Positions 1-22,185 of a DNA stretch of 22,185 nucleotides are shown piece after piece. The position numbers were made by a program, and so were the translations under genes. The stretch is taken from the IMG/VR virus record IMGVR_UViG_3300027608_000020, one strand, 5' to 3'. Under the pieces are notes generated by a model. The model did not search any database. It saw nothing but the letters and a program-made list of their open reading frames with translations, and had not been told where the DNA came from. How positions within the stretch are numbered: position 1 is the first letter of the stretch; each line of letters starts with the position of its first letter. Source of the DNA: a virus (lineage: Duplodnaviria > Heunggongvirae > Uroviricota > Caudoviricetes).

Positions 1-1
1 T

Positions 2-1489
2 GAAGAACGCCTAAAGATGGTTATTAGTGCGCTAGAAAAGAAAAAGAAGTGTATCTTGTTTATTGACGAAGCTCATATGATGAGCGGTGCTGGGGCAGTC
101 GGTGGTGGCAGTAACGATATGAGTAATATGCTTAAACCTGTATTGGGTAAAGGAAGTATTAAAGTTATTGCTAGTACCACGTGGGAAGAATTCCGTAAGC
201 ACTTTGAAAAGGATCGTGCCCTAATGCGTCGGTTCCAACGTGTCACGGTGGGCGAGCCCGACGAAGCAACTGCTATTAAGATCCTTATGGGGCTTAAAAA
301 ATATTACGAAAAATACCATGGCGTTAAGATTAACAAGCAGGCAATAGTGGATGCGGTTAAGTATAGCGTTAAGTACATGAGCGACAAGAAATTACCAGAT
401 AAAGCAATCGACCTAATTGATTGTGCCTGTGCCCGCTTCAAGGTTAAAGACGAAGATAATGGTGTAGTAGACCATGATGAAATTGTATTTGAAGTAAGTA
501 AGATTACAGGGTTGCCGTTAGATCAAATTGCATCAAAAGAAAGTCGTAATCTTAAAGACCTAGATAAAAATCTGCGTAGTAAAGTATATGGACAGGAAAA
601 AGCGATCGAAACATTGCTTGATAAAATCTATATTGCACAGGCAGGGTTAAAAGCTCTTAATAAACCAGTAGGTAGTTTCTTGTTTGCAGGACCAACCGGT
701 GTTGGTAAAACAGAAGTTGCTAAACAACTTGCTTTAGGCATGAGTGTAGAACTAGTACGCTTTGATATGAGCGAATTCCAAGAGAAACACTCTATTGCTA
801 AGTTTATTGGTGCTCCTCCGGGCTATATTGGATTTGATGACAATGCAGGTCAATTGATTACTAAACTACAAGAACATCCTAATTGTGTTCTGTTGTTAGA
901 CGAAGTTGAAAAGGCGCACCCCGATGTGTTAACCATTATGCTTCAATTAATGGACAACGGATTTATTACCGGTAGTAATGGTAAGAAAGCAGACGGACGC
1001 AATGCTATTCTTATTATGACCAGTAATTTAGGTGCGGCAGATTCTGAAAAGAATAGCGTAGGTTTTGGTAGTTTAGAACGAGACAGCGATCCTAAGGATG
1101 CTATTAACAAATTCTTTGCTCCTGAATTCCGCAATCGATTGGACGGTATTATCCGCTTTGGTAAGTTAGACCAAACAACAATGATTAAAATTGTTAAGAA
1201 GTTTATTGATGAGCTCAATGTGCTACTCAAAGATAGAAACGTTCATGTTAAACTTAACGCAGACGCTGTTGAGCTGTTAATCAAGAAAGGATTTGACAGT
1301 AAAATGGGTGCTCGTCCACTACAACGTACTATTGATGAGTTTATCAAGAAACCATTGAGTAAAGAAATCCTATTTGGAAAACTAGTTGATGGCGGAGTTG
1401 TTGAATTAACTGTTGATAAAGATACTCTGTGTATTAATTACGTAGAAGTGCTATCAGTTAAAAACACCACCGAAGCAGAAACTGTTTAA
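2..1489 (+). CDS. clpA: ATP-dependent Clp protease ATP-binding subunit, ClpA type (5' truncated by window edge)
   Basis: Frame is open from base 2 (EERLKM...). NBD1 Walker B ILFIDEAH; NBD2 Walker A GPTGVGKT, RFDMSEF, pore loop GAPPGYIGF, Walker B LLLDEVEK, PEFRNRLD, MGARPL. No ClpB-type middle coiled coil between the NBDs. ClpP-docking-like VGF at 1058-1066. Confidence 0.93.
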   Translation, partial: EERLKMVISALEKKKKCILFIDEAHMMSGAGAVGGGSNDMSNMLKPVLGKGSIKVIASTTWEEFRKHFEKDRALMRRFQRVTVGEPDEATAIKILMGLKKYYEKYHGVKINKQAIVDAVKYSVKYMSDKKLPDKAIDLIDCACARFKVKDEDNGVVDHDEIVFEVSKITGLPLDQIASKESRNLKDLDKNLRSKVYGQEKAIETLLDKIYIAQAGLKALNKPVGSFLFAGPTGVGKTEVAKQLALGMSVELVRFDMSEFQEKHSIAKFIGAPPGYIGFDDNAGQLITKLQEHPNCVLLLDEVEKAHPDVLTIMLQLMDNGFITGSNGKKADGRNAILIMTSNLGAADSEKNSVGFGSLERDSDPKDAINKFFAPEFRNRLDGIIRFGKLDQTTMIKIVKKFIDELNVLLKDRNVHVKLNADAVELLIKKGFDSKMGARPLQRTIDEFIKKPLSKEILFGKLVDGGVVELTVDKDTLCINYVEVLSVKNTTEAETV

Positions 1490-1493
1490 CAAG

Positions 1494-1500
1494 ATAAATA
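1494..1500 (+). promoter_or_regulatory. Putative phage late promoter (ATAAATA, T4 TATAAATA-like)
   Basis: ATAAATA in the 15-nt gap after clpA, 4 nt before the ATG at 1505; the same heptamer recurs at 1953-1959 and 9195-9201, also just upstream of genes. Confidence 0.55.
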
Positions 1501-1504
1501 CTCA

Positions 1505-1930
1505 ATGTCCAATTTAAGTCAACAGTTTGTATTTCAAATCAACTCAGGAACAGGCGTTATTAGCAATAGCGTCTCTATTCCTAGTACCGCAGTTTCACCT
1601 ACAGGTGCTACACTATTCTATAGTGATAAACTAAAAGGTGATGGATACTACGGATCATCCGATGGACTACATACTGTTTCTTATACTGTTGCTCCTAATT
1701 TTGCAGGCACCTGTACTATACAGGCCAGCTTAACTGTAGTTCCGGGGACCGGAGATTGGTTTGATGTAGATAGTACACCTATAATGTATGCTCGAGGGGC
1801 CAATGCTGTTGTAACTACCACTACAAATTACGTTAATTTTAACGGCAATTTCATATGGGTCCGAGCAAAAATACACCGAGAAGCGTCTTCGCCACCAGGT
1901 AGTTTGCTGTTTGTCAACTATAATCACTAA
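1505..1930 (+). CDS. Hypothetical beta-rich protein, possibly virion-associated
   Basis: 141-aa ORF, Ser/Thr/Gly/Val-rich, C-terminal F-x-W-V-R-A; follows a late-promoter-like motif. Function not recognised. Confidence 0.75.
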   Translation: MSNLSQQFVFQINSGTGVISNSVSIPSTAVSPTGATLFYSDKLKGDGYYGSSDGLHTVSYTVAPNFAGTCTIQASLTVVPGTGDWFDVDSTPIMYARGANAVVTTTTNYVNFNGNFIWVRAKIHREASSPPGSLLFVNYNH

Positions 1931-1952
1931 ATCTCTGATTGGTTAAAACTGC

Positions 1953-1959
1953 ATAAATA
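1953..1959 (+). promoter_or_regulatory. Putative phage late promoter (ATAAATA)
   Basis: Intergenic ATAAATA upstream of the 1978/2022/2423 gene run. Confidence 0.55.
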
Positions 1960-1977
1960 TTCCATACGGAGTATTTG

Positions 1978-2016
1978 ATGAATATCCATGATTTAGTGTC
2001 TTATAGGGCTCAATAA
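1978..2016 (+). other. 12-codon mini-ORF MNIHDLVSYRAQ (leader peptide or gene remnant)
   Basis: GGAG at 1968-1971, ATG 1978, TAA 2014-2016; N-terminus matches MKIHDLV of the ORF at 10030. Confidence 0.4.
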
Positions 2017-2021
2017 ACATT

Positions 2022-2426
2022 ATGAAACTATACGAATTTTTTAACGTCCCTGTCGACAAAAAAGATAGGAAATTCCCCGATTACGGCAAAAGTAAAACAG
2101 AAGAAGAAAAAGCCAAGATGGCCGATGAGCTATTTTGGTATATTATTGATAATGATGCACTACACAAAGCACATGTTCTACCATTTGTAAAAGAATTAAA
2201 AACACAGATAACTTCACCAGATTTTAACAGAAACAGATTCACTAAATCATGGATGCCTATGGTTAATAAAGGCTGTAGGTTATTTTACAAACATCATAAA
2301 CTAACAGATAATCCAGCAAAGCTATTTGACGAAGATTTTAAAGACGAACTATGCAAAAGACTTTGTGATAAGTTTATAGATGATGTGCAAGAAGATTACT
2401 ATCAGGTCGGAGATCATAAAAAATGA
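2022..2426 (+). CDS. Hypothetical protein with capsid-targeting-like N-terminus (MKLYEFF)
   Basis: 134-aa ORF; ATGA overlap with the next gene; shares the N-terminal motif with neighbours. Confidence 0.8.
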   Translation: MKLYEFFNVPVDKKDRKFPDYGKSKTEEEKAKMADELFWYIIDNDALHKAHVLPFVKELKTQITSPDFNRNRFTKSWMPMVNKGCRLFYKHHKLTDNPAKLFDEDFKDELCKRLCDKFIDDVQEDYYQVGDHKK

Positions 2427-5400
2427 TCTTAAACGAGTTATTCAAACCTAAAAAGACTGTTCCTCTTTTTGAAGGTGGCAACTTAGAATTACCCAATCCT
2501 AACGATCCCACTGCACCTTATCAAGCTGACGAGATCGATCTCAAAGTACAAAACCGTAGTTTTATGGTGGGGTTACTAGATAAATTATTAAACGACATCA
2601 ATGGTGCTTTTTATAGCAAATACAAAAAGCCATTGTGGAATCCTAATTTACTACAATCAAAACAATTCTTAGGTGGCAGTAGTTTACATTTCTTTAATAC
2701 AGATGGTATTAGTGACAAAGAGTTTACTAAACATAAACCTAAAGTTGGCGACATTGATACACAATGTAATAAAGAACTTGAACCAGAGATTAGAGATTTT
2801 TTAACTGCATACGATCATAAACAAATAGGCGATACAACACTATTAGGATTTAGTCAAGGTAGTGAACAACTTAATGCACTATTTCAATTCCAAGATCCTC
2901 CTATTAAAATTCAAATAGATTTTGAATTTGGTCGATATGATACAGAAACAGACATGCCCGATGAGTGGTATCGCTTTAGTCATAGTTCAGAATGGAACGA
3001 CATTCAAGCAGGCATCAAAGGTGTTTTTCACAAATACATATATCGTGCATTAACTTCTGCACATAGTAGTGTTAAACATCAAGTAGATGTAAAGAAAACA
3101 AAAACAAATATTAAACCAAATGTACGTGACAACGATTTATCGTTTGCAGTTGCTAGTGGTCAGGGGGGCGGGCTAAGTCAAAAGTACGAACCTTATATTA
3201 ATACCGATCCAGAGACTGGTGAAAAGCAAACTCACAAGGACGAAGTTCCTTACAAGAGATTAATACCATCTGCTCAGAGAACCTACATACAGAATTTAGA
3301 TAAACAATTCTACTATTTCTTTGGCGCAAATCCCGAAGGCAATGATAAAGAATTACAAAAGAGTTTCTTAGGAACACTCGAGTTAATTAACAAATATATT
3401 CCAGATCCTGCTTCTAAAGAAAGTGTGTTTATGGCTTTCTTAGATCTTTGTTTTGAGCCAGGTAATGCTCAAATGATCACTAAGAATGATCCAGAGCGTG
3501 ATCAAGAAATTAAGTTTGCCGCAATTGATAACTTTGTTAAGGTGGGCAAGCTAGGTAAGTTGAGAAATACTGCCATAGAAATGGGCAAGGCCTACATGGA
3601 TGAGTTCAATGAAGTGCAAGCCTACAAGAAAGAACATCCGGAAGAAAAACAACCACGTGCCGCATTGAAGAGAGCAAAAGCCGCAAGTCAACCCGCAAAT
3701 GAAAACTTTGCTGATACACAAACTTTAGAAGAACGCCGTAATAAAAAACGTAAAGCTCGTCATGCTGCCTATGGTCCTGGCCTGTACGGTGGATATGGAT
3801 ATTACGCTGACTACAGCGGAGACAGTTCAGGTGATGGCGGGGGTGGTGATGGCGGGGGTGAAAGCATTAAGAATGAAGATGCCATGATGGGCAAGATAGC
3901 AGACTCGGGCAAAATTATTCGCATCTTGAAGAAAGCACATACGGTACCATTTAGCGATGAAAAAAACTGGTTGCTGGTAGATATGGATCCTGCCAAAGGC
4001 AACAATGGGCTGGGTATCAAATGGATACCTGCTGACACAAGATTTACTTGGGTAAGGCCTTATAGAGATAATGTGGGGCAAGGTGTGGCGGAAGGAGCAA
4101 CGGTTACACGAATTGATAGTAACCCTATCACGGATTTTGGGTCTAGTCTTAAAGCATACAAGCATACGGATGATTGGAGCCAAAGTGGTGTAGACACAGG
4201 TGACGATAGTTATTGGAAGAATAAAAATCTTAAAACTAATACTACTAAAGGATTGTTTGCTGGTGATCCAAGGAGAACAGCATTATACGCAACTGGCAAC
4301 GCACACGAAACACGCTATGTAGAGTTTACACAAAACGGCCAACCCATTGTTTATTTTGACCGCAAAGATTTGCCAGCAATGCGTAGTCGTAAAACTTACT
4401 TAACTGTGTTTGATGCTAGCGATTTCAGACAATTACCTACAGGTGAATGGTTTAGTGAAAATCCTAGTAAGCCTATCAAGCAGGTGCCCATTGGTGACCC
4501 ATTCAAATACATCGCCGATCAAGGGTGGATAGTTCGTGTTACTGATGATTTAGATAAAGTATTCAAACAAGTAAAGAACATGCACAAAGCAGGTAAAATT
4601 GCTCAATATGGTGCAGAAGGTATGAATGAAAGTAAGCAAGGTGTGGCGGAGAACTTTGCCGATGGAAAGAATCCGCAAGACAAGGGCGACAGCAAACGTC
4701 ACGGAGTTCCAACCAAAGCAAGCATAAGTACATTACGCAATGTTGCCAAACAAGGCGGACGTAAAGGACAGTTAGCACATTGGATGGCTAATATGAAAGC
4801 TGGTAAGGCTAAACACGAAAGTTTAAACGAAGCCGAAGTAAAAGCACAACTGCGTAAAGGCATGCCGCATCTTAAAGATCTTAAGGCCGCTGACTTTTTA
4901 GATTTACTAGATGAGATACACGACGGTAACGGTAATTTCAAATTAGAAAATATGCCGTTAAATGTTAAGGTAGACGGCTTTGGTGGGCGATTTGGTAAGA
5001 ACGCAGATGGTAAACCTTTTATGGGTACCAGCCGGACTGAGCCAAGATATGCACCGGGATTTGTAAAATACCATCAAGAAAAAGGTACACAAGATCCAGA
5101 GATACTAGGTCGTGCTAAACTGTTTGATGACTTGTTTGTAGAAATGATGAACGCTGTTAAATTAGTTGACAGCAAGTTAGGGCCAGACTTTTTAATAGAC
5201 AAACAAGTAAGTTGTGAAGTATTATTTTTACCATTTGCTACAGAAACTGAAGAAGGTAAATTAAAGTTTGTTGGTATTCATTATGACAAACTTCCACAAG
5301 GTGTACAACTTGCACTAGTTCCATTAAACGTAGTAACTGCTAGTACAGGTGAGCCTGTTGAAAATTCTCAGGAAGTTATAAAAGAATTAACAGGCCTCGG

Positions 5401-8400
5401 ACAACAAAGTAGTGTTATGTTTATCGACAACAGTCTAACACAAAACAAAGCATTAGATGTTACCGCAATTGTTCCACCGTTAGAAAATATTGAAGAACTA
5501 AAAAGCATAGTATCAGATACCGCAGGTAAAAGAGATCGTACTAGCTTAGAACTTAGAAAAAATGTTGAAGCACAATTACAACCAGTTAAACTTGCATTAG
5601 AAAAAGCCATTGCAGAAGATCCTAACATTGTCGGTAAAGATATGTTAGGCAAAGACTACGAAGGTATTGTACTAAACACAAGATTAGGTCCTGTAAAAAT
5701 TACCAGTACAGAACAACGTGCAGTCATTGCCGGTAAGCAGGCCGCCAAAACATCAGCAAGAACAGAACGTCCGAGAGGCGAATCTAAGACTGCTGTAGTA
5801 GCAATAGGATCCTTTATTGGGCATAAAGGACACGAAGAACTGTTTAACTATACAATTAATAAGGCCAGCGAACTAGGCGGTGATCCTTATTTGTTTATTG
5901 GCAATGCTGAAGGCAAAGATGATCCTATTCCGCCAGCAGTCAAGGTACAAACATGGCACAAATTATATCCCGAGTATGCTAAAAATATTAGCACAGTACA
6001 ACAAGGTGGACAATTAATACAAAAGATCAAACATGAATTAATTAATCCATTGCCAAATAAGCCTCCACGTTATGATAATATTGTTATCATGGTAGGCGAA
6101 GATCGGAAAGATCTTAATATGCCCCAAGCATTAATGAAGGCTGTTAATAAGTTTCAAGGGTACGAGCATGTTAAGGTAAGCCTCGGTGTTACACCTCGAG
6201 GAACTGGAATTAGCGGAACAATGTTACGCAACAGTTTAAAAAGTGATCCGCCAGAGAAAGCATTGGCTGTATGGTCAAATGCGTTCGATGTTAAAAAATT
6301 AGGCGAGGATTGGATCAACCATTTAATGGATATAACAAGGAAAGGTATGGGAATACAACAACAAACTCAACAACAACCTGCTCCTGTAGCTGAAAGATTG
6401 TTCAATGCATTGATGGCACCTAAAGTTAATGAATCAACTAGCTTAGAATCAACAATTAAAAATATTGTCACTAATGGTGAATCAATTGCACAATTATATG
6501 AAAAATTAAAAGCAATGGCCAAGCGTTGGGTTGATAACAATGGTAGTCTAAAAGGGTATCATCGCAACGCCGCGGGTCAAAGCGCACAGTGGTTTAACAA
6601 TTTCTATTGGAATAAAATGCAGGGAGATCTATATGATCTAACCAAACAGGCTTCAAAATATGCGCCTCCGTTATTGGCCTTCTTAAAAGATGCTAGTGAA
6701 GATAGAGAAAGACATATTAACTTTAGAGAAATTAGTTCAAGCCTACCGTCTATACTACAACAAATTGGTACAAGGATGGGAAATAAAGAACTATCATCAT
6801 TTGGTGCCAACTGGAATAAACGTCAGCAAGATTACGAAAACTATCTAGCACAAATTGAAGCAGAAGTTGATACAGATGACGATGATGGATATGAAGAACC
6901 TAAAGCACCAAAAGACAATACTTTTGGTAAACAAAATGTTCAAGCAGATCAAATTGTAAACGATATTCTAAAAAATCTCCCTAGCAAAGTAGCAGGAGAT
7001 ATTCGTAATGCTATTGCACGTAGTCCCAATAAATTACAAGCATTGCAAGCAGAATTACAAAAGCGCGGAGTTAAAGCACCAATGGCAGAAAGTTTAATTG
7101 AATCTGCTCGAATGAGTGCGGCAGTTAAACTACAACGTGCTTGGGAACGTGAGCAAGCTAAGAGCACTGCAAGTCGCAAGCGTGGCGAAGAGTATATGAA
7201 TCAGATCAAGCAAGATGTTGCTAATAAAAATAAAAAACCAGACGAGACAAAAGATGAAAGTATCATGGGATTTTTAGCAACACCTAAACACTCTATTGAA
7301 AAGAAATCTACTACAAGTTCGGCAGACATGCGTAAGTATTTTGAAAAAGACAAACCTAGCAAGCCTGAAAAAACGGAGAGGGGCGACGGTGGAGAAAAGA
7401 TACAACGAGTATATACAAGATCTGATGAAGACCAAGAAACTCCTCAACAACAACAGGTCCGTGCCGCAATTACTAAAGGTTTAGAAGTACACAAACAAAA
7501 AGGTGATGCCGAATATAAAACTCGGTTAGATCGATCCAATAAAGTTGGTACAGTACCTGGGCATTATTTTGATCCTAGAGGATATGCCAGTGATAAACTT
7601 TCCGGGATAGATTCCATTGATCCTAATGGTACTGTGGTTATATCTCTCCAGGATACTAGTGCCGAAGGCTGGATTAAAAAATTAGCAACATTAGGCGGTA
7701 TGCCTGGTGTTAAGACTAGACAAATTCAACCGGGTCAGGGTGTAGCGGAAGACAACTTAAATGAATTAGATATGTTTGCTCCTCGTACTGTTTATTTTAA
7801 GATGGGTGACGGTAATTATATTAAAGCAGATTATCGAGGAAGTGAAACTATTTTTGGCGGCGGACACAAAGCAAATGACCAGGTGAACTTTACATCAATG
7901 TCATGGGTTTCTACCAATACCGCTAGATCATTAGGACTTGATAAAACATTAGCAAAAGGATCTGATCCTAATGACACAAGAAGTCGAAATGCACAAAGTA
8001 TTGTATCTCCTCAGTATGTAGGGCAAGCCGGCCCTTGGGGTAATAGAAGTGTAGACGTAGTAGATTTTGTAAACAGCAAAGAAGAGACAGTTCCGTCAGA
8101 ACTAAAAACACAAGTGGCGCAGTGGGTAGAAAAAAATCGCCCCAAGAAAGGTGTGGCGGAAGGCAATCTAAAAGAATTTGCACCAGGTCCTGGAGGCGGA
8201 GAATCAGGACGCTGGTACACAGACGATCAACTAACTGATATTGTCGGTGATGGATGGTACAACGATTTAGATGTAAGCGGTGATATTCCCAAACAACAAA
8301 TGATCCAACAAGCACAGGCCTGGTTAGATGATCAAGGCTATAATGTTCAAGTATTAAACTGTAAAGTAAATGATGACGACATGGAATGGTATATTGAAGG

Positions 8401-9202
8401 TAGTTTCCAAAATTCTCGCTTTGCTAAAAAGGGTGTGGCGGAAAACAACCCTGCGGCAGGTATCAACAAAATGTTCAACAACCTAGGTGATCCTGTGTAT
8501 GCTAACCTACAACGAGTAGCTTTATTGGCCATGCAAGGCAGGCAGCAAGAAGCCTCCGGCCGCTTACAAACAGTGATCAAGGATGCTGATCCAGCTGTGC
8601 AGAAGAAAATCACAGATGCTGTGAACAACATCAAGCCTGTGACAATAAATGGTCGTGCGGCAGACTCTAGCACACTGGACAAAAGCAAACAGCACAATGA
8701 CTGGATCATCAACACATTCATTCCATGGGTGCAATCTTTATTGGGTAAGCAAGGTGTGGCGGAAGGTTCTAGCGGTGCCAAATACAAAGTAAGAAGCATC
8801 GGACAAGACAAGAAAGGTGAGTACTACATTAGCCCAAGCACCGGTGAGAAAGTCTACAAGAAAGCAAAAGTAGGCGACCACGAAGTACCCAATACTAAAG
8901 AAATTAAACCTAAAGTAGAAGCAATGATGCCTGCAAGTAACTTTGCAGGAAGTAAAAAGAATAAACTAGGTACAGCTGGGCAATTAAAAGCAACTGCTAA
9001 ACATGCTCGAGCAGGTGATCTAGTTGGTTCTGCAGAAAGTATACAATCCGAAGATCAACGTCTAGATCCTAAGTGTTGGAAGGGCTATCGCAAGCAAGGT
9101 ACTAAGATGAAGGGTGGTACTCGTGTTAATAATTGCGTCAAAGTTAGCGAAGATATTGAGAACAAGATGTCAGACTTAATCAGACTTCTAGAAAATAAAT
9201 AA
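2423..9202 (+). CDS. Giant modular protein (2,259 aa), putative head-packaged polyprotein with Pol-beta-like NTase, ligase-like and HxGH nucleotidyltransferase domains
   Basis: Uninterrupted ORF. N-terminus MILNELF; GGSS (2672) + GDID (2747-2758) + IQID (2909-2920); KVDG (4967-4978), CEV, EGIVL (5660-5674), VKI; HKGH (5822-5833), VGEDR, ISGTMLR (6209-6229); six [QK]GVAE repeats; C-terminal CWKGY...NCVK module. Confidence 0.85.
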   Translation: MILNELFKPKKTVPLFEGGNLELPNPNDPTAPYQADEIDLKVQNRSFMVGLLDKLLNDINGAFYSKYKKPLWNPNLLQSKQFLGGSSLHFFNTDGISDKEFTKHKPKVGDIDTQCNKELEPEIRDFLTAYDHKQIGDTTLLGFSQGSEQLNALFQFQDPPIKIQIDFEFGRYDTETDMPDEWYRFSHSSEWNDIQAGIKGVFHKYIYRALTSAHSSVKHQVDVKKTKTNIKPNVRDNDLSFAVASGQGGGLSQKYEPYINTDPETGEKQTHKDEVPYKRLIPSAQRTYIQNLDKQFYYFFGANPEGNDKELQKSFLGTLELINKYIPDPASKESVFMAFLDLCFEPGNAQMITKNDPERDQEIKFAAIDNFVKVGKLGKLRNTAIEMGKAYMDEFNEVQAYKKEHPEEKQPRAALKRAKAASQPANENFADTQTLEERRNKKRKARHAAYGPGLYGGYGYYADYSGDSSGDGGGGDGGGESIKNEDAMMGKIADSGKIIRILKKAHTVPFSDEKNWLLVDMDPAKGNNGLGIKWIPADTRFTWVRPYRDNVGQGVAEGATVTRIDSNPITDFGSSLKAYKHTDDWSQSGVDTGDDSYWKNKNLKTNTTKGLFAGDPRRTALYATGNAHETRYVEFTQNGQPIVYFDRKDLPAMRSRKTYLTVFDASDFRQLPTGEWFSENPSKPIKQVPIGDPFKYIADQGWIVRVTDDLDKVFKQVKNMHKAGKIAQYGAEGMNESKQGVAENFADGKNPQDKGDSKRHGVPTKASISTLRNVAKQGGRKGQLAHWMANMKAGKAKHESLNEAEVKAQLRKGMPHLKDLKAADFLDLLDEIHDGNGNFKLENMPLNVKVDGFGGRFGKNADGKPFMGTSRTEPRYAPGFVKYHQEKGTQDPEILGRAKLFDDLFVEMMNAVKLVDSKLGPDFLIDKQVSCEVLFLPFATETEEGKLKFVGIHYDKLPQGVQLALVPLNVVTASTGEPVENSQEVIKELTGLGQQSSVMFIDNSLTQNKALDVTAIVPPLENIEELKSIVSDTAGKRDRTSLELRKNVEAQLQPVKLALEKAIAEDPNIVGKDMLGKDYEGIVLNTRLGPVKITSTEQRAVIAGKQAAKTSARTERPRGESKTAVVAIGSFIGHKGHEELFNYTINKASELGGDPYLFIGNAEGKDDPIPPAVKVQTWHKLYPEYAKNISTVQQGGQLIQKIKHELINPLPNKPPRYDNIVIMVGEDRKDLNMPQALMKAVNKFQGYEHVKVSLGVTPRGTGISGTMLRNSLKSDPPEKALAVWSNAFDVKKLGEDWINHLMDITRKGMGIQQQTQQQPAPVAERLFNALMAPKVNESTSLESTIKNIVTNGESIAQLYEKLKAMAKRWVDNNGSLKGYHRNAAGQSAQWFNNFYWNKMQGDLYDLTKQASKYAPPLLAFLKDASEDRERHINFREISSSLPSILQQIGTRMGNKELSSFGANWNKRQQDYENYLAQIEAEVDTDDDDGYEEPKAPKDNTFGKQNVQADQIVNDILKNLPSKVAGDIRNAIARSPNKLQALQAELQKRGVKAPMAESLIESARMSAAVKLQRAWEREQAKSTASRKRGEEYMNQIKQDVANKNKKPDETKDESIMGFLATPKHSIEKKSTTSSADMRKYFEKDKPSKPEKTERGDGGEKIQRVYTRSDEDQETPQQQQVRAAITKGLEVHKQKGDAEYKTRLDRSNKVGTVPGHYFDPRGYASDKLSGIDSIDPNGTVVISLQDTSAEGWIKKLATLGGMPGVKTRQIQPGQGVAEDNLNELDMFAPRTVYFKMGDGNYIKADYRGSETIFGGGHKANDQVNFTSMSWVSTNTARSLGLDKTLAKGSDPNDTRSRNAQSIVSPQYVGQAGPWGNRSVDVVDFVNSKEETVPSELKTQVAQWVEKNRPKKGVAEGNLKEFAPGPGGGESGRWYTDDQLTDIVGDGWYNDLDVSGDIPKQQMIQQAQAWLDDQGYNVQVLNCKVNDDDMEWYIEGSFQNSRFAKKGVAENNPAAGINKMFNNLGDPVYANLQRVALLAMQGRQQEASGRLQTVIKDADPAVQKKITDAVNNIKPVTINGRAADSSTLDKSKQHNDWIINTFIPWVQSLLGKQGVAEGSSGAKYKVRSIGQDKKGEYYISPSTGEKVYKKAKVGDHEVPNTKEIKPKVEAMMPASNFAGSKKNKLGTAGQLKATAKHARAGDLVGSAESIQSEDQRLDPKCWKGYRKQGTKMKGGTRVNNCVKVSEDIENKMSDLIRLLENK
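3830..3859 (+). repeat. Perfect tandem 15-nt repeat GGTGATGGCGGGGGT x2 (GDGGG GDGGG linker)
   Basis: Read directly: 3830-3844 and 3845-3859, ending a Gly/Tyr-rich module. Confidence 0.9.
4079..4096 (+). repeat. GVAE repeat copy 1 (CAAGGTGTGGCGGAAGGA)
   Basis: In-frame QGVAEG; core GGTGTGGCGGA. Confidence 0.9.
4637..4651 (+). repeat. GVAE repeat copy 2 (CAAGGTGTGGCGGAG)
   Basis: In-frame QGVAE; 19 nt (4632-4650) identical to 8745-8763. Confidence 0.9.
7736..7750 (+). repeat. GVAE repeat copy 3 (CAGGGTGTAGCGGAA, one core mismatch)
   Basis: In-frame QGVAE; GTA instead of GTG. Confidence 0.85.
8147..8164 (+). repeat. GVAE repeat copy 4 (AAAGGTGTGGCGGAAGGC)
   Basis: In-frame KGVAEG. Confidence 0.9.
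8429..8443 (+). repeat. GVAE repeat copy 5 (AAGGGTGTGGCGGAA)
   Basis: In-frame KGVAE. Confidence 0.9.
8750..8767 (+). repeat. GVAE repeat copy 6 (CAAGGTGTGGCGGAAGGT)
   Basis: In-frame QGVAEG; 18 nt (8749-8766) identical to 4078-4095. Confidence 0.9.
9195..9201 (+). promoter_or_regulatory. Possible late promoter (ATAAATA) overlapping the giant-ORF stop, upstream of dps
   Basis: Same heptamer as 1494 and 1953; could be chance in AT-rich DNA. Confidence 0.35.
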
Positions 9203-9210
9203 CATATTAA

Positions 9211-9663
9211 ATGGATTTAAAAATGGAAGATTTACGTAAGGCTGCTAAGATAGGTTTCGCAAGCGAATTTAGTTTTTATCTAAAGGCGCATAACTACCAT
9301 TGGAATGTTGTGGGCAGTGACTTTTTAGAATATCATCAACTGTTTGGTGCTGTATACGAAGAAGTGTATGCAAGCATCGATATCTTTGCTGAAAAAATTC
9401 GTAGCTTAGGCACCTTTGTTCCCGGAAGTCTAAGCGCATTTAGTATGCTTAGTACAGTTCCAGATGAAAATAGTCTTCCACCTAAAGAAGCAATGGTTGC
9501 AGAATTATTGCAAGATAACGAACGCATGATAGAAGTTTTAAAATTAGTTTATGATCTAGCAGAAAAATACGGTGAACACGGATTTAGTAATTTCTTAGCA
9601 GAACGTATGGATGCACATCGTAAACACGGCTGGATGTTAAGTGCTAGCCTACAAGGACAATAA
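9211..9663 (+). CDS. dps: Dps family ferritin-like (DNA protection during starvation) protein
   Basis: LKAHNYHWNVVG...HQLF...YEE, DIFAEKIRSLG and HRKHGWML are Dps signatures. Alternative start ATG 9223 (MEDLRK). Confidence 0.93.
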   Translation: MDLKMEDLRKAAKIGFASEFSFYLKAHNYHWNVVGSDFLEYHQLFGAVYEEVYASIDIFAEKIRSLGTFVPGSLSAFSMLSTVPDENSLPPKEAMVAELLQDNERMIEVLKLVYDLAEKYGEHGFSNFLAERMDAHRKHGWMLSASLQGQ

Positions 9664-9664
9664 T

Positions 9665-10033
9665 ATGCGTTTTAAAGAATTCATTGTTGAAAAGAAAAAA
9701 GGTCATATTACTAAAAGAGTGCAACAGCCAAGTCGAGGGATTAATACCTACGGAGACGAGGAACGTGTAAGCGGTGATTATGTTTCATTTAAATTAGGAC
9801 AGGCAATGGCAATGGCCGACGGTTCAAATAAACCATTAGACATTGATGCAAAAAGCTGGCATGGAAAAAAGAAAACAACTCAACCTTATTCCGAAATAGA
9901 ACAAAAAATGTTTTTGCAAGCAGCCAAGGCTGTGGGAGCCAGTGCTGTAGACGTTAACAACGGCGATATGAAAAGCAAAGAGTTAGACGACACGCACACA
10001 GTAAGCCCTATAAGTAACTGGATGAAAAAATGA
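9665..10033 (+). CDS. Hypothetical protein with T4 internal-protein-like N-terminus (MRFKEFIVE)
   Basis: Start moved from 9641 to ATG 9665, right after the dps stop; N-terminus resembles T4 IPII/IPIII MKTYQEFIAE. Confidence 0.78.
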   Translation: MRFKEFIVEKKKGHITKRVQQPSRGINTYGDEERVSGDYVSFKLGQAMAMADGSNKPLDIDAKSWHGKKKTTQPYSEIEQKMFLQAAKAVGASAVDVNNGDMKSKELDDTHTVSPISNWMKK

Positions 10034-10488
10034 AAATACACGACCTAGTACAAGAAAATGACATGACCTCATTTTTTAAGAATCTTCAAAAAACAGATCC
10101 AAAGTTTAAAAATCTGCGAATTCACGGAGATCCAGAACATGACGAGTTACGTAAGCAAGATGAACTAAAACGTCAAGCAGACCGAACCGATCGTGAGGAT
10201 AAAGCACAACAGGCTAGGGCGGCACAGGTTGAACAAGATAGAAAAAATCTTCCACAATTAGTAAAACAACTTGAACAACTACGAGCACAGTTTGATCCTA
10301 ATTTTGAATATAGTGATGATCATAGTTTTTGGTCTAAGCAAAAAGATTTACAGAGTCAGTTATATGCACTACAAGCAAGAATAAATGCCGCAGGTGGTGC
10401 TCAAGAAAGTGCAAGCGGTGGTTCAACTAGCTCATCAGCTGTTCCACAAGGACCCGGCAAAGGTCGTCCAGATAGTATAGTAGTGTGA
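10030..10488 (+). CDS. Hypothetical coiled-coil protein with capsid-targeting-like N-terminus (MKIHDLVQE)
   Basis: 152 aa, Q/K/E-rich helical middle, C-terminal ESASGGSTSSSAV low-complexity module; ATGA overlap with the upstream gene. Confidence 0.78.
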   Translation: MKIHDLVQENDMTSFFKNLQKTDPKFKNLRIHGDPEHDELRKQDELKRQADRTDREDKAQQARAAQVEQDRKNLPQLVKQLEQLRAQFDPNFEYSDDHSFWSKQKDLQSQLYALQARINAAGGAQESASGGSTSSSAVPQGPGKGRPDSIVV

Positions 10489-10496
10489 GAAATATT

Positions 10497-10976
10497 ATGA
10501 ACAAAAAAACATTAAAAGAATTTAACGGTGAATATGATGACGAAGCAGGAATGGCTGCAGGTAGTCTTCATACACTAAAAAGAGCCGTAGATGGGCTAAT
10601 GAATACTATCGATGAAAACGATAACTTGCCAGAATGGTGTCAAGAAAAGATTTCTTTAGCTGAAGATTATCTGGTTACTGTTTGGGATTACATACAAAGC
10701 GAAAAAGCTCAAGGAAACGATCCAGAGATTAACGAAAATAAAAAAGGCGTTAAGGCTATGAAGCATACTAAAAAACCAAAACCTATCAATCCTGTAGCAA
10801 AACATGCTATGGCCTCATTGGGCGGCGGGGCGGCGGGCGCACATAAAGATAAAAAGAAAGCCGAAACTGTTCCACGTAAATCAAAGCATAAAAAGGCCGC
10901 AACAGTATCTGAAAGCTGGTACGAATTACGGTTACAAACTTTGCTAGAAGCTAATGTACGGGCTATGAAAAAATGA
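10497..10976 (+). CDS. Hypothetical modular protein (acidic helical module plus Lys-rich basic module), probable internal head protein
   Basis: ATG 10497 preferred over GTG 10485; modules separated by TLKE, EINE, TVSE (hydrophobic-x-E) sites. Confidence 0.75.
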   Translation: MNKKTLKEFNGEYDDEAGMAAGSLHTLKRAVDGLMNTIDENDNLPEWCQEKISLAEDYLVTVWDYIQSEKAQGNDPEINENKKGVKAMKHTKKPKPINPVAKHAMASLGGGAAGAHKDKKKAETVPRKSKHKKAATVSESWYELRLQTLLEANVRAMKK

Positions 10977-11221
10977 GTAGCTGGCCACAACGTAGATTAA
11001 CATCGGCAGACTTCTTACCAAAAGAAGAAGACGATTGCTTCTTACCGGCAGATGATCCAATGTGGCAACATACTAGTGTAGAAAAAATTAAAACACATGA
11101 ACCGACTATTGTGGTAAACCCAGACAATAGCGGCTCAGAAAAAGCTCGTATTATGCGCGAGCAAAATATCAAACCGGGAACAGATGCCTGGTTTAAACTT
11201 TGGTTCTCTCAAAAAAAATAA
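10973..11221 (+). CDS. Hypothetical protein
   Basis: 82 aa, ATGA overlap, C-terminal EKARIMREQNIKPGTDAWFKLWF. Confidence 0.7.
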   Translation: MSSWPQRRLTSADFLPKEEDDCFLPADDPMWQHTSVEKIKTHEPTIVVNPDNSGSEKARIMREQNIKPGTDAWFKLWFSQKK

Positions 11222-11225
11222 TCAT

Positions 11226-11798
11226 ATGCGGTTGTATGATCTAAATGAATCTAGCCCTGGGACATTCGAAGGCAGCAACACTCCTGATTTAATAAAAAGC
11301 AAAGAATGGTTGTGTGAAATACTAGTCGGATTAGATTTAGATATTTCAGAATTTTCAACAATCTATATACTAGGTTCATGGTATGGTAATATGGCCTATG
11401 CACTCAAACATGCCAGCATACCATTTAATAAAATTATAAATGTAGATACTAACAAAGATGTACTAGACAAGTCTGATAAAATGCTTCGGGCGGCGGGTAT
11501 TGATAATTTAGTAAGCATGGACAAAGATGCCAACACTTTAAATTATCAACAGGCAACCGCAGATAGTTTAATAATAAACACCAGCACAAAAGATATAGAA
11601 GGTACTGCATGGTATAAAAACATTCCACGCGGTATATTGATTGCACTACAAGGTAGAGATGCTGTTAAAGACCCGTTTAAAGATCTAAACGAATTTGATA
11701 AAACCTTCCCTATGTCGACTACCTTATTCTTAGGTAAAAAGACACTAGAAGATCCAGATACTGATTATCTCCGTTTTATGAAAATTGGCATAAAATAA
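11226..11798 (+). CDS. Putative class I SAM-dependent methyltransferase-like protein with capsid-targeting-like N-terminus (MRLYDLNE)
   Basis: ATG 11226 preferred (track start 11184 overlaps the upstream gene). IYILGSWYG (motif I-like), IINVD (acidic end of strand 2), KDAN, LIINTS. Confidence 0.6.
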   Translation: MRLYDLNESSPGTFEGSNTPDLIKSKEWLCEILVGLDLDISEFSTIYILGSWYGNMAYALKHASIPFNKIINVDTNKDVLDKSDKMLRAAGIDNLVSMDKDANTLNYQQATADSLIINTSTKDIEGTAWYKNIPRGILIALQGRDAVKDPFKDLNEFDKTFPMSTTLFLGKKTLEDPDTDYLRFMKIGIK

Positions 11799-11799
11799 G

Positions 11800-11828
11800 T
11801 TGACCTTTTAGTTTCTACCAAGTATAAT
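11800..11828 (+). promoter_or_regulatory. Sigma70-type promoter TTGACC-N17-TATAAT
   Basis: -35 at 11800-11805, 17-nt spacer, perfect -10 at 11823-11828, RBS AGGAG 11836-11840, ATG 11848. Confidence 0.85.
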
Positions 11829-11847
11829 AACACATAGGAGAATACTT

Positions 11848-12117
11848 ATGAGTAAAGCATTTGGTGCACCAGAACAGGCCAAGATTAAACAAATTATTGC
11901 AGAGGGTTGTACCGTCATGCAAGAGATTCAAGACCTAACAGAAGGTCTTAATGAAACTATCAAAGCGGTGGCAGAAGAACTAGAAGTTAAACCCAGTGTT
12001 ATCCGTAAAGCAATTAAAATTGCACAAAAAGATACATGGGATCAAGTATTCCGCGAGTTTGATGACTTGGAAACTATTGTAGATATCAGCGGACATGCCA
12101 ACCGCCGTGAAGATTAA
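11848..12117 (+). CDS. Small helical dsDNA-binding protein, T4 DsbA/GapR-like (tentative)
   Basis: 89 aa; coiled coil then KAVAEELEVKPSVIRKAIKIAQKD, a pattern resembling T4 DsbA; first gene after the promoter, upstream of the polymerase. Confidence 0.55.
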   Translation: MSKAFGAPEQAKIKQIIAEGCTVMQEIQDLTEGLNETIKAVAEELEVKPSVIRKAIKIAQKDTWDQVFREFDDLETIVDISGHANRRED

Positions 12118-12407
12118 TGATTGATACATTATTTAGGCCAACCTTACAATGGATTGATGATGACTGGCGCAGTAACAAGTTTAGGTTTACTGTTGAGTTA
12201 CTTGCTTGGGCTATTAGTATTGGTTGCTCAATCACTATGGCAGCAACTGTACCTAATCCGCCGCTGATCATACTATATCCTATCTGGATAGCAGGCTGTG
12301 CTATGTATGCTTGGGCTAGTTGGACTCGAAAGAGCTTTGGTATGTTGGCTAATTATATCCTGCTTGTAAGCATCGATACCATTGGCCTGATTAGGATGTT
12401 AGGTTAA
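12117..12407 (+). CDS. Small membrane protein, about 3 TM helices
   Basis: Three hydrophobic stretches (LLAWAISIGCSITMAATV; LIILYPIWIAGCAMYAWAS; FGMLANYILLVSIDTIGLI); TAATG coupling to the upstream gene. Confidence 0.75.
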   Translation: MIDTLFRPTLQWIDDDWRSNKFRFTVELLAWAISIGCSITMAATVPNPPLIILYPIWIAGCAMYAWASWTRKSFGMLANYILLVSIDTIGLIRMLG

Positions 12408-12417
12408 ATATATTGCA

Positions 12418-12475
12418 AAGGTTCAGCGAGCCATAAGTCGTTATATAGAAGGTTGCCGGCCATAAGCGGTAGGAG
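12418..12475 (+). promoter_or_regulatory. Tandem stem-loops with identical GCCATAAG loops abutting the polymerase RBS (putative translational operator)
   Basis: AGCGA-GCCATAAG-TCGTT (12425-12442) and TGCCG-GCCATAAG-CGGTA (12454-12471); AAGGTT at 12418-12423 and 12449-12454 at the 5' side of each; AGGAG at 12471-12475. Confidence 0.6.
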
Positions 12476-12483
12476 AAAAATTA

Positions 12484-15153
12484 ATGAGTTATGTAGATGC
12501 CATATGGGATCGCGACAATGACATTATCAAAGTTGTAGAGCGTGATCCAAAGAAGGGAAGGATATTTCAAGAATTTCCAGCCCGTTATGTATTTTATTAT
12601 CCTGATCAAAAGGGTAAGTACAGATCAATTTACGGCGAAAGCCTGTCCAAAGTGGTATGCAAAAGCCACAAAGAATTTCAAAAAGAACAACGTATCCACA
12701 ACAATCAACGATTGTTCGAAAGCGATATTAATCAAGTTTTTAGATCACTAGAAGAAAACTATCTAGGTAAAGATGCCCCAAAACTCAACGTAGCGTTTTG
12801 GGACATCGAGGTGGACTTTGATCCAGAACGAGGCTATGCAAGTCCAGATGATGCGTTCATGCCAATCACTGCTATCGCTGTTCACCTACAATGGTTAGAC
12901 ACATTAATATGCCTTGCTATTCCTCCCAAAACACTTACCATGGAACAGGCGAAGGAACAGGTTAAAGATTTTCCAAATACAATTCTGTTTGAAACAGAAG
13001 GAGAAATGTTAGATACATTTTTAACATTGATTGAAGATGCTGATGTGTTAAGTGGGTGGAACAGCGAAGGCTTTGATATGCCCTATACTGTAAATCGTAT
13101 TATTAAAGTGTTAAGCAAGGATGATACTCGTAGATTATGTCTATGGGATGCAATGCCTAAAAAGAGAGAGTATGAGAAGTATGGAAAAGCGGCTGTTACT
13201 TATGATCTGGTTGGTCGTGTTCATCTGGACAGTCTCGAGCTGTACCGCAAGTATACATACGAAGAACGCCATACTTACCGACTTGATGCGATTGGAGAAT
13301 TAGAAGTAGGCGAAACTAAGACACAATACGAAGGTACACTGGATCAACTGTACAATAATGACTTTAAGAAGTTTATCGAATATAACAGACAAGATACTGC
13401 ATTATTAAACAAACTAGATAAGAAATTAAGGTTTATTGATCTTGCTAATACACTGGCACATGAATGTACTGTATTGCTACAAACCACAATGGGTGCTGTA
13501 GCAGTAACTGAACAGGCTATTGTAAATGAAGCACATCATAGAGGTTTGATTGTTCCAAGTCGACCAAAGCGTGATGAGGATGCTAGTAATCAGGCCGCAG
13601 GTGCGTATGTTGCCTATCCAAAGAAAGGACTTCACGATTGGATCGGATCAATGGACATCAACAGTCTGTATCCATCTGTAATTCGTGCATTGAACATGGG
13701 GCCGGAAACTATTGTCGGTCAGCTACGCCAAACATACACTCAAGCAGAAATTGATGCTAAGATTGCTAAAGGTAATAGTTTTGCCGCGGCATGGGAAGGT
13801 AAGTTTGGTGCTAATGAATATGAGTTTGTTATGAATAAAGACAAAGCTCACGAAATTCACGTTGACTGGGAAAACGGTGATACTGATGTACTTACTGGAG
13901 CACAAATCTATGAAATGATTTTTGAAAGTAATCAGCCATGGGTACTAAGTGCTAACGGTACTATCTTTACCTATGAAAAAGAAGGTATTATTCCTGGACT
14001 ACTAAAACGCTGGTATGCTGAACGTAAAGAAATGCAGGCCAAACTAAAAGATGCAATTAAAGCGGAGAATAAAATTGAAGAAGAATATTGGGACAAGAGA
14101 CAATTGGTTAAAAAGATTAACCTTAATAGCTTATACGGTGCTATACTTAACGCTGGCTGTAGGTTTTTCGATAATCGTATTGGTCAGTCAACCACGCTTA
14201 CCGGCCGAGGCATTGCCCGCCATATGGCCGCAAAAATAAATGAAGTAGTCACAGGCGAGTATAACCATACTGGCAAGGCTATCATCTACGGTGATACTGA
14301 TTCTGCATATTTCTCGGCATACGCAACCCTTAGGAAAGAAATTGATAAAAAAGAAATTCCTTGGACAAGAGACAGTATTATTCAATTGTATGATACCGTT
14401 GCTGAAGAAGTAAACAGTACATTCCCACAGTTTATGTTAGATGCACATCACTGCCCTAAATCGCGCGGTGAAGTTATTAAGGCAGGACGTGAGATTGTAG
14501 CAGTTAAAGGCTTGTTTATTACCAAGAAGCGTTATGCTGTATTGTATTACGACAAAGAAGGTAAACGACAAGACATAGACGGAAAGCCTGGAAAGATCAA
14601 GGCCATGGGCTTGGATCTTAAGCGTAGCGATACGCCGGAATTTATGCAGAAGTTCTTAGAAGAAATTCTAACTGATGTACTTAACGGTGCCCAGGAGACA
14701 GATATTCTAGAACGCATTAGCGAGTTTCGCACTGAGTTCAAAGCTAGACCCGGTTGGGAGAAAGGTAGTCCAAAACGTGCTAACAATATTACGGACTATC
14801 AAGCTAAGGAAGCCAAGGCAGGTAGAGCAAATATGCCCGGACACGTTCGTGCTAGCATTAATTGGAATACTCTAAAACGCATGAACGGAGACAAATACTC
14901 AATGGGTATTGTTGATGGCATGAAAGTTATTGTATGTAAGGTTAAGGATAATCCTTTAGGCTATACATCAATTGCTTATCCAGTTGATGAATTACGGTTA
15001 CCTAAGTGGTTTCAGGATTTACCATTTGATCATGCAGAAATGGAAGCCACTATTATTAATAACAAACTCGAAAATCTTATTGGGGTTCTAGAGTGGGACT
15101 TGGGGTCCACTACACAAACTAACACGTTTGGTTCGCTATTCACATTTGAATAA
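12484..15153 (+). CDS. polB: Family B DNA polymerase with 3'-5' exonuclease (T4 gp43-like)
   Basis: Exo I WDIEVD, Exo II GWNSEGFDMPY, Exo III YNRQD; polymerase motifs DINSLYPS, KKINLNSLYG, YGDTDS, KKRY, KAMGLD. No intein-sized insertion. Confidence 0.97.
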   Translation: MSYVDAIWDRDNDIIKVVERDPKKGRIFQEFPARYVFYYPDQKGKYRSIYGESLSKVVCKSHKEFQKEQRIHNNQRLFESDINQVFRSLEENYLGKDAPKLNVAFWDIEVDFDPERGYASPDDAFMPITAIAVHLQWLDTLICLAIPPKTLTMEQAKEQVKDFPNTILFETEGEMLDTFLTLIEDADVLSGWNSEGFDMPYTVNRIIKVLSKDDTRRLCLWDAMPKKREYEKYGKAAVTYDLVGRVHLDSLELYRKYTYEERHTYRLDAIGELEVGETKTQYEGTLDQLYNNDFKKFIEYNRQDTALLNKLDKKLRFIDLANTLAHECTVLLQTTMGAVAVTEQAIVNEAHHRGLIVPSRPKRDEDASNQAAGAYVAYPKKGLHDWIGSMDINSLYPSVIRALNMGPETIVGQLRQTYTQAEIDAKIAKGNSFAAAWEGKFGANEYEFVMNKDKAHEIHVDWENGDTDVLTGAQIYEMIFESNQPWVLSANGTIFTYEKEGIIPGLLKRWYAERKEMQAKLKDAIKAENKIEEEYWDKRQLVKKINLNSLYGAILNAGCRFFDNRIGQSTTLTGRGIARHMAAKINEVVTGEYNHTGKAIIYGDTDSAYFSAYATLRKEIDKKEIPWTRDSIIQLYDTVAEEVNSTFPQFMLDAHHCPKSRGEVIKAGREIVAVKGLFITKKRYAVLYYDKEGKRQDIDGKPGKIKAMGLDLKRSDTPEFMQKFLEEILTDVLNGAQETDILERISEFRTEFKARPGWEKGSPKRANNITDYQAKEAKAGRANMPGHVRASINWNTLKRMNGDKYSMGIVDGMKVIVCKVKDNPLGYTSIAYPVDELRLPKWFQDLPFDHAEMEATIINNKLENLIGVLEWDLGSTTQTNTFGSLFTFE

Positions 15154-15160
15154 AATATAT

Positions 15161-15189
15161 TTGACATTGTTCAAAATTCTAAATAAACT
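15161..15189 (+). promoter_or_regulatory. Sigma70-type promoter TTGACA-N17-TAAACT
   Basis: -35 at 15161-15166, -10 at 15184-15189; RBS AAGGA before ATG 15208; TAAATA embedded at 15180-15185. Confidence 0.7.
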
Positions 15190-15207
15190 ATACAAAAGGA
15201 AATTAAC

Positions 15208-15942
15208 ATGAAAGACATTCTTCAAGACATCGTAGGACATACACATAACCTGGGGTTCCTCAACGTTGTAAAAATTACAGGTGACGATAAGAAAACACTT
15301 ATTGATTCTATGGCAGATGACCGTTCGGTTATTATGACTGCCGAAACAGCAGACCCGCATCCAGATATGATTGGTGTGTTTGGCATGCCGCAATTGAATA
15401 AACTAAAGTTCTTGTTAGATTGCCCAGAATATAAAGAAAACGCATCTATTGCAACTATCACCGCGGATCGAAACGGTGAAACATTGCCAGTAGGTTTGCA
15501 TTTTGAAAATGCAACAAAGGATTTTAAAAACGATTATCGTTTTATGAGTACTGACATTATTAACGAAAAACTTAAGACTATGAAGTTTAAAGGCGTTAAG
15601 TGGGATGTAACTGTTAGCCCAAGTGTTCAATCAATACAGCGGTTTAATTTTCAGGCAAGTGCAAATAGTGAACACACTACATTCCTTGCCAAAACTGAAG
15701 GCGGTAATTTAAAGTTTATCTTTGGTGACCAATCAACACACGGTGGTGAATTTATTTTTGCAACTAACGTAGCCGGTAGCCTAAATAAAGCATGGACATG
15801 GCCAGTTGCTAGCGTATTAAGTATTCTTAAGATTGCTGATGCTAACAATGCAACCGTTGCATTTTCAAATGAAGGTGCTATGCAAGTTATGTTAGACAGC
15901 GGTATTGCCAATTACAAATATATTATTCCAGCTAACGCATGA
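15208..15942 (+). CDS. DNA polymerase sliding clamp (gp45/PCNA-like)
   Basis: 244 aa, directly after PolB; alternating beta/alpha pattern and C-terminal YKYIIPA typical of clamps. Assigned from size, context and pattern rather than one diagnostic motif. Confidence 0.72.
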   Translation: MKDILQDIVGHTHNLGFLNVVKITGDDKKTLIDSMADDRSVIMTAETADPHPDMIGVFGMPQLNKLKFLLDCPEYKENASIATITADRNGETLPVGLHFENATKDFKNDYRFMSTDIINEKLKTMKFKGVKWDVTVSPSVQSIQRFNFQASANSEHTTFLAKTEGGNLKFIFGDQSTHGGEFIFATNVAGSLNKAWTWPVASVLSILKIADANNATVAFSNEGAMQVMLDSGIANYKYIIPANA

Positions 15943-16304
15943 TAAAAAGCCTTACACAACAGGGAATGTTTACACAGGTTAGCAACGGCTCTCCTGCTCC
16001 GACATATTATCAAACTGGACAACCTATGTCCGGTCAGGTAAGATATTGCAATAACGAATTTGAAGTTTACGACGGCTCAATTTGGCATAAGATACAAGGT
16101 TCATATGCAAGTGTAGGATTAACATCAAACGCCGAATCTGCAATAAATTGGGCATTAGGTAAAATGAACGAAGAAAAAGAACTTCAAAAATTAAGTAATG
16201 AAAACCCTGCTGTTAAGATTGCATATGAAAATATGAAACGTGCCGCTAAACAATTAGAAATAACACAAATATTAAGCAAAGAAGAATATGAATCCACCAG
16301 TTAA
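15939..16304 (+). CDS. Hypothetical protein
   Basis: 121 aa, ATGA overlap; beta-rich N-half (FEVYDGSIW), helical C-half. Confidence 0.7.
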   Translation: MIKSLTQQGMFTQVSNGSPAPTYYQTGQPMSGQVRYCNNEFEVYDGSIWHKIQGSYASVGLTSNAESAINWALGKMNEEKELQKLSNENPAVKIAYENMKRAAKQLEITQILSKEEYESTS

Positions 16305-17823
16305 CCTAACCCCATTTCAGAAAGACTACGCTGTCTATTTGCCAGCTATTAGTAGTTTCTATAGCACCTATGTTGCTAAACAGAGATTAGAGAAGTTTAT
16401 TCCAGACGATCGTGTTCCGACGGGATTTGATCGTGGTATTGAAGGAATGAATTTTCTTAATCCCGAACAAGGTTACTTTACTTACAAATATGGATTGTAT
16501 TCCGCAGGTCATGCACAGTTAGACCTAAACAAATCATTGACGCAAGAGTCAATGATTCAACAACGAGATCGTGGCAACACAATGATCTTAGGTGACTCTG
16601 GTGGATATCAAATTGGTAAAGGTGTTCTTAAGTTTGACTGGCTAGATTTTGAGGGCAAGGCCGCAAACAAGACTCGTCAAAGTATTTTAGAATGGTTAGA
16701 ACTTACTGCTGACTGGTCCATGATGCTGGACGTTCCTACTTGGGCATGTGATCACATTCATAGTCCAAAGACTGGATTAAAAACATTTGATGATTGTTTA
16801 GATAAAACAAAATTCAATAATAAGTATTTCTTAGATAATCGATTAGGTCAAACTAAATGGCTTAACGTGCTACAAGGCGGCGACTGGGATACCGCAGAAG
16901 CATGGTATCAAGGTGTAAAAGAATTTAGCGATCCCACAGGTCCGTATGCCGGTCGTGAAGCCGAAGGGTGGGCCTTTGGTGGTGCTAATATGTGTAAGAT
17001 GGATATTACTCTCAAGCGTTTAATGACACTTAGAGAAGATGGTTTGCTCGAAGGCAAAAACTGGATCCACTTTTTGGGTACAGCACAGTTAGATTGGTCA
17101 TGCTTTTTAACATCAATTCAACGTCAAATAAGGAAACACATAAATGAAGAAATTACCATCTCTTTTGATTGCGCCTCACCGTTCATTGCAACAGCCCACG
17201 GACTTGTCTACACCAATGCAGTCCACACACCAAAAAGGTGGAGCGTTATTATGGACAAAGCCTTTGACAACAAAGCTCTTGCAGGAAGCGATATTCCGTT
17301 CCCCTTCGAATCAGAGATCGGTCGCAGATTAACTGTAGGCGACATTTGTCATTACGCACCCGGAATGTTAAATAAGATTAAGAAAGAAGGAAAAACTAGT
17401 TGGGATAGTTTTGCCTATGCTCTAATGATGGGACATAATGTATATTGTCATATTGTTGCCGTACAACGTGCTCAACAGTTAATGGACATTGAATGTGCTA
17501 AACATAAGCCAGATTGGCGCATGTGGAGTTTAGAAGGCAAGAAAGAAATCGAATTAAGCGATTGGGTTCCACGAAAGATTCTTTATTTTGATAGATTTGT
17601 AGAAGAGTTGTTTAACACTAAAACAAAAGCCGAAGCATTTGAGATGATTGAACAAGCAGTTCCATTCTTAAAGAGTTTAGAAGGTTCTCGACTACAAGGT
17701 GGTCCTAAACAAAACACGTTTAACAATTTGTTTGAAGTAGAAGTAACTAAATCAGACGAAGTTGATCTCGAAGATGTTGAAGACGAAAAAATGATTAAAT
17801 TAATGAGCGACTTAGGAGTCTAA
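16288..17823 (+). CDS. dpdA: tRNA-guanine-transglycosylase-like protein, probably DpdA-type (7-deazaguanine insertion into DNA)
   Basis: TGT motifs GDSGGYQ (D at 16594), MMLDVP (D 16729), VLQGG, WAFGG, IHFLG, SFDC (D 17167); no CxCxxC zinc cluster; clustered with QueD-like and folE genes next to the polymerase. Confidence 0.78.
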   Translation: MNPPVNLTPFQKDYAVYLPAISSFYSTYVAKQRLEKFIPDDRVPTGFDRGIEGMNFLNPEQGYFTYKYGLYSAGHAQLDLNKSLTQESMIQQRDRGNTMILGDSGGYQIGKGVLKFDWLDFEGKAANKTRQSILEWLELTADWSMMLDVPTWACDHIHSPKTGLKTFDDCLDKTKFNNKYFLDNRLGQTKWLNVLQGGDWDTAEAWYQGVKEFSDPTGPYAGREAEGWAFGGANMCKMDITLKRLMTLREDGLLEGKNWIHFLGTAQLDWSCFLTSIQRQIRKHINEEITISFDCASPFIATAHGLVYTNAVHTPKRWSVIMDKAFDNKALAGSDIPFPFESEIGRRLTVGDICHYAPGMLNKIKKEGKTSWDSFAYALMMGHNVYCHIVAVQRAQQLMDIECAKHKPDWRMWSLEGKKEIELSDWVPRKILYFDRFVEELFNTKTKAEAFEMIEQAVPFLKSLEGSRLQGGPKQNTFNNLFEVEVTKSDEVDLEDVEDEKMIKLMSDLGV

Positions 17824-17829
17824 AAAAAC

Positions 17830-18354
17830 ATGACACAATTATATAGAATTACACCTGTTAATACAGGATCAATTAAAATGGTACTAAGTATCATCGAACA
17901 AAGCACAAGCAACATGATGGCTGGGGAAGATAGAGGCATGTCAATTATTACAGTATACAATACTGGATGTGCGTTCCGAAGCATGGACAAACCGGTATAC
18001 GCATCAGAGATTGATTCTTATATTGAATGTAATGCCGAACTTGGGGCACCCGAACTAACAGATCCTCGACCAGAAGAAGAATTTGAATTTAATGAATTTA
18101 TTATTAGCAGTGACGGTAATACTCATATTGCTGATGTATTTCAAGACATGTGGACTAACGGCACATCCAAAGAGGGGTACGAAGGCTTAACCAAAATGGA
18201 TTTGTTTACGTCCGATGCGTTTAGATCCGGTAGATGGAGTACTGCTAGTACAAAAATACGTATTTTGGGCCCCGTAACTATTGACATAGTGACAGGAACC
18301 ACGTATACTAATGTTATCGAAACTAACATACAGCCATTAACAGATGAAACGTGA
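17830..18354 (+). CDS. Hypothetical acidic protein
   Basis: 174-aa ORF packed between flanking genes; no recognised motif. Confidence 0.65.
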   Translation: MTQLYRITPVNTGSIKMVLSIIEQSTSNMMAGEDRGMSIITVYNTGCAFRSMDKPVYASEIDSYIECNAELGAPELTDPRPEEEFEFNEFIISSDGNTHIADVFQDMWTNGTSKEGYEGLTKMDLFTSDAFRSGRWSTASTKIRILGPVTIDIVTGTTYTNVIETNIQPLTDET

Positions 18355-18856
18355 TTACACAACAGGCGAAGCAAGCGATGTTCAGTTCTTTACAGGCGTA
18401 GAGGTTGAACATACACCGGCATTTGGAAAGATGACATTGTTTGTAACAGGCATACATCCAGTAGAAGAAATTGCTCTAAACTTAAATGGAGCAGAGCATA
18501 TTTTCTTTGGTGCAAATCATAGCTTTAATCCACGGACTTCGGAAGAATGGAAACAGTGGGAAGATATGATTTCATATTTCTTAGATAAAGATTATCTGTG
18601 TTCCCTAGATATTCCGTTGAGTGCTGTAGAAGAGTTTAATGACGGTGGATTGAATGATTACGATAACTTCATTCCGCAAATAAGAGTTCCAGTTCCATAT
18701 ATTAAATTATGGAACTATAACACGATGCTTAAGATCGATGATAAAGATTTTAAAGCAACGAACCCGGGCGTGTGGTGTCATAGCCTACACGATTTAAAAG
18801 ACCGTAGTAAGTTTACTCCATGGGATGCTTACTCTAACGATACAATCTTAAAATGA
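18344..18856 (+). CDS. Hypothetical protein within the deazaguanine cluster
   Basis: 170 aa; enzyme-like motifs EVEHTP, HIFFGANHSF, WCHSLH; function not recognised. Confidence 0.75.
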   Translation: MKRDYTTGEASDVQFFTGVEVEHTPAFGKMTLFVTGIHPVEEIALNLNGAEHIFFGANHSFNPRTSEEWKQWEDMISYFLDKDYLCSLDIPLSAVEEFNDGGLNDYDNFIPQIRVPVPYIKLWNYNTMLKIDDKDFKATNPGVWCHSLHDLKDRSKFTPWDAYSNDTILK

Positions 18857-19062
18857 AAGAAGTTATTATCAAAGACGATGCCGGGTTTCGGCTTGTTCTT
18901 AAAGCATGGAAATGTTCCGCACCTCGAGATTTAAATGCTCTTGAATTTACTCAACAAGCAAAAGATTTAAATGGTGACGTTACACTATCTTCAACATATC
19001 AATTTTTTATGACAGACGCCGAACTAGATATCCTTGCAGAAGGAATTAAAAATGTCATCTGA
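18853..19062 (+). CDS. Hypothetical protein
   Basis: 69 aa, ATGA overlap upstream, overlaps the start of the next gene. Confidence 0.6.
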   Translation: MKEVIIKDDAGFRLVLKAWKCSAPRDLNALEFTQQAKDLNGDVTLSSTYQFFMTDAELDILAEGIKNVI

Positions 19063-19453
19063 TCTATCAATGATTTGGGTAACCTTCCGTAAAGAAGGTA
19101 TTCACATGTACCCTGCCGCGGCAACTGATCCTAAGTTGGCTACAGGTGATGAATATGATGTTAGTTTCCTCGGAACTCCACATCGTCATATTTTCCATTT
19201 TAAAGTTTATATCCAGGTCTATCAAGATGACCGTGACATTGAGTTTATCCAGTTTAAGCGTTGGCTTGAAAAGTGCTACAGTGATGGTACATTAGAGCTC
19301 AACCATTGTTCCTGTGAGATGATTGCTCGTGATCTTAACGACATCATCAAAGCAAGATACCCTGGTCGTAAGACTATCATCGATGTAAGTGAAGACGGTG
19401 AGAATGGCGCCGCACTTACTTTTATTAATCACATTTCTACAATGGAATCTTAA
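19052..19453 (+). CDS. QueD-like T-fold protein (6-pyruvoyl-tetrahydropterin synthase family), LxxxHRHxF (DpdL-type) variant
   Basis: RBS AAGGA before ATG 19052; EGIH, LGTPHRHIFH (19169-19198), SCEMIA, VSEDGENGA. Confidence 0.78.
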   Translation: MSSDLSMIWVTFRKEGIHMYPAAATDPKLATGDEYDVSFLGTPHRHIFHFKVYIQVYQDDRDIEFIQFKRWLEKCYSDGTLELNHCSCEMIARDLNDIIKARYPGRKTIIDVSEDGENGAALTFINHISTMES

Positions 19454-19454
19454 A

Positions 19455-19715
19455 ATGGCAAATATCCCTGCCTACATCCAAAAAACTCTTAAAATGAAAC
19501 CAGAGGTTGAAAAAGTATTCGATGACCTCGATAAATGGCTCGACTATTGTCGTTTCAATTTAATTAACTTTAATCCTGCCGATATGTATCGTTCACGAGA
19601 GTGGCGAGACTCTGCTAGAGGTACCGGCGAGCACCGTGAGCGTAAACCGTACTTGGGCAATAAGCCACGTTGGGACAACACCGGTAGACGCAATGAGCAG
19701 AATTTTTCTCGTTGA
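19455..19715 (+). CDS. Hypothetical protein with Arg-rich C-terminus
   Basis: ATG 19455 immediately after the upstream TAA (track start 19389 overlaps the QueD-like gene); FDDLDKWLDYCRF motif. Confidence 0.7.
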   Translation: MANIPAYIQKTLKMKPEVEKVFDDLDKWLDYCRFNLINFNPADMYRSREWRDSARGTGEHRERKPYLGNKPRWDNTGRRNEQNFSR

Positions 19716-20787
19716 TTTAGAATCAGTAGAGACACGGTACACGGGGCAATGGAAGTCCCATGTACCTTCCTTACTTAAAAAGGCAGGACACAATGTCAAC
19801 ATTATATCAGGTCCTACGGACATTCCTAGTGCTACCACTCCTGGTGCATTTCTCAACTTTGGTGGAACTAATATATACAAAGCTAGTCAAGTGGAGCAGA
19901 TGGGCCGTTTATTTTGTAGCGGATCCGTTAATTCCGGCGATCATTTTGTGTTTACTGATGCTTGGCATCCAGGTATCATTAATCTAAAGTACATGAGTGA
20001 GCTATTAGGCATTCCTATCACAATTCACGGCTTGTGGCATGCTGGTAGTTATGATCCTCAAGACTTCCTAGGTCGACTAGTTGGCAATAAGCCTTGGGTA
20101 CGTAATGCAGAGAAATCATTCTTTTCAGCATTTGACCACAACTATTTTGCCACAGAGTTTCATGTTAAAATGATGTTTGATAATCTTTTACATGATTATC
20201 CAGTAGAAAATCCTTGGTATGCAGAAGATTGGTCAGAGCGTTACGACAGCGGTAAGATTGTACGCACAGGCTGGCCCATGGAGTATATGGATGCAACCCT
20301 TACTCCATACAAAGGCATGCCCAAGCGTGATCTTATCTTGTTCCCGCATCGTATCGCTCCAGAGAAACAGGTTGAAATCTTCCGCGACTTAAAAGAACAT
20401 TTGCCACAATATGAATTTATTGTTTGTCAGGATCAACAATTAACAAAGAATGAATATCACAATTTGCTAGGTGAAGCTAAGATGGTATTCAGTGCCAATC
20501 TACAAGAAACACTTGGCATCAGTTGCTACGAAGGTGCCCTCGTTGATGCAATTCCCTTAGTTCCAGATCGGTTAAGTTATACAGAAATGTATTATGATAC
20601 GTTCAAATATCCAAGTGAATGGACTGAAAGTTTTGAAACATACAAAGTTTATCGACAAGATTTGTGTCGTCTAATTATAGAACACATGGCCAATTACAAG
20701 ACTAGAATTCCACAAATACGCAAACAGGCCGACGATTTGTCTAAATATTTCTTTAGCGCAGATCGTCTATTGGAGAATATTAAATGA
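19693..20787 (+). CDS. GT-B fold glycosyltransferase (GT4-like, retaining)
   Basis: ATG 19693 preferred to GTG 19636; FTDAWHPG, HAGSYD, FPHRIAPEKQ, and EX7E motif ETLGISCYE (20506-20532). Confidence 0.82.
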   Translation: MSRIFLVDLESVETRYTGQWKSHVPSLLKKAGHNVNIISGPTDIPSATTPGAFLNFGGTNIYKASQVEQMGRLFCSGSVNSGDHFVFTDAWHPGIINLKYMSELLGIPITIHGLWHAGSYDPQDFLGRLVGNKPWVRNAEKSFFSAFDHNYFATEFHVKMMFDNLLHDYPVENPWYAEDWSERYDSGKIVRTGWPMEYMDATLTPYKGMPKRDLILFPHRIAPEKQVEIFRDLKEHLPQYEFIVCQDQQLTKNEYHNLLGEAKMVFSANLQETLGISCYEGALVDAIPLVPDRLSYTEMYYDTFKYPSEWTESFETYKVYRQDLCRLIIEHMANYKTRIPQIRKQADDLSKYFFSADRLLENIK

Positions 20788-21590
20788 TTTTTGAAAATGA
20801 GTTTCCTAAAATAGGAATTGTAGGATTAGGATTTGTTGGAAGTGCAATTCGCGACTCAATGAGTGGATTTGGTAATTTAATTTTAGTAGATCCGCCAAAA
20901 GGGTTACCCCACACATATAAAGATCTTACATCATGCGAGGCTATATTTGTATGTGTACCTAGCCCAAGTAGTGATGACGGTAGTTGCGATACGACTATTT
21001 TAGAAGACACCTTAGATAAACTTAAAGACTTTAAAGGAGTGATCATTAGTAAAACTACTGCGCCTCCTAGCGTGTATGAAAACTTATCTCAAAAATATAT
21101 CAATCTAGTACATGCACCAGAGTTTTTAACGGCAGCAAATGCTAGTAAGGATTATGCCAGTGGAACGTTTGCCATTATTGGCGGAAGTACTTCTGCTTAT
21201 ATAAGAGAAGCTGAACGCATTATAAAATGGGGACAAAGTGGTCTTAAAGACATCCGATATGCAACCACCGCTGAAGCAAGCCTGGCCAAATATGCTATCA
21301 ATTGTTTCTTGGCTACAAAAGTAGTATTCATGAACGAGTTGTATGCGTTAGCTACAGCATCAGGAATGGATTACAATCATATTACTAATCTGATTAGATT
21401 AGATAAAAGATTTGGCAAAAGCCATACGCAAGTTCCAGGTCCAGATGGCGCTTTGGGATTTGGCGGGATGTGTTTTCCAAAAGATACAGCCGCATTACTA
21501 AAGTTTGCCGAAACTCAAAACGTTGTTCTAAATGTTATTGATGCAGCCGTTAAGAAAAATACACTACTTAGGTTGACAGAACCTAAATAG
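20784..21590 (+). CDS. ugd: UDP-glucose/GDP-mannose dehydrogenase family protein lacking the C-terminal domain
   Basis: Rossmann IGIVGLGFVG, FVCVPSP, SKTTAPP, PEFL, AKYAINCFLATK (catalytic Lys-like, 21288), GFGGMCFPKD (catalytic Cys-like, 21471); only 268 aa. Confidence 0.88.
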   Translation: MIFENEFPKIGIVGLGFVGSAIRDSMSGFGNLILVDPPKGLPHTYKDLTSCEAIFVCVPSPSSDDGSCDTTILEDTLDKLKDFKGVIISKTTAPPSVYENLSQKYINLVHAPEFLTAANASKDYASGTFAIIGGSTSAYIREAERIIKWGQSGLKDIRYATTAEASLAKYAINCFLATKVVFMNELYALATASGMDYNHITNLIRLDKRFGKSHTQVPGPDGALGFGGMCFPKDTAALLKFAETQNVVLNVIDAAVKKNTLLRLTEPK

Positions 21591-21601
21591 TAATGTAAAC
21601 T
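21573..21601 (+). promoter_or_regulatory. Sigma70-type promoter TTGACA-N17-TAAACT upstream of folE
   Basis: -35 at 21573-21578 (inside the ugd 3' end), -10 at 21596-21601; same hexamers and spacing as 15161-15189. Confidence 0.65.
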
Positions 21602-21640
21602 AAACAAATGTCATCCACGACACAAACTCGGAGAATTTAA

Positions 21641-22185
21641 TTGACAAATAAAGAAACAGGATTAGACGCTATGGCAGGTGATGGCGGCTACAAAGAAGAA
21701 AAATATCTAGGCAATTACCTTCGCTTTAAAATGAAACGCGAAGGCAAACGTTTCTGGGCAGGTGATAATATTAGCGAGTATATTGACAATGAGCATGTTA
21801 AAGAACAGCTAATTGACGAAGCCGCAGAAGCATTTGAAACAGTGCTTGATCGATTACTTATTGATCGTGAGAACGATCCCAACTCAAAAGGCACAGCAAG
21901 GCGACTGGCTAAAATGTACTACAACGAAATTATGGGAGGTCGATATGATCCAGCACCAGACGCAACGGCATTCCCAAATGATAGTGAAGATAGGTACGAA
22001 GGTATGTTGGTTGTTCGCAGTGAGCTACGGTCCATGTGCTCTCATCATCACCAGCCTGTATCTGGGGTTGCCTACATCGGTATCATTGCCGCTAATAAAC
22101 TCATTGGTCTTTCTAAATATACTCGTATCGCACAATGGTGTGCTCGTCGAGGAACACTACAAGAAGAACTCTGCAACGACATTGC
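21641..22185 (+). CDS. folE: GTP cyclohydrolase I (3' truncated by window edge; absent from the supplied ORF track)
   Basis: RBS GGAGA 21630-21634, TTG start 21641, 181 open codons: ...DPNSKGTARRLAKMY...LRSMCSHHHQP (CSHH 22037-22048)...IGLSKYTRIAQWCARRGTLQEEL. Confidence 0.95.
   Translation, partial: MTNKETGLDAMAGDGGYKEEKYLGNYLRFKMKREGKRFWAGDNISEYIDNEHVKEQLIDEAAEAFETVLDRLLIDRENDPNSKGTARRLAKMYYNEIMGGRYDPAPDATAFPNDSEDRYEGMLVVRSELRSMCSHHHQPVSGVAYIGIIAANKLIGLSKYTRIAQWCARRGTLQEELCNDI

What the first reader, a model, noticed from the sequence alone, without database searches (positions are those of the whole stretch)
2423..9202. 2,259-aa candidate virion-packaged, protease-processed enzyme polyprotein
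Seen: the ORF begins with the N-terminal motif shared by its small neighbours (MILNELF...PLFE). It is punctuated by hydrophobic-x-Glu sites that fall at apparent domain borders (PLFE, TLEE, GVAE x6, SLNE, KVNE, PMAE, NLNE, NLKE, KVSE) and carries three enzyme-like nucleotide-transfer domains plus about ten small modules. Established: T4 internal proteins are routed into the prohead by an N-terminal signal and cut by the gp21 protease after (I/L)-x-E, then injected with the DNA. Inference: this gene encodes a payload that is cut inside the head into many separate effectors delivered at infection, before any phage gene is expressed.
Basis: partly seen in the sequence, partly recalled or inferred. 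Interest (0 to 1): 0.9.

Follow-up and report, generated by a model that had tools for sequence, protein, structure and literature searches.

The report
Shuffled head-cargo polyprotein of jumbo phage
One 2,259-residue gene of an uncultured giant T4-type phage strings three nucleotide-transfer enzymes and about nine small modules together through linkers that look like capsid-protease cutting sites and are also the places where related phages swap modules, so it is probably a precursor of proteins carried in the phage head, although cutting and packaging of this protein have not been shown.

Summary
The ORF (2423-9202, +, 2,259 aa, 251 kDa) is real. GVAE occurs six times (expected 0.05). The three enzyme domains are confirmed: a Pol-beta-type nucleotidyltransferase, an ATP-ligase-like domain and a PPAT/NMNAT-like adenylyltransferase.

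Comparison with about 450 relatives shows that modules always follow hydrophobic-x-Glu. P1 was Glu in 95 of 95 distinct upstream contexts of three modules, and P3 was hydrophobic in 86 of 95. The same modules occur as stand-alone genes behind leaders such as MRAKEFIAE, close to the T4 capsid-targeting sequence.

AlphaFold puts the border sites in floppy segments and the other sites inside folded cores. All three complete genomes examined from the same clade encode a T4-type prohead protease. A homologue of the N-terminal enzyme, with the same kind of leader, was found by mass spectrometry in virions of Campylobacter phage IBB_35.

The junction is also fixed as DNA (66 of 100 junctions use GGT GTG GCG, 0.65% expected), and near-identical phages differ by whole modules at junctions. 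It therefore probably also serves as an in-frame recombination handle.

Packaging, cleavage and injection of this protein remain inferred. This scan noted the same phenomenon earlier on other genomes. I found no published description in the papers searched.

The parts
2423..9202 (+). Whole polyprotein ORF, 2,259 aa, 251.5 kDa. Its start codon overlaps the stop of the upstream gene (ATGA).
2423..2473 (+). N-terminal leader, aa 1-17 (MILNELF...PLFE), ending in L-F-E just before the conserved GGN start of the enzyme
   Evidence: pLDDT is below 50 for residues 1-16. The Campylobacter homologues start MKLSELMFILE|GGN, while the Vibrio and Xanthomonas homologues start MGGN.
2474..3733 (+). M1, Pol-beta-type nucleotidyltransferase, aa 18-437 (invariant S86, G109-D110-x-D112, D166)
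   Evidence: AF2 pLDDT 90.9. Structural matches to Pol mu/beta/lambda, TUT7, Trf4 and PAP at Z 6.5-7.8. Invariant residues from A4.
3734..3877 (+). Lys/Arg-rich then Gly/Tyr-rich segment, aa 438-485. In stand-alone relatives it follows the N-terminal leader directly.
3878..4093 (+). M2, aa 486-557, ending in GVAE junction 1 (4082-4093)
4094..4651 (+). M3, DUF6886-like module, aa 558-743, ending in GVAE junction 2 (4640-4651)
4652..4831 (+). M4, basic 60-aa NFADG...AHWMANMK module, aa 744-803, ending in SLNE
4832..6394 (+). M5+M6, ATP-ligase-like domain (KVDG) fused to an HxGH/ISGT adenylyltransferase of PPAT/NMNAT fold, aa 804-1324. There is no E-site in the inter-domain linker. The unit ends in PVAE.
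6395..7090 (+). Short spacer ending in KVNE (aa 1325-1337), then M7 (aa 1338-1556) ending in PMAE
7091..7750 (+). M8, aa 1557-1776, ending in GVAE junction 3 (7739-7750, GGTGTAGCGGAA)
7751..8161 (+). M9, aa 1777-1913, starting DNLNE|L and ending in GVAE junction 4 (8150-8161)
8162..8443 (+). M10, aa 1914-2007, starting GNLKE|FAPG and ending in GVAE junction 5 (8432-8443)
8444..8764 (+). M11, aa 2008-2114, ending in GVAE junction 6 (8753-8764)
8765..9199 (+). M12, aa 2115-2259, with the C-terminal CWKGY...NC motif
2022..2426 (+). Upstream small gene starting MKLYEFF, translationally coupled to the polyprotein
9665..10033 (+). Small gene with the leader MRFKEFIVE
10030..10488 (+). Small gene with the leader MKIHDLVQE. 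Its C-terminal part is an internal module in relatives.
10497..10976 (+). Small gene starting MNKKTLKE|F. It is 64-67% identical to an internal module of the polyproteins of L003, L006 and L009.
11226..11798 (+). Methyltransferase-like gene starting MRLYDLNE

Best explanation
The gene encodes a capsid-cargo polyprotein of a T4-superfamily jumbo phage.

Inferred steps:
- The 17-residue leader, as in T4 internal proteins, takes the precursor into the assembling prohead core.
- The gp21-type (Peptidase S77) prohead protease then cuts after Glu in hydrophobic-x-Glu junctions: PLFE, TLEE, six GVAE, SLNE, PVAE/KVNE, PMAE and the paired NLNE/NLKE.
- This releases about 12 products of 5-57 kDa that remain in the head and enter the host with the DNA.
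- The products include a 48-kDa Pol-beta-type nucleotidyltransferase and a 57-kDa ligase-like plus PPAT/NMNAT-like bifunctional enzyme. These plausibly form a nucleic-acid end-repair or nucleotide-cofactor set that acts before phage genes are expressed.

Shown by comparison:
- The commonest junction, Q-GVAE-G, is also fixed at the DNA level (CAA GGT GTG GCG GAA G).
- Related phages gain, lose and replace modules in frame at the junctions, and at the conserved junction DNA where a break point could be resolved to nucleotides (junction 6). The linker therefore probably doubles as a recombination handle that reshuffles the cargo set.
For: 1. Junction rule. The residue before three well-defined modules is Glu in 48/48, 37/37 and 10/10 distinct and otherwise unrelated upstream contexts. 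P3 is V/L/M/I/F in 39/48, 37/37 and 10/10, against a 23% background (P = 3e-17, 4e-24, 5e-7). The junction varies (GVAE, SVAE, GMAE, SLNE, VLKE, VTE), so the rule holds at protein level.

2. Leaders. 74 of 1,546 unique ORF N-termini in the related loci match M[KR]..[ED]hh.E (MRAKEFIAE, MRANEFITE, MKINELLTE), against 0.3% at internal Met. The T4 targeting sequence is MKTYQEFIAE. T4 gp21 cuts after L/I-x-E, and the 10-residue sequence is enough for packaging (PMC9026906).

3. The same cargo is found either behind a leader (stand-alone gene) or behind an internal junction.

4. Clade genomes G004, G005 and G006 (PolB 65-74% identical to the window's) encode PF03420 protease next to a scaffold gene and a Gp23-type capsid gene.

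5. AlphaFold: the leader, TLEE437, GVAE743, SLNE803 and PVAE/KVNE lie in low-pLDDT segments. The nine other h-x-E sites lie in confident helices or strands.

6. Experimental support. Gene 1-56 of T4-like Campylobacter phage vB_CcoM-IBB_35 is homologous to aa 15-377 (29% identity, E = 1e-27) and starts MKLSELMFILE|GGN. It was identified in purified virions by ESI-MS/MS at 17% coverage (PMC3322345 Table S2).

7. DNA handle. GGT GTG GCG encodes 66 of 100 distinct junctions, against 0.65% expected (P about 1e-118). The 11-mer occurs in clade genomes only at this locus. L001, 90-96% identical elsewhere, lacks aa 450-742 and has one unrelated module in place of three; at junction 6 homology resumes at the conserved junction DNA and at junction 2 right after the Glu codon, while at junction 3 the upstream flank already diverges.
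Against: - No proteomic, N-terminal or expression data exist for this protein or for any GVAE protein.
- The window's own genome is not held, so its protease is inferred from relatives.
- P3 is mostly Val, whereas the T4 consensus is Leu/Ile.
- A 251-kDa precursor is far larger than any T4 cargo demonstrated.
- Strong synonymous conservation is not needed for a protease site, so another, nucleic-acid-level function may be the primary one.
- The three enzymes occur as ordinary adjacent genes without leaders in Xanthomonas phage BUDD, and the first one lacks a leader in Vibrio phage Va1. The enzymes therefore need not be virion cargo.
- The C-terminal half (four GVAE sites) could not be folded, so its sites are supported by comparison only.
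- The IBB_35 study did not report processing.
Confidence: 0.6

Rival explanations
1. It is an uncleaved giant multidomain ('polyvalent') protein. The junctions are only flexible linkers and in-frame recombination handles. The protein acts as one chain, either in the cytoplasm or packaged whole, like the N4 virion RNA polymerase.
For: The junction DNA is conserved far beyond what the amino acids require, and modules are swapped there. Polyvalent proteins of phages are often transferred unprocessed (PMC5512222). The enzyme trio works as separate cytoplasm-type genes in phage BUDD.
Against: This does not explain why P1 is always Glu and P3 hydrophobic even when the junction DNA and residues differ. 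It does not explain why stand-alone versions carry T4-type targeting leaders ending in the same motif. It does not explain why junctions are often doubled (GVAE-G-x-L-N-E in 26 of 122, against a 7.9% background).
Confidence: 0.2
2. The polyprotein is processed, but by a different protease: one embedded in or encoded next to such proteins (for example the HExxH zincin-like modules seen in relatives), or a host glutamyl endopeptidase. Processing would then be unrelated to head assembly.
For: Relatives P0189 and P0292 carry a C-terminal HELVH module. Zincin-like peptidases are the commonest domain of polyvalent proteins and are proposed to auto-process them (PMC5512222).
Against: No peptidase-like module was detected in this ORF. 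The site motif and the leaders match the gp21 system specifically. A gp21-type protease is present in all three complete clade genomes.
Confidence: 0.08
3. The primary function of the repeat lies at the nucleic-acid level: a recombination or homing target, or an mRNA signal such as a ribosome pause at rare GTG-GCG codons between domains. On this view the GVAE peptide is incidental.
For: GCG is used at 82% of junctions against 7.5% elsewhere. The conserved core extends to about 16-18 nt. The motif occurs only on the coding strand and only in this locus.
Against: About a third of junctions use other codons yet keep GVAE. Many equivalent junctions use quite different residues and DNA but keep h-x-E. 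No enzyme or structure that recognises the motif was identified.
Confidence: 0.12

Closest known systems
T4 internal proteins IPI, IPII, IPIII and Alt: capsid-targeting sequence plus gp21 processing
   Same: A short N-terminal leader (T4 MKTYQEFIAE; here MRAKEFIAE-type, and MILNELF...PLFE on this ORF) ends in hydrophobic-x-Glu. The cargo behind it is diverse and otherwise unrelated. The loci are hypervariable. The clade has a gp21-type protease.
   Different: T4 cargo proteins are single small proteins (Alt is 75 kDa) with one or two cuts. Here up to about 13 modules are chained in one 251-kDa ORF with internal sites, and the linker is itself a conserved DNA element. Nothing has been shown experimentally for this clade.
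Polyvalent proteins of phages and conjugative elements (Iyer et al. 2017, PMC5512222)
   Same: Many biochemically unrelated domains lie in one polypeptide of a phage. They are predicted to be delivered with the DNA, are extensively mosaic, and processing into parts has been proposed.
   Different: The hallmark domains (zincin-like MPTase, ART, MuF, ArdC-N and others) were not detected in this ORF. Release here would use the capsid protease at a stereotyped repeated linker, which that study does not describe.
Ejection and inner-body proteins of phiKZ, 201phi2-1 and SPN3US, cut by gp175/gp245
   Same: These are giant phages in which many head proteins are cut after Glu at a short motif, several times per protein, by a gp21 homologue. 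A bolus of proteins is ejected into the host (PMC9026906).
   Different: The motif differs (S/A-x-E), the phage lineage is unrelated, and the proteins are paralogous structural proteins rather than chains of unrelated shuffled modules. No DNA-level junction is known there.
PeSL mobile regulatory cassettes of T4-type phages (Arbiol et al. 2010, PMC2839356)
   Same: Short conserved DNA elements flank non-essential genes in hyperplastic regions and mediate modular shuffling by recombination. They are also associated with the T-even IP loci.
   Different: PeSLs are intergenic promoter and stem-loop units about 50-100 nt long. Here the element is a 12-18-nt coding sequence, and exchanges must stay in frame.
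Campylobacter phage vB_CcoM-IBB_35 gene 1-56 / CP220 gp100
   Same: It is a homologue of aa 15-377 (E = 1e-27) with a leader ending I-L-E|GGN, and it was detected in virions by mass spectrometry (PMC3322345).
   Different: It is a stand-alone 389-aa protein with no further modules and no GVAE. Its cleavage has not been examined.

Membership tests
T4-type capsid-targeted internal cargo (CTS plus gp21 processing) | N-terminal targeting leader of about 10 residues that ends in hydrophobic-x-Glu | tested here: met
   The ORF has MILNELF...PLFE|GGN (17 aa, disordered in AF2). Neighbours and 74 relatives have M[KR]..[ED]hh.E leaders, enriched 15-fold over internal Met. The resemblance to MKTYQEFIAE is by sequence only.
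T4-type capsid-targeted internal cargo (CTS plus gp21 processing) | The phage encodes a gp21-type (Peptidase S77) prohead protease with a T4-type scaffold and capsid | tested here: inconclusive
   Met in the three complete clade genomes G004, G005 and G006 (E = 1e-24 to 1e-26; PolB 65-74% identical). The window's own genome is not held.
T4-type capsid-targeted internal cargo (CTS plus gp21 processing) | The protein is present inside virions | tested here: inconclusive
   Published mass spectrometry covers only a homologue of the first domain, in IBB_35 (PMC3322345).
T4-type capsid-targeted internal cargo (CTS plus gp21 processing) | The protein is cleaved after Glu by the prohead protease | not testable with these tools
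   Only positional evidence exists: the sites lie at module borders and in low-pLDDT segments.
Polyvalent proteins (Iyer et al. 2017) | Two to 15 unrelated, conflict-type domains in one phage polypeptide | tested here: met
   About 13 modules, three of them enzymes.
Polyvalent proteins (Iyer et al. 2017) | Hallmark domains such as zincin-like MPTase, ART, MuF or ParB | tested here: inconclusive
   None was detected in this ORF by Pfam or NCBIfam. Relatives combine the same modules with HExxH, ParB, Nudix and deaminase domains.
Pol-beta-superfamily nucleotidyltransferases | G[SG]S ... DxD ... D catalytic motifs on the Pol-beta palm fold | tested here: met
   S86, G109, D110, D112 and D166 are invariant in 76 sequences. 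All structural neighbours are Pol-beta-fold enzymes, though only at Z 5-7.8.
ATP-dependent polynucleotide ligases / covalent nucleotidyltransferases | KxDG motif I lysine on the adenylyltransferase fold | tested here: inconclusive
   KVDG is conserved in the consensus. Foldseek hits are Trl1-LIG (E = 1.6e-5), ligase IV and archaeal RNA ligase 5d1o. Motifs III-V were not checked and the domain was not searched on its own.
HIGH-signature (PPAT/NMNAT/FADS) nucleotidyltransferases | HxGH and ISxT motifs on a Rossmann-like fold | tested here: met
   GHKGH and GISGT are nearly invariant. PPAT 3pxu gives Z 13.8, rmsd 2.7 over 148 aa, and NMNATs give Z about 12. A RibF profile hit has E = 7e-4. The substrate is unknown.
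PeSL modular-shuffling cassettes | Intergenic early promoter plus stem-loop terminator unit | tested here: not met
   The conserved element is coding and in frame, 12-18 nt long, with no promoter or hairpin. It works like a PeSL but is not one.

The most novel reading that the evidence does not exclude
Freshwater jumbo phages of the T4 superfamily run a combinatorial cargo system. Hundreds of effector and enzyme modules are kept as in-frame cassettes. A universal 18-nt linker is at once the capsid-protease cut site and the target of a dedicated, or at least strongly favoured, recombination pathway. A phage population can therefore re-deal the set of proteins it injects, including ready-made nucleic-acid repair and cofactor enzymes, without ever breaking the reading frame.
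Probability: 0.3. Interest if true: 0.85.

Novelty: new variant of a known kind. Interest (0 to 1): 0.74.

Why it matters
If this is right, the T4 internal-protein principle (address tag plus protease site) has been scaled up in environmental jumbo phages into large, rapidly shuffled polyproteins. These would pre-load the capsid with enzymes and probable counter-defence factors.

- It would give a sequence rule (leader plus h-x-E junctions) for predicting injected proteins from metagenomes.
- It would provide a large catalogue of candidate anti-defence modules: more than 1,700 proteins share just two of the modules.
- It would be a natural example of a coding linker selected both as a peptide and as a DNA recombination site.
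- It would suggest a design principle for loading several cargos into engineered T4-type capsids.

Tried and rejected
- Megablast of the whole window against cultured phages found nothing.
- Pfam, NCBIfam and PHROGs scans named none of the enzyme domains beyond a borderline DUF6886 hit (27-bit cut-off reached only when the segment was scanned alone) and weak FAD_syn hits.
- A profile search of PDB sequences found only the HxGH motif region for the core and nothing for the first domain.
- The window's own genome is not held, so its protease and capsid genes could not be sought.
- An alignment of non-collinear module fragments for the C-terminal 929 aa (A1) was misaligned by MAFFT, as a local test confirmed. 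That half was therefore not folded, and both fold jobs went to collinear sets.
- The ESM Atlas gave no usable hit for module M7.
- The T4 late-promoter motif TATAAATA is absent. ATAAATA occurs three times, one of them 63 nt upstream of the small gene that precedes the ORF, which is too little to call. The sigma-70 and terminator scans were at chance level.
- Aligning clade capsid proteins with T4 gp23 showed a shared N-terminus and an L-x-E 22 residues before the conserved core. It did not place the T4 cut site unambiguously.
- Repoila et al. 1994 is not held.
- Complex prediction was not used, because a protease-substrate pair is a poor case for it.
Full report
**What is there**

The window is a stretch of an uncultured T4-superfamily jumbo phage. 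Its family-B DNA polymerase (12484-15153) is 44-51% identical to those of phages Phosso, Atu_ph07 and the 121Q group. It is 65-86% identical to polymerases on large IMG/VR contigs, three of which are complete genomes of 345-400 kb.

The flagged ORF is real: 2423-9202, + strand, 2,259 codons, 251.5 kDa. Its ATG overlaps the stop of a small upstream gene.

GVAE occurs six times, against 0.05 expected from composition (P = 2e-11). Hydrophobic-x-Glu as such is not special: there are 31 such sites. The question is therefore where they lie.

**Module map and borders**

I ran three searches:
- IMG/VR loci
- the 5.8-billion-protein set
- the 1.8-billion representative set

Every part of the ORF has many relatives. 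There are 1,735 proteins at E <= 1e-3 for aa 486-800 alone and 1,493 for aa 1331-2259. These occur in proteins of very different length and order.

Homology break points cluster at aa ~378-440, 743, 803, 1310-1340, ~1555, 1776, 1913, 2007 and 2114.

A relative that is 90-96% identical elsewhere (L001) lacks aa 450-742. It also has one unrelated Cys-rich module where the window has three, between aa 1777 and 2101. At junction 6 the switch from unrelated to 95%-identical DNA occurs at AAGCAAGGTGTGGCGGAAGG, and at junction 2 homology resumes right after the Glu codon. At junction 3 the flank just upstream of the junction is already diverged, so that break point is less sharp.

The window's stand-alone gene at 10497-10976 is 64-67% identical to an internal module of the polyproteins of L003, L006 and L009. 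In proteins that keep modules M2 and M4, the module between them is replaced by GNAT-like, SGNH-like or other sequences.

**The junction rule**

For three modules with sharply defined starts I collected every distinct upstream context.

| Module | Distinct contexts | P1 = Glu | P3 = V/L/M/I/F |
|---|---|---|---|
| NFADG module | 48 | 48 | 39 |
| DUF6886-like module | 37 | 37 | 37 |
| Ligase-like domain | 10 | 10 | 10 |

The background frequency of V/L/M/I/F is 23%, giving P = 3e-17, 4e-24 and 5e-7.

The junction is not always GVAE. SVAE, GMAE, SLNE, VLKE, VDE, LEE, VTE and others occur, so the constraint acts on the peptide. Of 122 GVAE junctions, 26 are followed within eight residues by a second h-x-E (GVAE-G-S-L-N-E|F), against a 7.9% background.

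**Leaders**

When the same modules are stand-alone genes they begin with short leaders that end in the same motif:
- MKIHELLE|NFADG
- MRANEFVTE|NFADG
- MFLRELIVE|DAMMG
- MRYKEILE|ACW
- MKAGLAEGLNE|AEVKAQ
- MRASEFVTE|RKK...GYGYY

In the related loci, 74 of 1,546 unique N-termini match M[KR]..[ED]hh.E, against 0.3% of internal Met positions. Many read MRA[KRQ]EFI[AT]E.

The T4 capsid-targeting sequence is MKTYQEFIAE. In T4 its first ten residues suffice for packaging. Residues 4 and 7 matter for targeting and residues 8 and 10 for processing. gp21 cuts after L/I-x-E (PMC9026906).

The flagged ORF has a longer leader, MILNELF...PLFE|GGN. Five neighbouring genes between 2022 and 11798 have related N-termini.

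**Protease in the clade**

The window's own genome is not held. The three complete genomes of the same clade each encode Peptidase_S77 (E = 1e-24 to 1e-26). The gene lies next to a scaffold gene and a Gp23-type major capsid gene (E about 1e-98).

Their capsid proteins share the T4 gp23 N-terminus (ELL..W...LLEG). They carry Y-L-[AK]-E 22 residues before the conserved core. This is consistent with an L-x-E maturation cut, though the alignment does not prove it. The T4 cut after Glu65 is from my own knowledge.

**Structure**

Two collinear alignments gave good AlphaFold models.

*aa 1-445* (pLDDT 90.9, pTM 0.85): residues 1-16 are below 50, and confidence falls again from about 421. PLFE17 and TLEE437 therefore flank the fold, while sites 394 and 397 sit in a confident helix.

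All structural neighbours are Pol-beta-fold nucleotidyltransferases: Pol mu, beta and lambda, TdT, TUT7, Trf4, GLD-2, PAP, OAS and CD-NTases. They score only Z 5-7.8. The invariant residues S86, G109-D110-x-D112 and D166 fit that superfamily.

*aa 738-1345* (pLDDT 81): the basic M4 module and SLNE803 are low-confidence. The fold runs from about 807 to 1312. PVAE1324 and KVNE1337 lie in the floppy tail. The seven internal h-x-E sites lie in helices or strands.

The C-terminal domain (aa 1121-1312) has the PPAT/NMNAT fold (3pxu Z 13.8, rmsd 2.7 over 148 residues). It carries the HxGH and ISxT motifs.

The N-terminal domain carries KVDG. Foldseek matches it to fungal tRNA ligase Trl1-LIG (E = 1.6e-5), DNA ligase IV and an archaeal RNA ligase. 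No E-site separates these two domains, so they would remain one 57-kDa enzyme.

Overall, 7 of 16 h-x-E sites in the modelled stretches fall in the 14% floppy residues (p = 0.003).

The C-terminal half could not be folded. Its module fragments are not collinear and MAFFT misaligned them.

**Experimental anchor**

The first domain has stand-alone homologues in cultured phages. In the T4-like Campylobacter phages they begin MKLSELMFILE|GGN. The pairwise alignment with the window ORF starts exactly at LFE|GGN versus ILE|GGN (E = 1e-27). In Vibrio phage Va1 and Xanthomonas phage BUDD the protein starts MGGN, with no leader.

The Campylobacter phage vB_CcoM-IBB_35 copy is gene 1-56 (39251-40417). 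It is listed among 38 proteins identified by ESI-MS/MS in purified virions, at 17% coverage (PMC3322345, Tables S1/S2). This is direct evidence that this enzyme family can be virion cargo in a phage with a gp21-type protease. Processing was not examined.

**DNA-level conservation**

Among 100 distinct junctions from the window and 80 loci, 66 use GGT GTG GCG, where local codon usage predicts 0.65%. Usage by codon:
- GCG: 82% against 7.5%
- GTG: 75% against 23%
- GGT: 92% against 38%

(P about 1e-118)

Information content extends from the preceding CAA to the following G, about 16-18 nt.

The 11-mer occurs in clade genomes only at this locus and only on the coding strand: 4, 4, 3 and 2 copies, and 0 for the reversed control.

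A protease site does not need this. Together with the module swaps at junctions, it points to recombination within the junction. This is analogous to PeSL-mediated shuffling of T4 hyperplastic regions, including the IP loci (PMC2839356), but here in frame. No recombinase, structure or mechanism was identified, so this part stays unexplained in detail.

**Most likely mechanism and its status**

*Shown:*
- the modular anatomy
- the junction rule
- the leaders
- the folds of three enzyme domains
- the DNA conservation
- module exchange at junctions
- the protease in clade genomes
- virion presence of one homologue

*Inferred:*
- this precursor is targeted to the prohead
- it is cut after Glu into about 12 products (48, 5, 8, 21, 6.5, 57, 25, 24.5, 15, 10.5, 12 and 16 kDa)
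- the products are injected

The biochemical role of the enzymes is a guess: a terminal or gap-filling transferase, a ligase-like enzyme and a PPAT/NMNAT-like adenylyltransferase. Nucleic-acid end repair or cofactor regeneration against host nucleases or NAD-depleting defences is plausible but untested.

In phage BUDD, the first domain and the adenylyltransferase lie in a run of four adjacent genes, and a KxDG-bearing protein (motif KLDGF) sits between them; only two pieces of the window ORF aligned there, so the homology of the middle genes was not shown. This suggests the enzymes work together. It also shows they need not be virion proteins.

**Comparison and novelty**

The system works like T4 IP/Alt cargo and like the multiply cleaved ejection proteins of phiKZ-type phages. 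It also fits the general idea of polyvalent proteins (PMC5512222).

It differs in three ways:
- it chains many unrelated modules
- it uses a stereotyped repeated linker
- that linker is conserved as DNA

Searches of the held literature for the targeting sequence together with polyproteins, and for GVAE in phages, found no description.

This scan had already noted the same phenomenon on other genomes and on this stretch. My analysis reached the same reading from independent data. It adds the published virion detection of a homologue as an experimental anchor that I did not see in those notes, and the leaderless outgroups. I rate it a new variant of a known kind.

Noticed in passing
window 4652-4831 (aa 744-803): The basic 60-aa NFADG...AHWMANMK module is 85-95% identical in well over a thousand proteins, and it is usually the last module of relatives' proteins. 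AlphaFold nevertheless gives it pLDDT below 50. It may be a DNA- or core-binding anchor rather than an effector.
   Followed up: partly
window 9211-9663: A Dps/ferritin-like gene lies directly after the polyprotein. A homologue (40-97% identity) sits beside the cargo locus in about 50 of the 80 related loci. The reason for this linkage is unknown.
   Followed up: no
window 2-1489: A phage-encoded ClpA/ClpB-type double-AAA+ unfoldase (its C-terminal 490 aa are in the window) lies just upstream of the cargo genes.
   Followed up: no
window 16288-22185: A DpdA-like transglycosylase, QueD, a GT-B glycosyltransferase, a UDP-sugar dehydrogenase and FolE form a 7-deazaguanine DNA-modification cluster downstream of PolB and the clamp.
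   Followed up: no
relatives P0189 and P0292 (C-terminal about 100 aa); P0211, P0216, P0247, P0263, P0281: The same M2/M3/M4 modules are combined elsewhere with an HELVH zincin-like module and with Nudix, ParB, cytidylyltransferase and dCMP-deaminase domains, often at 90-99% identity. This implies very recent exchange within a phage population.
   Followed up: partly
L089 2339-5688 (Xanthomonas phage BUDD): Four adjacent leaderless genes: a homologue of the first enzyme domain, an unknown protein, a protein carrying a KxDG motif (KLDGF), and an annotated adenylyl/cytidylyltransferase. This suggests that the enzymes form one pathway.
   Followed up: partly
window 1953-1959: ATAAATA, the core of the T4 late-promoter motif, is depleted in the window (3 copies against 9 expected). 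One copy lies in the only real intergenic gap, 63 nt upstream of the small gene that is translationally coupled to the polyprotein.
   Followed up: partly
window 11800-11828: A near-consensus sigma-70-type promoter (TTGACC, 17 nt, TATAAT) lies right after the last leader-bearing gene. It may mark the end of the cargo transcription unit.
   Followed up: no

Follow-up and report, generated by a model that had tools for sequence, protein, structure and literature searches.

The locus studied here raises the question of why one long open reading frame of a phage carries the same short DNA string several times, in frame and with the same synonymous codons, between segments that are unrelated to each other. 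The window, i.e. the whole stretch of DNA analysed (22,185 nucleotides), comes from an uncultured giant T4-type (jumbo) phage from lakes. A first-pass annotation had proposed that one element serves both as a protease cleavage site in the protein and as a recombination handle in the DNA. Codon conservation, homology breakpoints and cassette mobility support this dual role, whereas cleavage and the mechanism of exchange are inferred.

Organization of the polyprotein gene

The features of the gene and of neighbouring stand-alone genes are listed below (all on the + strand; an arrow marks a predicted cut).

2423–9202, +: polyprotein P0001, 2,259 aa; variable cassettes separate the conserved N-domain, the enzyme core and the C-terminal module
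2423–3772, +: conserved N-terminal domain (aa 1–450, phrog_19290), leader MILNELF, PLFE↓GG site at aa 17
3872–4093, +: small module S0b (aa 484–557), ends in junction copy 1; directly 5' of the core in relatives
4094–4651, +: cassette S1 (aa 558–743), DUF6886-like; missing from the closest relative, L001
4652–4822, +: basic module S2a (NFADGKNP...MKAGKAK), pI 10.5
4823–6427, +: conserved enzyme core (aa 801–1335), KxDG ligase-like motif, then HxGH nucleotidyltransferase fold
6428–7750, +: variable region (aa 1336–1776), sub-modules come and go among relatives; ends in junction copy 3
7751–8161, +: cassette S3 (aa 1777–1913), matches in P0003, P0008 and P0032
8162–8443, +: cassette S4 (aa 1914–2007), acidic, matches in P0099, P0027 and L067
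8444–8764, +: cassette S5 (aa 2008–2114), GC3 0.50 versus 0.24–0.31 elsewhere in the ORF
8765–9199, +: module S6, C-terminal and conserved, contains CWKGY...NCV
2022–2426, +: stand-alone gene, leader MKLYEFF; fused in frame to the polyprotein N-terminus in 12 relatives
9665–10033, +: stand-alone gene, leader MRFKEFIVE; in L080, L041 and L021 a homologue serves as C-terminal module of the main polyprotein
10030–10488, +: stand-alone gene, MKIHDLVQE; homologue within the second polyprotein of L066
10497–10976, +: stand-alone gene, MNKKTLKEF↓NGEYDDEA; homologues within second polyproteins (L070, L048)

Neither a peptidase family (Pfam) nor an HExxH motif was found in the polyprotein. A PDB sequence search with the N-domain and a megablast search of the ORF against cultured phages gave no match. 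With tblastn, the only phage matches were weak ones to the N-domain, from Vibrio and Campylobacter phages, while S1 had a single metagenomic match; the context of the N-domain in Vibrio phage Va1 contained nothing informative. The CWKGY...NCV motif of S6 also occurs in hypothetical proteins of Synechococcus T4-like phages. A literature search found no published description of a GVAE-junction polyprotein family.

The junction repeat

[QK]GVAE occurs in frame six times in the ORF, with the Q or K codon at 4079, 4637, 7736, 8147, 8429 and 8750. Five of the six copies contain the exact 11-mer GGTGTGGCGGA (at 4082, 4640, 8150, 8432 and 8753), and the copy at 7739 is one base off (GTA for GTG).

4079–4093, +: junction copy 1, QGVAE, CAA GGT GTG GCG GAA
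4637–4651, +: junction copy 2, QGVAE, GAG variant; homology with L001 and L002 resumes at 4643–4649
7736–7750, +: junction copy 3, CAG GGT GTA GCG GAA, one mismatch; contig joint 7429→7748 ends here
8147–8161, +: junction copy 4, KGVAE
8429–8443, +: junction copy 5, KGVAE; branch point of unitigs from several runs
8750–8764, +: junction copy 6, QGVAE; homology with L001, L002 and L049 resumes at 8746–8755

These copies reproduce the first-pass annotation, and its repeat spacings (558, 411, 282 and 321 nt), its identical stretches of 19 nt in copies 2 and 6 and of 18 nt in copies 1 and 6, and the coding of VAE near 6386 as GTA GCT GAA were likewise correct. Shuffled sequences give an expectation of 0.05 copies of the 11-mer, and none of 100 shuffles reached six. 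Outside the motif, GTG makes up about 13% of the Val codons of the ORF and GCG about 4% of its Ala codons. Other module borders are hydrophobic-x-Glu sites different from GVAE, e.g. SLNE↓A (aa 803) and KVNE↓S (aa 1337), which form the edges of the enzyme core. The repeats do lie within 4078–8767, the range that had been given for an array inside a single ORF, but the array is not confined to that range; nor is it limited to one ORF, since relatives have the junction in second and third polyprotein genes.

Conservation of the junction codons

Among the 91 unique GVAE sites of 81 related loci, 68 carry the exact 11-mer, compared with 0.3% expected from codon use. Hence, GVAE is not encoded by random synonymous codons in relatives. 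GGT (83/91, background 0.43, P = 5e-22), GTG (72/91, background 0.11, P = 7e-51) and GCG (78/91, background 0.06, P = 2e-81) are all strongly preferred at these sites. The bias extends into the flanking wobble positions (CAA 54 vs CAG 0; GAG 18 vs GAA 3; GGC 35 vs GGT 11), giving a consensus of about 20 nt, RAG CAA GGT GTG GCG GAA GGC. In peptide form, the commonest junction reads [K/E]-Q-G-V-A-E↓G. Beyond a distance of about 7 codons from GVAE, the wobble positions of the 91 sites are ordinary and A/T-rich.

As controls, xVAE sites in which x is not Gly are coded by GTT or GTA and GCA or GCT, and none of 36 [LIVM]AE sites uses GCG in the ORFs of the relatives' head-gene loci (scaffold, capsid protein and neighbours). 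All 87 exact copies of the 11-mer in 1.18 Mb were on the + strand and in frame, with no copy of the motif on the opposite strand. Another 80 loci showed the same pattern: each of the 103 matches to the 17-mer is in frame with GVAE and, with one exception, within an open frame of at least 100 aa, and of 75 other GVAE sites there, 56 have the exact sequence. The exact 17-mer is present in at least 119 viral contigs. Relatives free of GVAE were searched for a substitute repeated linker, and none was found.

Several specific roles of the string were considered and rejected. For an internal GTG start, the Shine-Dalgarno-like AAGG is too near the GTG. A RegB-type GGAG site is found in GAG variants only. 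A target of a guide or antisense RNA was discarded for want of a complementary copy, and generic rare-codon pausing because common codons are fixed too.

Homology breakpoints at the junction

Breakpoints of homology between relatives do not avoid the repeat: of 2,139 in total, 397 fall no more than 12 nt from a motif, where the null gives 76 ± 11. On the downstream side homology begins at −8 to 0 relative to the motif, with a peak at −2/−3, and upstream homology stops at +10 to +16, with a peak at +12 to +14. At GVAE sites 814 HSPs break and 10 run through. The breakpoint frequency is equal at exact and variant-coded GVAE sites (67% each); this test therefore gave no sign that exact DNA identity matters. 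In addition, some cassette borders of relatives are SLAE, DVTE or NLSE without the DNA motif, and thus exchange has no strict need of it. Selection alone would also leave breakpoints at domain borders, and at 11–20 nt the patch is short if homologous recombination is to be efficient.

The equal breakage of exact and variant-coded sites and the breakpoints at non-GVAE borders would suit an explanation in which the junction marks a domain border and a protease site, its DNA is kept for another nucleotide-level function (e.g. a translational pause between modules, an mRNA signal or protein binding), and the breakpoints result from selection for whole-module recombinants. The rarity of GTG and GCG would fit a pause. 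However, the fixed string is specific, and the common codons GGT, CAA and GAA also exceed background. Moreover, no complementary or antisense copy of the motif was found elsewhere in the relatives' contigs of 100–230 kb, which took the place of a whole-genome count, candidate protease sites in their head-gene loci use other codons, and no shared RNA structure is possible because the junction flanks are unrelated. We regard this explanation as unlikely.

Mobility of the cassettes

Orthologues do not share the same cassette content and order. In relatives the cassettes are located before the core, after the core, in other polyproteins or in stand-alone genes, or they are absent. That the sequences between repeats are mutually unrelated was borne out, since 88 unique GVAE-to-GVAE segments of relatives fall into 61 families. 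S1 is 96% identical to its counterpart in P0028, which is placed after the core, though the cores are 77% identical. S5 is 93% identical between phages versus 78% for the cores; it precedes the core in P0023/33/87/93, follows it in P0018/11/22 and occurs in other ORFs in L018 and L004. S2a appears in many contexts, often C-terminally in other polyproteins, and has a contig depth 3–5 times that of its surroundings.

The phage was detected in 20 lake runs from 17 studies. Cassette deletion and rearrangement were also sought in lake-metagenome contigs, and motif-to-motif joints are present. The joint 8146→8750 matches the distance from motif 4 to motif 6 (603 nt) and represents a deletion; in X20 it occurs alongside a contig that retains S4. 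Further joints are 7429→7748, 3817→4652 and 7140→8747, and the joint 8766→8192 reflects a swapped cassette order. In an X7 contig GFNGEYDDEA lies directly 3' of junction copy 5. All joints are taken from those parts of the window with contig cover, and they stem from assembled contigs of different strains and not from events followed within one clone.

Very fast spread of cassettes together with their flanking junctions could by itself make the junctions alike, either by recent descent or through gene conversion, with no selection for a handle. It would be in line with cassettes that are more alike between phages than the cores, with adjacent cassettes that are almost never linked in two genomes, and with one-base derivatives of the junction (GTA, or ATG giving GMAE) that look like decay. 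Yet the cores are only 60–75% identical among phages in which this one 11-mer borders 61 families of unrelated cassettes. Identity by descent beside unrelated cassettes requires crossovers inside the motif, which is the handle mechanism itself; selection alone differs. Passive conservation appears improbable to us.

Possible processing by a head protease

Related contigs (G002, G003 and G005) encode a Peptidase_S77 protein (92 bits) and a gp23-type capsid protein (about 270 bits). With a prohead protease of T4 type in relatives, cleavage behind Glu is a plausible prediction. GVAE obeys the hydrophobic-x-Glu rule, and corresponding sites are found at the expected places in the capsid protein (KYLAE↓A) and the scaffold (KVAE↓NF) of relatives. 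The leaders MILNELF, MKLYEFF, MRFKEFIVE and MKIHDLVQE presumably resemble the capsid-targeting leader of T4. Furthermore, one module has the same predicted mature start as a stand-alone gene (KE↓FNGEYDDEA) and as a cassette (GVAE↓GFNGEYDDEA).

The polyprotein gene adjoins replication genes and not the head module. This would be expected if the protein were a large multi-domain enzyme acting in the cytoplasm without being cut, with GVAE as a mere flexible linker, but the match to the cleavage rule, the sites in the capsid and scaffold proteins, and the occurrence of the same modules as separate genes behind presumed T4-like leaders, with predicted mature starts at the same residue, make such a role very unlikely. 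Finally, import of the repeats with donor DNA preferring GTG and GCG, the alternative offered in the first-pass annotation, is contradicted and can practically be dismissed, since only S5 has a raised GC3 (with GTG in 6 of its 7 Val codons), the other cassettes are almost free of GTG and GCG, and wobble positions distant from the junction are ordinary.

Comparison with known systems

One of the closest parallels is offered by the internal proteins of T4 (IPI, IPII, IPIII and Alt), which have a capsid-targeting sequence and are processed by the prohead protease gp21; they are small, often basic and highly diverse, and conservation is limited to the element for targeting and cleavage (PMC3012670). 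The modules described here likewise form a highly diverse set of small, often basic proteins, with hydrophobic-x-Glu sites, N-terminal leaders that presumably resemble those of T4 and, in relatives, a protease and a capsid protein of T4 type. They differ in that cargo and large enzyme domains are concatenated in chains that contain internal sites and reach 2,259 aa, and in that the junction is kept as DNA.

For recombination at short conserved junctions, precedents exist in PeSL sequences (PMC2839356) and in VENN-encoding sequences (PMC3150448). PeSL regulatory cassettes bring about the shuffling of modules among T4-type phages (Arbiol et al. 2010, PMC2839356): short conserved direct repeats surround ORFan cassettes and crossovers occur inside the repeats without a dedicated recombinase. 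Crossovers between direct repeats flanking cassettes are seen here as well. A PeSL, however, is an intergenic promoter plus stem-loop, in contrast to the coding, in-frame string of 11–20 nt found here; no sigma-70-like promoter with stem-loop spacer was found, all copies being inside ORFs with unrelated flanks. In polymorphic toxins such as CdiA (VENN junction) and Rhs, conserved motif-encoding DNA marks the start of unrelated modules, and recombination at this point was proposed (Poole et al. 2011, PMC3150448). Homology starts and stops at such motif-encoding DNA in the polyproteins, too. Unlike those bacterial secretion systems with one terminal toxin and an immunity gene, many modules share one frame and a predicted site of a phage head protease; no immunity gene follows the variable modules, which are consecutive with nothing intervening.

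In polyvalent proteins, a single chain unites many unrelated effector domains and is believed to accompany the DNA into the host (Iyer et al. 2017, PMC5512222). Here, too, a phage polypeptide contains several unrelated domains, and the HD/RelA-SpoT-like, ParB and lysozyme domains of relatives are typical of phage-type polyvalent proteins. In contrast to these, there is no embedded metallopeptidase (zincin-like MPTase), cutting would be performed by the prohead protease at a repeated linker, and no DNA-conserved junction is known to have been described for polyvalent proteins.

The comparison with an integron inside a single ORF, also drawn by the PeSL authors for their system (PMC2839356), holds as a logical analogy: ordered, exchangeable cassettes, a recurring site at their borders and one upstream expression signal. 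It is an analogy only, because no attC-like palindrome, opposite-strand copy or integrase is in view. The motif is non-palindromic and thus no attC-type imperfect inverted repeat, no integrase family was detected among the part of the window ORFs that was scanned, and the cassettes are fused in frame instead of being separate promoterless genes. The junction system is not an integron.

Proposed role of the junction

Taken together, we consider it rather probable that the GVAE junction has a dual use, being a predicted protease site and at the same time a short patch for recombination, by which the cargo packaged in the head is diversified. Conserved enzyme domains and changing small, unrelated modules would be translated as one chain, which is probably taken up into the prohead. 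There the T4-type prohead protease probably cuts it after the Glu of hydrophobic-x-Glu sites; the pieces would remain inside the head and might accompany the DNA into the host. On the DNA level, the identical patch in one orientation and one frame would offer an exchange point to the general recombination machinery of the phage, so that modules may be exchanged, deleted, inserted and reordered between co-infecting relatives with the frame intact. Junctions that keep the sequence would go on exchanging, and the sequence would thereby be maintained. Cleavage, packaging and ejection of the modules are presumed here, as are a direct contribution of DNA identity to exchange and a benefit such as varied anti-defence cargo.

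A more far-reaching reading, which we put forward only tentatively, is that the junction of about 20 nt is an evolved recombination signal, perhaps assisted by a phage factor of its own. The cargo genes would then form a system for in-frame cassette exchange, and the injected proteins, probably directed against host defence, would be reshuffled on ecological time scales. If this were true, one sequence would be codon string, protease site and crossover point at once. Already under the dual-use reading, if it holds, the protease site would double as the recombination patch, so that any module might adjoin any other, and large phages could vary the proteins they deliver to the host without ever breaking the reading frame. 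This would join three ideas that have been treated separately, namely T4 internal proteins, repeat-mediated shuffling and polymorphic or polyvalent effectors. Foreign proteins might also be loaded into T4-type heads with the junction as a design rule. As a searchable signature, the 17-mer delimits hundreds of small uncharacterised modules, and these are promising candidates for proteins that are injected to counter defence or to take over the host.

The polyprotein gene and its surroundings

The single long ORF of the window (2423–9202, + strand) encodes a polyprotein of 2,259 aa. No close match to it was found among cultured phages; metagenomes contain 253 homologues, and 80 related viral contigs were retrieved as a comparison set. 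According to CheckV estimates the relatives have genomes of ~350 kb. Among the gene products of related contigs are a gp23-type capsid protein, a scaffold protein and a prohead protease of the T4 type (Peptidase_S77). DNA of the phage was detected in 20 freshwater or lake runs from 17 studies. Residues 1–420, 800–1335 and 2160–2259 of the polyprotein are conserved throughout the family and the remaining residues are variable.

Features of the window.
2–1489, +: ClpA/ClpB-type double AAA+ unfoldase, 5'-truncated (AAA_2, AAA_lid_9, ClpB_D2-small; PHROG label 'ATP-dependent protease')
4652–4822, +: basic 57-aa module NFADGKNP...HWMANMKAGKAK
4823–6427, +: core, KxDG motif (ligase or capping-enzyme type) and HxGH nucleotidyltransferase fold as one conserved unit
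8444–8764, +: module S5
9065–9170 (aa 2215–2250), +: C-terminal motif RLDPKCWKGYRKQGTKMKGGTRVNNCV
9211–9663, +: ferritin/Dps-like protein (PF00210, phrog_3636 'DNA binding protein')
within 12484–22185, +: family B DNA polymerase
15208–15942, +: phrog_12062 protein of unknown function
2022, 9665, 10030, 10497 and 11226: stand-alone genes with leaders, e.g. MKLYEFF, MRFKEFIVE, MKIHDLVQE

The core is flanked by SLNE|A and KVNE|S and matches PPAT, NMNAT and FAD synthetase at E = 9e-6; a role in RNA repair or nucleotide modification is possible. In two related polyproteins (P0008 and P0014) the core is about 90% identical to that of the window, but the N-domain (window 2423–3772) only 43–44%. Hence, the conserved domains are mosaic too, with whole domain alleles swapped between lineages. 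Modules in relatives include HD/RelA-SpoT-like, ParB, lysozyme and sigma-70 region 4 domains. The motif RLDPKCWKGYRKQGTKMKGGTRVNNCV also occurs inside second polyproteins of three related loci (L045, L066, L070). Its database matches are three PHROGs of unknown function and, at about 52% identity, hypothetical proteins encoded by Synechococcus T4-like phages (ACG-2014d).

The unfoldase gene lies two genes upstream of the polyprotein gene and lacks a protease domain; it is conceivable that its product handles the giant polyprotein. Downstream, where the window has the ferritin/Dps-like gene, relatives have an equivalent gap of ~620 nt between the main polyprotein gene and a second one. ORF 16288–17823 gave no PHROG or Pfam matches. 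Judged by eye, it may be DpdA-like, the 3'-terminal open frame FolE-like, and 12484–22185 a putative 7-deazaguanine DNA-modification cluster; the junction motif described below includes several G residues.

The junction as a putative protease site

Six in-frame [QK]GVAE repeats (junction copies 1–6) divide the variable parts of the polyprotein. T4-type prohead proteases follow a hydrophobic-x-Glu rule, with which GVAE agrees. Similar sites are present in the relatives' capsid protein (KYLAE|A, close to the N-terminus) and scaffold (KVAE|NF, KSLAE|T, KDLAE|T). The leaders of the stand-alone genes presumably resemble the T4 capsid-targeting leader, and relatives carry these proteins as internal or terminal polyprotein modules. 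In one lake contig junction copy 5 is followed immediately by GFNGEYDDEA, and the corresponding gene of the window encodes MNKKTLKE|FNGEYDDEA; thus, the presumed mature start is the same behind a leader or GVAE. From these sequences we infer that the polyprotein is cleaved at GVAE and packaged into the head.

Second polyproteins of relatives (L067:10898–13493, L045:5308–7681) have up to seven GVAE junctions with modules of 57–128 aa between them. Common to these polyproteins are the leader M..NEFK...TLE|S and the basic tail KPRNFVAKNA..GAGAHKDKKK, which is also present in window gene 10497–10976.

The junction as a conserved DNA string

The sequence GGTGTGGCGGA has five exact copies (4082, 4640, 8150, 8432 and 8753) and one that differs by a single base (GTA, at 7739). 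Each lies on the + strand and reads GVAE in the frame of the ORF; 0.05 copies are predicted by dinucleotide-preserving shuffles. Outside the motif, GTG makes up about 13% of Val and GCG about 4% of Ala codons of the ORF. A recount confirmed the repeat spacings of the first-pass annotation, as well as its 19-nt identity between copies 2 and 6, its 18-nt identity between copies 1 and 6 and the differently coded VAE at 6386 (GTA GCT GAA).

GVAE occurs 115 times in 81 loci (91 unique contexts), never on the opposite strand.

Codon choice at the 91 unique GVAE sites.
Gly GGT: 83/91; background fraction 0.43; P 5e-22
Val GTG: 72/91; background fraction 0.11; P 7e-51
Ala GCG: 78/91; background fraction 0.06; P 2e-81

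Of these sites, 68 have the exact 11-mer, whereas codon use would give 0.3%. The bias extends to flanking wobble positions (CAA 54:CAG 0, GAG 18:GAA 3, AAG 18:AAA 11, GGC 35:GGT 11), giving a consensus of ~20 nt, RAG CAA GGT GTG GCG GAA GGC; farther away they are ordinary. The fixed bases belong to common as well as rare codons, which makes the junction a specific string rather than a cluster of rare codons. Control xVAE sites (x other than G) use GTT/GTA with GCA/GCT, and the ORFs of the relatives' head-gene loci have 36 [LIVM]AE sites without a single GCG.

Within 1.18 Mb the exact motif has 87 copies, every one of them in frame and on the + strand; the main gene accounts for 29, and second or third polyprotein genes further downstream for 58. 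In the relatives' long contigs the motif occurs nowhere outside the polyprotein locus and never antisense. At least 119 viral contigs contain the exact 17-mer, and all 103 matches in 80 of them are in the GVAE frame. The open frames holding it have a median of 542 aa (one is just 16 aa long). Such ORFs have 75 other GVAE sites, of which 56 are exact.

Module mobility and homology breakpoints

The GVAE-to-GVAE segments (88 unique, median 102 aa) fall into 61 families. Module S1 (4094–4651) follows the core in the related polyprotein P0028, where it is 96% identical as compared with 77% for the cores. S5 precedes the core in four relatives, follows it in three and lies in separate ORFs at two loci (L018, L004); S3 (7751–8161) and S4 (8162–8443) are found in other combinations. 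S5 has a GC3 of 0.50 (rest of the ORF 0.24–0.31) and GTG in six of seven Val codons, a composition which points to a more GC-rich relative as its recent source. The basic module at 4652–4822, perhaps a tail for DNA binding or targeting, recurs at the C-terminus of many other polyproteins; its contig depth is 3–5x that of its surroundings, and many contigs part from the window before 4652 and behind 4813.

DNA homology to the closest relative (L001) is lost at 3877 and regained at 4649, and lost at 7446 and regained at 8746; the points of regain are junction copies 2 and 6. A comparison of 163 ORFs that carry the motif gave 2,139 unique homology breakpoints, of which 397 are no more than 12 nt away from an exact copy (null 76 ± 11). 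Downstream tracts start at −8 to 0 and upstream tracts finish at +10 to +16 relative to the motif, which places the switch zone in the motif itself. At GVAE sites 814 alignments break and only 10 run through.

Variant joints were taken from Logan contigs of four lake runs and represent different strains, not events within one clone. The joint 8146->8750 (shorter side 92 nt) omits 603 nt, precisely the spacing between motifs 4 and 6, and a contig holding S4 is also present in the same lake run, X20. Further joints are 8166->8744, 8168->8744, 7429->7748, 3817->4652 and 7140->8747; one reordered contig has S5 before S4, and unitigs branch at junction copies 5 and 6. Chimeric assembly via the repeat is unlikely, since the shared identity of at most 19 nt is below the assembler k of 31.

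Interpretation

No paper on the GVAE-junction polyprotein family was found in the literature. In diverse T4 internal proteins only the targeting sequence is conserved (PMC3012670), PeSL repeats shuffle ORFans in T4-type genomes (PMC2839356), and VENN-encoding sequences of CdiA were proposed as recombination points (PMC3150448). Polyvalent proteins deliver many effector domains with DNA and depend on an embedded peptidase (PMC5512222), which is missing from the window polyprotein.

Two weaknesses affect the case for a dual use of the junction in protein and DNA. First, selection for whole modules would likewise leave surviving breakpoints at linkers. Second, variant-coded GVAE sites break as often as exact ones, and some cassette borders are SLAE, DVTE or NLSE. 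These leave appreciable room for some other function at the nucleotide level, for passive homogenisation or for a linker that stays uncut. Donors preferring GTG/GCG codons, the alternative of the first-pass annotation, do not explain the repeats, since GC3 is raised in S5 alone. Its comparison with an integron holds as logic and no further. Because of the two weaknesses, we regard it as moderately probable that the junction is, as had been proposed, a protease site and a recombination patch at once.

Follow-up and report, generated by a model that had tools for sequence, protein, structure and literature searches.

The window examined here, the whole 22,185-nucleotide stretch of viral DNA, ends in a tightly packed run of nine genes directly after those for a family B DNA polymerase (PolB) and a sliding clamp; an earlier sequence-only reading had described this arrangement and it was confirmed, with all nine genes, like every other feature discussed below, on the plus strand. 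Across the run, genes overlap by 17, 11, 4, 23 and 4 nt or are separated by gaps of at most 6 nt, the sole exception being the 50 nt before folE. PolB (12484..15153) was recognized by the Pfam families DNA_pol_B (2.4e-37) and DNA_pol_B_exo1 (1.2e-18), while the PCNA-like clamp (15208..15942), which had no match in a Pfam search, shares 34% identity over its full length with the annotated PCNA of PAC2 and sliding clamp of Phosso. The order PolB-clamp-DpdA is kept in most related loci, with PolB preceding the module. Between the clamp and the run lies a gene for a 121-aa protein of unknown function (15939..16304) that also has no Pfam match and is just 40% identical in L003, a relative otherwise 97% identical to the window.

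The 511-aa product of 16288..17823 was assigned as a DpdA-like DNA guanine transglycosylase of the TGT fold from which the zinc site is absent. Its previous label, dpdA-like, holds for the fold, which was recovered by structure and profile comparison only, searches of Pfam, PHROG and NCBIfam having returned no match. The best 50 Foldseek matches of its AF2 model (pLDDT 92.1, pTM 0.91) in the PDB are all tRNA-guanine transglycosylases (E ~1e-6, probability 1.0), and hhalign aligns the protein with E. coli Tgt (88% probability, E 2.9e-6), pairing GDSGGYQ with TDSGGFQ, LDVPT with FDECT and ISFDCASP with DMFDCVMP. Across 65 relatives D103, S104, G106 and D294 are invariant, such that both catalytic aspartates are kept, and no cysteine is invariant. 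The enzyme is closer to a 424-aa protein of Acidovorax phage ACP17 (hhalign probability 96.8%) than to the 259-aa DpdA3 of phage phiST (72%), to which it is weakly related.

The gene at 19070..19453 (alternative starts at 19052 or 19034 are possible), formerly described as QueD-like, proved not to be QueD; the LxxxHRHxF motif and homologues in phiST and ACP17 identify its product as DpdL, a QueD paralogue and predicted 7-carboxy-7-deazaguanine decarboxylase. The signature, defined in PMC10516641 (section 16), is represented in the window by LGTPHRHIF; tblastn identities are 34% to CGPG_00067, the DpdL of phiST, and 56% to the ACP17 homologue, PHROG 17812 matches at 1.3e-32, and the invariant residues comprise H23, H44, H46, an S-C-E triplet and E113. 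The run closes with GTP cyclohydrolase I (FolE; 21641..22183), whose 3' end is cut by the window but which matches Pfam GTP_cyclohydroI at 2.1e-20 (73 bits, the cut-off being 27). In L003, folE is full length (245 aa) and a QueE-like gene and folE lie downstream, while QueD (PF01242) is encoded elsewhere in the genome in all five related whole records; QueC was not found in four of these five, the fifth having only a partial PP-loop match. Among the pathway genes named in the sequence-only reading, folE is present in the window and QueE, QueD and QueC are absent from it. The proposed deazaguanine pathway is nevertheless borne out, by the TGT-fold DpdA-like enzyme, DpdL and FolE in the window and by QueE and QueD in close relatives, and the region represents the core of a QueC-less, DpdL-type 7-deazaguanine DNA-modification module.

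Embedded in this module is a glycosyltransferase (GT) gene at 19693..20787, a start at 19636 having been replaced by 19693 as the probable true one. The assignment of its 364-aa product as a GT-B enzyme was upheld and refined to a retaining, GT4-type enzyme on the basis of its AF2 fold (pLDDT 93.4, pTM 0.90) and an EX7E motif (E272-E280) that, together with R220 and K225, is invariant in 52 relatives; Pfam Glycos_transf_1 matches 26 of these 52 family members (best 7.6e-7). T4 alpha-glucosyltransferase, which had been cited as a GT-B enzyme acting on DNA, is not the closest GT: GT4 enzymes that use small-molecule acceptors match best in structure, with VIA-align Z scores of 26.1 for sucrose-phosphate synthase, 24.3 for BshA and 24.1 for MshA and a concordant Foldseek PDB list, and neither the alpha- nor the beta-glucosyltransferase of T4 is among the best 50. 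That the nearest structural relatives act on small molecules and not on DNA speaks against a glycosylated DNA base. A cyanophage 'DNA alpha-GT' appeared at rank 32 in a BFVD search. The protein is acidic (pI 5.8), which says little since the DpdA-like enzyme is acidic too.

The GT stop overlaps, as ATGA, the start of a gene (20784..21590) encoding a 268-aa UDP-glucose-dehydrogenase-like enzyme. Described earlier as a UDP-sugar dehydrogenase, it has the NAD-binding and central domains of that family (Pfam UDPG_MGDP_dh_N, 4.1e-12; UDPG_MGDP_dh, 4.1e-22) and lacks the UDP-binding domain, the C-terminal Pfam domain being unmatched. TIGR03026 scores 133 bits, below its cut-off of 189.8, with an alignment over positions 71-294 of the 413 in the profile; the protein aligns with residues 96-313 of the 444-residue enzyme 3vtf. 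Like canonical UDP-glucose 6-dehydrogenases (PDB 3vtf, 1dli), it retains the catalytic Cys, Lys, Asn and Asp, its invariant positions (GxGxxG, D36, T92, E113, K169, N173, C230, D234) including all catalytic residues, but it is without their entire C-terminal UDP-sugar-binding domain. This is a natural short form from a large family of two-domain proteins of 230-295 aa, most of them viral, and it is widespread in phages without deazaguanine genes. Its supposed link to the module was not sustained: the gene occurs in 39 of 80 loci of the window's clade, being missing from many members with full flanks, and in 4 of 57 and 3 of 79 more diverse loci; cultured phages with GT and DpdL all lack it. 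The short dehydrogenase, assorting largely independently, is an accessory to the module, and the missing UDP-binding domain leaves the suggestion of an acidic sugar on the base weak. Uronic-acid sugars have already been reported on DNA cytosine (bioRxiv 10.1101/2023.12.21.572611), such that an acidic sugar on DNA is not unprecedented as such.

The remaining members of the run are proteins of unknown function. A very acidic 174-aa protein (17830..18354; pI 4.29, net charge -14) evolves fast, with 46% identity in L003 compared with 81-97% for neighboring genes; it had no match in Pfam or Atlas and is missing from nearly all related loci. The 170-aa p170 (18344..18856) is a frequent module member: 24 of 57 diverse loci, and also ACP17, have it upstream of DpdL. 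Its alignment reveals conserved residues E20, E22, K130 and D132-D133, and searches of Pfam and the PDB gave no match, while Atlas pointed weakly to YqcI_YcgG (score 0.79). A 69-aa protein (18853..19062) is 94% identical in L003 and sporadic in related loci. Between DpdL and the GT lies an 86-aa basic protein (19455..19715; pI 9.6; 91% identity in L003) that had no match in a Pfam search and occupies the same interval in many loci.

Key to the interpretation of this locus is the finding that the module recurs in some 200 independent viral contigs and several cultured phage genera, an arrangement far beyond chance. In a GT-based survey of diverse IMG/VR loci, DpdL adjoins the GT in 49 of 57; in seven of the eight others the GT lies at the end of its contig, leaving 50 assessable loci of which one, L126, carries the GT without deazaguanine genes. 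Conversely, searching with the DpdL of a GT-less phage, we found the GT in 72 of 79 loci (72 of 74 assessable, five of the seven GT-less loci being truncated). The GT thus does not assort independently of dpdA, an outcome named beforehand as one that would count against a glycosylated base; it travels with DpdL, DpdA, FolE and QueE, and within the clade of the window the core gene order is shared by 80 loci. In cultured phages, all near-full-length matches to the GT sit in DpdL-bearing records, with GT and DpdL adjacent in PA5oct-likes, ACP17 and Phosso. PA5oct-likes (Wroclawvirus) and ACP17 share the module and its order with the window, the former with PolB, clamp, DpdA-like enzyme (45% identity), GT (41%), DpdL (54%) and QueE, and the latter with QueD, FolE, a p170-like protein, DpdA, GT, DpdL and QueE; unlike the window phage, known from metagenomes only, they are cultured and their module is without the short dehydrogenase. 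We conclude that the GT belongs to the deazaguanine pathway and is no chance neighbor.

From these components we propose a pathway whose first three steps draw their chemistry from the literature on related phages. FolE, QueD (encoded elsewhere in relatives' genomes) and QueE (~4 kb downstream in relatives) would convert GTP to 7-carboxy-7-deazaguanine (CDG), which DpdL is predicted to decarboxylate to 7-deazaguanine, and the long, zinc-less DpdA-like enzyme would substitute the deazapurine for guanine in phage DNA. With a host nucleotide-sugar as donor, the GT may then glycosylate the deazapurine, either as a free base prior to its insertion or once it is part of DNA, and in sub-lineages such as the window's the translationally coupled dehydrogenase may oxidize C6 of the hexose to yield a uronic acid. 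Here we infer the deazapurine as GT acceptor, the role of the dehydrogenase and the persistence of the sugar in virion DNA. Because plain 7-deazaguanine lacks a hydroxyl, the atom of attachment (N2, C7/C8, O6 or the CDG carboxyl) would be unusual, and our literature search found no report of such a sugar-bearing purine in DNA. Sugars are placed on 7-deazapurines by tRNA-queuosine mannosyltransferase (QTMAN), whose Drosophila alpha-mannosyltransferase ranks eighth in a Swiss-Prot fold search with the GT (E 8e-9, TM 0.56), and by HuiG, which N-glycosylates the free base with UDP-GlcNAc in huimycin biosynthesis (10.64898/2026.04.15.718813); their substrates are however tRNA queuosine (at a cyclopentenediol hydroxyl) or a secondary-metabolite base and not DNA, and their likeness to the GT is at the general GT4 fold level common to many unrelated enzymes.

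One of the closest known systems is that of Cellulophaga phage phiST, in which dDG replaces all G (Cui, Hutinet et al., NAR 2023, PMC10516641). It likewise has FolE, QueD and QueE without QueC, an LxxxHRHxF DpdL and a distant TGT-like transglycosylase beside DNA polymerase, with a 7-deazaguanine base in place of G as the expected product, but no GT4 gene, p170 or short dehydrogenase. It is conceivable, if rather unlikely in our judgement, that in the window phage, as in phiST, the deazaguanine of virion DNA (dDG or dCDG) is always unglycosylated and that the GT has a biosynthetic or regulatory role leaving no sugar on DNA; it might form a transient glycosylated intermediate or carrier of the base, or detoxify or sequester the deazapurine pool. 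Consistent with such a role are the full dDG replacement reached by both phiST and Vibrio phage VP1, the small-molecule GTs among the best matches (BshA, MshA, LmbT, tetrahydrobiopterin glucosyltransferase), and the finding that dDG was not formed in E. coli with ACP17 dpdL and dpdA alone, as would be expected if a biosynthetic helper were missing; its authors suggested that further enzymes may be needed (PMC10516641). However, phiST, RHph_I1_18 and Ahp1 have DpdL without the GT, and because GT-less phiST is fully modified, the GT is not generally required to make or insert the base; nor did we see in the module a glycosidase able to strip a transient sugar.

We consider it improbable that the GT (and the short dehydrogenase in loci that have one) serves a target other than DNA, such as a pterin derived from the FolE product, which would become a pterin glycoside, the host envelope, or a protein of phage or host, and is merely co-transcribed with genes for replication and modification. 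Tetrahydrobiopterin glucosyltransferases (5zer, 9v0l) do match the GT (Z ~20.8-20.9, ranks 38-42), DpdL is a PTPS/QueD-fold protein beside FolE, and in many phages the dehydrogenase neighbors ordinary nucleotide-sugar genes, for example an epimerase in C48C1; yet making a pterin glycoside involves neither QueE nor DpdA, and across very divergent phages the GT is linked almost exclusively to DpdL together with the DpdA-like enzyme and QueE, with the single exception noted above. That the GT glycosylates another modified base in DNA, perhaps a hydroxymethyl or hydroxy pyrimidine, alongside a separate deazaguanine modification is highly improbable: all known phage DNA glycosyltransferases target pyrimidine side chains (T4; 5hmC glycans; 5-hydroxycytosine), but the GT follows DpdL and no pyrimidine-modifying gene, a T4-style acceptor is unlikely since neither ACP17 nor two near-complete genomes from the same clade as the window (G001, G002) yielded a ThyA-family hydroxymethylase, and restriction data for PA5oct implicate G.

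Together these analyses place the module in a jumbo phage, as yet uncultured, that is a distant relative of the Pseudomonas PA5oct group. In PA5oct a modified G has been experimentally inferred, its DNA resisting five restriction enzymes and being attacked by nucleases that sense modified G (PMC12191111). The T4 alpha- and beta-glucosyltransferases and other 5-hydroxymethylcytosine GTs likewise adopt the GT-B fold, are encoded beside a base-modification pathway and presumably shield phage DNA from host nucleases; they act on pyrimidine hydroxymethyl groups, whereas the product of the pathway described here is a purine analogue lacking any obvious hydroxyl. We read the locus as a deazaguanine DNA module of the DpdL type that has its own dedicated glycosyltransferase, and we advance a glycosylated deazaguanine tentatively as its plausible product, at a little under an even chance. 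Since the GT nearly always accompanies the deazaguanine gene set, a sugar-bearing purine in the DNA of this phage is possible.

We identify this region as, very probably, a DpdL-type deazaguanine DNA module, in which a route from GTP to a deazapurine in DNA is argued for by the family membership of its enzymes together with published phiST-type chemistry. All large open reading frames of the 22-kb window lie on the plus strand. Upstream of the module are genes for a ClpB-like ATPase, a 2,259-aa protein, a ferritin-like protein (9211-9663) and a family B DNA polymerase, the last followed by a 244-aa protein with 34% identity to the annotated PCNA/sliding clamps of phages PAC2 and Phosso. From position 15939 to the end of the window, genes overlap by 4-23 nt or are separated by gaps of at most 6 nt, with the 50-nt gap before folE as sole exception, and this layout bears out the position and order of the genes listed in the sequence-only reading. 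Promoter and terminator scans returned counts not above shuffled expectation; two identical promoter-like sites (TTGACA, 17 nt, TAAACT) were seen at 15161-15189, before the clamp, and at 21573-21601, before folE; no other sizeable intergenic gap occurs in the region. The window polymerase is a single 889-aa ORF, whereas in PA5oct-like phages (L001:2605-7831, from PAC2) it is annotated as two pieces with a gene for a Hef-like homing endonuclease between them.

Compared by Megablast with 50,697 phage records, the region gave 0 matches, and hence no close cultured relative. Searches of Pfam, PHROG and NCBIfam returned no match for the 511-aa transglycosylase-like protein, the glycosyltransferase (GT), or the small proteins p174, p170, p69 (18853-19062), p86 and p121 (15939-16304). 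Metagenome relatives of the transglycosylase and the GT number in the thousands, at 80-99% identity and on contigs of up to 377 kb; the phage clade of the window is very abundant and has no cultured member.

The gene at 19070-19453, previously described as QueD-like, proves to encode DpdL rather than QueD, on the evidence of its LGTPHRHIF motif and its homology to CGPG_00067 of phage phiST. DpdL has been defined as a QueD paralogue in which CxxxHGH is replaced by LxxxHRHxF, and has been proposed as the 7-carboxy-7-deazaguanine decarboxylase of phiST, in whose DNA 7-deazaguanine replaces all G (Cui, Hutinet and colleagues, PMC10516641). DpdL here, 127-139 aa in length, carries this signature as LGTPHRHIF, a motif kept across 12 diverse members; it shares 34% identity with CGPG_00067 over 84% of the query by tblastn (family HMM, 1e-39) and 56% identity with its homologue in the cultured phage ACP17. 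The decarboxylase role is a prediction for phiST and ACP17 as well, and E. coli expressing ACP17 dpdL together with dpdA made no dDG (PMC10516641).

Other steps of the pathway are distributed over the window and its relatives. FolE (21641-22183) matches PF01227 at 73.3 bits against a cut-off of 27 bits, the window holding only its N-terminal two-thirds. In L003, a relative with 97% identity whose metagenome contig measures 376 kb, a full-length FolE is followed by rubrerythrin, rubredoxin, a Bax1-I protein and small uncharacterised proteins, then by a MazG-like protein, a QueE-like radical-SAM enzyme, a 141-aa protein and a 5'-3' exonuclease, a downstream order that agrees with that of PA5oct-like phages. 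The rubrerythrin, rubredoxin-like mini-protein and Bax1-I family membrane protein occupy L003:16195-17483, between FolE and QueE; together with the ferritin-like gene of the window they make up a set of iron and oxidative-stress genes that is unusual for a phage. Five related whole records were examined: PAC2, ACP17, Phosso and, from the window's clade, two contigs that are nearly complete. All five have QueD; four lack QueC, the fifth showing only a partial PP-loop match. The context of DpdL is thus FolE and a DpdA-like protein in the window and, in related whole records, QueE and QueD without QueC. No ThyA-family hydroxymethylase was found in the two contigs of the window's clade or in ACP17.

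A 310-aa PP-loop protein (L148:991-1923, minus strand, on the 353-kb contig behind locus L040) was considered as QueC and rejected, because at 26 bits only positions 4-68 of the 210 in the profile match. It is probably another PP-loop ATPase; some 70 kb separate it from the module, and its neighbour is a fatty-acid desaturase-like gene.

The 511-aa protein at 16288-17823 is read, from sequence comparison and structure prediction, as a long, zinc-less DpdA-type enzyme. Its AlphaFold model (AF2; pLDDT 92.1, pTM 0.91) has the TIM-barrel fold of tRNA-guanine transglycosylases (TGTs), to which all of the best 50 Foldseek PDB matches belong (prob 1.0, E ~1e-6). Relatives of the protein number 894 among 1.8 billion cluster representatives, and in an alignment of 65 of them D103, S104 and G106 (within GDSGGFQ) and D294 are invariant. 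Alignment of the family profile with E. coli Tgt by hhalign (88% probability, E 2.9e-6) shows that both catalytic aspartates are kept, GDSGGYQ (D103) standing opposite TDSGGFQ and ISFDCAS (D294) opposite DMFDCVM, and that the substrate-binding aspartate is paired as well (LDVPT opposite FDECT of E. coli Tgt). The alignment ends before the zinc region, and the 65 relatives have no invariant or near-invariant cysteine that would correspond to the CxCxxC...H zinc-binding subdomain of canonical TGTs. By sequence the family is remote from known members: phmmer and hmmsearch found no significant match to PDB sequences, the window protein does not match Pfam PF01702, and 3 of the 65 relatives match it weakly (best E 0.0045). 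The 424-aa protein beside the GT of ACP17 is homologous to the window transglycosylase (hhalign 96.8%), and the 259-aa DpdA3 of phiST is weakly related to the 511-aa family (72%).

The GT (19693-20787; a probable start at 19693 gives 364 aa) has the features of a retaining GT4-type enzyme. Its model (pLDDT 93.4) has a GT-B fold of two Rossmann-like domains and superposes on the retaining GT4-type enzymes sucrose-phosphate synthase (SPS), BshA, MshA, GlgM and PglA with Z scores of 21-26 over 290-319 aligned residues, and the EX7E motif (E272, E280) and the donor-site residues R220 and K225 are invariant in 52 relatives. Half of these family members (26/52) match Pfam Glycos_transf_1 (PF00534), at best with 7.6e-7; the window protein itself has no significant match to it, nor to PDB sequences by phmmer or hmmsearch. 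The T4 enzymes AGT and BGT are absent from the best 50 Foldseek PDB and VIA-align matches listed, which leaves room for relatedness, and a cyanophage 'DNA alpha-GT' stands at rank 32 in a BFVD search. A tRNA-queuosine mannosyltransferase ranks 8 among the Swiss-Prot model matches, and tetrahydrobiopterin glucosyltransferases are found among the lower-ranked structural matches. The bulk pI of 5.8 is no guide to DNA binding, the DpdA-like protein being equally acidic. On some related contigs an extra fragment of the GT N-terminus, 88-91 aa long, lies a few kb upstream of the full-length gene (L099:2247-2510, L104:7611-7883, L141:8771-9043 and L146:3095-3361); it may have been left behind by a duplication or a gene-splitting insertion.

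Independent assortment of the GT and the deazaguanine genes, which the sequence-only reading had named as an outcome that would refute it, is contradicted by three sets of comparisons, in which the GT tracks these genes. Among cultured phages, every near-full-length GT match sits in a record that also has DpdL: 11 PA5oct-like phages, Phosso, ACP17, Xanthomonas phages X1 and BUDD, and Burkholderia phage BCSR5. The two genes adjoin each other in the PA5oct-like phages, Phosso and ACP17; DpdL occurs without the GT in phiST, RHph_I1_18, Ahp1 and others. Locus scans, each of at most 80 loci chosen as those most similar to the query and so not an unbiased census, gave a comparable picture. Starting from the GT, DpdL lies beside it in 49 of the 57 diverse IMG/VR loci listed (31-49% identity to the ACP17 GT); in seven of the remaining eight the GT is at a contig edge, and L126 alone has the GT by itself. 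FolE, QueE, a DpdA-type gene, PolB and the clamp usually share the same 20 kb with the GT in these 57 loci. When the DpdL of a GT-less phage served as query, the GT was found in 72 of the 79 loci listed, five of the others being truncated and two truly lacking it. In the 80 loci listed for the window's clade, the core order is PolB, clamp, DpdA, p170, DpdL, p86, GT, FolE, p153, QueE, p141. Taken across cultured phages, GT-start loci and DpdL-start loci, this linkage ties the GT to the DpdL-type module.

The same could not be said of the short dehydrogenase (20784-21590, 268 aa), whose ATG shares the sequence ATGA with the stop codon of the GT and which had been counted as a member of the module. 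It matches the NAD-binding (PF03721) and central (PF00984) domains of UDP-sugar dehydrogenases, and every catalytic residue is invariant among 29 relatives, C230, K169, N173 and D234 included, as is GxGxxG. The UDP-sugar-binding domain PF03720 is absent, the protein ending exactly where this domain would start, at the equivalent of about residue 313 in the 444-residue structure 3vtf; TIGR03026 matches positions 71-294 of 413 with a score under its cut-off. Since it belongs to a large family of such two-domain proteins, 230-295 aa long and mostly viral, we consider this a natural short form and not a broken gene. Of the 80 loci listed for the window's clade, 39 have it no more than 10 kb from the GT (10 directly after the GT, 21 between PolB and the clamp, 8 elsewhere nearby), and at least seven whose flanks are complete lack it. 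It occurs in 4 of the 57 diverse loci listed from the GT start, in 3 of the 79 from the DpdL start and in none of the cultured GT/DpdL phages, so that its link to the module is only loose. It is also common in phages without deazaguanine genes, e.g. Microbacterium phages, and a cyanophage relative adjoins a sugar epimerase. A complex prediction for the GT and the dehydrogenase scored 0.00, a value that speaks neither way. A counter-example to the loose linkage is Campylobacter phage CP220, cited in PMC10516641 as having G fully replaced by a deazaguanine, in which the dehydrogenase lies one small gene after QueE (L007:6928-8762) in a stretch with no DpdL or GT match; this layout hints that the enzyme may serve deazapurine rather than sugar chemistry.

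A conserved family present upstream of DpdL in many lineages, ACP17 included, is represented by p170 (18344-18856; L006:6233-6718; alignment A5). Its conserved Glu, Lys and Asp residues resemble those of an enzyme, and it may supply a missing chemical step of the pathway; no relative was detected in Pfam or, by phmmer or hmmsearch, among PDB sequences, and a YqcI_YcgG match in the Atlas is weak (0.79, under the trust level). The proteins annotated as 'glycosylase' in Phosso and as 'epimerase domain' protein in PAC2 proved unrelated to p170 on comparison. Between DpdL and the GT, p86 (19455-19715; pI 9.6) is kept in many loci; the C-terminal half of this protein is very basic, and binding to nucleic acid is a possible role. 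Very acidic p174 (17830-18354; pI 4.3, net charge -14) lies between the transglycosylase and p170. In a relative where the genes around it keep 81-97% identity, p174 keeps only 46%; almost all other loci lack it, and an Atlas look-up gave no match. We speculate that it could be a fast-evolving anti-defence protein, which might for example mimic DNA or inhibit anti-deazaguanine glycosylases.

As to the role of the GT, we infer that it places a sugar on the deazapurine, given its near-exclusive linkage to the module, the modified G carried by PA5oct (PMC12191111), the failure of the two ACP17 genes alone and the precedents for 7-deazapurine glycosylation. In both tRNA queuosine and huimycin, glycosyltransferases act on 7-deazapurines as is proposed for the window GT, and HuiG, the huimycin enzyme, attaches its sugar to a nitrogen of the ring system in the free 7-deazapurine base (10.64898/2026.04.15.718813). 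A glycosylated deazapurine in the DNA of this phage group is a tentative reading, if one close to evenly balanced. The closest structural relatives of the GT act on small molecules, which keeps two alternatives alive beside transfer to DNA: that the GT would glycosylate the free base, the enlarged DpdA then inserting the sugar-bearing base, or that no sugar reaches DNA. The acidic sugar suggested by the sequence-only reading would demand that the dehydrogenase oxidise the sugar to a uronic acid, either after its transfer or in concert with the GT. On 5-hydroxymethylcytosine, acidic sugars, uronic acids among them, have already been reported (bioRxiv 10.1101/2023.12.21.572611); here, a uronic-acid sugar made by an enzyme without the usual UDP handle appears unlikely. 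The overall scheme of virion DNA with glycosylated 7-deazaguanine, made by a dedicated GT4 enzyme with DpdL and an enlarged zinc-less DpdA and with the sugar oxidised to uronic acid in a sub-lineage, is plausible, with the balance leaning against it.

Our literature searches turned up no account of DNA in which a deazaguanine is glycosylated, and to our knowledge all known glycosylated DNA bases are pyrimidines. A glycosylated 7-deazaguanine, if true, would be the first purine reported to bear a sugar in DNA, and a sugar on a deazapurine would represent a new class of DNA hypermodification and also new enzyme chemistry, because plain 7-deazaguanine has no hydroxyl. It could account both for the modified G of the therapeutic candidate phage PA5oct and for the failure to reconstitute dDG from ACP17 DpdL and DpdA alone, and the presence of the module in phages already in culture opens the question to direct test. 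Such a base would have a bearing on the END nucleases described recently and on anti-deazaguanine DNA glycosylases, as well as on restriction enzymes and CRISPR tools. Furthermore, with thousands of near relatives the module is very common, and the modification would therefore shape the conflict between phages and their hosts in many environments.
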